From Amphiscolops sp. MND2022 (lineage: Eukaryota): a stretch of 64,000 nucleotides of DNA. Of the stretch, positions 1-64,000 are shown one piece after another. Location of the stretch: positions 25,670,001 through 25,734,000 of the forward strand of contig OZ076409.1 of assembly GCA_964187785.1 (NCBI GenBank), given 5' to 3'. The notes beneath the pieces are model-generated. The model saw only the letters and a list, made by a program, of their open reading frames with translations. It had not been told where the DNA came from and searched no databases. Every line of letters starts with the position of its first letter. Positions within the stretch are counted from its first letter, which is position 1. A program made the translations under genes and the position numbers.

Positions 1-1670
1 TTCCGGCAGCTTTTAATTTCACAAGCTTCTAAGAAAAAAAACTGATGATATTTTTTTAAAAAAACGTACATGCCGTTATTACAAGCAATGAATTGTTTTG
101 GCTAGTGATAATTTTGCAGCAAAACATTACCCCGTCGTATTCAAAAAGAACTTTTTATAGGTTTTGCAATATTCTGCAACTGTAGGCCCATTTTTGGCCG
201 AGATTTTCTATGTGTGAAAATCAGAAAGTCATGTTTAAAAAGTCAACAGCTGCTCTTAATGCTTACTATGATAGGTTTCAAGACATTCGGACTCATAGAG
301 CTACATAGAATACCCTAATTGTCGACCTAGATCATGGCTCAGGTCATTGACCTTTTACCTTATTTCATCTTTTGCTGTTTGAAAACTAAAAATTCGTTTA
401 ATTTCGGGTTGGTCTTTCAGCTGCTTTCAGTTGCTTCAACTTGTGGCCATTCATTATTAATATCAAATATGTTTCTGAAACGAAAACATAGTTCACGTTT
501 GAAAAGTGTAGAACAAAGGGACTTTAAAAAAGACTACAAAGTACGTTTGCCCTTTCACCTGGATGAGCTGGGTACAAAAAACATTGTTTCTATTCTTGTT
601 TTGCCATTCAACATGATCTGAGATGAAAGTTGTTACCGCAAAAATCAATGATTTTTTGATCTTTGCTGAAGCGAATAATGAAATTCAAAAGGAAAAAATG
701 AAGCTTTAGAAATTCAACAAATTTGTTTCTAAAATCAGGAAGAACATTAACTTTAGTAAAATTCATTTTTCGAGGGCTCTAAGAATACACTTGTTTGTTA
801 TTGAGCACGAAAAATTCTTGGTTTGAGCATCAAAATTTCAAAATCAAGTGAATCATTATATGGATACAGATAAAAATAATACACGAAACAACTTTTGTAC
901 TTGCAAAAAAATCTTACACCAATGAAAACATTTGATAAGGGTACAAAAATTTAAAAGATAGTCACTGGAGCTAGTTTGGTAATTCCAACAAAAAATGACA
1001 CTCTGTTTTTGATAAAAAATTTAAAAATAGAATCACGGTCCAAAAAATCTCATTTCAGAAGAAGGAAGTTCGAAAGAAAGGAACAAGAGGCGCAGGGCCA
1101 CTACGATATTTTACGTACACTGTAACATCAAACCATTTCATGGGCAAGTTTTCTTTTGGGATTAAAAATGTTCTTTAACATGAAACATGAAAGTTTCAGT
1201 GAGAGTTTTAGAAAAGCATAATAAAAGTTGCTGGTAACATCAAAGTACATGCAAAAAGTTCCAGCAGTTTCAACAAGAGTTTTAGAATACAAAAACTAGA
1301 ATGACGTTCCGTATGTTTTCTTCGAAGTTTTCAGAAAACACCGCGAACGTTTTATCGGGAATCATTCGTTTTCAATCTGCGTGGCTCCATTCAAATCGGG
1401 GAATCTGATTTTTGAAAGATCTCAATATGAACAACCAGTTATTCCCAAATATCTCCTGATGACTATTTCCATTGATACAAAAACTTTTTGTAACGACACC
1501 CTTCAAGGCATTAACAGTGCTCAGATGAAGACTTCGAAACCAATTGTGGACATTGCAATTGAGAAAATTAGATGTCCCTTTAATGTTCCGCAATATTGAC
1601 AAAAGTCATATCAGAAAGCAAGTATCGCAAGGCGTCAATGAGCAAATAGAGCGATATAGACGTTACACAG

Positions 1671-2860
1671 ATTACCAGAAATTTCGTCGTCGGAAATTTT
1701 GTTGTCAGAAATTTCGTCGTCAGAATTTTCGTCGTCGGTGATTACGTTCTATACAACGTCGCATTTTCTCTAATCTCTAATTATCGATAATTGTGCAATT
1801 ATTACTATCATTGACTACTTTTAGTTATGGTTTTAAGAAAAAAAGTTTCGGGCCATGTTCCTTACTCACCACCCCCTCCAAAGATACACCTTGTTTCTTA
1901 TCATCCCAACACGAAGTTGTTTCGACACTGAAAGCAAAAATTACCAGGAATGTTCGATAATTTTCTGACAAAAAAGCAAAAATTTCCCCTGGAACAAGCT
2001 TAAATTGTAATGTAAAGCCCCGGTAAGTAGTTCCACCGGTAGGACTAAAAATATACCATTGCTTAATAAGCGTCTTGATGAGTTGATTGAATGCAATTAA
2101 CTTTTTGACTCAATTTGGTGTCAAAATGAAACTTGTTCTTAAGATCTCATTTTAATAATTAAGTAATTGTATAATTTAAATGATATCTTTTGGTGAACGC
2201 TGTCATTCTAATCAATACAACGAAATTTCTGACGACGAAATTTCTGGATTTCCCAGTGTAAAAACTCTTGCAACTCTTGATAAGAATCTTGGATATTCCT
2301 GAATTTCTTGGTAAGAATCTTGCCAAGATTCTTACCAAGAAATTCACGAATTTGCAAGATCTTGCAAGATCGTGCCAAGAAATTCAAGAGATGAACTAAC
2401 AAAAGTGAATGAAAACAAACAAAAACCGACGCCAACTGCAGCTTGATCAGCGTACCTCTTATGCCGCAGCTTTTCGCGCTACCAACCAAGCTATCACGTT
2501 CTGAAATTCACTACTTTGTGTTGTCCTATATTCAATACTTCAAAGAATGATAGTGTAGCTGGTAGTGCGAACAACAGCAAAATACTTGTAAACAAAATTG
2601 ATGTTTGTTTTACAACTGACACTCTGGACACTCTTGATAAGACTCTTACCAAGAATACTATCAAGAAATTCAAGAAGTTTGTGTGAAGCAAGAATAAACA
2701 AGATCTTATCAAGAGTTTGAAGAGTAAACGGGAATATGTAAGAATATGCAAGATCTTGGCAAGAGTTCCAAGAGTTTTTTCACTGGGTTGCTAATACGAC
2801 GAAATTTCTTACGACGAAATTTCTGACGACGAAATTTGTGGCGACGAAATTTCCGCCTCC
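1671..2860. mobile_element. Foldback/Mutator-like non-autonomous DNA transposon
   Basis: Arrays of a 15-bp unit (GAAATTTCGTCGTCA) in opposite orientation at the two ends; flanked by a direct repeat CGTTACACAG at 1661-1670 and 2861-2870 (9-10 bp TSD, as in MULEs). Confidence 0.75.
2252..2787. mobile_element. CMC/EnSpm-like MITE nested in the foldback element
   Basis: TIRs CCCAGTGTAAAAACTCTTGCAACTCTTG and (revcomp) CCCAGTGAAAAAACTCTTGGAACTCTTG; 2-bp TSD TT; subterminal TCTTG/CAAGA repeats. Confidence 0.8.
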
Positions 2861-3849
2861 CGTTACACAGTTGTCATCATAAAGTTAGCATCAGTTAACA
2901 ATGTGGGAACGACCAAAGTCGGCGCTCCCTCAAGACCCAAATACGCAAACTGCTACAAATTTGTTCAAGAAACTGTTTCTGCAAATGTTTTTAGCTCAAA
3001 AATTCAGTGCGAGTAAACAATTCTCAGAGTGCTGACAAACTCATATAAAGATTTGTGATTCAGATGAAATTGTCAAAAATTAAGAAACATTTTGAAAATT
3101 TTTGGGCCTATTGTAGACCTTTTGGTCCAACGTTCAAAATTTTCTTAGAAAAGAAAAACTATAGATAACCACTGCATTAGCTGTGTTTTGCTGCATAAAG
3201 TTCAATCAAACCAAAAAATTTTGTGGATGGTTTTCGTTGCCAAAGGTTGAAATCAAGTCCGGATCGTTTTCGGTTACATTACTTCATGCTGAAAAAGTAA
3301 CCTAAGAATGGCAATTTATTAAATGGTCGTCTCTCGCCAAAACGTGACGCTATAGACTAAATATCTTATAACCGATCCTATACTGAGAAACTTAATTGAA
3401 AAGGAAACTTGATTTAGGTAGAAGATCAAAACCTAGCAAATCCTGGCAAAACCTGGCAAACCTTTTTTATTTGCTCGAAAAAACATGCTGCACAAGGCAG
3501 TAGTTTGTTCAGTGGACTGCTATGGTTGACCTATCAAAAATCTTGAACTGAACCTGAACCTAAAAATCTTATACTCTTGGTTTTTAATGGCCTACAGAAA
3601 CAATGTAGACACCTACTAGCTAGGCAATAGTGAAACAATACTTTCTAAGATATGAAGATCTCAGATTTCGAGAAAGGATTATTTTCTTGAGCACAACATA
3701 AATTGGCAAGATTTTCAAGACCCCACAAGCCAGATACGTCTTCGATTCAGAATCTTCTGTCTAGAACTTATTTCTTTCTCCTGTTCAAGAAAATGACTAT
3801 AGTTTATAAAATCTATAGTTTATACTCAATAAAATGAAGTTATAATGCT

Positions 3850-4800
3850 TTTATTCAATACAAACTGGAATGGAATTCCAAAAGGAGAAAGAAATGAGAC
3901 ATAACGGAGATGGCATAAAGGAGAAAGAAATATGTATACATAATCCGTACAGGTGTTTTCACTGAACTAAACATGACTTTATTCGACATTATTCAGATCC
4001 ATGATAAGAAAGTCTCGGAAGGGGCCTGTTTTGTCACGAAATCAATTAATTTTTTCAATTGACACCATCTTGCCTTGCGAATTGAGACAGTACCATGATG
4101 ATCAACACTGGGCGTGAATTATATTCCCTATGTCCAAAAAGCAAAGATAAGAATTCATTTCCCATGAGCTAAATAATATTCAAGTAATTTCCTAATTGTG
4201 TTCAATGCGATTACCGTATTATTAAGCAGAATTTAGAACTCATTTAGCCTTCGATTACGAGGTTTGCCAAGTATGGGCAAAATGTAATTTTAAAATTTAA
4301 TTCATGAACTTTAAAATCTCTTTGAAACCATTGTAAAGGCTATTTCCATTAAATTTTGGATCTTTTTATGGCTAACAGTTATTACTGAATGAATATTAAT
4401 TTCAAAAACAAAAATTAATATTCAAAAATCGAAAGTTATAATATCTACAATCAACCAAATGAAATGTTACTTACAGGATTAAGTGTAATTTTAAGAGCTG
4501 CTAGATGAAATCAAAAAGTAGGGTGTATAGCGCATATAGGTATATATAGATCGTATGGCAGTATACCAAGTATGGAAAAGAAATGGAATCAAATGACAGA
4601 GTGCAACTGTAGTTTGTGGAGATTACGTCATAATTGAAAAGGGAAATTAATAGGAAGTGTATATATGCTGATGGTGAAATCCTATTGTAACTTTTTATAA
4701 GGTACTTTTCAACTTAGTGTATGGAAAAGATGGTGTCTTGACAGTGTGATATGTTAAATTAATGAAATTTATCAAAGCATCAATATTCGTTGCATAATTC
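3850..4800 (-). pseudogene. Possible highly degenerate LINE RT 3' fragment
   Basis: Only weak minus-strand RT-like scraps (AFDK-like near 4770) and an AATAAA at the left end; no ORF survives. Confidence 0.2.
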
Positions 4801-6350
4801 AAGTTAAAAAAAGCTTCAATAAAACTTACTTATTAATACTCAATCATAGAAAAGTTATTGAATATTTGATAGTTGGCCTTATACTGTTAATACTTTTTCT
4901 ATCAGGTTTTATGCTTTCCTATGAAGGGCAAAAGAATTAGTTTAGCCTAAATTTTTAAAATAACTTGCAAAATTAAAATTTGGTTAAATTTTCATCAGTG
5001 CTGAACATTCAGCGCTTCTTTGCCCACACAGAGACGCTTTAAGAGCTCCGTTTTGGTAGAAAAGTTGTTTGTCAATATTTAATGCTGTTTGCTGCTCTTC
5101 AGCAATCATGTGCTCATTCAGAACTTTCCACCTGTCTTTGTTGGCAAAAAGGAATTGAATTTTTAAAAACTTCCTGATAAATAATTCTGTGCAGTTTCTT
5201 TCTCCAAAATTTCGTTTTATTGTAGTCGTGAAGCAATTTGAACTTTTCAATTATTCACAGTTTCATCTTGTGGCCAGGTGATCCAAAAATTGAGCTGCGA
5301 TTTGTGCCTGCTTTCAAAGACTGCCACGTGAACACATACTGAACAGAAAGAGCAGCTAGCTCTCCAAGATCGATACGTGGAGACATTCTAGCGCCACTCT
5401 CAGCCAATATATATACACAAGCCGCTCCCGCTGCCAGCAAAAACTGCTTCCGATGAAAAGAAAAAATACATGCTTCAAATCTCAACAGCACGCTCCGCCG
5501 AGTCGGCTAGGTCTATTCATTTTTCCCCAACGAAAAAAAAGAATAATGCAATAGGTATAGTAGAGCTCCGAATCTGCAAACAACACTAATTGGAAAAGTT
5601 TTTATCATGCTGCAACCACCGCATACGGCAAATGTAGCGGTTCAGTTTGTTTTGCGCAAGAAATGAATTCTGCCCGAAAAGGAACGGGAATAATTCATGA
5701 GAATAAAAAAATTCAACCAAAAAGTTTGAATCCTATATTTGGATGATTCGTATTCAGATGGCAATGATTGAAATGGTCTTTATTTAGGTAAAACCGGTCA
5801 CGGAATTTGCCGTGAAAAAACTGAGAACTTGTAAAAACTTCTTTCATGATCACGAAAAAAAAAATCGAAAGTTTTCAAATGAATCTGTGAAAGTAATTAA
5901 TTTTTGCTTTGAGCTGATTGTTAGCAGATTTCATTGTATTATGTTAATGCTTAAGCAAAAAAGTATTGTAAAACATCCTAAAAAATTTTCAGAGAAATTG
6001 CTAATTATCAGTTACAGATGAAGGTAAACATTGCTCATAAAAAAGTTCGAATCTGTCGATGGAAAATTATCTCTCGAGGGAAAACAAAATTTGTATTGGT
6101 AGTCCTTTTCAATAGAGGAACTCAACGTGCCTTCAATTCTCATTTTTCACCATATCCTTGACAATAAACTGAAGAAAGATTCCATTGTGTACTCGAATAA
6201 AAGAATTATATATTTTATTGCTGATTTTTTTAAAAACGTTGAAGCTCTGGAAACTTGAACTTTGACTTCTGAGATGAAAATCTTTCTCATGCAGTGCTCA
6301 TCATTTGTCGGTGGTGCTTTAAAACAGCACCCATTCTTACACTCGCTAGA

Positions 6351-6774
6351 TTTTAGTCGGCGCTTTTTTAGTGAAAAGTGCCTGCCTATTACAGTTACTA
6401 TTTTTTTTCTTTTTTCTTCGTCAGACCACAGACATCAACCTGTATTTTCCACTTTTTGTGCACTGTGCACGTTTATCAAAAGTACTTAATACTTAATTTT
6501 GATCGCATTCAAAGTCTCTAACATGAAAAAAAACAATTGCAAAGCAGAAGGGTGCATTTTACGTTTTTTGGCACTATGAGACTGTTCAAAGTTCTCATTT
6601 TTCAATGTCTCTAAAATTTTTGAATGTCACCAAAGGGCCCCCTTCAATTTTTTTATATTTTGCGAGAAACTGGATTTTCAAAAAGCCCAAAGCTTTTCCC
6701 TTTTACAATTTTAAAAACGTTTTGAGCTTTTGACCTTTTGATATGGCGCCGACTTTAGACGTTCCCGTCTTGTT
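6351..6774 (-). mobile_element. Dispersed Helentron/DINE-1-like non-autonomous repeat copy
   Basis: Ends in GGCGCCGACTTTAGACGTTCCCGTCTTGTT; the other end TTTTAGTCGGCGC is an inverted sub-terminal repeat; the same termini recur many times in the window. Confidence 0.6.
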
Positions 6775-6842
6775 CAATTTTTATTCGTCAGACCATAGAA
6801 CTCACTCTGTATGTACCACTTTTTGGTACTGCGGTTATTCGG

Positions 6843-7872
6843 TTTAGTGGGCACTCAGCGGTTGCAGGTTAGAGTCCCTGCTACAGACAGAAGTTTTAGT
6901 TCCTTTTATAACGTAACATACGAAATCGGACGAGGCTAAAGTGTCACCCCTTTCGTTTTTTCGGCTTTGTGAGACTTTTTCTCAAAAATTTTTGTCTCCA
7001 GAGGGTCCACCTTCAACTTTTTTGATATTTTGCAACAAATTGGATGTTGAAAAAACCCAAAGGGTCCCCCATTTTACGTTTTTCGGCATTTCAAAAAGTT
7101 TTTGAGGGTTTTTGAGTTTTTAAAGCGAGACAGATTCCTTTGAGCATTTCTAAAGATTAGTAAATTCTCACAGCAATTAGGCTAGTGGATAACGCGGATT
7201 TACTGTCCTGGTGGCGAAGTCTGAGAAGTAGGGGTACGTGGGTTCGATTCTCGCACTAAACCATGATTTTTTTGGTTGAAAAAGTAGGTTCGAAACCAAA
7301 GGGCCCCACATTTACAATTTTTCGGCATTATGCTACTTTTTTTTCAGAAATTCTTCAGTAGAAAAGCCCCCTTGTAGCAGGAGCAGAGCATTTTGCGAGC
7401 ATAGACGACCGCTTTCGTTTTTTATTGACTTAACGAAGACATTTCCGAAAATTCTTTTCCAAGTTTTGGTTTTTTGAGGTAGCCTGAGAAGAAAACACTT
7501 TTCAGTCCAAAGTGTGACCTCGTTGGCTATTTTCTGGTCCTGTGCGACAAATGAAAGTTATCTCAGTAACTGTGGAATTGACCTACGGTATTTTTGGCAC
7601 TGTGCAACTTTTCTTCGAAAAAAATCTTGTTTGGTCAAAGTTTACCCCTTTCATTTTCATCGAAAAAAAATCAATTTTCAAAAAATCGGTTCTTGGTTGT
7701 TTCCAGATGGGAAAAAGTAGTTCTCGAGTCCAAGCGGATCCTTTCGGGTATTTTTCGGCACTGAGTTGATGAAAATTCAACAATAGTGTCCTTTACGTTT
7801 TTTAAAAAAAACTGGTTTTTGAACCTTAAGCGATCCGCCGACTTGGACCGGACGGACCCTTCACGGCTTGTT
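6843..7872 (-). mobile_element. Helentron/DINE-1-like repeat copy (longer variant)
   Basis: Same terminal motif (CGCCGACTTGGACC...CGGCTTGTT) and internal AAAGGGTCCCC/TTTTTCGGCA modules; left boundary approximate. Confidence 0.5.
7181..7263 (+). pseudogene. tRNA-derived segment (A/B box-like) embedded in repeat
   Basis: GCTAGTGGATAACGCGG ... GTGGGTTCGATTCTCGCACTAAACCA; a related copy lies in reverse at ~10480-10520; no clean cloverleaf. Confidence 0.4.
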
Positions 7873-8224
7873 TCAGAATAATTTTTCTTAGGTTGAATGT
7901 TGGTAGAGTTTTGAGGATGCGTGCCTAGCAGTCGACCATGTACACCGTGGGGTCAATATGGGTATGACATGCCCCAAAGATCTCATCTTGGATTCGCTCG
8001 CACTGTTTTATAGCCCACTCCTCTCTATACGTGTACTGCTTCATCACCTGTAAACGAAAACAGTTGAACTTTATGTTGGAAGTAAGAGAACTCAAAAATG
8101 ATCGAAAAGCCTATTTCAATTTGATTAGCAATCTTTAGTTTAAAATTTTAGTTTAGAAGATTATAGGAATAAAAAAGTTATCACTTTCAAGTTGGCAGTG
8201 TTCCAAATACACTTTCACAACACG

Positions 8225-8285
8225 TCGCGCGGGATTCGAACTAACTTCACAGACTCAAACACCACGCCCAGACCACTCGTGCCCC
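8225..8285 (-). pseudogene. tRNA-like/SINE head remnant
   Basis: Minus strand reads CGAGTGGTCTGGGCGTGG...AGTTCGAATCCCGCG (A-box and B-box-like motifs). Confidence 0.35.
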
Positions 8286-8716
8286 GAACATGAAATGGCA
8301 ACAGTTTCCCTGAAATTTCAATCAATTCTAGGCGTTTCAGTCAGAAGTTGTGGAGGAAATGAAGCTTGCTGAAACTATTTTTTTTTTCAGAAATAAAAGG
8401 TCAAAGGATGTTGGTTGAAGTATTCAAGTTATTTCTTAACAATATTGGGATTCTCAAAAGAATTCAATCTCACTCCATTTTTGCCGAAAACTCAGACAAA
8501 TTCTCACACATTAGAAATAGCTTTCTTTGAGGTAAAATTCAACAATTAGATTAATTTGCAACCCGTATTTCGTGTGGCAAAAAGTACTCGGCGTTTTTAT
8601 CCAAAAACTTCCTTCGTTTCATGTTTAAATCCAAAAGGGAGGTTTTTCTTAGAGTTCAACTACCATAAATTTATATTCATAGCATAGGCATTTGCGGAGA
8701 TGATCATGATGATCTT

Positions 8717-8898
8717 AACCAAAAATGGTTAAGAAAAACAAAAATTGAACAATTTAGCAGTTATTCATTATTTGGCGAACTTTTTCGGCACTTGTCTCAA
8801 AAAGTTGTAACTTTTTGGGACAAGTGCCGAAAAAGTTCGCCAAATAATGAATAACTGCCAAATTGTTCAATTTTTGTTTTTCTTAACCATTTTTGGTT
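8717..8898. repeat. 182-bp near-perfect palindrome
   Basis: Two 90-bp arms (AACCAAAAATGG...CAAAAAGTT / AACTTTTTG...CCATTTTTGGTT), 2 mismatches, 2-nt spacer at 8807-8808. Confidence 0.95.
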
Positions 8899-10216
8899 CC
8901 TTCAGCTGACATGAATACCCACAGAGCTAAACGATAAAAGCCTCATTCTTGGTCAACTTTAAAAAGCGAAATCTGACATTTAAAAATTATCCGAAAACAA
9001 AAGATTTTTCAACTCAGAAGTGGCGTTGCAGACTAACGTTTATAATTTTATGTGCATTTTTTGTAGTTCATTAATTATACCTCAATTAAGCTGGAGCCAT
9101 TAAATCATGTTGCTCAGCAGGAGTTTTGTTCATTCAACAAAAATAATCATAGGAAACTTGTTCTCTCATTGAAATTTTTTGGAAACTTTGGTCACTTCAA
9201 GATACAATCCAAGGTATTTTTATGTCTCCTATTACTTTTTTGGAAATATTAAAAAGCGATTTTGTTCGGCCTCAATAAAAATAGTAGTCCTGGGAGTTAA
9301 GCTAAAGGTTAAAGCTAAAAATATAGTCATTACTAGTTCTTCTTCCAACTTGAACGATAGGCCTCAATGCGGTAACGAACAGATTAGGAAGTTCAGTGAC
9401 TTCAACACATCGCCAGTTCTCTAGCCAAAATGTCTGAATACAGAGAGTAGAAACTGCATTTGACCTAATCCGTCATTTTGTCGATGATTTTGAACCTCGA
9501 TTTAATTGATTTTCACTATTTCTCAGCCCAGAATAGAAAGCTTATTTAGTTTTCATTTCAATCCAAGTCAATCCATATTTTACTTCAAAAACATTGCCTT
9601 GAGTAAGACTGTCATATCAATCCCCATAAAAATATCCGTGGTCTCAAAACATAGTGTCGATGAGGCACAGTACCCCCCCCCCCCTGTTCGGGTATCAATT
9701 GGGTGAGAAATTCAATTGACGGAATATGTTGAGATTTTGAACCTCCGGGTGTCGCCAATTTAGCAGGCTCTTTCAAGCTTGCAAAACGTTAAACTAGGCA
9801 AACGGCTTTTCTCATGAAATTGAAAATTGATAGATTTTAAGACGTAGCAACAGTTTTCTCAGCCCAAAGTGAATCAAAAACCAGTTTCTGGTGACAGGTC
9901 AAAATGTTTGTTTCAACTGAAAAAGAGTTGCTCGTAGTCGAATGAAAGACACTATGGTGCCAAAAAGCAAAAAACAGCTAATATCACATGCGAAATTTTA
10001 AAAGGTGCCTTCTTTCTTAGGACATGCATAGTTTTGGTTTTAACTAGAAGGAAAACTTATCTCAATATTCTCAGGTGTTATTCAATATCTTAAATTAAAA
10101 ACGACTGGTCAGAAGAAAAACCTTTTTCGATCATTTATGTAGCCTTGACGTCGTTGATTAAATTCTCATAATTGACAGTTTCTTTCTGAAACTGCATTCT
10201 TGAAAAATAAACAACT

Positions 10217-10649
10217 AACAAGGCGGGAACGGCCCAAGTCGGCGTCATATCTTAGGCTCAAAAATATTCAAGGAACAACTATTGTGAAATTTTTCAATCA
10301 TCACACAATGCCAAAAAATACTCGAAAGGGTTTTCCCCGAAACTCGAAAACAGCTTTTTTCTGAACTGGAAATATCAGAAAAAACTAACTTGCCTTTGGG
10401 AAAAGTTTTTTTCAAGAAAAGTATTTGGTAAAAAAAATTTGGTCGCCCCCTCTACTTTTGGAAGCATAAGAAAACTTTGTGGTTTAGTGCGAGACTCGAA
10501 CCCACGCTCTCCTGCTCCTCAGACCCCAGAAAATAAGCCGGCCAAAAAGTTGAACAAATGAACAAAAAGTAGACAGATCGCGTTGAACCGACGAAAAAAA
10601 CACGCCCCTGTAAGAGCCGAGCATTTTCTTCGAAAACGCCGACTGAAAA
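10217..10649 (+). mobile_element. Helentron/DINE-1-like repeat copy
   Basis: Starts AACAAGGCGGGAACGGCCCAAGTCGGCGTC, ends ACGCCGACTGAAAA. Confidence 0.6.
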
Positions 10650-11191
10650 CAGTTCTAATTCGGTCGAACAATAATTTTACGGAGTAAAAATTGAAAAACT
10701 AGCAATTTATCACTTTGCGATTCTAAGGGAGGGCATATCGAGAAAAAAAGTGTTTTTGCTCGCTATATTCGAATTTTTGAAGCGTTTTCCGAGCACGAAA
10801 GGCACCCTTTGGGTGTTTTGACCCTTTTCTGTGAGTTTTTCATGAAAAAGTCCTGAGCATATTTGTAAAACGTTGCGCTTTTTGAGCCGTAAGTGTAACG
10901 CCGACTGTAGACGTTCCCGTTTTGTTACATTAAATTTTAGACGTTATCTCTTCAGTCGTTATTCGAGACACACTTCTAGACGCTATTTTTTTTGCCGTAG
11001 CTACTGATCGTAAAGAAACGTTCACTCGATCAATTTTGCAGTCCTGACGTCGTTCTTTTAACAACTTGTTCACAGACTGCTTCATTGAAACATGATCAAC
11101 GAAAAAAGTTGTAACTCCGTCGTAACAACAAATGCACGGAGTAAAAAGTGAAGAAGGCGCATTCTGTGATCATTGGGCTGCAATAATTTTT

Positions 11192-11626
11192 AACAAGACG
11201 GGAACGTCTAAAATCGGCGCTATATATAAGGCTCAAAAAGTGCAGATTTGAAATATGCGTAAGACGTTTTCACGAAAAACTCCTGCTTTCGGACCTCCGC
11301 CTACGCCTTACAAAAAAGCAATATAGTTCGGATATAACGTGAAAAGTTCGGATATAGCGCCCAACTCCGGGTATTACGAGGAGGACTTCAATAAAATCGA
11401 AGAGGGACCCTTTGAAGACAAATTTTTTATTCGAAAAAAATTCACAGCGTCGAAAATTGAAAGGGGACCCTTTAGTCTCATCTGGTTTTGTCTTACGTTT
11501 AAAAAAGAAAATTGAAATGGGGACTCTTTGCGATAACTTAGATGCGTCTGTCTTTAAAAAAAAAGAAAAAAAAACGAAAGACCGTAATAGTCGGGCTCTC
11601 CTATCAAAAAAAGAGCCGACTAAAAA
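11192..11626 (+). mobile_element. Helentron/DINE-1-like repeat copy
   Basis: Starts AACAAGACGGGAACGTCTAAAATCGGCGC; ends with stem-loop TAGTCGGGCTC...GAGCCGACTAAAAA. Confidence 0.6.
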
Positions 11627-11990
11627 GAGGGTACTGCATCGAAAATTTCAAAAATTCTACAACAAGTCAAAAATGAAAGCTAAGTGTAATGAGTTTCATA
11701 GTTTTAGTTCGATTCGGAAACGGATATTACCCGTGTAATGCTGATCAAAATTTGGCAATTTTTACACCTGGTACTTTTGTGTCAAATGATTATGTAGAAA
11801 TATATTGGGATTTGCAATTTTTGGCCTCTGAAATTGAGTGCCTTTAGCTTTTTAGTTACCTATTCTGATATAACTTGCTGGATCAAATCAATATGAATTG
11901 CTGTCACATACAAAAATTATGGTGACCACAGGTGCGACATATTATTACGGGACAAACGATTAGTTTTGACAGAAGCTGTGTTAAGCAATC

Positions 11991-11997
11991 AGAAAGG

Positions 11998-12042
<45 letters not shown>
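11991..12042 (+). repeat. (GAAA)n/(GA)n microsatellite
   Basis: Direct reading. Confidence 0.95.
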
Positions 12043-12046
<4 letters not shown>

Positions 12047-12229
12047 AGAGTGTGAGAAGAGAGTTTTGAAAGATGTAAACTTAAAGCTTTTAAGTTTATT
12101 CCAAACTTCAATAGCGTGATGCTGCCAAAATTGTCTTCTTTTGCATGGCCTCTGAAGTTTCTGTATTTTGGAGGAAGCTTTAGCTTTCATACATACCAGC
12201 TGCATGAGAGCGTCGCAGGTAACTAAAGT

Positions 12230-13485
12230 GACGTACACCCCCACGCACCCCGGAGGCGATGGACTCGTGGAGAGGCAAAACAGAACGTTGCTTACCCTGC
12301 TCTGAGTCTATACGTCGCGTAAAATGCAAGACTGGGATGAACACATTGATGGAGTCCTAGGCGCCTACAACTCAAGCCGACATGCAACTACAGGGTTATC
12401 ACCCTAAATGCTCCAACATGGGGCAGAGACATCGATTCTGTTATCGTTTATCTTCCCTGAGTTCGCAGCGCGAGGTTTTCATTCCATGGAAGAGTTTGTA
12501 GAGCACCTATTAGCCAGACAATCACGAGTTGGTCTGCAGAAACACCCACAAGGCACAATTGAGGCAGAAACTAAAGTTTACCGTCCTCAAAGCCAAAGGC
12601 CACGCCGTTGGCGACGCAGTCTGGGTATTTTGCCACATAATACCCAAAGGCGACACCCGCAAACTGGTTCGCGCAAAGAGCGGGCCTCACAAGGTGACCG
12701 ATGTGCTACAAGACGCGCGCCTCTATGTGCTAGACACGGGTCAAAAGGTTCATTTCGAAATATTGAAGGAGCACGTACCCGCCCCTTGGGACTGGGCAAC
12801 ACATCATCCCTTTGGGCTAGACCAGAACGTAGCCATCATAGCTGGCCCATACGTGGAAGAGAATCATGAAGAATTTGCCTCGGATGTTTCCCGGGGTTCT
12901 TTCCTACCAGAGCAGCTGCCAGAGGCATCGTTCGAACTAGAACAAACCAGACCGGTTCCACCGCGAACTATCGACACCCGCACGCAGACAGCCCTCGAAC
13001 AAGGGATACCACGACCAAGATTCAGTCACTTTGGATATCCCTCCCACTCAGAGTCAGAACAAGAAGTGACCGAGCCACCAATTTTAGACCCAGCCTCCCA
13101 GGTAATGTTCCCTGAATTGGATGACCTAGAGGCGTTATTCTCAGACCAAGAAGAGATCCAGCCGGAGGCACCAAGAAGGAGTCTGATACCATCAACCTCG
13201 GAATCATCTGCCCCGCTATTGTCCAACCCATCCCTGACGGACACTATAAACAACTTCCCGTTGTTCAGTCCCCGGACTGGGAGCCGAAGAAGTCCGGAAC
13301 CCTTGGTTGAAGCAAAACCCAGGATCCGAATCCGAACCAACTTCCTGCACAGCCAAACACCTCAAACAGGAGGACACGACCACGAGGCAGACCACCAAAT
13401 AGCAGAAGGGAGCACAGAACATCCTCAAGCAGGACTACAGCATCTTCCAGAGGGACAACCACCCGTCAAAGAAGAGGTCGAATGA
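12230..13485 (+). pseudogene. pol: Integrase core C-terminal half and long C-terminal extension (pol remnant)
   Basis: HPGGDGLVERQNRTLL...DWDEHIDGVLGAYNSSRHATTGLSP, then GDAVWV...SGPHKVTDV (GPY/F-like); in-frame stops and a frameshift. Confidence 0.85.
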
Positions 13486-13989
13486 CCAGAGTTAGCACTA
13501 GAGCTCCTCCCCGAACCCTGGACCGAGCCATGACCCTACCTGAGTTTTCAGAAAACCAGTAACCGCATCAACCTGGAGCCGAAGAAGGCACCTCGTCGCA
13601 AGCGTCACGTTACCAGCTGAGAGCAAAAAAGACACCACGGTATAAGTGTGGAACCTGTGATTCCCGTAACTGCAGTTGCATTCAGCTAGTCGCTAACGAG
13701 CCACTGGACCATCGATTGGCCCGAGGAGCGGCCATCCCCGCCCGCGAACTCTTGATAGCGCGAGCACCACAACAACCCTCAGAATAAAGTTCTAACTGTT
13801 CAGACCCGACGACAAATCTCGAGCGCCTTCTGACTGTGCAACACATTGTCATAACTGTAGTAAAAACCTACGCCAACGTGGAACTGGGAGTCGTACCACC
13901 ACTTCAAATCACACTGAAAGCACTGCACGACACCTCTCTCTCTCAGACTGCCCCAATTACCGTTTCAAAGAATGGACACAACATGACCG

Positions 13990-14900
13990 AGGCGGTCTAG
14001 AATTCACGCTACCTGCCGTCACACCTACATTTTGCCATAGTACTCGGCAAAATGGATGGTGAGATCGGAAAAACAGAGATGATTCGCTGCATAACCGCAC
14101 ATCAGCTGTGAGAAAAGTACGTGTTGCTTCCCCTCCGGGAGATGTATACCGGCCTACCCAGGTTTGGTGGCTATTAGTCACTTCCTTCGATGAAACACCG
14201 CGCGTATCACCCACTACGCTGTTGATGTGCCTAGAGAGCTCACGCCCAGTAGTAGAGGCCGAACACACCCTCTGCTTTCACCTAGCAGATATCTATCGCG
14301 GACAGTTTTTGAGTCAACATTGGTTACAATTAATAGCAACCGATTTCCGTCGACAAGCAAAGATACACGTCCTGGACAAAACAGACCTATACGCCAGGTC
14401 TTGAGGCACTCTCAGTAGTGCATGGCTGATAACGCAACTCAAAACTAGGCCGAATTACTTGCCATGGATAACCTACGCCACCACGGATATTCTACAGGCC
14501 CCGGCACTGTAGTGTTATGTTGTCCCGCGGATTTATTATCCTACTCAGGGACCGCTCGCTACGTTACTCGCGAATATGGACAGGAGGACACATTCCGGTT
14601 AAGATCGGCGGTCGGCACAGCATTGCGCCTGGTTAACTCGCCAACCGCACCCTGGAGCAACGAAATCCTTATTTTGTGCACCAGAGCTTCCAATAGACAC
14701 CTGTTGCGGCACGAAGTCTTACACGCGTGTCGAACCCATTTGACGCACCAGCTTCACTGAAATCGCTTCACACGAATTCACTTTCCCGTTTTTGATCCCG
14801 AACGGTCAATCAATTTGTTACCGGCTTGGTATGCTACGTTACGTGATCACTTTACGGATCAGAATCTAGAAAAGGTCCTCCGTGACCGGGTTTACGTCTC
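13990..14900 (+). pseudogene. Tandem divergent macrodomain-like (OARD1/TARG1-type) region
   Basis: VVLCCPADLLSYSGTARYVTREYG...ILILCTRASNRHLLRHEVLHAC...RIHFPVFDPERSINLLPAWYATLRDHF parallels the TARG1 motif order (HCISxD..GAGIA..F..FG / YYLITK / MPRIG..LD...W); a weaker copy precedes it (14108-14404). Confidence 0.55.
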
Positions 14901-15281
14901 CATAGCATCCATAACGTCCACCGATGTAGGCACCGAAAGAAAACTGTCCCCCAGAACCACAAGGCCAGCGGCCTTCCCTTTTCTCTCGTTTCATCGAAAA
15001 AGAATGCACTCTAGGTTTTTAACAGTAGTGAATAGCCACGGAGTACTTTTTATCGCAATCATGTACTTCTTAGTCTCATGTCCAGTGTGTTTGTCCTGTC
15101 TAGTTTATGTGAGTCGGTAATCAACCATTTTTGTTCTCAATTGCAACTTGCTTTTCAGTTTTGTCCTGTTGCCTCGCCGCCTCTGCGCGGCTCTCCCATA
15201 AGTCACGATATATCCATCCACCATCAACCAAATCTGCCTTTGCCCCCTCACTTATCTTCGGTGCTATGCCAATTATCAAAG

Positions 15282-18200
15282 ATGGATTCCTCATCACGAA
15301 GCAGAATGCCAGCACCCTCGAACCCGCAAAACTCTCGGCAGTATGCCCCTGAACCAGCACCAACAAGTACTACCTCATCCGTAGGCGAGATCGATGCGAT
15401 GGTCGAGTCGACCAGCTCGCCCTAGTACAACAAACGCTGCAAAATGTGGCAACCCCACAATGATCACTGGCTTTGCCTTGATCATTGCCCAAATGCAATC
15501 GCAAGCAGCCCATCCGGACATTTGCCTTACCATCACTAAAAGCATCGGCTCGCTAGAGCGCTCCGCCAGCTTCCGTGATGGCACTTGGCGTGGGTATGAC
15601 TTGACTCATGACCTCATTGACTTAGAGTTTCCCCGGCAACCATGCAACCGCCGACGAATGGCCCCATACACCCATTAGCATCAACACAATTTAGCTGCAC
15701 ACTGCAAGCGGTGCCGCCACCGATTCTCACGCCCCCATGCCTTTGGCATCCGAGAGCATCAGAGTACTAACGCACCCGTCTACGAGCTTCATCCCTCCTT
15801 CCGCCTTCCAGTGGGAGGAGTGCAGGTGAACGCAATCGCAAATAACACCGTACAAAGCGAAGAACAGGCACGGGAAGATCGCCCCACGAGGACGGTCACG
15901 TTTCGGGACTCCTGTGATGCACTGACTCAATCCTCCTCTAGGGATGAACCCCCAAGAAGCGAGCCCAACAGCCTAATAGGCTTCTAGAATGACCCACAAC
16001 TGCAAGAACGCCAGCGGCAGTAGCAGCGTGTAGACAAAAAGACGACAATGCTCCCATAGACCTGCGAGACCAGCGAGCTAGGGACATGAGGGAACAGTCG
16101 AGCTCGAACACTAACAGAGAACTCCCCTCTGCCCCCACCCAACCAGGATCCAGAAGACAAAAGATAGCGCGGGAATGGCTCACTGCCGCCAAAACACAAC
16201 AGCTGGACCTAATGGCAAAAGACGCAGTGCGTCTCCAACGTGAAGTACCAGTCACAACCAAGGAAGGGGACCCCCTTAGACAGAAGTTTGAGATCGCAAC
16301 TAGCAAGGGAGATCCCGCAACGCAGCGAACGATTGAAAAAGCAACCGTGGGGGTACTCTAGCGCGTCCCGTGAAAAAGCCAGTGTTCACAACCGAGGGAT
16401 GTCCACCGTGGTTCAATCGCCTACGAAGGGGCTTGGAAAATGACAACTCCACATATCTACAGCCCTTGCAATCAACGAACCGATTGATCCGCCAGCAACC
16501 AGGCCTATATGACGAGGATCGCCTGCAGACTAAAAATTATGCTAGATACCTCATCACACTGCTGTCTATGGGCAAGGACTTGCTGCAAAAGACGAGAATT
16601 GCTTTCTTCGGTGACTCTACCATGAAGTCATCCTACAATGCAAACAACACTCTAATGGATGTCAGGGTAATGAACGTGCCCTGCACCTCGCTCAGCAGCG
16701 AGATGGCAGAGGTTACCGACAAAATCTTCACGCCAGTTGCGGCAGAAACAATACCACTTTCCTCTATATTGGTGTACTCTAACGTGATTGATCACCTCGT
16801 TCTGCAGGGGACACTGAAATACTTTGAGTCGGGACACGTCCGATTCACCGAGGCGTTTGTAACGGATGAAGTTACTGCCAACTTGGAGACTATGTCAAAC
16901 ATCACCAGGACCATGAGGAACCAAAGTCCACCACGGGAACTGTATCGCCCCCAGGCTACATATATCTTCCCAGGCCAATACGACAGTTCTTGTACTTAGT
17001 GCTGGAAGCAGCGTATGCAAAAGACCTGAATTTCTACATTGTGGCCCCAATTTCAGAATAAATGTAACAACGTGGCGGCCGTGCGAAGCATCATATCCCG
17101 CCTTCTTGGAGGAGGTATCGAAAGCCCTACAGGCGTACACCGGATACAAAGGAAATTCCCAACTCCTGGTTGACGAAGCCACCGCCTATGATTACGGAAT
17201 GCAGATGGCACACCCGTCATTAGATGAGCGGGGCGTACGCCAAGTACATGACCTAAACGAGCAAGAACGCGAGCACTTGATAGACAATCTGTGGTATGAA
17301 CAACGAGATGAATCCACGCTTGATGAAAAAACACACGAAGCAAAATTTCACAAAGAACTGATGGCCCTGTTCAAGACCACAGAAACGATCAAGGCAGACA
17401 GGATGAACACCACGGTATTCCCTATGGCAGCCGTGGCCATGGATGCACAGCCCGGAATGGTGTCACCCACTCTAGCGTTGCTGATAGTGATGGCTCAAGA
17501 TCTGGCCAACCAGAATGAGAAGGAGCCAAGACAAACGTACCAAACGTGACATCAACTACTACGCGAGCCACTGAACCAAGTCGCAGAGCGGCTAGGAATC
17601 CCATTCCCAGTGCTCCTGTAAAACATCTCTCCTTTCTGGCTCCCCAACTTTGTACGGGCGGAATATGACCTAGACGAACAGCAATTGCGCTTGTACGTCG
17701 AAGCCATGGAAAGAGCCACGATGAGCGAGCTCCTAGCATACCTGATGGCAGTTGGCCTGCACGCGGTACACAGAGGACCTTCCAGCTTTCTGCAGCAACT
17801 GGTGTTTGACAAGAGAAGCCTATGCCTCTTCAGCTTCCTGTCATAAGCTCAAAATCAGAAAAACTGATTGTACGCAATCATAGACGCCTTGGACCCAGGG
17901 CGTCCTCTGCAATTAAGAGCGCAGTTAGATCTTAACATTGAATTCCTTATCGTGTGGATTTACTCCACGTGGGTCAACATCTCGGGAATTATGCATCCTC
18001 TGGATGAAAACCCAGCAGTTAATAGGGAGCCCACGCAGCTCCCGGGCTTTCTGTTCCCCTCTCAAGTGGTCACTCATGCAGGTAGAAACCGAGGATCTAA
18101 TCACCGTGATTGGCCCCATAGTCTGGCCAATCTTTAGCGCAGTCATGGCACTGAGATACCCCACGCAAGCTCTGCGAGTGGCTGCGAGTACCCCAACTCT

Positions 18201-19190
18201 GTCCATTCTCCAGCGGGGTCCTACTTATCAAACAGCGGTAAGAAACTTTACGTGTCTACGCCTAAAATTAACCTATAGAGAGATCAAAGACCGGAAACAT
18301 GTAGAATACAATTTCACGGCAATCATCCGAGCACGTGCGCGGTGCGCTCTCCCCATGCTCATGGAATTCAAACCGGTTGCATGGTTGCACATCCCCCTAG
18401 ATCCGCACACTGGTGCAGTAGATTCTTTTGCAGGCTGGGATGCCCCAGTAGTCTTGCGAATCTTGGCCACAATCATTCAAAGGTTGGGTGGTAGAAAACG
18501 AGGTGAGGCGCCCAGTGGGCTGCACTACCCGTACAATTGCGTTACGTCGCGTATATATTGCAATCGGGCAGAGCCCCGCATCCAAACCACGGCACGGGAA
18601 CCAAACAGAAGCACTCTGCCGATTACTGCCGAAGTCCTTAGCAACCCGCGCGCCGCGTTGGAGATATTTCTCAATTTACACCGCAGACAAAAAGAGCGAG
18701 AGCAATCAATAAGCGAGGACTACGCGGGAGGCTTTCTGACTTTCAAGAGCTTGTTCGTGCAATACGGTCATCAAGAGCTGGCCGATAGCCTACCAGAACT
18801 CCACCAGGGAAGTGCGACTGGCGAGACCGACAAAATGAATGCAACAGCCCTTGGCAGTTCACAGCCGCCACCTTTGAAGTGAGCCCGCCAGATAGGATAA
18901 AGACCCGAATGGAAGATGACCACGAGAAAATGTCCACCGCAATGCGAACCCCCGATGAGTCCATAATGGATGACAATTTCACTTTATCTGGGGCAGCCAC
19001 GCCTGCCCAAGACGAACCCGGCACGGGTATTCTCAAATGGACGCTGCCGACATCGAATCAGAGCTAAACAACCTCCTGACAATCGATGATCCTAGCCCAT
19101 ACTTTTGCATGGTGGCGGTCCCCACCACAAATCTAGAGCCATCGGCTACCAAGTCAATTCAAGATCTGCCACCGGATCTGACTGAGGAAT
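15282..19190 (+). pseudogene. Large extra ORF (broken) with SGNH/GDSL hydrolase-like domain
   Basis: Chain of same-strand ORF fragments; RIAFFGDSTM (GDS at 16610-16618), then VRVMNVPCTSL and ILVYSNVIDHL in SGNH block order. Confidence 0.5.
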
Positions 19191-19756
19191 GAGGGCGTCA
19201 ACCGACCAAATTCCATTTAATGAAACTGCCAAGAAACAAAATACTTACTAAAGTACTGTGATTGATTTCTGTTTTGCATAGGGTTACGATGAAGAATCCG
19301 CGCTATAAATTTTTTTGGCTTAGTTTAGTGCAATATACTATATTTTGAGCAGTACGCATTATATTTTGAAGATCGCCACGTGATGTTTAGTTCATTGATA
19401 TCCAGTGGGCGGGTCCCGAGTTGGTGCCCTTCTGCCTCAGTTCGACGATTCAACGTTGTTACCAAGACCAAACCGTTGTCGTTGTTTTGGCCGTGCAGAG
19501 GCCCAATTCAGAAAAAAGATTTTAACTTAGATTGGCAAGACTGTAAAAGAGTTCTTAAACTGACTGTCGTGTTTCCAATTTTATCAGGTGCCTTTTGAGT
19601 TTGCAAGCCTTTGTGCGAAAAAGATGCTAAGAAAAGATAATATATTATTGACGAAACTCTGCCGTGATGCTAAGTTAGCTCTCAACGTCGCAAATACACT
19701 CTGGGTGCAAGCATTCTCTCGTTTGCCGAGGACGACAAACTGCGGCTCGGGGAGAA

Positions 19757-20364
19757 TGTAACGTCAGCCACAGGACGAGAGCAAAAAAAGGACGAGAGCA
19801 AAAGAAGGAGATCAGAGAGGACGAGCATGAAAAAGAACGAGATTATGTCGAAAAACTTAGAACCGACAGAGTGTTGTGCCATCTCTCTGGGAAAATGCCC
19901 GAAAAGACAGAACAACGCCAGAGGCAAGAACCCGATCATTGACACCGAACTATAACTATACATTTTATTGGGGCCTATCCCCACTTATTTTACTGATTAC
20001 GGAGTGCTTGGACGATGTCTGACCTAGTAGGTCTTTATTTCAATATCCGATTTCCAAATCCAATGTGTTTCAGTAAGATACCTTTTTGGACCTCTGAAGT
20101 ATGTAGGGGGTTGCGGAAACACGCTGGAAACCTTAGGAATTGTTTTTACAGGCTTGTGGGGCGTGTCCGAACTTTCAGAGTGTCGGCACGTCGCCTCGGA
20201 GCTCTAACTAGAGGAGCCTCCTTAGACGCAAGAAAAGTCCCCCTAGGAGACCATTTTGGGAACAAAAACTAGTGTATAGGGTTGTAGTAAGACATTGGTC
20301 TCCTGTTTAAGCACCCTAGGCATTCTCCCTCTTCCTAGATGTGCGCCGCTAGCCGGACGTTACA
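19757..20364 (+). repeat. 3' LTR of element 1 (608 bp)
   Basis: Perfect 9-bp terminal inverted repeat TGTAACGTC/GACGTTACA, immediately after a polypurine tract. Confidence 0.85.
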
Positions 20365-20659
20365 AATCATTTATTCATTTTGAAAATGTGTTTTCACAGC
20401 GAGATTAACGCAATATTCGAAAATATTACGCCTTGCAGATTTTATCTAGGTATGATATATCATTCCAACTGACTGTCATACCCCCAAAAACCGGATCTTG
20501 AGTCAAAACTTGAAACGATATTCCTTATTTTCGGGCATTTTTGAAGTTTATAATATGGTGTATGATCAATCAATGTTATACCGGAAGTTACGATACTGAA
20601 AATGCTATTGAGAAAAATCAAGGCGCCTGGAAGGAAAACTTCATGAAATGAGTAAACTA

Positions 20660-21777
20660 CCCCGGTAGACCCTGCATAGATATTTTAGTAAGATCTTGCC
20701 AAGACCTTGAAACATCTTAGCTAAGATCTTGCCAAGATATTGCCAAGAATTTTAAGATGTCATGGTAAGATCTTATCAAGACAGTCATATTTCCAAGAAA
20801 AATCTTACTGAGAAACCCAAAACGGGAAGAAAATTTTATTACGAATTGCTTGATATCGAGAAAAATCCGAACCAGAAAAATAATGAAATAGAAGTTATGG
20901 AAAAACAATTTTGACATCACTCCAAAGAAATTCACTGATTTAATTCTAACTCCGCCAGAATAACATCTAAAAATCACTAAATTTACCTAAACATGACTGG
21001 AATAAGTTCTAAAAGCACTGGAATAACATCTAAAATCCTTGAATTAAGAACTAGAGCCACTGTAATATCTATGAATCACAAGAATAACATCTAAAAACCA
21101 CTGAATATGTTTCAAAAATCACTGGAATAAGATCTAAACCACTGGATTAAGGTCTAAAACTCCCCAGAATGACGATGATTTCTTCGATCTTATTATAGAG
21201 AATTTGAATTTCTACAGAAAATCAATCTAGTGATTTTAGATCTTATTTCCTTCAGATCTTATTCCCTTTTTTGACCTAAATATGATCTTAAAATTCCGGA
21301 TGGGAATAAGATCTAAAGGGAATTAGATCTAAAATCACTAAATTTTACATCTTATTCCCCCTTCTTAAGCATAAGATTCAAAGGGAGGAAGATCTAAAAT
21401 TTTAGATCTCATTCCTCTTTTCAAAGTTGCAACTTCGAAAAAGGCAATAAGATCTAAAATTTTAGAAATTATTCCCTTTGAAAGCATGTCAATTTTTTCA
21501 GATCTTATTCCTTTAGATCAATATTACTTAGACCATACCCCCCTCCCGAAATCAAGGTATACACTGGAAAAGCGCGTAAAGACCCGGAAGTAGAATTATT
21601 TTTCGAATGTAACTATGTTTGTAGCTCTTGATCGAAATTTTGAAATCAGTAAGATTCGACCTCAGGATAATGATACATCTTGGTAAGATCTTAGTGAGAA
21701 TCTTGCCATGGGATCCATGGTTGCAAAGATGATGTAGTAAGAATTTGGCAAGATGCTGGTAAGAGGGTCAACCTGGG
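20660..21777. mobile_element. CMC/EnSpm-like MITE containing a nested GAATAAGATCTAAA foldback repeat
   Basis: Ends CCCCGGTAGACCCT and (revcomp) CCCAGGTTGACCCT, 2-bp TSD TA, AAGATCTTG subterminal repeats; inner ~20930-21547 made of GAATAAGATCTAAAA units in both orientations. Confidence 0.65.
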
Positions 21778-22717
21778 TATGCAACCTAGTTGCCACTCTA
21801 CATTTTTACAGTACATGAAATTTCGACAACCCATACATTTCATTGTATGATCCGTAGTACGAATTGCACAATGAGGTCCGTGATTGTACGATCGTGCTAT
21901 GATCTCACAAGATATGGATTTTAGTGTTGAGAGAATCAACCTGTGATAGTATCATGGATACCCTCAAAGATGAATATTTGGTTTTCATTCACGAGCAATT
22001 TCATTGTGTGTGATAATGCTACTTTCCACAGAATAATTTGTTTGATACAAAGATTTCGTTGCAAGGTCTTGTTTGCAACGCTCATCCGAGAAGTGTTGGA
22101 CAACGTTTGATTTCAGGCTGAAGACAGCTATGGGAGTCAAATTGAAATGATAGAAACGTAAAGGTGAAAATAATGGTAATCTTTCTAATCAAAGGGACTA
22201 AATTTGTGTACTGCGATCTTTTTTTTTCTGGCAGATGCTAAAAATTTGACTTCGATGATGATTTCTTTCATTTCTGTCAAGTTTGCTGACATTAAAATTT
22301 GAATATCTTGACTTATTAATCTACTAAAATTGGCTTTTTTTTTCAACTAAGTTAGTGGAGCCAGTGAAAAAGTCACAGCACAACTCTGCCACACCCACAA
22401 AAATCAATGAATGCGATCAACTATTAGTGGGGTTGGAGATTCAGGACTCCATTCCCTATTTCTCAGTCAACACTGCTCGACCCAATTCATCAAATTTTAG
22501 TTACCAAAATGTTTCGAACTTCGGATTTATACTATTATTTGCTACTTTTGTGAATGGTGCTTTACCAATTGCTAATCAGTGTCTTACTTGAAGTTTCAGT
22601 TTTGTTATTGTATAATGTTCATTATACTTTAGGAAGATTGAATAAACAGAAATTGATGCTAATCGAACCAAGAAAAAAGAAACAAGAAAATGAAACCAAC
22701 ATGTTTTTTTTACTATC

Positions 22718-24356
22718 TGTCGCAGGCTGCCGCCTGCGATGGCAACATTTACACGATTGACCATACGAAGCCAATCGCCCTACCTGGGACGCTCCCATTG
22801 TAAACCAAAACTTTCAAACATTTAGTATTATTTTGAACATGTAATATTGATTGATGAATTGTATTGTTATTTCTTATGTAAAATACATTTGACAGCAAGC
22901 CATACTGACAGGCAGAAAGGAAACGTGTTCAAATGTTTGCCTGCTCAGTATGGCTAGCTAAGCCGCCTATGGTCAATTGGCCAATCAGAGTGCAGTTTGT
23001 AATAGCCATCTTATTACTTATTACGTAACTGTGCTAATAACTATTTAGAATGGACCAAGGCGGCCAACTAACTTTGCCGGCCTTATTGTGCTCTGATGCT
23101 ATACTTGAATGGTATTCAGTAATTACAAATAGGACGAAAGCGGCTATGCGACATAGCCGTCCCTATTCACTGTATTAATTGTCTTGGTGCTATGCAGTAA
23201 ATAAGGCCTATCATGGCCGGTTGGCACGATGAATACTCAAATGCTGTATACTTGCCATATGAAATTGGTATTCCAGTTAATTAGTGGTTTGAAGATGCAA
23301 ATAACCCACCCCATGCAATAAACAGATATATACACTGTTAACATGTAATTGTTGCTTTCTCACATTATGATAGGACCGAATTAGAAAACCCCAACGGTCA
23401 TAAGCCGAATAGGGCCTTCATGAATTGTTGAGCATGTAAACTGTTGCTTGCATGAATTTTACTTGTAAACAATTTGACCCATATGTGGAAGAGACTTGTC
23501 GGGCCTTTTGATCTAGCCGCCCGCACAAGTCTAAAATGATGTCATGTTGCTATTAATAGTTTCACTGTATCTATTTTTAGCTTGTGTGCTATTTTCAGTA
23601 ACGTGACTGACGAAATCTCAGATGTCATGCTAACTTGAGTATAAATACGCCCAAGTTGGCCATAAGACTCAGTTGATTTATGATACGGTTGATATTCAGT
23701 TATTCTTATTCGATTTGTACAAGAATCACTGTAGACCAAGCTCTATATTGTCCACAGGAACAATTCCCATATTTACTCCTGGAAAAACATTTTCAATGCC
23801 TTCTACAAGGAGACAAAAGGCCAAGTCTAGGAAATCAAGAGAATTAGATATGTTGTCCGACTACGGCAATATGGACGTGATGTTAGGTGAGAGAAATTCT
23901 AACTCTATAGAAAGAGAACTCGATAGTTTGATTAACGTCCCCGAGGGACAACAGGACTTTCAGTCCTTTCCGAATAGAGAAAATTCATCTCAAGAGAACG
24001 AAATCAGAGACATTGATAGCAGAAATGAACCAGTTAGGGAAAGTAGGCTAGTTGAGTCTATCAATACACTATCTGGAGAAATGAACGCTAGGATGTCACG
24101 CGAGATGGAAGCTATGATGGACCTAATGCAATCACAGATTAGCAGGGCCATTAGTTCCGCTATAAGCGAGAGGATTATCCCAGAGATACAAAATATGGTA
24201 GAAAATTTGCCTTTGGGTCGACATGGCGTTGAGCCGTGTACGTCCGCGGATGAGGACGGAATCAGAAATGTATGGAAGAACGCAAATACAAATTAACAAA
24301 GAAGGATTCAAGGTCCGCTTGTGATCTGAGAGACCACATGGACGTTAGTCCTTACA
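22718..24356 (+). repeat. 5' LTR of element 2 (1639 bp)
   Basis: TGTCGCAGG...CCTTACA; direct repeat of 37295-38889. Confidence 0.97.
23640..23674 (+). promoter_or_regulatory. LTR core promoter: TATA box plus Inr
   Basis: TATAAAT at 23640 and TCAGTT at 23669 (A 31 nt after the TATA start); gag ATG 125 nt downstream. Confidence 0.7.
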
Positions 24357-24374
24357 TGGTGACAGGAGCTACCG
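24357..24374 (+). promoter_or_regulatory. Primer-binding site
   Basis: TGGTGACAGG... directly after the LTR's terminal CA; absent after the 3' LTR; cognate tRNA not established. Confidence 0.8.
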
Positions 24375-25487
24375 AACTCCAACAGCCGATTCCTGAATTC
24401 CTCACAGGACGAATTCACTCTCAGCCAGACCTCCAAAGACAACAATCCACTCATGATATAACTCTGGATACAACTCTGCCAAGAACAGTACAACTCCGGC
24501 AGAACAGCCACAAGACCCTATCAACCGATTGGCAGATGTCCTGGTAAACCTCCAAAATAAACCACACTCGATGACAATTAGACCAGTCACGACGAACCCC
24601 ATGACATTTGACGGCAAAACAGAGAAATTTGAATTGTTTGAAGATTTTTTTCATACAATGATAAAGATGCAGCCCGCTATGACTGAAGAAATGAAAATAA
24701 ACCATTTTCATTCTCTGCTCAGAAAAGGAGCACTGCAAACTTTCCGAAATATAAACTCCATAAACCTTCAAACATTAGAGGACGTATTGGTTATATTCCG
24801 CAGAAAGTACGTCAAACCTGAGTCCCAGGCCACAGCTAAACACAAATGGCATAGACTCATCTTCGACCCCAACACAATGAAACTACCCGATTTTCTTGAG
24901 CAACTCAACCAGGGTGCCGAGAAAGCCTTTGGGGAAATCGCCAAAAGCATGATCGACAGTCTCCTGTAAGCTAAATTACCCCCAAAACTCAAAAGATCAG
25001 TAAATATGGCTCGACTGGAAAACGGGACCTACGAGGAGATTGTAGCAAATCTGGAAAGAGAACTCGAGTTAAACGCATTAGAAGAATCTGACGACCTACC
25101 CATTGCTACAATGGCTTCGTCGTCCAACAAATCCCGAAATTTACTATCCAATGGCATTGACACCAACAAAAATAACCAATGCTCATACTGCAAGGCAGAG
25201 GACCACTTCTGGAAAAATTGTCCAAAACTGAAAAAGAAGAAAGAATCAGAGGCCAAAGATGGCAAGAGGCCTCAACGACAAACTTACCCAGAATGCCCCA
25301 CCTGCAGCAAAACCAATCATCCAGCAGAGAAATGTTGGCGTGGCGCTGGTGCCCACCTTCGTCCAAAAAGAAATCGACAAGACTCCTCCAAAGATACGGA
25401 GCCCTCTGAAGACGAAGGCACTCGCACCAAGAATGAAAAATCCACAACATCCTCATCAGGCCAATCGAATTCCAAAAAACCTGAATC

Positions 25488-25494
25488 AAAAAAC
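25488..25494 (+). promoter_or_regulatory. -1 ribosomal frameshift slippery site A AAA AAC
   Basis: Directly before the gag stop; the -1 frame is open and in phase with the protease once the MITE is removed. Confidence 0.8.
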
Positions 25495-28400
25495 TAATTT
25501 TGCCACGACTCCAAATCTCTGATCAAATGTCGATACGACAATATGTCATATCAGACCCAGCTACTATCGCCTACAAGCAATCACAAAAGGACATCACAGG
25601 GACCCCATCGACTGTCTGGCAGCAGCACATTATAAGACACAACTTTCACGAACCTCAAAAGTTTATTAAATATCCTTAAATGCTCCACAAGGGAATTTTC
25701 ACTGGGAAAATCGTATACGGAATCCTATTTTTAATAAAATTTCAAGCGCATTAGGATTATTATTACAAAGTATCAAAATTACCTATTTTGGTTATTTGTA
25801 AAACTTATAAAATGGGGGAAACGTTTTAGAGTCCTTAGTATACAGTTTATAAGGAATCCTGAAAACAGTTAGATATAAGGAAACTTGATGCATTTCCCAT
25901 GTATTAACAAGTGGAAAAAGTATCAGTAATACTTATACTTCAATGCAAATTGGCTTATAAGGAATACTTATGCATTTTAGACACGTAAATTTACGCGCAC
26001 TTTGAAAGTTGTGTCTTGTAATGCAGATGGTGGAAGCCTGTACTCAAACTCAATACATTATCCACAGTGACCACCCATACTTATATTGACGTAACAACCT
26101 CACTAAAGACTCAGAAACCCAATTCCGACCCTTACAAACTGTCGAAGACTACAACCCCCAATACTACGACCTCGAGTAAGACAAAGACCCGTACTGGGAT
26201 GAAGATTTATACGATAAACACAATTTACAATTTCGGAATGATGACTACCCGCCAACAGACGATGAGGATGACCCTGACATAGTAGACACCATACTGTCCC
26301 GGGCACTTATCGAACCGTGGCAACCAAATTTTGATGCAATCAAAGATCAGCCACATGCAGAAGAGACACAGACCACACCTGGCCTCCTCGACGAGACAGC
26401 CTTCATACATGTCCTTGTAACTAAAGAGGGAGAACCAGCGTACATACCATTATCCACAAACCTCGGACTCAAATATAAAAAACGGATGCTATATTTCCCG
26501 ATGGACTTTGGGGAACTAACCATAGACGGCCTCATAGAGACTGGAGCTCACTCCAGTGCAATACCGGAAGCAGACCTCAGGAAAATACGCCTCTTGGCGC
26601 CCCAATCCATAGTCAAAGAGGGACCTGCCCCGACGTTTCAAATTATGGTCGCAAACGGACAATTGGAAACCCCAAAGAGCACTGTTGAACTCAAGTTCGA
26701 AGTCGGAGATATCGAATTCCATGAAATATTTATAGTAATGGAAAAACTGACTGGCCCTATCATAGGACTGATGTTCCTCCAGAGGAATCATACGGTACTG
26801 GACATGCGACAAGGCATACTCAATCTCCCATATTTCTCGATGCAACTCAAAACGGCTGACCATAAATATTCTAATGTACTGGAACCAATACTTAACCCAG
26901 ACGATATCACAATACCACCCAATGACCGTATCTTAGTAGAGATCAAATCCCAAATCTACAACGAAAATACGGTCACAGGAGTGCTACAGCCCAGTGATCT
27001 CCTCCATGAAGAAGGAGACATCACATTCTGTGCCGCGATAGTCACATTGACTAGTGGAAATGTCAACGTTCAAATCAACAATTTCACGGACCAACCGTAT
27101 AAGCTTAGAAAAGGGACTACACATAGCAAACTTTTCTGTACTAACACCGGAACAGATGAAACACGTCAAACCAATTGACCCGGTGTCCACATGGCATCTC
27201 CTCAATGAAAATGAAGAGGATGCGATCTACTATGTCAGTAGTCTCCTCAAGGCTAATCGGAACAATGATCAATATGAACAGTACTGGTTTCCTGCGCCAG
27301 AAACCCAGGGGACGAAGATTCCCATACCCCCATCCAACGATCCAACGACGAATTCTTCAAGAATTACGAAACCTCCAAGAAGCTGAACTATTGAACCCTC
27401 AAAATGATGATGAGTCACGCCGCAAATTCCTTAGCAATTTTGACTGGAGAGACTCCATGCTGCAACAACACGAAATCAAAAAGATCGAATCGCATTTAGT
27501 CGAATACCATGACATATTCGCACGATACAGATTTGACATCGAAATGAATGAAGAATTCACGGTCAAACTGACCCCTAAGGACGATTCGCCCGCTTACAGC
27601 CAAAGTCTTCCAACTCCAGTCAATTTAAAAGAGGACATACTCGTCGAACTGGCCCTCTTACACAAACATGGCATAGTAACTACACTGCCATTTTCGAAAT
27701 ACGCCAGTCCCAAATTCGCACAGAAAAGCCGAATGGGAAGCTAAGACTTCTAGTCGACCTGAGGAAAATTAATAACCTCATTTCGGATGACTATATAAAC
27801 AACAATCATCCGGTTAGTACCCTAACGGACGCTGCACAACATATGGCAGGAAAGAAACTATTCTGTAAACTTGATTGTTCACAGGCATATCACTGCCTAC
27901 CAATGGCGGACCAAAGGTCCGTTGAGATGCTTGCGTTCAACTTTGCAAGCCGCACCTTTGCGTATCGACGACTTGCTCAGGGCCTTAGCAGGGCATTATC
28001 AGCATTTTCAAGCTTTATGAGGGAATACCTCGATAAAGTTATCAAAGCTGATCAATGTGCCCAATATGTCGACGACATTGGCATAGCCGCCAATGATGCG
28101 GATCATCTCATAAAAAATTTGAAAGCAACCTTTGAGTGCATTAGGCATGCTGGCCTTAAACTGACAATGCACAAATGCCACTTCGGGGCAACGGAGATCA
28201 TTTTCTTGGGGAGAACAATTACTCCGGCGGGAGTCAAACCACAAAAGGAGCGAATAACAAACTTCCTAGAAAAAACCAAATTCCCCAAATCTAAAAAGGC
28301 TCTACAAAGATATCTTGGTTTCCTCAATTATTACAGGAACTATATCCCAAGATTATCTGAAAAATTAGCTCCTTTCTTTCAACTTCTCAAAAAAGACGAA

Positions 28401-31133
28401 AAAGTCCTGGTGACCACAGAACTAATACAACAGTTCAATGAAATCAATCGGGACCTCGACAAATGTAGCCAATTGGCCCTGAAGCAACCTTTGCCAAACA
28501 AGCAACTGGTCTTGATGACAGACGCTAGTTTCACAGCGGCCGGCTACGCCATACTTACCGAAGACGACCCAAACCAGAAATATTCATCTGTCAAAAAATC
28601 ATACGCTCCAATTGCATATGGCTCAAAAACTTTTACGCCATCGCAACTCAAAATGTCCATATACGCCAAGGAATTCTTAGCAATTTATTACGCATTCGAA
28701 GAATTTGGACATATTTTCTGGGGAGCCCCTAAACCGATTACCATCCTCACGGACAACAAATCGGTCACGAGATTCTTCCAGACGAAGATAATCCCTCCAA
28801 CACTCTGGAATGCATGTGACTATGTAATACAATTCAATTTTGTCATAGCACATATACCATGGAAAAACAACACAGCAGCTGACTACTTATCTCGCATAGA
28901 AACGGACCCCAGAGAGAAACTAGTCCTTAAAATCCGAAAAGACATAGAGACTAAGCCCATCGAGGTCAATGTCCAATCAGCAGGCGTAGCTGAAGAGGAA
29001 CAGGTTTTCTTCACGGAGCAAGATGATGAGACAGAAGCTCAAATTTGGGAGCGTAAAAAACAAAGCCGAACTAACCCAATCGACCAAGAAGGCGTAATTC
29101 AAATTGACGCAATATCTGAAAATCTAGTAGATGAAATTACGAACTTTACCCAAAAAATGCGCAGAACGAACCAAGTTTTACTTGAACAATCCAAAGACCC
29201 TATACTGCGCCAACTCAAAGCCAAAATTCAAAACGAAGACTATTCTGAAGAACTACTCCAGCAAGATATCCGATACAAACACTACCTTAACAACTTGGAC
29301 CGAATAGTCCTTGAAGACGAAATAGTCACACGACAATATTATGATTAAACTGGACAAGTCAAGTATCACCAGGTTCTCTTAACAAAACACCTTTTGACAG
29401 AATTGTTACAGGCCCTACACGGAACGGCGCACAAACACCCTGGCATATCGAAAATGTTACAAGAAATCCGACAGAAATATTACTACCCTGGTATAGCAAA
29501 ACATGCTAAAAAATGGGTAGAAGGATGTGTAGCTTGCGCAAAAGATAAAAGGGTTCCAAACAACACGATCACACCTGAATTGCTTAACTTGCCAGAATGG
29601 GACCTTGGACCAGAGGATGCAATGCAAATCGATTTACTCCCAAACCTACCAACAAGCGGGGGTTACCAAACAGTGATGACAGCAATAGAAGTCTTTTCAA
29701 GATATCTGTTTGCCTACCCGCTAGTTGAGGCAACAGCCTCCAACACGGCAAAGGTCTTAATAGACATCATGACAAAGCACTCATATTTGCCAACTACGAT
29801 CATCACCGACAAGGGAACCGCTTTTACATCAAAAATTATTGCAGAGATAACGCAAGTATTGGGATAAACATTAAAATGTGCGACGACTAAACATCCACAA
29901 ACAATTGGCAAACTCGAGAGAACTCACGCCTCATTGAAGACAAATTTGAAACTAACCTCAGGGGAATATCGCCGTCAATGGCACAAATATTTGCCGCTAG
30001 CAGTGCTGAATTATAACACAACTTATCACTCCAGCATCGGTTGTGAACCGAGCAAGGTCTTTCACGGAAGAATTCCCTATATTGTTCTTGACCATAAACT
30101 TGGAAATAATCTTAATAAGGATTTCCTCCCGACTACTGAATTTGGTGAAGAGTTACAACAGAGAACGAAAGTTCTCATTGACAAAACGAAGCATAACATT
30201 ATGCAGTCCTACTTGAAATATAAGGAGTACTATGACCGAAAGGCCAAAGCAGCTCCTCTCAGTGAACAAGATTTTTGTTTTATCCTACAGCCTAAAGCGG
30301 ATAATCAAGGATCAAAAATACCATTCAGAGAATATCGCTGGATCGGTCCTTATTGAATTGAAAAGGTATTACCTAACGACAATTACATTGTCCGCCGGTT
30401 AAATACGAATAAAACACAGATATTACACCGAATCCGCCTGAAAAAATTTGTTCCAAACACGCCCTTAGAGGACAATTAAGCCAAAGAGAAATTGCAACCA
30501 GATGATGAAATAATCATACCGCAAGATGATTTATACACCATCTCATGGGAAGCAGATTTTGACTACCATGTCTTCGATCCGAGACGAGACGATAATACGG
30601 ACGAAGAATCGCAAACACCAGACAGCGATGCTGGTGTCACGACTAGTGATTACGTCATTTATGACAACGCTGATGACAACGCGGTAAGGCCGGGGACGGC
30701 CACCAGCCGAGAAGGCACAATTACACGAGACGCAAATGACGTCACCGAATTGAATGAACGAACCAAAATGAATGAAAATGAAGCGGGACCGAGTACGGCC
30801 GCTAGCCGAGACACACCTATAGTGCATGACGAACATGACGTTAACAAGAATGCTGCGCGAGAAGAACAAAGCAGCGAAACAGGAAGGCCGAGAACGGCCA
30901 CTAGCCGAAATAGCCACAATACACCACCTAGTTCAGAAAAGAACGTGAATGACGTCACAAATGAATTAGAAGGCGAGAAAAACTCTCTTAACGAGGGGGA
31001 TGATATTACCGTGCCCGGAATATCGAACAAAAAAGCAAATGAAAAAACTGATGAAAACTCTAGCCCTAGAGGGGGGAAATACAACCTTCGACCTAACCCC
31101 AATCCCAACTATACTGATGAATACAGATACTAG
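25494..31133 (+). pseudogene. pol: pol (protease, dUTPase-like, RT, RNase H, integrase), disrupted
   Basis: LIETGA (protease site D>E), QYVDD (RT), MTDAS/KEFLA/TDNKS/ADYLSR (RNase H), LH..HKHPG..CVAC, QIDLL, ITDKG, KLERTH (integrase), WIGPY; several stops and frameshifts. Confidence 0.95.
25628..26023. mobile_element. CACTA/EnSpm-like MITE inserted in pol
   Basis: 21-bp TIRs CATTA(T/C)AAGACACAACTTTCA; 2-bp TSD CA; removal restores WQQQMVEA in the pol frame. Confidence 0.9.
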
Positions 31134-31308
31134 TCAGAAATGATAAATTATGTCCCTATTTATGTTCTTGCCTAATAAGGCATGTTTTTGACTGGGACTA
31201 CTCTGACTTCTTTGACTCAAAAGAAACTAACTATATAAATATGAAAACAAAACAGAACTGAAATTTACAACTCAAAAGTTTAAAATGGCGAATGTACACT
31301 ATGTACAT

Positions 31309-34300
31309 TTAACTTTTAGAGCTTCCTTCTCGCAATTCTTGCACTGTCTTTGACAACTCATCAGCAGGGAGATCGCCGAAATAAGCAAGTTTTTGTGCTT
31401 GGCCGGCAGCCCATTTAATCTTCCGAATAGCAGTAGTGGACACAGAGGACGAGCGTGACGCAGTACTGATACCGACAACAGGAACACTTTTCAAGCTCTT
31501 AAAAGCACTGGTGAGATTCTTTAAGAATTCGGCCCGGCCAAACACGTCAGCGTGGACCCAAGGGTCACCAGCGAAGTGTCTGGAGCTGAACTGTCCCTCT
31601 AACTCACGATACTGGGCCAAGGCGGACTCAGTAGTGCAATTGGCAATTGCTTCTGGGCAGTTTGACAAATACGACTGTGCGGGCAAAATTATTGCAGAAA
31701 GTCGACTACTGGAGCTAGAAGTATCTACATCATGGAATTTAATGGTCGGAAGTTCCTGATGGGCCTCAGTGATACAAAGACAGCATAACCGGAAGAGGTG
31801 GAAAAGCCTTGAACGGCTACGAAACAATGGCATAACGATAAGGAAGTCCAACATATCAACTATTGTGTTGGGAGCATTTTTGACTGTGCCACAAGTATTT
31901 CGGAGAAGATCGATGAACTCGAAATACTCTTCTTGGTAGTCACTCTTAACGGCTAGATCCACCCAACCACGGAGGTGGAAGCTATCAAACAGGGCGTTGA
32001 AGCAGAAGGTAGCCTGTTCCAAAGGAAGAGAGAGGAACACGTGTGGGTCGAAGCAGCCCATACCGTGTATAATATCAGCGGTGAAATGGATGTCCTCCAA
32101 CAAAGCTTCCAATAGAGAGACAATGTAAGCGCGAGCTTCTGTCCCAACTTTTTCCTTCTCCCTAGCGACCATTTCTTCTAGACTGGCAGTGGGAGCCTTG
32201 TCAGCAGGGAAACGCTTCACTTTAGCTTGGCAAGCAGCATCAAGGTCAACGGTAAATTTGAGTTGATTCAAAAAATCGCGGCAAGATAGCTGTCTCAGAT
32301 CGTCAAGGCACAGATGGAGCAACTTTGTCCACTCAATGTCTCCAGGGATGTACTTGGGCAGAATGGCTCGGTGGCACAATTTCCTCACGTAACGGCAATA
32401 CTGTCCGTAAACGAACAGCGCTGAGTCACGTCGCTATGCCAGACTGCGCTCAAAGCATTTGGTATCTAAACAAACGAAGTCAAAATTGAGTCCTAATATG
32501 TGATAATCTAGTGAGGTCTCCTACCTTCTCAATCACTAATGACAATCATGATCAAATTCCAACATTAAAGGAAAAGAGACAATTAGGGCTCAGCTTTACA
32601 ATGAAGAAAAATGACTAACAATCACGGACTAGAAGGGACAAAAGTTCTAATTTAGCGGTGAACAAATCGTCCTGGATGATCTCCCACTCCAGACTTTGTG
32701 GCTAAAAAGAAAAATTATATGAGAACTGGGTCGACAAGAAGGATTACTTCACATGAGGGTGTTTGGCAAATTAAATGGACAAACAGAAGACTTGTACCTT
32801 GTTTCTCACTCCTTGCATCACTTGGGTTGGTGCCAATTTCGTCAAGTAGTCGTGAATGGTAGACCAATTCTTTATGAGTTCAGTGCAAATTGTCGGGACC
32901 TTTTTGAGGTCCAGGTCACAAGCTGCGGATGCCTGCAAAAGAATAATCCTCATAGTCATGCTATAAGTCAGGAAGACAAAGGACCTATGGGCTGCAATGA
33001 AAATCAGAGAAACGATGGTTACATGAGGTAATGTCAACAGAAATTTAAGTTGGACCCACCTTACACAACTCTGGACATTGTGGGGCCCATGGCTGACTTG
33101 GACTACCGCGGAGAAAGACGACTAAGTATTTCAGCTGCGAGAACATATCAATGCGGCCAAAGACATGGGTAGTCTGAAGGGCATTTGGGTGCATCAGGTC
33201 AGGCAGAGAAAAGGCTTCAAAGCGGAAGGGATATTGGATTCCGTGCTCATATAGTTTGGAAGATTCAAGGGCCTGGAACGCCATAGAGGAACACCCGGAG
33301 ATGCTGACTAAATTCGGCTTGGAGGAAACGCAAGACAGCAAGCACGATATGGCAGATAAACAGCAATCGGGGTACGCATCAGACTGCAGATGTCGGTGAA
33401 GCTCTACACGGACGAGTGAGTCCCCCCTCCAGAAGCGGATTGACATACACCGATAGACACCAGCTGTGGTGAATTCAATGGAATACATCCCAGTGGCAAT
33501 GACTTGACTGGAGATGTCAGCTAGCCCCCGCATGAAAATGTGGTGGAAGATGTTCTGAAATGAAAACGGATAATTAAAGAAGTTTGAGACCCACCGACCA
33601 ACTGGGCCTATATTTAGATATGAACTACAGAACTACTTACGGTGAGAGTGGCAGGTCCCCAATCGAATGAGGAGAAAAGGGCTTGATGGTTGGTGAACAC
33701 ACCGACCTTTGTCCATAAATTCTGCAAGAGCGAGAGGTTGCCATCTTGAGGCACGAATGTTCCAATTAGAGAAATGAGGGTGCTAGTTCGCAAATCGCTG
33801 GGATTGGTGATTCCCCCTATGCTGGCCATGTAGTCGTCGTAAAATGGATAACGGCCTCCCGCATCGATGAGTGGAGCGTCTATGAAACGGGGTTTCTCCC
33901 TTTCCAGCTCGAAAGGAGTAAGGACATAACCGTCCTTCCCCCTAACTTGATGTGTGACGATTCCAGTATTACTGTCTGTCTCTTGCAAATGAACATAACG
34001 CCATTTTTGATCTTTCCGCAGATGCCCTTCTTTCTGGTAATGGCGCAGTATCTCCCTCGCCCCTTTGGAGTAGATGGACACGTTAGTCTTACACAACATA
34101 CAGTAGAACTTGAATTTGTTGTGAATCGGGTCGACGGGTCCAGTCACAAAGGTCCGGGTCCATTGGATGCTCTTGAAGTACGCATCTTTCATAACCTTCC
34201 CTGGCTTGCTCAATAATTTCATTCTCTTCCGGGGAGGGCTACGTGGCAATGTCTCCATATCTTTATTCCGGGCTAAAGCAGATAAAGGTTGGTAGTCGGT

Positions 34301-35358
34301 GCTGCTGTACCCACTACCCGATGTAGGAGTAGCGTTATCAGCTCGAGACGTGCTGGTACGAATCCCCAAGCTTGTTACGGGGGTGAGTGTTAGAGGATCT
34401 GTTTCGCTAACTACTTCAGTGCCAGAAATCGACCCAAGCTGGTAAGGATCCTCGTCAGAGTTTATGGCACCACTCGTATAGCCATCACTCACATTTCCTT
34501 TTTGGCTGTCTTCCTCCCCTGAACTCTCAGCAAGATGGCGGGCTGGGGTAGGACACCTTCGGGGCAATTTCCTCTTTTTGTCCTGAGAAGTCCCCGTTGC
34601 GGCATGTAAAGGTAGGGATTTCATCTAATGATATGAAGAAAGAGCGCTTTCGTCGGCAACAGTTCTGAGGATAGCGTGCATCTGCTCTTGATTGAACGCA
34701 ACGGTAGAGTGCCCAACTGGTAATCGGATTGGTGTTGCGGCAGTAAAATATTTACGGATGATGGTTCGTCCTTTGGCTGACAACTGTCTATCGCTGGATT
34801 CAAGCATAGCCCGGTAAGCTTCTTGCTCCTCATCACTGTTCCCAGCCTCTAAGTGAAATTCCCCTTCAAGGTCCGGAAAATCCTCAGGATTCAATGTAAC
34901 GCTTCGGGAAACAGGAGGGAAAGCAGCAACTCCAGAGCTGTTCAATAACTCCTCAGCATCAGTGGTGTCACCATAAAGTGGTGCAGCCCCTTCTTGGGAG
35001 GCAATCTCTTCTTTGTCATCAGGCCCTGTGGGGCTAATTGGCCGACTAGGAGTTATAACGATGGCTTCTGAGACCGAGACCTTCTGGAAAGCAAAATCCA
35101 TGGTGGACATTCGGGGCACTGCACCTTGTTGAGCAGGGAGGATTGAAACTGATTCCCGCTCAGGCAGGTTCATCTCTGCGACGGTTCTTTCGATGAAAGC
35201 AGTAACGCTCTCATTAGTGGATCGACTACAATTGGAAGTCTGAGAAGACGGACGAGGGGGTCAGTAGTATTCGCGGGCCCTATGTGCTCAAGGTTATCTT
35301 CGTTGGAATTGTTGATTGTGGGAACAGTGGATTCTGGCAAAGCCTTCGTAGACGACAT
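31309..35358 (-). pseudogene. Antisense intron-containing gene: BED-like zinc finger plus degenerate hAT-transposase-like body
   Basis: Exons 35358-33641, 33554-33060, 32932-32798, 32701-32620, 32465-31309 joined in frame by GT-AG introns; FYCMLCKTNVSIYSKGAREILRHYQKEGH; stops at 34625-34627 and 32434-32436 and a frameshift near 35170. Start codon uncertain. Confidence 0.8.
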
Positions 35359-36542
35359 GCCTAAGCAGAAGGAAATAAATTTTTGCGGGCAACTTCCTGA
35401 AAACGTGTCCATATGTACCGCAGTAAAACCTTCCGGAAGTGAAAAGAAAGCGATATTGAAATCATTTGATGAAAAGGACAGGAAGTACCTGAACGAGAGG
35501 AAGAGCCTTGATCAAGCTCATTTCCGTTCAAAATTAAAAAAGACCAGATAGCTCACCTGAATTAATTGTCCAATTGAAGATTGAGCAGAGATGGGAGATC
35601 GTTCCGATTGAGATGATTTGTTACTGATTTTCCTAAAGGAGCTGGTGCGGGACGGTAGAATGCCCAGGTGGGACCGTATCGGTAAGGGTGTAAAAATGTG
35701 GCTTTCGTAGTCAAGCCTGATTCCAAAGTGAGAACTGCTGTTGACCCAAAGGGCAATCGATAAACCAGACCAGGAATGGTGAAAACGAATTAAAGGGCCC
35801 TCTAATGAATTAAAGATAAGAAGAAACTAAAACTGACTGTGATACTGAGTATACAATGGATAAATTCGAACATGGAAATGTAACAATTAATGAGTTGGAA
35901 GAAGATGAGAGTGATTGCAAGAGCAAAGTTGGAGTTCGTGGCAAACTGGATTTGTTGTCAAATATTTTTACAATTTTGAGAATTATTGTATGGATGGAAT
36001 CTGCCAGAGAAATCCACATTAGTTATATTTCGAAACATGCATTTTCATTATTTTGTTATCTTGGTTATTTCATTATTTTTAGTTATTTTATTATTTCCTT
36101 ATTTGGATTATTATTTTTAATTCCGCCATTTTGGAAAGCGGACAGAGTGGGCGATTCCCATTGGCTGTCGCGGCGATGCGCCGCGCGTGGCCTTAAAACT
36201 TCATCACCCTCTCTTAAAATTCTCAAGTTAATATCAAGTGGAGATAAACACTAGACGAAGTCCTTGAAGGTTCTTTGCCGACTTAGGCAAGCTGAAGTTG
36301 ACCGTCGGTCAACAAAGCGGAAGGCGGTCTATATCAAAGAACATCTTGGAAAGTTTAGTCAATGAAACATGATGCGGGAAACAAAAGACCGGGAAAATGT
36401 GAAGCCAAACCATCGAGAAATTGAGAAATGAAAATCGCCATTTGCTTCCTAACTTTCAAACTAAACAGTTGCTCTACTCAAACAAAATTAAAATTGTCCT
36501 ATTGCATTCAAAATTGCAAAAAAGATAATAAAAGATAGATTT

Positions 36543-37380
36543 ATGGCTCAACGATTTCGTGAAGACTTCATTGGCGCAGCGCCCGAGGGCGTAGATATTA
36601 TCTGCCTGTCCAGCGACGAAGAGGAGGGAATGTGTGACCTAAGCATGACTTCGGTGCTAGACCTTCAACTGTCATCGGAAGACGAAGAAGAAATAGATGA
36701 CGAAATCATGATGATGGCCCAGTGTGTCGAGATGGAATTATCATCGCCCATCCCAGTGCCTGGTCCATCCACAGCGCTGAAAATTAGAAACGAGGCCCCC
36801 CGATATAACCCACCAAGGTACGGGACCTCCGGGGCGAGTTTTGCAACAAGGCCTACTCTTGACCAATCCTTCTTCTCATTAGGAAAAGGAAACGACCCAA
36901 TACGGCGAGACGACCGAGTGCGCAATAATCACCCTATCAAGCTGTGTAGGGAAATCATTCCCATGGTGGACACTCCCATGTCGCCCCCACCAGAAGAGAA
37001 AGGACCAACTTACGACACCTATTCAGCGGACGGTCAGGGCGAGATTACCCAGCAGTCATTGGACGCAGTTGCAAACCATTTCCAAGGAATGGAGATTGAG
37101 ACGAACAATCCTATGGCAAATTACTCAGTTGCGTGATATGTGGGAAATCTACATTACAAATCCAGAGTGAAGCAGTCACAGACTACTTGCGCAAGACGGC
37201 CATTTTGGGCGAATCAGCAGATCAACTAGAAGCGCGCAAAAGAGCTTTTTTCAAGGAATGCAAGTGGGCACTTTCTTATTACTACCAGGGGGAGTGTGGC
37301 AGGCTGCCGCCTGCGATGGCAACATTTACACGATTGACCATACGAAGCCAATCGCCCTACCTGGGACGCTCCCATTGTAA
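36543..37380 (+). pseudogene. Accessory sense ORF overlapping the PPT and U3
   Basis: 197-aa open frame MAQRFRED..., continued after frameshifts near 37128 (CVICGK) and 37250 as QGMQVGTFLLLPGGVWQAAACDG...TLPL*, stop 37378-37380 inside the LTR. Confidence 0.7.
37287..37294 (+). promoter_or_regulatory. Polypurine tract
   Basis: AGGGGGAG immediately before the TG of the 3' LTR. Confidence 0.85.
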
Positions 37381-38889
37381 ACCAAAACTTTCAAACATTT
37401 AGTATTATTTTGAACATGTAATATTGATTGATGAATTGTATTGTTATTTCTTATGTAAAATACATTTGACAGCAAGCCATACTGACAGGCAGAAAGGAAA
37501 CGTGTTCAAATGTTTGCCTGCTCAGTATGGCTAGCTAAGCCGCCTATGGTCAATTGGCCAATCAGAGTGCAGTTTGTAATAGCCATCTTATTACTTATTA
37601 CGTAACTGTGCTAATAACTATTTAGAATGGACCAAGGCGGCCAACTAACTTTGCCGGCCTTATTGTGCTCTGATGCTATACTTGAATGGTATTCAGTAAT
37701 TACAAATAGGACGAAAGCGGCTATGCGACATAGCCGTCCCTATTCACTGTATTAATTGTCTTGGTGCTATGCAGTAAATAAGGCCTATCATGGCCGGTTG
37801 GCACGATGAATACTCAAATGCTGTATACTTGCCATATGAAATTGGTATTCCAGTTAATTAGTGGTTTGAAGATGCAAATAACCCACCCCATGCAATAAAC
37901 AGATATATACACTGTTAACATGTAATTGTTGCTTTCTCACATTATGATGGGACCGAATTAGAAAACCCCAACGGCCATAAGCCGAATAGGGCCTTCATGA
38001 ATTGTTGAGCATGTAAACTGTTGCTTGCATGAATTTTACTTGTAAACAATTTGACCCATATGTGGAAGAGACTTGTCGGGCCTTTTGATCTAGCCGCCCG
38101 CACAAGTCTAAAATGATGTCATGTTGCTATTAATAGTTTCACTGTATCTATTTTTAGCTTGTGTGCTATTTTTAGTAACGTGACTGACGAAATCTCAGAT
38201 GTCATGCTAACTTGAGTATAAATACGCCCAAGTTGGCCATAAGACTCAGTTGATTTATGATACGGTTGATATTCAGTTACTCTTATGCGATTTGTACAAG
38301 AATCACTGTAGACCAAGCTCTATATTGTCCACAGGAACAATTCACATATTTACTCCTGGAAAAACATTTTCAATGCCTTCTACAAGGAGACAAAAGGCCA
38401 AGTCTAGGAAATCAAGAGAATTAGATATGTTGTCCGACTACGGCAATATGGACGTGATGTTAGGTGAGAGAAATTCTAACTCTATAGAAAGAGAACTCGA
38501 TAGTTTGATTAACGTCCCCGAGGGACAACAGGACTTTCAGTCCTTTCCGAATAGAGAAAATTCATCTCAAGAGAACGAAATCAGAGACATTGATAGCAGA
38601 AATGAACCAGTTAGGGAAAGTAGGCTAGTTGAGTCTATCAATACACTATCTGGAGAAATGCAATCACAGATTAGCAGGGCCATTAGTTCCGCTATAAGCG
38701 AGAGGATTATCCCAGAGATACAAAATATGGTAGAAAATTTGCCTTTGGGTCGACATGGCGTTGAGCCGTGTACGTCCGCGGATGAGGACGGAATCAGAAA
38801 TGTATGGAAGAACGCAAATACGAAATTAACAAAGAAGGATTCAAGGTCCGCTTGCGATCTGAGAGACCACATGGACGTTAGTCCTTACA
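37295..38889 (+). repeat. 3' LTR of element 2 (1595 bp)
   Basis: Copy of the 5' LTR with a 45-bp deletion, one extra base and roughly 8 substitutions counted by eye. Confidence 0.97.
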
Positions 38890-38995
38890 CTATCACATCG
38901 CGGATTAAAGTAATAGACGAAGTCCTGCGAAGAATGATATTTTAATCAGCTAATAATTACTTTTATCGCAGCTACTAGAATAAAAAGGTATTTAA

Positions 38996-39589
38996 CCCCA
39001 ATTGACCTGGGCGTTTTTTAAAATTTTCAAAAAATTTGATAAAAATTTTAATTATCAATATCTCCACAACTACGCGTACCAGAGGAACGAACTATATCGC
39101 GTTTGAAAGGTCTGGTATTGGGCTTTCATTTTGCTCAGGGGAGCCTCTGTCTCCGCGCGCCCATTCCTTCGGAATTTTAGTCTTTTTCCGGTACCGATAT
39201 GGGGTTGGTTTTTTCCATTGATCAAAGATTTTTGAGAAAACTGGATTGCGTCAAAAACTGAATATGTGGTTGGATATTCAGTTTTTCAATTCAAAACCAC
39301 AGGATATGTGGTTGGTTTTTTCCATCAATCAAAGAATTTTGAGAAAACTGGATTTCGTCAAAAACTGAATTTTCGGAAAATATAACTAACCATTTTTTGT
39401 GCAAAAAAAAACATTTTTCTCAGCTTTGGAGACATATTCCCTTTTTCTAATGCTTGTGCCATTCAATTCAATCTGGGTACCAATTACTTGTTGAAAAAAT
39501 CTGTGCTAGAGAAAATGTGCTACTGGCAAAAGGAATCAGAATTTGGAAAAAGGGTAGGCTGCTTTAAAGCACCACTAGGTCCATTAGGG
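38996..39589. mobile_element. piggyBac-like MITE
   Basis: TTAA on both sides; TIRs CCCCAATTGACCT and (revcomp) CCCTAATGGACCT; internal ~60-bp direct repeat at ~39202 and ~39310. Confidence 0.8.
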
Positions 39590-40710
39590 TTAATGATGAA
39601 GTAGCAAAAAGCTCTCGAACTTCGAAAAAGAACTTTGTAAAACCCTGTTTATTGTGACATGTCCAATGCCTCAAAAAAAAGTAACGGTCACAAAAAAACC
39701 CAAGACCAAATATAAAGTTTAACACTGTCATGGAAATGCTGCCAAAAAGGTAGAATATTTTGATATAGCTTGGAGAAACACAAAACTGCTTTGCATTTTT
39801 AATTAGTAGATAATCGAAACTTTTTTAGGTTTAATTATAAGAGTGTTTAATGGAAAAAATGCATAATTATCGATGCCACAAACGAGTAGGAAACTTTATT
39901 ATGTGGGAGAACATTTTTTCCGACAGAAAAGAAGAGCGATGAAAAACTTGGTGTCATTTTCCAGTTTTTCCTTTTAAAAGTATTGTTGTAAGTTTATAGG
40001 TTTGATTATTTTGCCACAAAAATGACTACCTAACAAATATCTCCATAGAGGCAATTATAATAGGCTAAAATTACAACCATGCGCATAATGCAAAATGCAC
40101 AGCAAAATGAACCATTCAGTTTTATTAGATTCCGAGATTTTCATTGATTGTCAAAACTACCAAACATCGTTGTCTGGCGTAACCCAACTTTAGTTTTTTG
40201 GTAGTTTGGTGATCTTGTTTGAATTATTACCAGGTGTAACAGATCTTGCAGTCTGGGCACAGATATGACCTCTAAAGGAGATATCTGAAAAAACTCAGGC
40301 TTCACCAACTATTTTGTTTATTGAATTTGACACAGAATGTTATGCAAACCTGCATGGTTTTAGTGTTTCGTGATCATTTAAACCTCTCTTTGGGCTTCTT
40401 GAAACTCTCAGAGCTGCTTCTGGGAACGTTTATAGGCAATCACAAAGAAAAATCAAGTTTCTGAGGTTTTCAGCCACACCTGTTAACGATTGTTGTTCTG
40501 GAAGTGTAATGAGCAGCCAACTCCGCGCGTCTCTTCATGCAATGTTAAACTTTTTCTCATAATCAGGAAAGATATATCTGATGCTTTTGCAATGTTATCT
40601 GTTTGCGATAACAGTGTTGAATTGAAACATTGGAAATAAACAAGACGCCCGCTAAGCACCGGGATATTTTCCTCCCTTTTCGCCTTCATCACTTGAGCCA
40701 TAGCTATTTT

Positions 40711-40835
40711 GGGAGGGGAATAGGATCTAAATAATAAGATCTAAAATTTAGTGATTTTAGATCTTATTCCCTTTAGATCTTATTCCCGTTCTGAAATTTT
40801 AGATCTTATTCCCTTTAGATCTTATTCCCCCCTCC
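40711..40835. mobile_element. Tiny foldback element of GAATAAGATCTAAA units
   Basis: GGGAGGGGAATAGGATCTAAA ... TTTAGATCTTATTCCCCCCTCC; same unit as in 20930-21547. Confidence 0.6.
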
Positions 40836-42160
40836 TACTAAAATAGTCAAGTAACTAAATAGTGAAGTGACTATAGTCAAGTGATGGAGCGTGGAGATTT
40901 GGCAGAATTTGGAAAAAAAACGCAACACAGATGATGATTTTCCTCCCCAATGAAAAGGTGGGTCGGAAAATAACAACTAGTTCGAACTAGTTGCTGATCA
41001 GCATTTCTTCGTTTTTGACGTTTCCCTTCAATTTTTGAGCGATCAATTCGATTTTCTTTTCAGTTATTTGAGCTTTCACAGTTGAAAGCATTACAACGAA
41101 ATGTAGCTCTGAGTATTTTGACATTCTTTTGTGTAGCTATCGGGTTTTTGCAATTCGAACAATTCTTGTGATTTCAATTTATAGCTCAAAAAGTATTGAC
41201 AATTATTGAAAATCTGAAACACAGCCGGAGTGGGCGGGGGGGGGGAGTTTTTTTCGTCAAATTCAGTTCACTACATAGAAACCATTCGAGACCTTTTTCT
41301 CTTCTAATCGCAAAATATGGTCAGTAAAATTGAACTTTCCATTATTTCAAAAGTTTTTATGTCAACATTTTCCTCATTTGATAGCAATCAGCGCCTCTCA
41401 TTGCAACTATTATTTGTCATTAATGAAAATCACAAGGTTTCAATCGATAATCCTAATTTGAATGGTTTGAAATTGGAAGAAATGGGGCTACCAGTTACCT
41501 AAAATACACAATTGATTTTCTATTTAGTTTTTATTCGATTATGATTTCAAATTATTGTTGAGATTGGCTATTTTAAGTCGGAGAATCTTAATCTTTAAAG
41601 GATCCAGATATGTACTCAAACGTGTGACACTCTTTCAATTAGATAAAACGTTTCAACAATCACTAAAAATTGATTTGGCATATAATCATTTAGGTTGGCT
41701 TATGTCGCTATATCATCTTTTAACATCAACCATCGCCAAATTTGAGTCTTATTTCGGGCAGGTTAATTGCGCCACTTCAATCAACTTATTATTTCTAACC
41801 GACTAGGAAGGGCAACAGTTTCAAATACCGGTTAAATATTAAACGTTCACTTACAGGTTTTTGAAAAATTGCGCAATTATAGTCAATTTGAGTCTAGCTA
41901 GGTATGCCTCAAGTAATTAATTAATGATCACTAGCAGATATTTAGTTTGAAATGGGAAAAAAAGATATCATTCAAACACTCAGCATCATAATCAACAACA
42001 ATCAAAACTTCGTCCGGAATCATTCAAACAATAATTAGATACTTCAAAAACATTTCGCAACTGTTGGATAACTGATACCAATACCTTGTAATACTTCCAA
42101 ACACATCGATTGACCTCCTAGTATTTATATCTCGATCCATAAACGCACTCATAAATTGTA

Positions 42161-43015
42161 ATGGCACCCAACCACGATAGTTTCACGGTTTCCGACGACG
42201 AAGCATTTTCCTATAACCAGTTTCCACTGGAGTTGGTCATCGTGGGTCTCAGTTTGGATATAGAACCCAGAAGGCACCCTTTCCCAACTCCTGGCTTGCA
42301 TTCTTCCAGCCCCTGGTACTCGAACACTTCTTTTCCTCCCATCGAATACCCCCAGCCGGTTTCTCCGTCGATCTGGGATAATGACGTCCAGTTGTTCAGT
42401 GAGGATCCGGATATATCTGGAATTGATGAGGATGGTCTGGATTATGACTCAGATGCCGAAACAGAGCCTGGAAGTGATCCCATTTATATCGACAATGGCG
42501 ACAGAGGAGTAACGTACGTTGCGCAATTCGGTAGAAATTATAGTCTGTATTTTGAAATGACTCCCATTAACCCAAATGAGAGGTACCCGCGTATTAACAG
42601 AAGACGCCCATTGTGGGGTGACAGATTTGACCTGTCGGAAGATAAGGAGAACATCGAACACGAAGACGACAGAGATACTTATGTCTTCGAACACAGCCCC
42701 ATTCTGATCAGAAGACCATTTGAACCCAATTGGACACGAACTCACAATCTGCCAGCTGCCAGCCCAAATATTCAAATGTCGTCAACTGTGAGAGCTTGTT
42801 TGTTTCATGACGCCTCTTCGGTTCTGAATGAGAGGCAAATCTCCGAGGAGTTTGGGTATTCCGCAGATGGTTTTGACTTGCAAAGTTCCCAAAATGAAGA
42901 AAACCCAAATAACCAGATACCCCGGGCCGACTTTTGTGTCAATTTCCAGCTAGGTGAATGCTGTTTTGGCGACAGATGTTCTTTTGCTCACGATGCGACC
43001 CGATTTCCGTTTTGA
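42161..43015 (+). CDS. Single-exon 284-aa acidic/Pro-rich protein with C-terminal CCCH zinc finger
   Basis: Intact ATG-TGA ORF, GC-richer than its flanks; CVNFQLGECCFGDRCSFAH fits C-x7-C-x5-C-x3-H. Confidence 0.65.
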   Translation: MAPNHDSFTVSDDEAFSYNQFPLELVIVGLSLDIEPRRHPFPTPGLHSSSPWYSNTSFPPIEYPQPVSPSIWDNDVQLFSEDPDISGIDEDGLDYDSDAETEPGSDPIYIDNGDRGVTYVAQFGRNYSLYFEMTPINPNERYPRINRRRPLWGDRFDLSEDKENIEHEDDRDTYVFEHSPILIRRPFEPNWTRTHNLPAASPNIQMSSTVRACLFHDASSVLNERQISEEFGYSADGFDLQSSQNEENPNNQIPRADFCVNFQLGECCFGDRCSFAHDATRFPF

Positions 43016-43538
43016 GTGCTTGTGTCATTGTATTAGTTTTCACTTTTAATCACTCCAGGAATTTTCCTAACCTGACCGACGACGTGACTCATTCTTTAAT
43101 TTGTGAGATAATAACTGTCATCGTGCTAATTCGATAAACTGCGCTTAACGTTCAATAGTCATCAAAAATTCAAAAAAAATCAAAATCAAAAAAATCAAAA
43201 CGCAAAAAAATTATTTTTTACTTATTCACTGAATTTGGAGGGTTTCCATTATGGAAACTGAGCCCTCTTTTCTCTATTGCATGTACACATGCCGTAAATT
43301 ATAATTGGGACCATGTGTCTTGTTTCCCCCAGGTACACCTTGTTTCGAATCCCCCCAACACAGAAGAATGTTATTCTTGAACAAAACTATTTCAATAAAA
43401 AAGGGTATTATTGAATGTGAATACTTCGAGGATTGTCTAGACACTGTTTGACACTTCCAGGCTCTATTGACACTTCCAGCAAAAAACGACCCTAAGTTTT
43501 TGACAATACTGTCCAAACTAGCAAAAATTCACGTCTGG

Positions 43539-46500
43539 AACAAGGTAAAATTGTATAAAAAGTCCCCCATTTCAACGCAAATTTTCTCCGCCATAAAATT
43601 TTAAGAGGAACATTTAACTCACAATGTAAAAGATAGGATTATATCGACATCAATTATTTTATTGGAACAAAACTTCAATGCAAACGATGTCGACGTAATG
43701 GTATTTGAACATTGTTTCATTGTTTCTTATGCAGCCAAATCCATCCCCCCGCCGGCTTTTTGGGAAGGAATAAGACACATGGTGCTATAATTGTGCCTTA
43801 AACGTATGGTTCTCAAATTACTTCATTTCTGTAATCTTTTCATTCCAGAGTTTCTACAATTTTCAACTTACGATTCCGAATCTTGAGATTACAATGCTTT
43901 CATGTTTCTATTTACATACTTACACGTCTCACCTACCCGAAGCACGTGCGTTTTTGCACTTTTCAACTCGCCTTATTATTGCAGTTGCTTTATACTTGCA
44001 AGTTAAAATTTTCAACAGATCCTTACTGCAAGTTGCAACTTATTAGCCGTTTTTTTAGTGAACAACGAACGTGGTTCGTCTTCATATCATTGTTGTATTG
44101 TGCTAATAATGGAGTTGCAAAACAAAAGCTGATACCAATAACTTGGTTTTGTGGAATGTGACGTGGTATCCTTTTAATGAAAATATTAAAAACTAATTGA
44201 AATATGGTAACGAATTGAACTTGAGTGTTTTCAAGCTATTTCTGTAATTTTTGATCCCCTCGAACCGCCATGGGGGATGTACAAACGGTTAAGTTCACTT
44301 TTTCTGATAGACTGAAATGTAATGTAATGAAAACAAATTACCTTTCTACTTTGAAAATAGTTTTCCATCTGCTAAAACAGCAAAAGTATAGGAGTATAGT
44401 TAAAAAAGTATTTTCATTTAGGAAGTATAAAAGGATTGAACGAAACTACTGAGAACTATGCAAAATAAGTAACTGAAAAAACAAAGAAAAATTTGGAACA
44501 TTGTTAGCGATACCCTCTGACCAACTATGAAAACATGGTATTCTCCACAATTATTCAAAAAACGCTCATCAGTTCCACAGCACCAAAAAAATATTCAATG
44601 AGGCCACCCTTAGAGACGGAAAAAGGTTTTCCTCACAGAAAACCACAAAATAAATTTTGAAAAAAAAATTAAAATTTGCTGGCAAAACGCTTTGTTCATG
44701 CTAGAAATCTAAATCGACTCTTCGCTTGAAAACGTCGCATAGGCCAAAGAGTAGTTAGATACCAAGTTAGGCACTAAGGTATATATATGCTTACAAAAAT
44801 GTGTCAATTCGCTTGTCTTTAAAAAATATATTTTGATATCGATATTTTCGAACCCGCGCCCATTCCTTAGTAGAACGCAAGTTCTGATATAGCGTGCTAC
44901 GCGGACTAAAAATACGGGGACTAAAAACAGGTTACATACAAAGCCAGCTTCAAAAAAAACTTTCCAATCGGAGAACCTTCCAGGGTGGAACGAATTTCGA
45001 GTCAAAGCTTTTTGTAACAAAAAAGCCCAACTCTTAAAGAGGCAGGGTTTTTTCAAGACCACCGACCTCACTTTTAGTGGTTCAGTTTTCACAGACTTTA
45101 TGCTTCAGTTCGAAAAGGAGCCCAATGAGGCTAATGCCTTTAATTTTTTCAGTATTTACCGTATCCTCGAAAATATTGAAGACCACAGTGCCCCCTTAGG
45201 GCTTTTTCGGCGACTTTTTTCACAGAAACTCCTAAAAGGTTCCTTTTTAGTTTTTGATATTTTTGAATAGGAAAAACATTTTAAGTTCAAAAAGTCCTCC
45301 TTTGGTTTTTTGGCACTGTGACTTTTCGGCAAACTTCGATTTGATTTTTCTTTGATGTTTTCAGTTATGGAAAAACATTTTTTGAGCTCGAAAGGCTTCG
45401 ATTGGTTTTCGGTATTCTTTTGAGAAATTTTACTCAAAAACGCTTTTAGGAAAAACGTTGCGCTTTTTGAGCCTCAAGATGGACGCCGACTTGAGAGGTT
45501 CCCGTCTTGTTTCCTGCTAGTGAAGAAAACGAAATTTAAAAAAAGGCCTCATTCAACTTTCTTTAAAAAAACTGAAATGGAAAAGAATTATAAGAAGACA
45601 CTGTGACACGCCAAATGCACTTTGTTCAGCTCTTGGATTTAAGTTTTTTTCGACGAGAAATCGCCCAGTGTCAATGCCATCTTTTAATACTTGCCAGGAA
45701 AAATTTTCAAACAAATGCACAGTTCCAGAAAACCCAAACAAAGACCTTCTATTCTATGCTCTCAAAATTTCTTCTTTTATCAAACACGTTTAGGAAATCA
45801 AAGTGGGGAACCTTCGGTATATAACAAACCGGTATATAAAGTTATGAAAAAAAGAGGGGATACTTGTATCTCGTCTACCTTTGGAAACATTGAAAGAAAG
45901 TAGCACAGCGCACGATTCGAAACCAACTCTTCTAGTTCCCATCTCTAGTCATCACGCAGAGAATCCCGCGTTAACCCTAATATTTTTGCCAAAACGTTCT
46001 ACAATGCGTTCTAGATTTCCAGCAGTATATAGTAGTTTCAGTGAGAATTTGTAAGATAAAAACTTTCGAACCTGTCTCCAGAAACATAGATTTTTTTTTA
46101 CAAAAAGACGAAAATCAACAATCGATGTATCAGGTTACTTGGAAAGTGACATGCTCATCTGCTAGTTTTATGTCGGTCAAGTGGCTGTGGAGAACAGGTA
46201 ATATCCCAACATTAAAAAAGAAGGCGGTTTAGCCAATCTAGCAGCAAACAGGTGTTATCGTTCCCTCAGAGATAGCGAAGTATAGCTTCTCTGTAAGTTT
46301 GTTCCAGTTACACTATCTACCTAGTATAAATCAATTTAACGGCACGGAAAATTTCGTTAACTTAATATTATCCGCTGTATGATAATGACTTCTTGATTTT
46401 TTTTGGATGATGCAGCCAATCAAATCTGAAAACCAAAGTGTCACAGTCCAGGCCTGGACTGGGTGGAACTGCAAACGTATCAGCATCGGGAGTCTTTTAA

Positions 46501-49500
46501 AATCTCCGAGATGGTTTTTTGAAATTAATTAAACAATTGAAACGCACTTAGACCAAGTTGGGAACATCCTAGATCTAAAATGAAAATGACTGCCAAAATA
46601 TAGAAATCAAAATGATTTCACACAGTTCCGCCAAGACCTTTAAGCTACGCCTGAAAAAAACCATTGTCCACCTGAGAAGTTAATAAGGAAATATTGACAA
46701 AACTCTAATAGAAAATACTTTAAGATGCACATTAAAGAAATACGCCTTTCTCAGAAACGGCAGCTTAATTGCAGCTTTGAAAAGCAATTAGTGCAATTTA
46801 GGACTTAGTTACATCGTTAAACAAACAAACCTAGGAACGCGGGCTGATTTTATTATATGCGTGACGTCGCAATCGCGTAGAAAATGTCAGACAATTATAT
46901 GTGTGACGTTAAACACCGTCGAGGCGAGGCTAGAAATTTCCAATTCTACGTCAGTGCTACGTCAACGGCGGCAGCTAGCTAAGCCTGGCATTATACTTAC
47001 GTCAACACTTCGTCGCAAAATTATAAAACTAGACGTTTCATTTGGTATTAAATTTTATAATGAGACTATTTTCGCAAATAGTATTTATTAAGGTTCAAAT
47101 ACACGACACAATCTCGTCAATCGTCAAATTATAAAGTAAATGAAGAGAACTCATATTGTTACGTCGACATTGCGTTGATTGGGATTGAAATTACTTAGAC
47201 AAGAATTTGAAGTTGTTTCTATCACGATTTCTTTGGTTAAAAGTTTTCACCGATCGTTTACTAAAACGTAACGGTTTATGCACACATAAAGTTTACAAAT
47301 ATACATGTGTTATAATGTTTTATGTTCAGATGCAGGCAGAACAACATGTCAATTGAAATCGGAAGATGTTTGTAATTAAATGAAAGATATTCTTCATACG
47401 AATGATCTTAAGCCATTTGTTGTGATTAGTGCATGATATTGTTCAACCAAACTGACATCGACACAGCGCTAACTTAATAATGAGCAAATTATTCAATTTG
47501 TAACATTTGATTAACGTTCCTGATATTTGAAATTGTACGGTACAATATTTTATTACCTGTTATTCTCGTTGCTGGTCACAGCCAAGTATTGAATTTTCAT
47601 GCAGTATCAGAAATTCTTGCATTGATTTGTTGTTCGTTAAAACTATTAGTAGACCTATTTAACGTTGCTTCGACGATAATTAATTATGTTCAGAATATGA
47701 ATGAAAGATCAATCAATGTTATCAGTGGAGCTATGAACTTCCACTTTCCTAGCACCAAGCCAGTGTACGTTTTTTGGATAGTAGTCATAGTTTTCCTAGG
47801 CTGAAAGTCAAAACCACGTAGTAGTTGTTCAAGCCAGCGTTAGCTCCGCGTTACGTTTTCACACTTTTTCAAGCAAAAAAGAGGAATGCTCGATAACAAT
47901 TCGATAAATATTGACGGTTTGCTAAAACGAATGACACTGGAACGAAATGATATGAGCAAAGCTGATGACTAAAATCGGATTAACAATCGGGAGATTATAT
48001 TTTGACAAAAAATCGACAAAAGTCGAAATCCTAAACAAGCATAATATTACGATATACAGGGAATAAAAAGTTTTTGAAGAAAACTAGGTTACGCCGCTAT
48101 GAATAAAAGATGCTAGGGGGTAGATATTGTTGAGTTTCTGTAAGATTTTCAGTCATTCCTTTGTTTCGCAAACTGATAATTTTGACTCTGTCAAAAGCTG
48201 TTCAAACTAAAAAAAACGATTGAAATTGAATCTTTTCTTCAAGATGTCTACAAGGGCTCAAAAGAGAAGAAACAAAAAGCAAGAAACAAGGCAAAATTGT
48301 ATAAAAAGTCCCCCATTTCAACGCAAATTTTCTCCGCCGTAAAATTTTAAGAGGAACATTTAACTCACAATGTAAAAGATAGGATTATATCGACATCAAG
48401 TATTTTATTGGAACAAAACTTCAATGCAAACGATGTCGACGTAATGGTATTTGAACATCGTTTCATTGTTTCTTATGCAGCCAAATCCATCCCCCCGCCG
48501 GCTTTTTGGGAAGGAATAAGACACATGGTGCTATAATTGTGCCTTAAACGTATGGTTCTCAAATTACTTCATTTCTGTGATCTTTTCATTCCAGAGTTTC
48601 TACAATTTTCAACTTACGATTCCGAATCTTGAGATTACAATGCTTTCATGTTTCTATTTACCATCTTTTAATACTTGCCAGGAAAAATTTTCAAACAAAT
48701 GCACAGTTCCAGAAAACCCAAACAAAGACCTTCTATTCTATGCTCTCAAAATTTCTTCTTTTATCAAACACGTTTAGGAAATCAAAGTGGGGAACCTTCG
48801 GTATATAACAAACCGGTATATAAAGTTATGAAAAAAAAGAGGGGATACTTGTATCTCGTCTACCTTTGGAAACATTGAAAGAAAGTAGCACAGCGCACGA
48901 TTCGAAACCAACTCTTCGAGTTCCCATCTCTAGTCATCACGCAGAGAATCCCGCGTTAACCCTAATATTTTTGCCAAAACGTTCTACAATGCGTTCTAGA
49001 TTTCCAGCAGTATATAGTAGTTTCAGTGAGAATTTGTAAGATAAAAACTTTCGAACCTGTCTCCAGAAACATAGATTTTTTTACAAAAAGACGAAAATCA
49101 ACAATCGATGTATCAGGTTACTTGGAAAGTGACATGCTCATCTGCTAGTTTTATGTCGGTCAAGTGGCTGTGGAGAACAGGTAATATCCCAACATTAAAA
49201 AAGAAGGCGGTTTAGCCAATCTAGCAGCAAACAGGTGTTATCGTTCCCTCAGAGATAGCGAAGTATAGCTTCTCTGTAAGTTTGTTCCAGTTACACTATC
49301 TACCTAGTATAAATCAATTTAACGGCACGGAAAATTTCGTTAACTTAATATTATCCGCTGTATGATAATGACTTCTTGATTTTTTTTGGATGATGCAGCC
49401 AATCAAATCTGAAAACCAAAGTGTCACAGTCCAGGCCTGGACTGGGTGGAACTGCAAACGTATCAGCATCGGGAGTCTTTTAAAATCTCCGAGATGGTTT

Positions 49501-52500
49501 TTTGAAATTAATTAAACAATTGAAACGCACTTAGACCAAGTTGGGAACATCCTAGATCTAAAATGAAAATGACTGCCAAAATATAGAAATCAAAATGATT
49601 TCACACAGTTCCGCCAAGACCTTTAAGCTACGCCTGAAAAAAACCATTGTCCACCTGAGAAGTTAAAAAGGAAATATTGACAAAACTCTAATAGAAAATA
49701 CTTTAAGATGCACATTAAAGAAATACGCCTTTCTCAGAAACGGCAGCTTAATTGCAGCTTTGAAAAGCAATTAGTGCAATTTAGGACTTAGTTACATCGT
49801 TAAACAAACAAACCTAGGAACTCGGGCTGATTTTATTATATGCGTGACGTCGCAATCGCGTAGAAAATGTCAGACAATTATATGTGTGACGTTAAACACC
49901 GTCGAGGCGAGGCTAGAAATTTCCAATTCTACGTCAGTGCTACGTCAACGGCGGCAGCTAGCTAAGCCTGGCATTATACTTACGTCAACACTTCGTCGCA
50001 AAATTATAAAACTAGACGTTTCATTTGGTATTAAATTTTATAATGAGACTATTTTCGCAAATAGTATTTATTAAGGTTCAAATACACGACACAATCTCGT
50101 CAATCGTCAAATTATAAAGTAAATGAAGAGAACTCATATTGTTACGTCAACATTGCGTTGATTGGGATTGAAATTACTTAGAACAAGAATTTGAAGTTGT
50201 TTCTATCACGATTTCTTTGGTTAAAAGTTTTCACCGATCGTTTACTAAAACGTAACGGTTTATGCACACATAATGTTTACAAATATACATGTGTTATAAT
50301 GTTTTATGTTCAGATGCAGGCAGAACAACATGTCAACTGAAATCGAAAGATGTTTGTAATTAAATGAAAGATATTCTTCATACGAATGATCTTAATCCAT
50401 TTGTTGTGATTAGTGCATGATATTGTTCAACCAAACTGACATCGACACAGCGCTAACTTAATAATGAGCAAATTCTAATCAATTTGTAACATTTGATTAA
50501 CGTTCCTGATATTTGAAATTGTACGGTACAATATTTTATTACCTGTTATTCTCGTTGCTGGTCACAGCCAAGTATTGAATTTTCATGCAGTATCAGAAAT
50601 TCTTGCATTGATTTGTTGTTCGTTAAAACTATTAGTAGACCTATTTAACGTTGCTTCGACGATAATTAATTATGTTCAGAATATGAATGAAAGATCAATC
50701 AATGTTATCAGTGGAGCTATGAACTTCCACTTTCCTAGCACCAAGCCAGTGTACGTTTTTTGGATAGTAGTCATAGTTTTCCTAGGCTGAAAGTCAAAAC
50801 CACGTAGTAGTTGTTCAAGCCAGCGTTAGCTCCGCGTTACGTTTTCACACTTTTTCAAGCAAAAAAGAGGAATGCTCGATAACAATTCGATAAATATTGA
50901 CGGTTTGCTAAAACGAATGACACTGGAACGAAATGATATGAGCAAAGCTGATGACTAAAATCGGATTAACAATCGGGAGATTATATTTTGACAAAAAATC
51001 GACAAAAGTCGAAATCCTAAACAAGCATAATATTACGATATACAGGGAATAAAAAGTTTTTGAAGAAAACTAGGTTACGCCGCTATGAATAAAAGATGCT
51101 AGGGGGTAGATATTCTTGAGTTTCTGTAAGATTTTCAGTCATTCCTTTGTTTCGCAAACTGATAATTTTGACTCTGTCAAAAGCTGTTCAAACTAAAAAA
51201 AAACGATTGAAATTGAATCTTTTCTTCAAGATGTCTACAAGGGCTCAAAAGAGAAGAAACAAAAAGCAAGAAACAAGGCAAAATTGTATAAAAAGTCCCC
51301 CATTTCAACGCAAATTTTCTCCGCCATAAAATTTTAAGAGGAACATTTAACTCACAATGTAAAAGATAGGATTATATCGACATCAAGTATTTTATTGGAA
51401 CAAAACTTCAATGCAAACGATGTCGACGTAATGGTATTTGAACATCGTTTCATTGTTTCTTATGCAGCCAAATCCATCCCCCCGCCGGCTTTTTGGGAAG
51501 GAATAAGACACATGGTGCTATAATTGTGCCTTAAACGTATGGTTCTCAAATTACTTCATTTCTGTGATCTTTTCATTCCAGAGTTTCTACAATTTTCAAC
51601 TTACGATTCCGAATCTTGAGATTACAATGCTTTCATGTTTCTATTTACATACTTACAGTCTCACCTACCCGAAGCACGTGCGTTTTTGTACTTTTCAACT
51701 CGCCTTATTATTGCAGTTGCTTTATACTTGCAAATTAAAATTTTCAACAGATCCTTACTGCAAGTTGCAACTTATTAGCCGTTTTCTAGTGAACAACGAA
51801 CGTGGTTCGTCTTCATATCATTGTTGTATTGTGCTAATAATGGAGTTGCAAAACAAAAGCTGATACCAATAACTTGGTTTTGTGGATGTGACGTGGTATC
51901 CTTTTAGTGAAAATATTAAAAACTAATTGAAATATGGTAACGAATTGAACTTGAGTGTTTTCAAGCAATTTCTGTAATTTTTGATCCCCTCGAACCGCCA
52001 TGGGGGATGTACAAACGGTTAAGTTCACTTTTTCTGATAGACTGAAATGTAATGTAATGGAAACAAATTACCTTTCTACTTTGAAAATAGTTTTCCATCT
52101 GCTAAAACAGCAAAAGTATAGAAGTATAGTTGAAAAAGTATTTTCATTTAGGAAGTATAAAAGGATTGAACGAAACTACTGAGAACTATGCAAAATAAGT
52201 AACTGAAAAACAAAGAAAAATTTGGAACACTGTTAGCGATACCCTCTGACAAACTATGAAAACATGGTCTTCTCCACAATTATTCAAAAAACGCTCATCA
52301 GTTCCACAGCACCAAAAAAATATTCAATGAGGCCACCCTTAGAGACGGAAAAAGGTTTTCCTCGCAGAAAACCACAAAAATAAATTTTGAAAAAAAAATT
52401 AAAAGTTGCTGGCAAAACGCTTTGTTCATGCTAGAAATCTAAATCGACTCTTCGCTTGAAAACGTCGCATAGTACCAAAAAATACTATAGAATTTTGTTT

Positions 52501-55500
52501 ACTCCTGGTTTTCAGACCCCGTGATCAGGCCTGGAAGTATGATTTAACGCCTAGGGCAAAGAATAGTTAGATACTAAGTTAGGCACTAAGGTATATATAT
52601 GCTTACAAAAATGTGTCAATTCGCTTGTCTTTAAAAAATATATTTTGATATCGATATTTTCGAACCCGCGCCCATTCTTTAGTAGAACGCAAGTTCTGAT
52701 ATAGCGTGCTACGCGGAATAAAAATACGGGGACTAAAAACAGGTTACATACAAAGCCAACTTCAAAAAATTGAAAACTTTCCAATCGGAGAACCTTCCAG
52801 GGTGGAACGAATTTCGAGTCAAAGCTTTTTGTAACAAAAAAGCCCAACTCTTAAAGAGGCAGGGTTTTTTCAAGACCACCGACCTCACTTTTAGTGGTTC
52901 AGTTTTCACAGACTTTATGCTTCAGTTCGAAAAGGAGCCCAATGAGGCTAATGCCTTTAATTTTTTCAGTATTTACCGTATCCTCGAAAACTTTGAAGAC
53001 CACAGTGCCCCCTTAGGGTTTTTTCGGCGACTTTTTTCACAGAAACTCCTAAAAGGTTACTTTTTAGTTTTTGATATTTTTGAATAGGAAAAACATTTTA
53101 AGTTCAAAAAGTCCTCCTTTGGTTTTTTGGCACTGTGACTTTTCGGCAAACTTCGATTTGATTTTTCGTTGATGTTTTCAGTTATGGAAAAACATTTTTT
53201 GAGCTCGAAAGGCTTCGATTGGTTTTCGGTATTAATTTGAGAAATTTTACTCAAAAACGCTTTTAGGAAAAACGTTGGGCTTTTTGAGCCTCAAGATGGA
53301 CGCCGACTTGAGAGGTTCCCGTGTTGTTTCCTGCTAGTGAAGAAAACGAAATTTAAAAAAAAGGCATCATTCAACTTTCTTTAAAAAAACTGAAATGGAA
53401 AAGAATTATAAGAAGACACTGTGACACGCCAAATGCACTTTGTTCAGCTCTTGGATTTAAGTTTTGTTCGACGAGAAATCGCCCAGTGTCAATGCCATCT
53501 TTTAATACTTCCCAGGAAAGATTTTCAAACAAATGCACAGTTCCAGAAAACCCAAACAAAGACCTTCTATTCTATGCTCTCAAAATTTCTTCTTTTATCA
53601 AACACGTTTAGGAAATCAAAGTGGGGAACCTTCGGTATATAACAAACCGGTATATAAAGTTATGAAAAAAAGAGGGGATACTTGTATCTCGTCTACCTTT
53701 GGAAACATTGAAAGAAAGTAGCACAGCGCACGATTCGAAACCAACTCTTCTGGTTCCCATTTCTAGTCATCACGCAGAGAATCCCGCGTTAACCCTAATA
53801 TCTTTGCCAAAACGTTCTACAATGCGTTCTAGATTTCCAGCAGTATATAGTAGTTTCAGTGAGAATTTGTAAGATAAAAACTTTCGAACCTGTCTCCAGA
53901 AACATAGATTTTTTTTTACAAAAAGACGAAAATCAACAATCGATGTATCAGGTTACTTGGAAAGTGACATGCTCATCTGCTAGTTTTATGTCGGTCAAGT
54001 GGCTGTGGAGAACAGGTAATATCCCAACATTAAAAAAGAAGGCGGTTTAGCCAATCTAGCAGCAAACAGGTGTTATCGTTCCCTCAGAGATAGCGAAGTA
54101 TAGCTTCTCTGTAAGTTTGTTCCAGTTACACTATCTACCTAGTATAAATCAATTTAACGGCACGGAAAATTTCGTTAACTTAATATTATCCGCTGTATGA
54201 TAATGACTTCTTGATTTTTTTTGGTTGATGCAGCCAATCAAATCTGAAAACCAAAGTGTCACAGTCCAGGCCTGGACTGGGTGGAACTGCAAACGTATCA
54301 GCATCGGGAGTATTTTAAAATCTCCGAGATGGTTTTTTGAAATTAATTAAACAATTGAAACGCACTTAGACCAAGTTGGGAACATCCTAGGTCTAAAATG
54401 AAAATGACTGCCAAAATATAGAAATCAAAATGATTTCACACAGTTCCGCCAAGACCTTTAAGCTGCGCCTGAAAAAAAACCATTGTCCACCTGAGAAGTT
54501 AATAAGGAAATATTGACAAAACTCTAATAGAAAATACTTTAAGATGCACATTAAAGAAATACGCCTTTCTCAGAAACGGCAGCTTAATTGCAGCTTTGAA
54601 AAGCAATTAGTGCAATTTAGGACTTAGTTACATCGTTAAACAAACAAACCTAGGAACGCGGGCTGATTTTATTATATGCGTGACGTCGCAATCGCGTAGA
54701 AAATGTCAGACAATTATATGTGTGACGTTAAACACCGTCGAGGCGAGGCTAAAAATTTCCAATTCTACGTCAGTGCTACATCAACGGCGGCAGCTAGCTA
54801 AGCCTGGCATTATACTTACGTCAACACTTCGTCGCAAAATTATAAAACTAGACGTTTCATTTGGTATTAAATTTTATAATGAGACTATTTTCGCAAATAG
54901 TATTTATTAAGGTTCAAATACACGACACAACTTCGTCAATCGTCAAATTATAAAGTAAATGAAGATAACTCATATTTTTACGTCAACATTGCGTTGATTG
55001 GGATTGAAATTACTTAGAACAAGAATTTGAAGTTGTTTCTATCACAATTTCTTTGGTTAAATGTTTTCACCGATCGTTTACTAAAACGTAACGGTTTATG
55101 CACACATAAAGTTTACAAATATACATGTGTTATAATGTTTTATGTTCAGATGCAGGCAGTACAACATGTCAATTGAAATCGAAAGATGTTTGTAATTAAA
55201 TGAAAGATATTCTTTATACGAATGATCTTAATCCATTTGTTGTGATTAGTGCATGATATTGTTCAACCAAACTGACATCGACACAGCGCTAAATTAATAA
55301 TGAGCAAATTCTAATCAATTTGTAACATTTGATTAACGTTCCTGATATTTGAAATTGTACGGTACAATATTTTATTACTTGTTATTCTTGTTGCTGGTCA
55401 CAGCCAAGAATTGAATTTTCATGCAGTATCAGAAATTCTTGCATTGATTTGTTGTTCGTTAAAACTATTAGTAGACCTATTTAACGTTGCTTCGACGATA

Positions 55501-56108
55501 ATTAATTATGTTCAGAATATGAATGAAAGATCAATCAATGTTATCAGTGGAGCTATGAACTTCCACTTTCCTAGCACCAAGCCAGTGTACGATTTTTGGA
55601 TAGTAGTCATAGTTTTCCTAGGCTGAAAGTCAAAACCACGTAGTAGTTGTTCAAGCCAGCGTTAGCTCCGCGTTACGTTTTCACACTTTTTTAAGCAAAA
55701 AAGAGGAATGCTCGATAACAATTCGATAAATGTTGACGGTTTGCTAAAACGAATGACACTGGAACGAAATCATATGAGCAAAGCTGATGACTAAAATCGG
55801 ATTAACAATCGGGAGATTATATTTTGACAAAATGTCGACAAAAGTCGAAATCCTAAACAAGCATACTATTACGATATACAGGAAATAAAAAGTTTTTTGA
55901 AGAAAACTAGGTTACGCCGCTATGAATAAAAGATGCTAGGGGGTAGATATTCTTGAGTTTCTGTAAGATTTTCAGTCATTCCTTTGTTTCGCAAACTGAT
56001 AATTTTGACTCTGTCAAAAGCTGTTCAAACTAAAAAAAACGATTAAAATTGAATCTTTTCTTCAAGATGTCTACAAGGGCTCAAAAGAGAAGAAACAAAA
56101 AGCAAGAA
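43539..56108 (+). repeat. Tandem triplication of a ~4.8-kb unit (copies start 43539, 48285, 51272)
   Basis: AACAAGG(T/C)AAAATTGTATAAAAAGTCCCCC recurs at each start and near-identical ORFs recur in the track; the middle copy lacks ~1.76 kb (junction near 48660). Confidence 0.95.
44740..45511 (-). mobile_element. Helentron/DINE-1-like repeat copy (duplicated at ~52556-53328)
   Basis: Ends TTTTGAGCCTCAAGATGGACGCCGACTTGAGAGGTTCCCGTCTTGTT; left boundary approximate. Confidence 0.5.
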
Positions 56109-56457
56109 AGCACCGAAAACGTAAGTGGACTTATAGTTTCTCCAGTTTTGTCAAAAGATTTTGGCGAGTAGGAAGTGATGATAATGGGTCGGTCCTGTCC
56201 TGAGTCACCTATGATTGAAAGTGGCGTTCTTGAAAAACTCAGGGCATCTTTGAAAGCGGAAATAACTTCCTAGATTAAAAGACTCCTGATAGAATCACAA
56301 AAGGAGCTGTTAAAAATGCTGAAACCTAAATGAAAAGTAAATAAAAACAGGGAAAACGAATTAGACCAAGAGATTGAGCCCAGAAACATCTATACACCCA
56401 CGAGATCAGTCAGAATCAATAGTACCCAAAATATCGACTCGCACTTCAGTCGTAACA
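54976..56457 (+). repeat. Solo LTR (~1.48 kb) of another gag-in-LTR gypsy family; truncated copies at 47157-48284 and ~50140-51271
   Basis: Starts TGTTACG in copies 1-2 (TTTTACG here), ends CGTAACA; holds a decayed ORF from 56067 (MSTRAQKRRNKKQE...) running to the LTR end; no PBS follows; TSD not clean. Confidence 0.7.
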
Positions 56458-58699
56458 CAAAGATAAAGTGTTCACCTTAACTCCAGTGTCATCTTCAAGA
56501 AGTAGGCAGAAACTTTCCAATGGGTGTCACGAGTGGCATATTGGTTTTTGCCAGGAGCACCAATAAATTACATTAGGCCCTCATATAGAAAGTTGAAAAA
56601 GTTAGATATACTTGTAATGTATATCCAATAATTCAAAATCCCTGTAATGCAACAAGTTGGGCCTTATAATTACAGCTACTCTTGCGTTTTTTCTTCTGAT
56701 TTGAAATATGTTTTTTTTACTGAGTCAAAAAGTACACTCTGGCGTATTCACTGAATAAAGAATACCCAGAGAGGCCAAAGTGTCTTCCTTTTCCTTTGAG
56801 TGTTTCACAATGTAACCAGATCTATAACAAACCCAAAACGACTCCAGGTATTTTACAGAATATTGATGACTTTTCTTAGCATAGTTGAAAGACTTTGTAC
56901 CTTTCAAGTTGGAACTAGCGCCGACTTGAGACGTTCTCTTCTTGTTCAGAGTTAGGCTCAGAAAAAGTCAATTTCTAAAATCTAACTGTCAGTGGACAAA
57001 AATTCCCTCAAAAACTTGAAGGGAATTAAAGCTTTTCTTTGACCATAGAAATGATTAAAAATGTTCGTCGAAGCATGATCGAAGATTGAAGAAAAACACG
57101 ATGCAATTATATTTGTCGTAGAGCATAGTTTTTTCACTTTGAGGTACTGGTGACAGGGGAAGTATGTTTTCGCTTCTTGGACTCTTTGAGACAAGAAACA
57201 ACAACAACAAATTGATTTTATAGACTCCTTTGTTAGAGTAGATATTTCGTGACGTGAATAACGTCTAAGGAATAACGTCTAAGAGTGTTTCGGAAGTAAC
57301 GTCTAAAAGAAGAACGTCTAAAATTCAATGTCTAAGAGACTGAGCATGACTTATTTTTACAAATAATTACGTAGATGAGTGGCAGACATCTATATAGAAC
57401 AATACTACAAAAATTGATCCACATTAAATCGTTTTTTGAACCCAAAAACGGATTTTTCAGGAAAACAAAAAAAAACGATTGATGACAGTTTTGTTATTTC
57501 CAGCCCAAGTTTCAAATACGGGAAAAGAAAAATTATCTCTCAGCTGTCGTTTATACAAGCGTATTCTAATTCTATACTCAGAAAATGGATTCTTTTCCAC
57601 TTAACTCAACTACAAAAAACGTTTCTTAGCATACATAAACATGGATAAACTTCAAATTTTCTGATTGAAAAGTAGCGTCTAAAAAGAAATACGTTGTTCC
57701 TCAAATAATTATAAATGGGATCTATCCCGTAGCTTATCTGGAGTTTTATTACAGTAATCAATGCATGCAATCGAAGATAAATTTACCGATTATCGAAAGC
57801 ATGTTTTACGGTCAACCCAGACTTATGGTATGAATTTTATAAGAGTGTATAAAAAGTTGATAAATAATGACAAATAATGAATTCAACAAGTGCATAAGTG
57901 TACTACATGAATACTGATGAAGGGCGTTAGAACTATTCCGTTGGGAACTAAAGGTCGTCTTGAGGTTTTCTTCATATTTTTTTCAACCATCTCGGCTTTT
58001 CTCTCTGATTGCACGGGACTTCACCGGTTCAATTGCGGTGATTAGATATGGACTCTGAACCTGAGACAGGTATGCAATGAATCAAGTGTTCGTTGATTAT
58101 ACAAAGTAGAGAACTTCTTTGGGGTTTCTGCTGGAAGATGATTCAGCGGGAAAATAGTTGATGTTCTTCAAAGTATTCTCTGTACCAGCAGTTGCTGTCA
58201 TTGCACGCCAACATTGGCAGTTTATACCTGATAACATCAAACAAAAATTGAATTAATTAGTGCACAGGTTAATAATCGAATTCCAAAACTTTGGAATATT
58301 TTTTTATACACATGGAATTTGAATTCAAATAACACTTTTCCAGACTATAAAAAATGCTGGCATCAAAATTAATTTTACATCAGAGATTTTCCATATACGA
58401 AGTGGAGCCAGTCCAAGCGAGCAGATTCGTCCAGTGGGAATTAGAGAAAACAATTTTTGACGGCTGACATTCCACCAACAACCTGGGAATACGATTGACT
58501 TACAATCGATAAATTGTAAATGATTTCTTTTCGCTCGAATACAGCAGCCATGTTTAATGAACATTCCAATGAAGGTTGGCTTGGCTTGAAACAAGGTTTT
58601 GAAACAAACCGATAAAATCGTTTTAAACATACATAAAAACATTCGTTTTCTTTTTTTTTACACTCAAAAAGTCACGAAGAGCACTTGCTCACTGAACAG

Positions 58700-61560
58700 C
58701 GAGTTTTGTGACGTATCCTCAGAATCGATTAAATTTTCACAAGAACGCTCCTGAAAAATCAGTAAATTGTCGACTACAGCGTTACATTACCATGAACGTG
58801 ATCGTGGCCAAGCGAGACATCAAAGGGTCAAGAATAATGATGACAAGTGAAGGGAAACAGTCTGAGTGGACGAGGCAAGATTTCGACTAAAAATTGAAAC
58901 ATGTGAAGTACCAAGAAGAGCAACAGAATGACTGCTGAGTAGACTTTCAGCGGTAGGAACAAGTCCAGTGGAAGAGACAAGCGACAACAGACAAACTTAG
59001 ATCAAAGATCGTAAAAGACTTACCATCGTTCATGGGAGCCATTAATCAAAAGAAATGGTTCAGCCCAAAATTACCAATTACGTGAACACCACTAAGACCG
59101 TTGCTGAAAAGAAACACAAAAGGCTTTGGAAGGAAAGACACGTATGAGGGAAAATGAATAGATAGATTTACGAGATAAACAAACCTAAATAATTTTGAGA
59201 TACGTTTTGTATCATTGAAATTTTAAGTACTTTTAGACACGATGAACAACTTAAGAATTCCCAACAAGGGAGCAGAGTCGTGCTAACATAAGAGAGCAGA
59301 GTCGTGGAACTTCAATTGCAGTCATTAGTTCCGTCTCATCTCAATGAAAAGTTTTACAAAAGGTGAGCAATCAAACACGCCGATTCATTGAATAATCAAA
59401 AGTCATTCAAGTCAACATAGTTCATGGTTGAAAATTTCATTGACAACACGAAAAAGCATTTACAATATCAAGGAGGCAAAAAAGTAAGAAAAGACATGAA
59501 TCTTTCAAAAGATACTTACCCCTCAAGATAAAAGACGTCGCGAGCAAAAAACGGATGAGAGCAACGCTACAAGAGAAACGAGAAGGAGGTTGGGAAAAAA
59601 CACAAGAAACTTTGTGTTAGGAACAGATTTCAAGGCAGTTTCAGATCATAAGGCTTCGACAACTATATTTAGGAAAGTCACTCAAACGAAACAATCTCCT
59701 TCAGAATAACCAGATGGGTAGATTGTCGTTCTTCATTCCAATTCAAGGTAGTTCACGCACCGGGTCGTACACTAGTGAGTGACGTCTCTTTCCCGCCGTC
59801 GCTCAGAACGTAACAGTAGCCAAAGAAATTTTAAAGTAAAAGGGCTTTTGAATAACTGGTGTGACAGAAATGGTGTTTGTCTTTCAGGAAATCTAATTCA
59901 GCAGAACACTCCGAATTTGTAAATAGCAGCGAAGTCAGCAACATGAAACAATCCGCGAAAGTGTGCGAAAGTGGCGGGCGCGAGTGAACTAGTCAAAGCA
60001 AACAAACAGAAACCTAATGGAAATAAAACTCCACAATTGGGCAATGAAACGTCAGATTCAGTCGACAGTGGAAATAAATGCCAAGAAGTAGCAAGTTGTC
60101 ACTCAACCAGCAATCAAAACAACGCTTTAACTATCGAAAAACCAACTCGAAGTTTTCCAACTGCAGGACAACTTTAAGTTTGCCACGAAATACGAGGTTT
60201 ATGATTTTTCACTGAATGTAATTGCATTACTAAATACGCTAGACACCACCAAAACAAATAGTTTTCCGACACCTTGGCGGCAAAAATCATATGTTTGAAT
60301 TGGATGAACATGATTTCATATACATGGAGGAGCCCTTGCAGTTCCAGAAACTTTACGACTGGTTATCATGTGGTCCTTACAATACGGTCTTTAATATTAC
60401 CGGGACAGTATGTTAGCTACTGTTTCGAATGCGTGGTGGCCGCAAGGCACAGAAAAAATGTCTCCTTCGCAAAAGCTTGCCCCCAGTGCTAAGAATCAGG
60501 TGAGAACGAAAAAAAATGTATTGAGGCAAAACAATTTAGGTAGACTACCAGAGTGTAGGAAAAACAATCAAGAAGTAACAATTAGGTTAGCGGGGCCCTG
60601 TCAAAACAGCATAAAAAGTACTTTATTACTTTCTGTAGACCTTTTTTCGGATGAACTGAGGCAAAATTGTTCAGAAAATCAACAACGATAGGTATACTAG
60701 AATATTCAATGAAATATATTGCTAGGCAGGCCATACCAAAGACGATCAGAACAGACGCGGCAAAAAATTCAGAAGCAGGCTGTTCGAAAAATTATCCGAC
60801 TTAGAATACACAAAAAATCTCCAATGAGAGACCACAGCGGTACCGGGAAAATCGAACGGCTCATAGGAACATTAAACGGGCGACAGTAAACGAACTAGCA
60901 TATCATAGTGAAATGCCGCATCTTGGCATTGTCGGATATCTTTCCAACAACAGGAGATCCCTTTCCAAAAAATAAACTTTTGTGGAACCCAACACTCTTT
61001 TAAAAGTTGTTTTAGGTCGTGAACGATTTGTTTGAGAGTGAACCGAAATCACGAAATCGCGCCTCATGAGACGGACTTCAAATCTGGACAAAAATCTGGA
61101 AAACAGTTTGGATGCGGCAGAGAGCCAGAGGTAGCACGCTGGAAGGAGCATATTATAGGAAGCGGAAGAAGGTGTCGTTAGAACAAACAAATCATACGAT
61201 ACCGTTTCTACCAGCAGAAGAAGCCAAATGAAGCAAAAATAAACAGTATTCTCTACGAGAGACTTCGGACAAAACACGCGCGAACCGTGCCGCTCACAGA
61301 GGCAGACAGAAAACAAAAGACAAAACCCTCTGAACTGACTACCACAAGCGAGTTGCCAATTAGGAGCGACACGCCAAAGGCAAGCGAGTCTTTGACTCCA
61401 GGAAAGCCTCGAAAATCAAGGGAGACGCAACGTGACTCCAGTGCGTCGAAAGAAGAAATGACGTAAAGTTTGCTAACCAGCACAAACAGAGACGATGGTC
61501 CGAAATGTGTCATCAAAAAACGACCTGACGACCATTCACCATATGGTCTACATTATACAA
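58700..61560 (+). pseudogene. Highly degenerate Ty3/gypsy pol remnant (RNase H, integrase)
   Basis: SDHKA (~59641), TRWVD...FKVVHAPGR, CFEC, LAGP, LLSVDLFS, IPKTIRTD, GTGKIERLIGTL in gypsy order across shifting frames; boundaries approximate. Confidence 0.7.
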
Positions 61561-61689
61561 TGTTGTCAACAGTATCGTCTGGGCTATTCAAAGTCAGAGA
61601 CTTAAGTCAGCTATAACATGTATAAAACTATGAATGTTTATAGTTTTTGAATTGATTTTTCAGGTCCCTTTTCACCATAAACTTATAGC

Positions 61690-62241
61690 GTTTTTAGTTG
61701 GCGCATTTGAGTAGAAAGTGTGCCCTACTCTTACAGTGGGTAGTTTTTTTAGACGCGTAAGGCCCACTTTTTTGTTCATTTGTTCAACAACGTCAAACCT
61801 CAACAACTTCGAACCTCAACAACTCGAACCTTAAAAGCGCGTCCAAAACGAAAAGAAAGACACAAAACAGACGTCCAGAATCTCGAAATCACACTAAGGA
61901 TCCCCTCATAGCCCCACTTTTTTTTCGGCACTATGTGACTATTTTTGAAACTTTTTGGATTGCACCAAAGGGTCCCCCCTTCATTTGTTTCGACATTTTG
62001 CAACACAATGGATGTCAAAAAATCCCAAAGGGTCCCCCTTTTACATTTTTTGGCACTGTGACACTGTTCAAAAATCTCATTTTAAAATTTTTTGGGACAT
62101 TTTTTCAAGTCCCCAAAGGGCTCCTCTTCAATTTTTTTCATATTTCGCAACCAGCTGGAGTTTCACAGAGCCCGAAGGGTCTCTCTCTTTACAATTTTGA
62201 GCCTTAGATATAGCGTCGACTTCGGCCGTTCTCAGCTTGTT
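61690..62241 (-). mobile_element. Helentron/DINE-1-like repeat copy
   Basis: TTTTTAGTTGGCGC ... TTTTGAGCCTTAGATATAGCGTCGACTTCGGCCGTTCTCAGCTTGTT. Confidence 0.6.
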
Positions 62242-63149
62242 TGTGTTTAGAGTACCATAAAAGTCCCAGAAAGAGCAAAGAGAGCCAAAATTAACAAACT
62301 CCAGGATTTTTCCGTTTTGTGCCCGTATGAAGCTCGTTTTTGAAGCATCACGGAAATTGTGATGAAGCGTTTCGCTACTTGGCTAACTTTTGTTGTGAGA
62401 AAATAAAAAATATGGAGAAAATGTCTGGAAGAAAGGAAATGAATAAAAATGCAGTAAATTATAATTTGCCAATTTCATGCAGATCCCATGTTGAGCCCTC
62501 CCTGCGAGTCTGTACAGATCCTTGCAGATATTCCAGGCTTTATCGAAAATTATAAAGTCGTCAATACTGCTTTGAAAAAGAAATTAGTTGATGAAATGTG
62601 CTCTACAAGATAAATACGCCTCCTAATTGAAGTTTTGGAAAACAGTTTCTGTGCGAATATGCACACAACTTTACAGAGTCGCACAGACTCCACAGAAGCA
62701 ATTCAGATACTATTACTGCTTTTCTATAAAAATGAACAACCAAGAAAAGCCCCAGCCTAGTCTGAAGAACATGTGTGGAATATAAGCGGGGACACCGCAG
62801 TCGCATAAACAGCAGTGATAATCATTAGGCGATAGGAGAACCAACAGTGGCACGATCTTTACAGATCCTCGAGGAAAAAAGGCACACAGATCTGTACAGA
62901 TTCTCAAGGAAAGTCCAACATGGTAACTTGAACAATTTTTGGACGTTCCTCCAGCTATTAAAATGCAAGTTTGGAAATCCACCAATGCGAAAAATGGGCG
63001 AATCCAACATTTTTCTTTGTTTTCCTCAATTTTTGAGAGTTTCATTCAAAAATTTCCAATTTCATGTGTTTTGGATGTTTCTGAAGTGTAAGTGATTTAC
63101 CATAAAGTTCAACAACGAAACAGTTTGTCACTTGACACACTCTGATATA

Positions 63150-63900
63150 GAGAAACATTGTGTCCGTTTTTTGTCATGTTTGTACAATGTTTGGATGTTT
63201 TTGTCGGTATAAGCTCAACTACATCGTTAATTTGTTTCATTGCTCAACCCAGTTTTGTTTTTCTGACATCAGATTTCATTTAATTGAAGAATTCGGCCAC
63301 ATCATAAATGCTGGACATTTCTGCAAGTTTTTGGAAATTTTCATAATTCAAAAAATCTCATTTATGAAAATCTATAGACGTGATGTAATTTCTGTTTGTG
63401 ACAATGGGTTATACCATACTTATTATGAAATTCCAAGATGAACAACAAGATGTGGCACTTACAAAAACGAAGTTTTCTGTTGTCAGTGATGAGAGGCAAA
63501 CATTCCGTAATGAGTCCATTTATAGTTTGTCAAGACTCGTTTTCTTCCGGTTGAGACAGAAATTTGTGGGTCCAGAAGAATATGATAACTGAGAGAAATA
63601 CTAGGAATAGACTACATAAGATGCACGCAGCAGCGTAAGAAAAATTAAAACCCATTTTTAAATTTCTGGGAATCAACAAAGATCTTTGGTAGAAGAATTT
63701 TCTAGCATTCTTTGGTCTACTATTCGCATTCTTCGATGAGGCGAATTTTCAGAGATACATGTAAATTTAAACGGGTTGAGTGATTGCTAATTTACTGCAT
63801 CCAAACCGTGAGAAACTGGTAACTGCGTTATAAAGTGTACTCGTTAGTTAGGAAGGCTGCTCCTAACAACCAGTCAAGGACTTTTGCGCATCATTTCAGA
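63150..63900 (-). pseudogene. Possible degenerate hAT transposase C-terminus
   Basis: Minus-strand scraps AEFFN*MK...GLSNETINDVVEL resemble the hAT dimerisation motif (ERxFSxMK...RL..ETL); frame-broken. Confidence 0.25.
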
Positions 63901-64000
63901 GGGTACCACGTGAGATCAACGTTTGATGAAGGCGTGGAAAGGTGGGTTTTACCTGAAATTAAGCACATGGGTGGGGTAAAATAGAAACTGAAAAATTGAA

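Follow-up and report, generated by a model that had tools for sequence, protein, structure and literature searches.

A 16-kb Ty3/gypsy-type element occupies positions 22718–38889 of the window, the 64,000-nt stretch of DNA analysed here, and carries between pol and its 3′ LTR a spliced antisense gene and a divergent sense ORF that are almost certainly functional and present throughout the lineage. The best explanation, which we hold with a little better than even confidence, is that the antisense gene descends from a hAT transposase that is now catalytically dead, that the sense gene carries a predicted SUMO-interacting motif (SIM), and that both would encode nuclear regulators sustaining transcription of the element against host silencing.

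A decayed member of a Ty3/gypsy lineage with recent activity

Structural hallmarks of Ty3/gypsy are present in the element (LTRs with TG..CA ends, a 5-bp TSD in the flanks, PBS, PPT and the pol order PR-RT-RH-IN), and the two LTRs are 99.5% alike, differing by 8 mismatches, one 45-nt indel and one 1-nt indel.

22713–22717, plus strand: left copy of the TSD CTATC (right copy at 38890–38894)
22718–24356, plus strand: 5′ LTR, 1639 nt, the last 561 nt coding for the gag N-terminus
23796–25497, plus strand: gag, with a product of ~570 aa where the frame is open, a weak DUF1759 match and, as read from the sequence, two CCHC knuckles
24357–24368, plus strand: PBS, 12 nt that can pair with the CCA-containing 3′ end of a host tRNA-Leu(CAG), a tRNA called as such at 1/4 loci
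25485–31133, plus strand: pol, with protease, a weak dUTPase-like domain, RT, RNase H and integrase
25488–25497, plus strand: putative −1 slippery heptamer A-AAA-AAC and gag stop
25628–26023, strand undefined: MITE-like insertion in pol, 396 bp, with a 19/20 terminal inverted repeat (TIR) and a 2-bp duplication, CA
37287–37294, plus strand: polypurine tract (PPT)
37295–38889, plus strand: 3′ LTR, 1595 nt

The gag ATG at 23796 lies 561 nt inside the 5′ LTR, and the sense ORF crosses the PPT and ends 86 nt into the 3′ LTR, bearing out an earlier proposal that both LTR boundaries are overlapped by coding frames. The slippery A-AAA-AAC with its stop recurs in the other copies compared, and the sister family has T-TTA-AAC plus a stop at the same site; no hairpin downstream of the heptamer was strong (−4 to −14 kcal/mol). 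A gag-like frame in the 3′ LTR (38211–38945) was rejected as a gene, as it is the beginning of gag duplicated with the LTR. In comparisons of the RT with PDB sequences, Ty3 RT ties with two other RT groups (E~1e-28), and the best 120 of its 310 database relatives are unnamed proteins.

The window copy is decayed in all four genes, a state absent from the sequence-only reading of this DNA. Gag carries one stop and two frameshifts; pol six stops, three frameshifts and the 396-bp TIR insertion; the antisense gene two stops and one frameshift; and the sense ORF two frameshifts. The element belongs, as a degraded copy, to a lineage that was active recently and is very abundant (thousands of first-look candidates) and young (LTR pairs 99.7–100% alike in several copies). 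Nested insertions are frequent.

Conservation, selection and modular exchange of the accessory genes

The arrangement of LTR, gag, −1 frameshift and pol, followed by an antisense spliced gene and a divergent sense ORF, had been read from this single copy; it proved real, with its coordinates confirmed, and recurs in 43/43 copies chosen by similarity of the accessory region. Selecting loci by integrase instead placed the antisense exon downstream of pol in 44 of 45, a near-universal presence. Sister family B, with RT 76% and accessory proteins only ~22% identical to those of the window's own family A, shares the layout and also the small antisense exons of 135 and 82 nt, identical in length and phase.

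Both accessory genes are under purifying selection. Pairwise dN/dS was 0.02–0.17 where dS could be estimated and gave no sign of positive selection; dS was saturated elsewhere. In the copies aligned for this analysis the proposed frames contained no stops, and every alternative frame did. Selection at the protein level with saturated dS indicates that the protein, and not the RNA alone, matters.

Gag-pol, the antisense gene and the sense ORF with U3 recombine as three separate modules. Pairs of elements with RTs 99.4% identical differed in the antisense last exon (58.6% identity in one pair, 81.7% in another), as did a pair with RTs 97.5% identical (66.7%), and in a converse pair the last exons were 98.1% identical, the RTs 86.1% and the sense ORFs 65.2%. 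The alignments mutually rejected each other's tree (deltaL 1307 and 467).

Structure of the antisense gene

The antisense gene consists of five coding exons and an upstream donor at 35557, and encodes a protein of ~1,195 aa.

35361–35556, minus strand: intron 1, 77–79% conserved, versus 63–64% in the next exon
33641–35360, minus strand: first coding exon, ATG at 35358; one frameshift and one stop in the window copy
33060–33554, minus strand: 165-codon exon, RNase-H-like pattern by eye
32798–32932, minus strand: 135-nt exon, length equal in 11/11 family-A copies and family B
32620–32701, minus strand: 82-nt exon, length likewise equal in 11/11 family-A copies and family B
31309–32465, minus strand: last exon of 385 codons, helical throughout and predicted to correspond to the hAT insertion/C-terminal region; one stop in the window copy
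31159–31164, minus strand: position of the poly(A) signal, presumably used, 25 nt from the pol stop

Across 11 copies, donors were GT at 43/44 sites and acceptors AG at 42/44, together 85/88 in agreement with GT-AG. The poly(A) signal reads AATAAA in five of the six copies compared and CATAAA in the window copy. Intron 1 contains three motifs that we take to be ETS-like. The first coding exon specifies an acidic low-complexity N-terminus, a basic NLS-like stretch and a CxxC..H..H zinc finger; the finger is conserved in families A and B, and its Pfam zinc-finger match falls below the cut-off.

Origin of the antisense protein

The antisense protein probably derives from a hAT transposase without a conserved DDE triad. 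We call this origin likely on three weak, concordant leads, which fall in the expected domain order. In the Atlas, the finger region matched zf-C2H2_12 and zf-BED clusters (0.88–0.89) and the last exon hAT-family clusters (0.87–0.89), scores that for named families stay below 0.9. When the last-exon model (pLDDT 83) was compared with 48,161 chains, the sole long match among the 50 best rows was Hermes 8edg_A, aligning model residues 1–272 with Hermes 367–609 over 176 residues at an rmsd of 6.1 and a Z of 5.0, a value within the tool's reported background for helical models and pertaining to the last exon, the only one modelled. The protein resembles hAT transposases (Hermes 8edg; Buster/Charlie/GTF2IRD2-like) in its order of zinc finger, RNase-H-like and helical parts and in this weak structural match; it differs in lacking a conserved DDE, CxxH and RW, TIRs and a significant sequence match. 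Mapping by eye with the DDE triad, CxxH and RW motifs revealed no acidic residue invariant at equivalent sites across families, and none was retained by eye at the expected catalytic sites of the 165-codon exon.

Descent from a host gene or from some other family, with the gene equally functional, is the less probable source, though a serious one. It accords with the sequence-profile tests, every one of which was negative: Pfam returned no hAT family for the antisense protein; and comparison with host hATs, whether by HMM, by hhalign or pairwise, stayed at chance level. PDB sequence searches with two profiles gave no significant match. A search of the host with the PF14291 and PF18658 profiles was likewise without a match, which does not imply their absence from the host. 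Foldseek with the last-exon model returned nothing at E<0.001, and a second VIA look nothing significant; a structure model built from four sequences was discarded (pLDDT 46). The best 150 of 842 relatives are also unnamed, exon-sized proteins, a word-index homologue search of the last exon against longer proteins found no match, and the same search with the 165-codon exon found two unnamed family-B proteins. Against this source, two separate parts of the protein and one structure search each indicate hAT, in the right order. The host genome carries canonical hATs and, with nested insertions so frequent, the region might be a nested hAT transposon, autonomous or hitch-hiking, with no role for the gypsy element. 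We regard this as highly improbable, given that inverted repeats flanking the gene (best arms 11–14 nt) were within shuffles in 6/6 copies, that the position is the same in families 22% identical, that purifying selection is strong without a conserved DDE, and that all 43 matches examined sat inside gypsy elements.

The sense ORF and the intergenic region

35557–36509, strand undefined: non-coding region between the head-to-head genes, with non-coding exon 1 and conserved blocks near 35920–36030
36543–37380, plus strand: sense accessory ORF, coding for ~279 aa where it is open, with a C-terminal CxxCGK domain and a SIM-like IDIICLSSDEEE type motif

The sense ORF is predicted to hold a SUMO-interacting motif. 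A hydrophobic core with a Ser/acidic tail, SIM-like under the definition that we assume, was seen by eye near the N-terminus in 7/7 aligned sense ORFs and matched in 2/7 by the strict pattern; complex prediction of this region with two exon products of a host SUMO gene scored 0.01, uninformative either way. Neither accessory gene contains a TM-like segment (maximum 19-residue hydropathy 1.0–1.5 in 7/7 segments), and no env with signal peptide and TM anchor was found, nor any Pfam env match, in agreement with the original description of both as not env-like. A possible 10-codon extension of the sense ORF starts from an ATT at 36513.

The intergenic region 35557–36509 is likely a bidirectional promoter. 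It contains motifs that we take to be YY1-like (~36125) and CCAAT-like (~36159), which in the window copy showed no enrichment relative to shuffled sequence. The gene arrangement would fit at least three transcription units, as had been suggested before; alternatively, the sense ORF may be expressed by a spliced subgenomic RNA from the 5′ LTR. A frame with a hydrophobic stretch at 35820–36251 was rejected as a gene, the young subfamily having no long open frame there.

Proposed mechanism and alternative functions

In the proposed scenario, an ancestor would have captured a hAT element in reverse orientation, with loss of the terminal repeats and catalytic residues. So oriented, introns and poly(A) signal would go unrecognised on the genomic RNA and hence pass intact through reverse transcription; the lineage shows how a retroelement can retain an intron-containing gene over long times. 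One promoter between the head-to-head genes would drive both, the antisense mRNA ending at about the pol stop. The zinc-finger protein would bind short motifs in the element's non-coding DNA, the SIM protein might engage SUMO-dependent silencing complexes, and cassettes would be reassorted by template switching between co-packaged genomes. That the accessory proteins have a pro-element transcriptional or anti-silencing role we regard as an even call. The fully specified version, in which the captured transposase is a sequence-specific anti-silencing factor acting with a SUMO-pathway antagonist from one bidirectional promoter, with cassettes traded between backbones by recombination, as a VANC-like system in an animal LTR retrotransposon, is offered as less likely than not. 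If true, it would trace an antisense accessory gene back to a DNA transposon and reveal a VANC-like system in an LTR retrotransposon.

Candidate targets come from family B: 4/4 elements counted have motif arrays in U3, in intron 5 and in the intergenic region. The strict motif count was 21–25 in family-B elements (n = 4) versus 0–3 in family-A elements (n = 6), and in family A no motif was common to the non-coding regions above the null (0/6 elements). Antisense types combine freely with differing U3 types, evidence against a strict VANC-type coevolution of protein and motif.

Three other functions would fit some of these observations. The antisense protein or RNA could act as a repressor, either HBZ-like or by giving rise to dsRNA, through which the element limits its own copy number: transcription converging on pol would give dsRNA with the genomic RNA, DNA-binding proteins can repress as well as activate, and such a role has been raised for plant antisense ORFs (PMC7264820). 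The selection on the protein shows that RNA cannot be the whole of it, and the abundance and youth of the lineage also speak against restraint; we consider this unlikely. Slightly less likely still is an action in integration, through nuclear import, tethering of the integration complex or target-site choice. The NLS-like stretch, the zinc finger and the predicted transposase-like scaffold would suit it, and it too has been proposed for plant antisense ORFs (PMC7264820), but integrases 99.5% identical accompany antisense exons only 59–82% identical, so that no tight coevolution of integrase and partner is apparent, and the family-B arrays lie inside the element. Finally, two head-to-head genes in nearly every copy, in many divergent types, might make the element addictive by acting as a toxin-antidote or incompatibility pair; this is very improbable, since the genes reassort independently (sense ORFs 65% alike occur with the same antisense type, and conversely), which a cognate pair should not tolerate.

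Comparison with known systems

An antisense gene between pol and the 3′ LTR is an already known kind of gene, with plant and fungal precedents nearer than HTLV. The suggestion that the whole combination was undescribed for an invertebrate Ty3/gypsy lineage holds in part: the antisense gene is precedented in plant Retand/Grande/RIRE2 and fungal Boty, and a literature search, mainly of open papers, found no animal gypsy element of such layout and no report of a hAT transposase captured antisense in a gypsy LTR element, though a prior description may exist. Complex retroviruses have an antisense gene (HBZ of HTLV-1) and 3′ genes that overlap U3 (nef/sag/bel). The likeness to them drawn earlier is an analogy of position only, an antisense gene plus a 3′ ORF running into U3: the window element has no env and no homology to them, and its antisense promoter is predicted at an internal site rather than in the 3′ LTR. 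HTLV antisense genes are cited in PMC11963269.

In Retand, Grande and RIRE2, of the Tat group of Ty3/gypsy, the stretch separating pol from the 3′ LTR holds antisense ORFs such as Grande gene23 and TRP28 (PMC11963269, PMC7264820). These elements share with the window lineage a long pol-to-3′ LTR region, an antisense ORF conserved in nearly all copies, its own upstream promoter (shown for Grande, predicted here) and a predicted nuclear DNA-binding role. The window lineage is distinguished by five coding exons and ~1,195 aa, a candidate DNA-transposon origin, a divergent sense ORF entering U3, module swapping and a gag start inside the LTR, and Pfam found no TRP28 (PF04195) or PMD domain in it. 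Beyond plants, brtn of Boty/BcGypsy1 in Botrytis is an accessory gene in antisense orientation that likewise follows pol and precedes the 3′ LTR (PMC7264820; bioRxiv 2021.04.13.439636); the resemblance drawn here is one of layout, and no second divergent gene is mentioned for those fungal elements in the text consulted. PMC7264820 and PMC11963269 state origin and function of gypsy antisense accessory ORFs as unknown. The present lineage offers a candidate origin, a disabled hAT transposase; it also has many natural types of cassette carried by near-identical backbones and, in its sister family, a candidate DNA motif, making the function of an antisense accessory gene directly testable.

For VANC, encoded by VANDAL Mutator-like plant DNA transposons, binding and demethylation have been demonstrated (PMC5735166, PMC6719617), and a 2019 review calls it perhaps the most convincing transposon-encoded silencing suppressor (PMC6719617). 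VANC21 targets are short motifs in tandem in introns and in intergenic and terminal non-coding regions, and the family-B arrays, accompanying an element-encoded accessory protein, are distributed likewise (PMC5735166). The window's family A differs in having no arrays, and its element is a retroelement whose protein is only predicted to bind. Among animals, bdelloid gypsy ORF3s (PMC5408684) and planarian Burro (PMC6431247) have env, GDSL, DEDDy or polyprotein domains as their extras, and no spliced antisense gene appears in the descriptions consulted; they resemble the window lineage in being large gypsy elements of animals, in having extra coding capacity other than env, and in a dUTPase-like domain that separates PR from RT.

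Structure and state of the element

The four-gene layout proposed from the sequence was borne out, the LTRs, a gag start inside the LTR, a slippery site and both accessory genes all being located within one feature:

22718-38889, plus strand: gypsy element with LTRs and target duplication

The element is bordered on both sides by a CTATC duplication, 8 substitutions, one 45-nt and one 1-nt indel separate its LTRs (1639 and 1595 nt), and its PBS matches host tRNA-Leu(CAG) over 12 nt. The pol domains identified with Pfam follow the gypsy order (PR, weak dUTPase, RT, RH, IN), and gag ends with a slippery heptamer and a stop, an arrangement shared by the other copies listed. Coding frames overlap both LTR boundaries, as had been supposed: gag starts at 23796, 561 nt within the 5′ LTR, and the last codons of the sense ORF lie in U3 both in this family (family A) and in its sister (family B). 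When scored against the open frames of other natural copies, all four genes of the window copy were broken, gag by 1 stop and 2 frameshifts, pol by 6 stops and 3 frameshifts as well as a TIR insertion of 396 bp, the antisense gene by 2 stops and 1 frameshift, and the sense ORF by 2 frameshifts.

The pol insertion (25628-26023) is MITE-like: its terminal inverted repeat matches at 19/20 positions, and a 2-bp duplication accompanies it. A long inverted repeat seen in the U3 sequence (~22897-22955 and ~37474-37532) could form a hairpin. The genomic stretch G000:C8 carries, from about 35.588 Mb, a large tandem array with 3′ ends of the tRNA-Leu type, the type of the primer; 880 pattern matches to such ends were found genome-wide.

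The accessory region across the lineage

Relatives were sought in the window's own genome (1.07 Gb, 1929 contigs). The last antisense exon (31309..32465, minus strand) matched at 110 of 110 scored places, from 7,246 first-look candidates, with identity down to 51% and mostly open frames. Family B, reached via a nested element, matched at all 138 scored places and has the identical four-gene layout; its RT is 76% identical to that of family A and its accessory proteins about 22%. The sequence-only reading had allowed that the accessory region might be missing from the family. Two antisense exons and then the sense ORF, in that order, were present in 43/43 elements picked by accessory similarity and, in an independent test, an antisense exon lay directly after pol in 44 of 45 integrase-chosen loci (the top 25 plus 20 hand-picked lower down a list of 150), the sole exception being interrupted by an LTR end. 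The accessory layout is a property of the whole lineage and no one-off. LTR pairs were 99.7-100% alike in several copies, indicating recent movement of the lineage. A profile search returned 842 clusters at E<=0.001, and the 10 looked up were unnamed ENA records. In some family members (L026 with L006, L057, L059) other retroelements break the sequence, among them a family-B element within a family-A element.

Antisense ORFs situated after pol and ahead of the 3′ LTR, where the window's antisense gene lies, are known in plants and Botrytis (PMC7264820; PMC11963269); these sources report no similarity to other transposons and call origin and function unknown. No animal gypsy element with this layout was found in the literature searched (outside Repbase, GyDB, most subscription papers and supplements), in keeping with the sequence-only reading, by which the combination is not known to be described for an invertebrate Ty3/gypsy lineage. 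The initial interpretation stands in part: the layout, its lineage-wide occurrence and the non-env accessory genes held; antisense ORFs at this position were already known, and the likeness to complex retroviruses is an analogy of position. The antisense accessory gene is of a known kind, and it is the four-gene combination that was not found described in animal gypsy elements.

Coding properties of the accessory genes

Alignments of the antisense gene showed wobble-type conservation in exons (63-73% identity) and gapped, diverged introns (26-50% for introns 2-5). Across 11 family-A copies donors were GT in 43/44 and acceptors AG in 42/44 cases, and the two small exons measured 135 and 82 nt in every copy, with the same lengths and phases in family B. 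The coding exons total, by arithmetic, about 1,195 codons; pairwise dN/dS was 0.02-0.12 where dS could be estimated, dS being saturated elsewhere, and stops were present in the alternative frames. In 5 of 6 copies the minus strand carries an AATAAA at a distance of 25 nt from the pol stop. Introns oriented backward to the genomic RNA escape splicing and are kept through retrotransposition, which would explain why the antisense introns survive.

The family-A sense ORF encodes about 279 aa and its family-B counterpart 340-350 aa, with dN/dS at 0.07-0.17. Neither a Pfam family nor a TM segment turned up in it, in agreement with its having been judged not env-like. Common to both families are a C-terminal CxxCGK domain and, at the N-terminus, a hydrophobic core leading into Ser/acidic residues, a pattern that we take to resemble a SUMO-interacting motif (putative SIM). 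Eleven basic codons ahead of the first ATG (36510-36542) are conserved with codon-like variation; this stretch starts at ATT with no AG upstream, suggesting a putative non-AUG start at ATT.

Origin of the antisense protein

Atlas neighbors of the last exon included hAT clusters (0.87-0.89), and those of the finger region included clusters of the zf-C2H2_12 and zf-BED types (0.88-0.89). A structure model of the last exon (123 sequences, pLDDT 83) retrieved Hermes transposase as third match among 48,161 chains (Z 5.0, 176 residues, rmsd 6.1), the only long match among the best 50. These three leads, each weak alone, concordantly point to hAT and speak against a non-hAT origin, an alternative favored by the Pfam, HMM, hhalign and pairwise tests, in which homology to host hATs stayed at chance, and by Foldseek, which found no match to the model at E<0.001. 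By eye, the 165-codon exon (33060..33554) follows the order helix-strand-strand-strand-helix-strand, as in the hAT core; Thr or Gln occupies the expected first-Asp position, and at the expected catalytic sites no acidic residue is invariant across the families. A hAT origin is the reading we consider fairly probable, and a working transposase very improbable. The possibility that the antisense gene is a passenger transposon is opposed by the TIR search, which found none flanking it. The genome also holds a host hAT (L098), presumably Tip100-like, which lies in two frames and has recognisable catalytic motifs.

Non-coding motifs, module exchange and possible function

Conservation is higher in intron 1 than in the exon next to it. 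Motifs that we label ETS-like occur 3-5 times in the intergenic stretch of 6/6 family-A copies, against about 0.5 expected; shuffles equalled this in 0-7 of 300 cases in family A, whose copies are related, and family B was weaker (6-156 of 300). Two blocks at 35920-36030, highly conserved across family-A types otherwise sharing little, are possible binding sites or RNA structure. In 4/4 family-B elements, arrays of one short motif occupy three non-coding places and no others, namely U3, intron 5 and the intergenic region (z 7.6-10.6 in the two elements tested, where null maxima were 3.4-4.0), for example in the element L066:

3856-4073: family-B tandem motif array
7488-7679: family-B tandem motif array

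VANC21 is reported to bind such arrays in introns and in the intergenic and terminal parts of the element that encodes it (PMC5735166). Family A showed no such arrayed motif.

Copy pairs combined RT identities of 99.4%, 99.4% and 97.5% with last-exon identities of 58.6%, 81.7% and 66.7%, respectively; in another pair the last exon was 98.1% identical but RT 86.1%, the sense ORF 65.2% and U3 57.7%. RT and antisense alignments of 10 copies rejected each other's tree (deltaL 467 and 1307; 2,000 replicates, fewer than the program advises). These contrasts indicate three traveling modules, gag-pol, the antisense gene, and the sense ORF with U3, exchanged, most simply, by template switching.

We lean slightly toward the two accessory genes encoding nuclear regulators that favor the element. 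In this reading, a zinc-finger protein built on a dead-transposase scaffold would bind the element's non-coding DNA, the SIM protein would engage SUMO-dependent silencing, and a shared internal promoter would drive both genes. Alternatively, an accessory product could be a self-repressor, the proteins could help integration, or the two genes could form an addiction pair. That antisense and U3 types reassort freely in family A argues against strict cognate pairing and, together with the lack of motif arrays there, weakens the anti-silencing reading for the window's family.

Neighboring sequence

A GC-rich (50%) stretch at ~12400-19000 holds broken sense-strand frames, the first integrase C-terminus-like by eye and the later ones without Pfam match; it may be a further retroelement whose extra ORFs differ. 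Nested near-identical repeats spaced about 3.0 and 7.8 kb occupy ~42100-56100, beside a 286-aa frame in which a weak CCCH finger was seen.

What the first reader, a model, noticed from the sequence alone, without database searches (positions are those of the whole stretch)
23796..24380. About 187 codons of gag are encoded inside the LTR and read through the PBS
Seen: TATA/Inr at 23640/23669, ATG at 23796, and the frame (repaired with the 3' LTR's extra G) continues across the LTR end as ...VSPY-MVTG, where the terminal A plus PBS TG make ATG. Known: Ty1 gag starts in the LTR but only by a few codons. Inferred: R-U5 is ~690 nt, implying very long strong-stop DNA; att site and PBS are under coding constraint; and every solo or 3' LTR can express a Gag N-terminal peptide.
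Basis: partly seen in the sequence, partly recalled or inferred. Interest (0 to 1): 0.72.

Follow-up and report, generated by a model that had tools for sequence, protein, structure and literature searches.

The report
Gag's first third inside the LTR
In a large family of retrovirus-like jumping genes, the first 114-216 codons of the capsid (Gag) gene lie inside the terminal repeat and are held by strong purifying selection, so the repeat likely doubles as a protein-coding module for a predicted three-stranded coiled coil, a far larger version of a layout known from yeast Ty1.

Summary
Real, and clade-wide. The element (22718-38889, Ty3/gypsy domain order) has ATG 23796 inside its 1.6-kb LTR. 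This copy's gag is broken, but unbroken siblings carry a 567-codon gag with 187 codons plus one base in the LTR. In 25 of 28 full elements from three divergent groups the LTR pair ends at the A of the junction Met (..CA|TGGTGACAGGAG), with 114-216 codons in the LTR. These codons show dN/dS 0.08-0.16 (core 0.04-0.11). A TATA box 117-267 nt upstream (25 of 29) and an ATG-poor leader (8 found, 37 expected) support the LTR start; no RNA could be checked, so R-U5 of about 550-810 nt is inferred. The LTR part encodes a basic tip and a predicted trimeric coiled coil (0.75 vs 0.01 control). Ty1 has the same layout on a small scale; I found no paper on this scale. The scan noted the same thing before in this genome (e1-9174308) and short versions in other genomes. 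New variant of a known kind.

The parts
22713..22717 (+). Left target-site duplication CTATC
   Evidence: Same 5-mer at 38890-38894
22718..24356 (+). 5' LTR, 1639 bp, TG...CA
   Evidence: blastn against the 3' LTR, 99.5% and 99.1% in two pieces
23640..23647 (+). TATA box, preceded by a conserved CATGAC-N15-GTCATG-like inverted motif; likely core promoter
   Evidence: TATA at -117 to -267 from the gag ATG in 25 of 29 elements; contexts
23670..23795 (+). Inferred 5' leader, about 125 nt, ATG-poor (this copy has one out-of-frame ATG at 23680)
   Evidence: 8 ATG in 2558 nt of leaders vs 37.1 in shuffles, 0 of 2000 shuffles as low; start site itself not measured
23796..24356 (+). LTR-encoded gag N-terminus (187 codons plus 1 nt in unbroken siblings): basic tip, long helix at residues about 78-136 predicted to form a trimeric coiled coil, disordered linker; broken by a frameshift near 24290 in this copy
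24356..24358 (+). Junction ATG (last LTR base plus first two PBS bases), Met188 of sibling Gag
   Evidence: same phase in all 66 open ORFs and 28 full elements
24357..24368 (+). Primer binding site TGGTGACAGGAG, read as (M)-V-T-G
   Evidence: 12 nt invariant across lineages, variable from base 13; primer tRNA not identified
24369..25497 (+). Internal gag: linker, capsid-like core, two CCHC knuckles; frameshift near 24481-24496 and stop at 24967 in this copy; ends at an AAAAAAC slippery site
25480..31133 (+). pol (PR, dUTPase-like relic, RT, RNase H, IN), in the -1 frame in siblings; broken here by stops and a roughly 390-bp insertion at 25631-26023
   Evidence: Pfam order; frames; comparison with siblings
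31309..35260 (-). Antisense ORF pieces between pol and the 3' LTR (no Pfam hit, no env hit)
   Evidence: not followed up
37287..37294 (+). Polypurine tract AGGGGGAG
   Evidence: same in siblings
37295..38889 (+). 3' LTR, 1595 bp
38373..38945 (+). Open 190-aa frame of the 3' LTR: 172 LTR codons (15 lost in frame) plus 18 codons of flanking host DNA

Best explanation
This is a Ty3/gypsy-type LTR retrotransposon clade whose gag frame opens inside the LTR and runs unbroken through the att end and the primer binding site, so that the transcribed part of the LTR likely encodes the whole N-terminal (matrix-like) domain of Gag, a basic tip plus a predicted trimeric coiled coil. Shown: position of the ATG, open frame in siblings, fixed phase at the junction, purifying selection, TATA box and ATG-poor leader, pol in the -1 frame. 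Inferred: transcription starts about 30 nt below the TATA box; scanning ribosomes start at the LTR ATG; R-U5 and so the minus-strand strong-stop DNA are about 550-810 nt; the coiled coil bundles Gag molecules and the basic tip binds nucleic acid, membrane or an import receptor. The junction falls in a disordered linker, which lets att and PBS dictate four or five residues (Y/H/D/N-M-V-T-G) at little cost. Because reverse transcription copies U5 into both LTRs, every 3' and solo LTR carries a copy of the domain that reads out into host DNA. The LTR-coded part diverges and is reshuffled faster than the core, and three groups in this genome have N-termini with no detectable mutual similarity in front of cores 40-53% identical.
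For: 10 of 12 sibling 5' LTRs open across the junction, 4 whole. 25 of 28 full elements have the LTR pair ending at the junction Met (3 of these one base further by a shared T); 1 more fits on inspection; 2 are uninformative (3' LTR interrupted; tandem element). NG86 dN/dS 0.08-0.16 in 9 within-lineage pairs, upper 95% bounds at most 0.25; 0.25 in the closest pair. Codon models: free omega beats omega=1 by 85, 83 and 58 lnL units in lineages of 13, 22 and 21 copies. Third-position divergence 0.165 vs 0.045 and 0.034. All indels between lineages keep the frame. TATA in 25 of 29; leader ATGs 8 vs 37.1 expected. Helix 78-136 at pLDDT 84-97. Three copies of residues 72-140: score 0.75, best of 3 controls 0.01, runs share at least 94% of contacts, pLDDT at least 85; the mark was reached by 21 of 30 solved homo-pairs and 0 of 23 single chains, on eukaryotes by 17 of 29 and 0 of 30. 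Proteins not from this genome (best match here 49% and 63%) have 126 and 223 residues before MVTG.
Against: No transcript start, 3' end, ribosome footprint or peptide was observed. The Inr is not conserved (7 of 29) and no conserved AWTAAA follows the TATA box, so R is unmapped. 4 of 29 elements lack a canonical TATA at that place. The elements examined were top hits with open frames, so they do not give the share of intact copies. Coiled coils may pass the complex test from likeness to solved ones, and only a trimer was tried. The N-terminal domain matches no Pfam family at its cut-off and no viral fold, so 'matrix-like' is by position and anatomy only. For the two outside proteins the LTR end could not be checked.
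Confidence: 0.78

Rival explanations
1. The frame is translated as described, but the LTR-coded part is not a structural Gag domain: protease cleavage in the linker (or splicing) releases it as a separate small basic oligomer that acts in the nucleus, for example on genomic RNA export, as CERV does for Cer1.
For: Basic tip with 5-7 K/R in the first 20 residues in all groups; long disordered linker around the junction; fast, lineage-specific divergence; CERV is a nuclear coiled-coil oligomer needed for gRNA export (PMC10309623, passages).
Against: No sequence link to CERV was tested or seen; CERV lies 3' of pol by that paper's text. An acceptor-like CAG/G 40 nt above the ATG exists only in the window's lineage. 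N-terminal coiled coils before the capsid domain are ordinary in gypsy-type Gags such as Arc (recalled).
Confidence: 0.12
2. Gag is made from the LTR ATG, but on an RNA other than the packaged genome (other start site, cis- or trans-spliced leader), so R-U5 and strong-stop length differ from the estimate.
For: Inr not conserved, poly(A) signal not found; a conserved AATTCAA-like motif 30-40 nt above the ATG in many lineages is unexplained.
Against: One conserved TATA with a conserved upstream inverted motif; ATG depletion begins right below it (3.1 vs 35.5 per kb). Any genome start must still lie upstream of U5, so strong-stop DNA could only be shorter if the genome starts inside the frame.
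Confidence: 0.08
3. Gag starts at the junction ATG and the LTR frame is an untranslated relic or accident.
For: The junction ATG is invariant; two short-contig proteins (P0087, P0095) are called from MVTG.
Against: dN/dS 0.08-0.16, frame-keeping indels, several in-frame ATGs upstream; the junction ATG follows from CA + TG in this phase, and one of the other two phases is closed by TGG TGA.
Confidence: 0.02

Closest known systems
Ty1 (and Ty2) of Saccharomyces cerevisiae, Ty1/copia
   Same: PBS lies inside the GAG ORF (PMC4974528, passages), so gag starts in the LTR and reads through att and PBS.
   Different: Ty1's PBS is at RNA nt 94-104 (same paper), leaving room for about a dozen codons (13-14 recalled); here 114-216 codons, a whole folded domain, and an inferred R-U5 six to eight times longer. 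Other superfamily, -1 rather than +1 frameshift (Ty1's +1 recalled).
Ty3 and typical Ty3/gypsy (Metaviridae) elements
   Same: PR-RT-RH-IN order, CCHC Gag with Ty3/Arc-like capsid features, 5-bp TSD, PBS, PPT.
   Different: Ty3's 5' PBS segment is at nt 121-128 next to the 5' UTR (PMC4974528), gag starts after it; here a third of gag precedes the PBS, LTRs are 1.25-2.1 kb and an antisense cargo region replaces env.
Retroviral ORFs in LTRs: MMTV sag, HIV nef, foamy virus bet (all recalled, no call)
   Same: Long coding sequence inside an LTR.
   Different: Those lie in U3, are accessory genes expressed from the 3' end of the genome; here the frame is downstream of the promoter (R-U5) and is the start of Gag itself.
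Ty1 p22/p18 copy-number control factor
   Same: Model for how a Gag fragment can poison assembly (PMC4599808, PMC8458377, abstracts in listing).
   Different: p22 is the C-terminal half from an internal transcript; here the candidate would be the N-terminal coiled coil from solo/3' LTRs, and no expression or inhibition is shown.

Membership tests
Ty3/gypsy LTR retrotransposon (Metaviridae) | pol order PR-RT-RNase H-IN | tested here: met
   Pfam hits in this order on 26180-29867
Ty3/gypsy LTR retrotransposon (Metaviridae) | TG...CA LTRs, TSD, PBS, PPT | tested here: met
Ty3/gypsy LTR retrotransposon (Metaviridae) | Gag with retrotransposon capsid fold and CCHC knuckle | tested here: met
   zf-CCHC above cut-off in P0089, DUF1759 above cut-off in 4 of 8 Gags, weak Retrotrans_gag and Ty3_capsid hits; Atlas neighbours Ty3_capsid/Arc at 0.93. 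Fold search of a low-confidence model gave only weak capsid hits
Ty3/gypsy LTR retrotransposon (Metaviridae) | RT groups with Ty3/gypsy, not BEL/Pao, in a reference tree; named clade | not testable with these tools
   No named reference RTs came back; BEL/Pao shares the domain order, so the superfamily call rests on Gag type, single CCHC-type knuckles and the dUTPase-like linker
Errantivirus / env-bearing endogenous retrovirus-like element | env ORF between pol and 3' LTR | tested here: not met
   9 ORFs between 30480 and 37136 gave no Pfam hit; the long ones are antisense. A divergent env cannot be excluded by Pfam alone
Ty1/copia (Pseudoviridae), Ty1-like | IN before RT | tested here: not met
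Ty1-type layout (works like) | gag start in LTR, PBS inside the gag frame | tested here: met
Ty1-type layout (works like) | Translation from the LTR ATG on the genomic RNA | not testable with these tools
   No RNA run could be laid; indirect support

The most novel reading that the evidence does not exclude
The LTR of this clade is a self-contained expression cassette for Gag's trimerising N-terminal domain. The thousands of 3' and solo LTRs make truncated coiled-coil proteins with host-derived tails that co-assemble with full-length Gag and cap transposition as copy number rises (a built-in, dose-dependent brake), and seed new host genes that start with a ready promoter, start codon and oligomerisation domain.
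Probability: 0.12. Interest if true: 0.82.

Novelty: new variant of a known kind. Interest (0 to 1): 0.52.

Why it matters
The textbook LTR is non-coding and U5 is short. Here a whole protein domain, a third of Gag, sits in R-U5 across an abundant, young, multi-family clade, under selection nearly as strong as the capsid core. It implies first-strand transfer with a strong-stop DNA several times longer than in Ty1 or Ty3, shows that att and PBS can sit in mid-protein if they fall in a disordered linker, means LTR-based annotation truncates these Gags by a third, and makes each solo LTR a promoter plus start codon plus 190-codon frame that opens into host DNA. Those consequences are directly testable with CAGE, ribosome profiling and proteomics in the host.

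Tried and rejected
RNA evidence: no RNA holder listed; this is no evidence either way. Primer tRNA: not identified; ARAGORN found none in the window and no genome-wide look was made. Miscalled LTR end: rejected, TSD, PPT and LTR pairs fix the ends. Crossover hot spot at the PBS (my idea: intermolecular first-strand transfer would swap the LTR-coded domain against the core): not supported as the main pattern. U3, LTR-gag and core trees reject each other, but so do the two halves of the core (AU p 0.004) and of the LTR-gag (p 0.0006; only 2000 replicates), and best breakpoints lay within 20 codons of the junction in only 5 of 41, 5 of 171 and 1 of 52 pairs, most being inside the LTR-coded part. 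Mapping R from breakpoints: failed, breaks sit in conserved blocks near -270 and -50. Splice acceptor before the ATG: only in one lineage. Homology among the three N-terminal groups: hhalign probability below 1%; weak profile hits link them through two outside proteins (E 1e-7 to 9e-4 on a 30-sequence set), so common descent is neither shown nor excluded. Fold searches: no match at E 0.001 in PDB (full Gag model, pLDDT 47) or BFVD (N-terminal model). The NG86 script stopped after 12 of 13 pairs on saturated dS; between-lineage values are not used. In one search the fitted omega was not printed and kappa was fixed at 2.5 in the constrained models. 8 of 66 ORFs were dropped before (6 duplicates, 2 with damaged C-termini). 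Literature: (phrases on gag or ORFs starting in or overlapping the LTR) found no description of this layout at this scale; phrase search is narrow and subscription papers and Repbase/GyDB notes are not covered. One search tested a recalled guess at the host group (acoel flatworms) and gave nothing useful; the host is not established here. PMC7055915 and PMC5371799 (passages) gave no figure for the Ty1 overlap; the latter notes that the PBS is not inherited from the tRNA in Ty1/Ty3, so I ascribe PBS invariance to pairing, not copying.

Full report
The element. Two long direct repeats, 22718-24356 and 37295-38889, begin TG, end CA and are flanked by CTATC on both sides. They differ by 8 substitutions in about 1600 aligned bases, a one-base indel and a 45-nt deletion in the 3' copy, so the insertion is young. 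A PBS (TGGTGACAGGAG, 24357-24368) follows the first, a PPT (37287-37294) precedes the second. Pfam finds protease, a dUTPase-like relic, RT, RNase H and integrase in that order. In sibling copies gag ends at an AAAAAAC or TTTAAAC slippery site and pol lies in the -1 frame (25 of 28 show a long -1 frame). No env hit was found among 9 ORFs between pol and the 3' LTR. It is a Ty3/gypsy-type LTR retrotransposon; the clade could not be named because no named relatives were returned.

The observation. In this copy gag is broken: frameshifts near 24290 and 24481-24496 and a stop at 24967. A search of the window's genome with the 3' LTR frame gave 298 matches from 150 scored of 14,373 candidates (not a copy number). 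Of the 30 loci fetched 29 parsed; the LTR end lies 562 nt after the ATG in 26, and of the 12 that are 5' LTRs 10 read open across the junction and 4 give a complete 567-aa Gag. So 187 codons plus one base lie in the LTR, as claimed.

Breadth. Protein searches gave Gags at 95% down to 37% identity over this region and more distant ones by profile (2966 at E 0.001, 150 listed). I fetched 28 full elements, chosen from top hits with open frames. In 25 the LTR pair alignment ends at the A of the junction Met (3 of them one base later through a shared T), one more fits on inspection, two are uninformative (3' LTR interrupted; tandem element). LTR codons: 181-216 in the window's large group, 189-193 in a second, 114 in a third. 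The three groups' N-termini have no detectable mutual similarity (hhalign probability under 1%) while their cores are 40-53% identical; all start with 5-7 Lys/Arg in 20 residues. Two proteins whose best matches in this genome are 49% and 63%, hence from other genomes, have 126 and 223 residues before MVTG; their LTR ends could not be checked. Two others are called from MVTG, which may be truncation or a true short form.

Selection. On 58 of 66 open ORFs (6 duplicates and 2 damaged dropped), NG86 gives dN/dS 0.08-0.16 for the LTR codons in 9 within-lineage pairs against 0.04-0.11 for the core; the closest pair gave 0.25 (core 0.78, few changes); between-lineage dS is saturated. Codon models with free omega beat omega=1 by 85, 83 and 58 log-likelihood units, and omega fixed at 0.15 is within 2-7 units of the free fit (kappa fixed, fitted omega not printed). 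Divergence by codon position is 0.045, 0.034, 0.165. The frame is therefore coding. It evolves faster than the core (tree length 1.25 vs 0.53, 1.55 vs 0.46, 1.31 vs 1.18) and is mosaic.

Promoter and start. A TATA box lies 117-267 nt above the ATG in 25 of 29 elements, usually below a CATGAC...GTCATG-like inverted motif. Between TATA+40 and the ATG there are 8 ATGs in 2558 nt (20 elements), against 37.1 in shuffles (0 of 2000 as low) and 213 in the 6000 nt above TATA (the elements are related, so not fully independent). This is what a scanned leader looks like. Taking the start 30 nt below TATA gives R-U5 of 686 nt here and about 550-810 nt across the set; this is inference. For scale, Ty1's PBS is at RNA nt 94-104 and Ty3's 5' segment at 121-128 (PMC4974528, passages). 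Long U5 regions in HTLV-1 and some plant elements are recalled, not checked, and lessen the surprise of length alone.

The junction. The PBS 12-mer is identical in all 66 ORFs found by their amino acids, including three fourfold-degenerate sites, and variation starts at base 13; the codon before the Met keeps AC while the residue is Tyr, His, Asp or Asn (36 junction types, one a chance internal match). Only phase matters: of three phases one is closed (TGG TGA) and all lineages use the same open one. Both structure models place the junction in a low-confidence, helix-free stretch, which explains the tolerance.

The protein. The LTR-coded part has no Pfam match at cut-off and no fold match. Conserved blocks are the first 31 residues and residues about 88-133. 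The model shows a 59-residue helix, 78-136, at pLDDT 84-97. Three copies of residues 72-140 scored 0.75 against 0.01 for the best of 3 controls, with at least 94% shared contacts and pLDDT at least 85, like positions pairing in register as in a parallel coiled coil; the mark was reached by 21 of 30 solved homo-pairs and 0 of 23 single chains (eukaryotes 17 of 29 and 0 of 30), and a pass may come from likeness to solved coiled coils. Only the trimer was tried. By position and anatomy it is the matrix-like domain of Gag (inference).

3' and solo LTRs. Of 28 3' LTRs, 22 carry the frame open to the LTR end and 1-104 codons into the flank, 4 stop early, 1 had no start match, 1 is tandem; the window's own gives 190 aa. 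Expression is untested, and depends on where R ends and on silencing. A brake on transposition of the Ty1 p22 kind (abstracts in listing) is the bold reading; I give it 0.12.

Comparison and verdict. Ty1's PBS lies within GAG, so the layout is known; the scale, the superfamily, a whole selected domain in R-U5 and exchangeable N-termini are what differ. Six searches of the paper library found no description of this; they are phrase searches of open papers only, and repeat databases were not covered. The scan's own notes hold the same finding in this genome (e1-9174308) and short-overlap cases in other genomes; I treat them as leads, not support. New variant of a known kind, interest 0.52.

Noticed in passing
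window 31309-35260, - strand: Four antisense ORF pieces (374, 195, 336, 211 codons) between pol and the 3' LTR, no Pfam hit, only 67-78% identical to the same region of siblings whose pol is 93-95% identical. Earlier scan notes call this a spliced, disarmed transposase-like cargo gene; I did not test that.
   Followed up: partly
window 36492-37136, + strand: A 214-codon acidic, proline-rich ORF just before the PPT, no Pfam hit; region conserved in siblings.
   Followed up: no
window 25631-26023: About 390-bp AT-rich insertion relative to siblings, just after the gag stop, interrupting the start of pol.
   Followed up: no
window 23610-23630 and equivalents in L079-L171: Inverted motif CATGAC-N15-GTCATG about 10-35 nt above the TATA box, kept across lineages whose U3 is otherwise unalignable; candidate transcription-factor site.
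   Followed up: partly
window about 23760-23770 and equivalents: AATTCAA(A/C)T-like motif 30-40 nt above the gag ATG in many lineages, including those with unrelated N-termini; unexplained (R end, packaging or translation signal?).
   Followed up: no
L004-L028, L100-L110, LTR: U3 is modular: close siblings share or differ by about 50% in blocks that switch near -270 and -50 from the ATG, giving several promoter types on nearly identical cores.
   Followed up: partly
window 43539-56109: Nested tandem duplications of 3-8 kb units at 98-99% identity.
   Followed up: no
window 12000-19500: GC-rich (50%) stretch with several 200-320-codon ORFs and no Pfam hit in the 4 tested; probably another mobile element.
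   Followed up: no
window 42155-43015, + strand: 286-codon ORF with a weak C-terminal CCCH zinc-finger hit.
   Followed up: no
window 8717-8898: Near-perfect 90-bp-arm palindrome with a 2-nt loop.
   Followed up: no

Follow-up and report, generated by a model that had tools for sequence, protein, structure and literature searches.

A 3′ accessory gene of a Ty3/Gypsy retrotransposon with a conserved SIM-like motif: a candidate SUMO-binding protein

At the 3′ end of a Ty3/Gypsy retrotransposon lies an accessory ORF that, judged from the sequences of its relatives, is a real and old gene with a deep family behind it. Near the N-terminus of its product a hydrophobic core is followed by CK2-type serines and acidic residues, and this site is a formal match to the SIM class SIMa in 71 of 74 near full-length relatives, drawn from 142 proteins. 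We consider it likely, given such patterns, that the accessory protein binds SUMO through this motif, with phosphorylation as the switch. A fuller reading, which we hold tentatively and as possible rather than probable, draws on the analogy of viral regulators: the protein may be a CK2-switched SUMO-binding adaptor or decoy that helps the element escape SUMO-dependent silencing.

The host element and its accessory ORF

The window, by which we mean the whole 64,000-nucleotide stretch of DNA that was analysed, holds the element at 22718-38889 (16.2 kb). Its host, a eukaryote, is probably an animal, perhaps an acoel flatworm. Two LTRs, TG...CA ends and a 5-bp target-site duplication are all present, and the Pol domains recognised by Pfam run in the order PR-RT-RH-INT, which is that of Ty3/Gypsy. 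The LTRs are 99.5% alike, differing by 8 substitutions over 1594 aligned bases, one 1-bp indel and one 45-bp indel. On the 3′ side of pol come about 4 kb of antisense ORFs, a 1.1-kb spacer and the sense accessory ORF, as follows.

22713..22717, no strand: 5′ target-site duplication CTATC; the same 5 bases stand at 38890-38894
22718..24356, forward: 5′ LTR, 1639 bp, TG...CA; holds the last ~28 codons of the accessory ORF
24357..24370, forward: putative primer-binding site (TGG...), directly 3′ of the 5′ LTR, from the sequence
24357..31133, forward: decayed gag-pol with several stops and frame changes (Pfam; tblastn)
31309..35260, reverse: antisense ORF block in pieces of 211, 336, 195 and 374 aa; CxxC...H...H finger-like motif; weak hAT-dimerisation lead
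35400..36542, no strand: spacer that parts the accessory ORF from the divergent antisense block; includes a T-rich tract as well as a CpG-rich patch that has CCAAT and one presumed YY1-like site
36543..37136, forward: accessory ORF piece 1, matching residues 1-195 of unbroken relatives; stop after ~197 codons
37127..37255, forward: accessory ORF piece 2, in the second frame; CxxCG at 37130-37144 and a predicted helical hairpin
37255..37380, forward: accessory ORF piece 3, in the third frame; its tail, of GxSQAAACDG type, crosses the PPT and enters U3, with the stop codon at 37378-37380
37287..37294, forward: polypurine tract (PPT) AGGGGGAG, an 8-nt purine run inside the ORF, within the P-G-G-V codons and adjoining the LTR TG at 37295
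37295..38889, forward: 3′ LTR, 1595 bp, TG...CA
38890..38894, no strand: 3′ target-site duplication CTATC

Within gag-pol, 26486-27740 contains three or more frame changes and 27903-31130 four stops; these breaks, like those in the accessory ORF, could be either real lesions or assembly errors. That gag-pol is broken despite an LTR difference of 0.5% might mean that a defective template was mobilised in trans, that the LTRs were homogenised or, again, that the assembly is in error. A weak dUTPase-like match (window 26900-27160; Pfam, E 0.0038) lies between protease and RT, a position that is reported for Burro elements too (PMC6431247). Each LTR (23796-24356; 38373-38889) holds the start of a long ORF with a basic N-terminus, MPSTRRQK..., which begins some 520-560 nt short of the LTR end, with TATAAA upstream of it at 23640 and 38217; this is likely gag starting inside the LTR.

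The antisense block returned no Pfam match; its ORFs are broken, and it includes a basic RKR stretch. The Atlas clusters nearest to its C-terminal part carry the hAT dimerisation family at a score of 0.89, under the 0.9 mark and a lead only. The block is possibly a captured transposase-derived gene, placed head to head with the accessory ORF. In the spacer that separates the two, window 36040-36200 contains a T-rich tandem tract and then CGCCATTTT, which we take to be a YY1-like site, together with a CCAAT box, in a patch rich in CpG (o/e as high as 1.6). These features make the spacer a candidate divergent promoter, for which CCAAT is weak evidence because it is frequent across the element.

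The sense ORF, at 36543-37380, crosses the PPT and ends 86 nt (37295-37380) inside the 3′ LTR. What a first-pass annotation had read from its letters holds up in detail. Both N-terminal motifs that it named are in frame from the ATG at 36543, VDIICLSSDEEE at 36591-36626 and VLDLQLSSEDEEE at 36654-36692; CVICGK, the CxxC, lies in the second frame at 37130-37147; and the C-terminus, whose PGG codons are the PPT and which was said to stop 86 nt into the LTR, reads GGVWQ...LPL-stop in the third frame and ends at 37380. The two frameshifts it had postulated are both real frame changes in this sequence, three frames being used along the ORF. Alignment with natural unbroken relatives, which the three pieces match at 91-98% over the in-frame stretches, puts the breaks near 37127 and near 37250-37260. 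At most, this copy encodes a product of ~197 aa that includes the motifs and lacks the Cys/helix core. The annotation was also correct that the 5′ LTR base gives S (GGVSQ) where the 3′ LTR gives W; the W is found in P0002 as well, and S in most of 27 aligned relatives.

A deep protein family and its probable overlap with the LTR

A search with the N-terminal piece identified 72 relatives among 153 candidates, and a profile built from 18 unbroken relatives gave 371 protein matches among 50%-identity clusters, the best 150 of which were examined. In a second profile search 144 of 7999 proteins scored as matches, and the best 120 of the 144 were added. From 409 proteins, 189 were counted, each of at least 235 aa and with an in-frame core (the 220 others were shorter or had no in-frame core), and these form 19 families at 60% identity. 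Natural unbroken relatives are mostly about 250-320 aa long and the family representatives 256-322 aa; identity to the near family drops to about one third in local alignments. Over eight representatives, identity is 0.78-0.79 in the conserved blocks versus 0.28-0.35 in the variable linkers. Large clusters among the relatives have 136, 138, 70 and 66 members. The ORF has thus been maintained, a point on which the annotation's proposal hinged and which the 72 relatives, the 371 profile matches and the alternation of conserved blocks with variable linkers all bear out. In one large family (P0507, P0514, P0484, P0490 and P0479), some copies have an N-terminal extension of 70-80 aa that probably comes from an upstream in-frame start.

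Comparison with Pfam gave nothing convincing (best E 0.0038, in 2 of 82 members), PDB sequence searches were empty or weak, and the Atlas offered no usable match for P0006, a result that speaks neither for novelty nor for absence. DNA of the relatives was not found in viral or metagenome contigs.

Two regularities in the proteins of the relatives suggest that the overlap with the PPT and U3 is a family-wide trait. Ahead of the conserved SQ, 281 of 285 proteins have V, L or M, the very residues that codons ending in TG can specify, TG being also how the LTR begins; and the tail that follows SQ is 28-33 aa long in 250 of the 285. The high conservation of the tail may in part be a constraint on the LTR end. 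An accessory ORF that overlaps the PPT and U3 is also known from retroviral nef and from MMTV sag, to which the present ORF is alike in position only.

Motif 1, its neighbours and the layout of the protein

The sites on which the functional proposal bears are these; SIMa, SIMb and SIMr are classes as published in PMC3395311.

36591..36626, forward: motif 1, phospho-SIM-like site with CK2-type serines; formal SIMa IICLSSD at 36597-36617
36654..36692, forward: motif 2 (VLDLQLSSEDEEE), which narrowly misses both SIMa and SIMb and is not retained by distant families
36696..36716, forward: motif 3, DDEIMMM, residues 52-58; formal SIMr match where a predicted helix begins, aligning with DSDIEVI-type sites of the clade in which motif 1 is lost
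36972..36986, forward: [ST]-P-x-S-P double proline-directed phosphosite; P145, S147 and P148 invariant, position 144 S or T in 28 of 28 rows

The annotation had spoken of tandem SIM-like motifs and had named their conservation in relatives as one of the points on which the idea would stand or fall. For motif 1 both claims survive: it is a formal SIMa, kept in the near relatives as given above, and 13 of the 18 divergent representatives retain a hydrophobic core with SSD behind it. For motif 2 neither does, as it belongs to no SIM class: none of the 74 near full-length relatives has it as SIMa or as SIMb (their SIMr matches lie elsewhere), and it is degenerate or absent outside the near clade.

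Across the 19 family representatives, SIMa occurs in 12, in 11 of them at the place of motif 1, where shuffles lead one to expect 0.8, and a formal SIM of any class occurs in 15 versus 1.6 expected; the families share descent and are not 19 independent trials, so that the shuffle expectation serves as a yardstick only. All eight families with at least four members carry a formal SIM, and the four families without one are singletons. SIM patterns are short, and the published SIMa pattern arises by chance in 4.7-6.4% of shuffles of four relatives and has three occurrences in 81,483 aa of 120 Pol relatives. A stricter pattern, optimistic in that it was drawn up after the motifs had been seen, matches only the sites of motifs 1 and 2 in the 127,996 aa of the six-frame window translation.

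The way in which motif 1 varies is informative. In the 13 representatives that keep it, the core is I, L, V or P at position 1, I or V at position 2, C, Y, I or N at position 3 and I or L at position 4, followed by S-S in all 13 and D in 12; over the eight nearer representatives, core identity is 0.41 and similarity 0.76. Letters that change while their class stays appear to be the signature of a linear motif under selection, here a SIM strand. The site lies in a region predicted to be disordered and accessible (pLDDT <50 at residues 12-26). A complex predicted for P0006 residues 8-66 with an animal-type SUMO stand-in (L035) scored 0.01, in a run that used no alignments and had no controls folded beside it, so that the score counts neither for nor against binding.

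In one clade (P0301, P0322, P0344 and P0352; support 99/96 in a tree of 28 rows built on the C-terminal part only) the core of motif 1 is lost. Three of its four members have a canonical reversed SIM at the place of motif 3, and P0301 has neither motif; the swap belongs to a single clade and is one event. A SIMr match, by the pattern [DSE]3[ILVM]x[ILVMF]2, is carried by 69 of 74 near relatives, and the reversed-SIM-like site at residues 52-58 is a better candidate for a second SIM than motif 2. In the subfamily of the present element it is Met-rich and modelled as part of a helix (residues 53-67), and for these reasons it would make a poor SIM strand. A further SIMa stands in the middle linker of the representative of a 45-member family and of the singleton P0390. 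Taken as sequence patterns, these cases are suggestive of turnover of SIM motifs, with few events on which to judge it.

The SIMr-class site, the invariant [ST]PxSP and a set of further conserved cysteines go beyond what the annotation had noticed. Two of these, C197 and C258, never vary over the 28 rows, while C200 occurs in 27 of them and C135 in 22; we infer a zinc site on the CxxC/ACDG cysteines, possibly one that is shared between subunits. In the large family with N-terminal extensions, the segment that holds C135 is absent in some members. The N-terminal 66 aa contain 20 D/E and 1 K/R, and a disordered acidic N-terminus is predicted, the model being mostly at pLDDT <50 up to residue 46. 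A first structure model, from 18 sequences, was poor (pLDDT 37.6); one from 82 sequences has a mean pLDDT of 59 and is confident only at about residues 191-243, where two helices follow the CxxC, with a folded helical hairpin predicted at residues ~204-242. Fold searches with this hairpin of ~45 residues, against solved and viral folds, gave no match at E<=0.001 (best Z 5.1, a common helical hairpin).

Several other identities were considered and set aside. An Env-like third ORF is ruled out, there being no transmembrane or signal segment in any of seven proteins examined (maximum 19-residue hydropathy 0.82-1.52). A SUMO-targeted ubiquitin ligase of the RNF4/ICP0 type was rejected because no RING or other E3 ligase domain was recognised: no RING family is among the Pfam matches of 18 and 82 members, and only three or four cysteines are conserved. 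Other short motifs were dropped on the alignments, namely LxCxE, which lacks its Leu at -2; FFAT, since the acids stand on the wrong side and the aromatic residue is not conserved; an Fbw7 degron, the spacing of which is not retained; and a cyclin RxLF, seen in one family only. Of six relatives tested, four lack a consensus SUMO acceptor lysine, and P0006 has no lysine at all before residue 80.

A possible part in escape from SUMO-dependent silencing

The layout of the protein, a disordered acidic string of motifs joined to a small Cys module, recalls that of viral hub regulators, among them E1A, E7 and the HCMV protein IE2, which binds DNA. The likeness to IE2 extends to the motif itself. IE2 is likewise a non-host regulator in which a hydrophobic core (SIM1, CIVI) is followed by CK2 serines (pSer203/205) and acids (10.1101/655282). 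The two differ in that no sequence relation was found, in that IE2 has SUMO acceptor lysines beside its SIM, which the accessory protein lacks, and in that the accessory protein is encoded by an LTR retrotransposon. The viral SUMO-targeted ligases HSV-1 ICP0 and KSHV K-Rta use SIMs to counter SUMO-based intrinsic silencing (PMC3174244, PMC3749962); unlike them, the accessory protein has no recognised RING or other ligase domain, which leaves the decoy or adaptor reading only. Among mobile elements, the VANC proteins of Arabidopsis VANDAL transposons embody the concept of transposon-encoded counter-silencing (PMC12859917), as sequence-specific DNA-targeting factors of plant DNA transposons, unlike the accessory protein, in which no DNA-binding domain was recognised. 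Gypsy elements commonly have extra 3′ ORFs whose function is unknown, and in plants (Grande, RIRE2, Retand, env-like) conserved sense and antisense ORFs, most of them without a known function, lie in the stretch from pol to the 3′ LTR (PMC7264820); the ORF described here is not env-like, runs through the PPT into U3 and carries a conserved SIM. Planarian Burro elements carry a SUMO-like domain (PMC6431247). In the open-licence literature, to which our search was confined, we found no LTR-retrotransposon accessory protein described with a SIM.

We envisage that a separate mRNA from the upstream spacer, or a spliced RNA, would give a nuclear protein of ~280 aa. CK2 would phosphorylate the serines after the hydrophobic core and so raise the affinity for SUMO, as in HCMV IE2, where phosphorylation beside the SIM does so 8-fold (10.1101/655282). 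The CxxC/ACDG cysteines would bind zinc, and the hairpin would oligomerise or hold a partner, making one or more weak SIMs multivalent. The protein could then occupy SUMO on silencing complexes at the element's chromatin, where it would compete with SIM-bearing effectors or bring an activator. We favor a decoy or adaptor over an enzyme because no RING or protease domain was recognised. SUMO is needed in piRNA-guided silencing (10.1101/533091), and the window flanks show no CpG depletion (o/e 0.96-0.98), which would fit host control based on histones rather than on DNA methylation. Targeting to the element is a weak point of the proposal, since no clear NLS or nucleic-acid-binding domain was recognised in the protein; we speculate that the divergent antisense gene, with its finger-like motif and weak hAT lead, could supply it. 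Extended this far, the proposal is of a Gypsy radiation with a kinase-switched SUMO decoy at a nef-like position, in which, as an arms race would have it, SIMs disappear and arise again at other sites and in other orientations, and beside it a divergent hAT-like antisense gene, the whole acting as a counter-silencing cassette of which one part finds element DNA and the other disarms SUMO-dependent heterochromatin formation. We regard this composite picture as doubtful.

A SIM indicates a partner, not a direction, and could equally serve export, integration or self-repression. The protein might be a regulator resembling Rev or the CERV protein of C. elegans Cer1, that is, a nuclear protein, switched by phosphorylation, that collects on the element's genomic RNA and promotes the export or processing of that RNA, with the SIM merely placing it at nuclear bodies or pores. 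CERV too is an LTR-retrotransposon accessory protein, and export of Cer1 gRNA requires that a Ser of CERV preceding an invariant Pro be phosphorylated, and requires a Cys cluster close by (PMC10309623); the present family has an invariant S-P site and conserved cysteines, and the element is a long one, of 16 kb, whose 3′ ORF is separate. By description, on which the comparison is based, the two differ in size, exon origin, Cys spacing and charge: CERV, of 517 aa, has three folded domains and is made from a spliced mRNA that shares gag exons, and the words SUMO and SIM are absent from the main text of its report (PMC10309623), whereas the accessory protein (~280 aa, 256-322 aa among family representatives) has one short confident region and is mostly disordered and strongly acidic, with no long basic tract. 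We judge such a regulator unlikely. To about the same degree we doubt that motif 1 is a CK2 phospho-acidic docking site for the basic pocket of another host protein, the match to a SIM being incidental. Such a partner could be a SPOC, PH or BRCT-type reader or a histone. S23, S24 and D25 are nearly invariant over 28 rows, and S-S-D-E/D persists in the core-less clade; because it outlasts the hydrophobic core, the CK2 patch may serve some partner that is not SUMO. In 8 of 13 representatives, moreover, Tyr fills the third core position, a residue of which a SIM has no need. On the other side, positions 2 and 4 remain I/V and I/L in all 13 while position 3 varies (C/Y/I/N), the alternating pattern of a SIM strand, and three of the four members of the core-less clade have a reversed SIM.

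Two further readings strike us as distinctly improbable. Small disordered phosphorylatable hub proteins act as tethers in some retroelements, MLV p12 being an example, and the accessory protein might travel with the pre-integration complex and use SUMO for nuclear entry or choice of integration site. In favour of this, Pfam found no chromodomain on the Pol of this element; against it, the protein is encoded apart from gag-pol, at the 3′ end, and gives no sign of particle association. The protein might instead be a self-limiting repressor that recruits SUMO-dependent silencing to its own element as a form of copy-number control, in keeping with the repressive action of the SIM-bearing host proteins Daxx and PIAS. 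The IE2 SIM is indeed used in auto-repression as well as in activation (10.1101/655282). Retention of the ORF in the heavily amplified families (136, 138, 70 and 66 members) is more simply explained by a benefit to amplification. Escape from SUMO-dependent silencing remains the reading that we prefer, at the strength given at the outset.

The silencing of transposons by piRNAs and related routes has SUMO as a central step, one that DNA viruses oppose with proteins bearing SIMs. If binding is confirmed, the family would be a defined, peptide-testable case of a retroelement that engages the SUMO pathway, with natural variants in which the motif is kept, lost or moved as built-in controls, and, if the proposal is true, it would bear on the question whether LTR elements use proteins against silencing as well as drift of their sequence. 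Should the protein not bind SUMO, there remains an unannotated family of accessory proteins with a conserved PPT/U3 overlap.

Elsewhere in the window, a second GC-rich (50%) block at 12000-20000 holds unclassified ORFs of 150-320 aa with no Pfam match and is probably another decayed mobile element. A 286-aa acidic ORF at 42155-43015 has a CCCH zinc finger at its end (E 0.0008, below the Pfam cut-off). Large near-identical repeats at 43400-56100, with spacings of ~2985, 4835 and 7730-7820 bp and 97-100% identity, are either a recent tandem duplication or an assembly artefact. At 8717-8898 there is a 90-bp palindrome, 98% perfect, with a 2-nt spacer.
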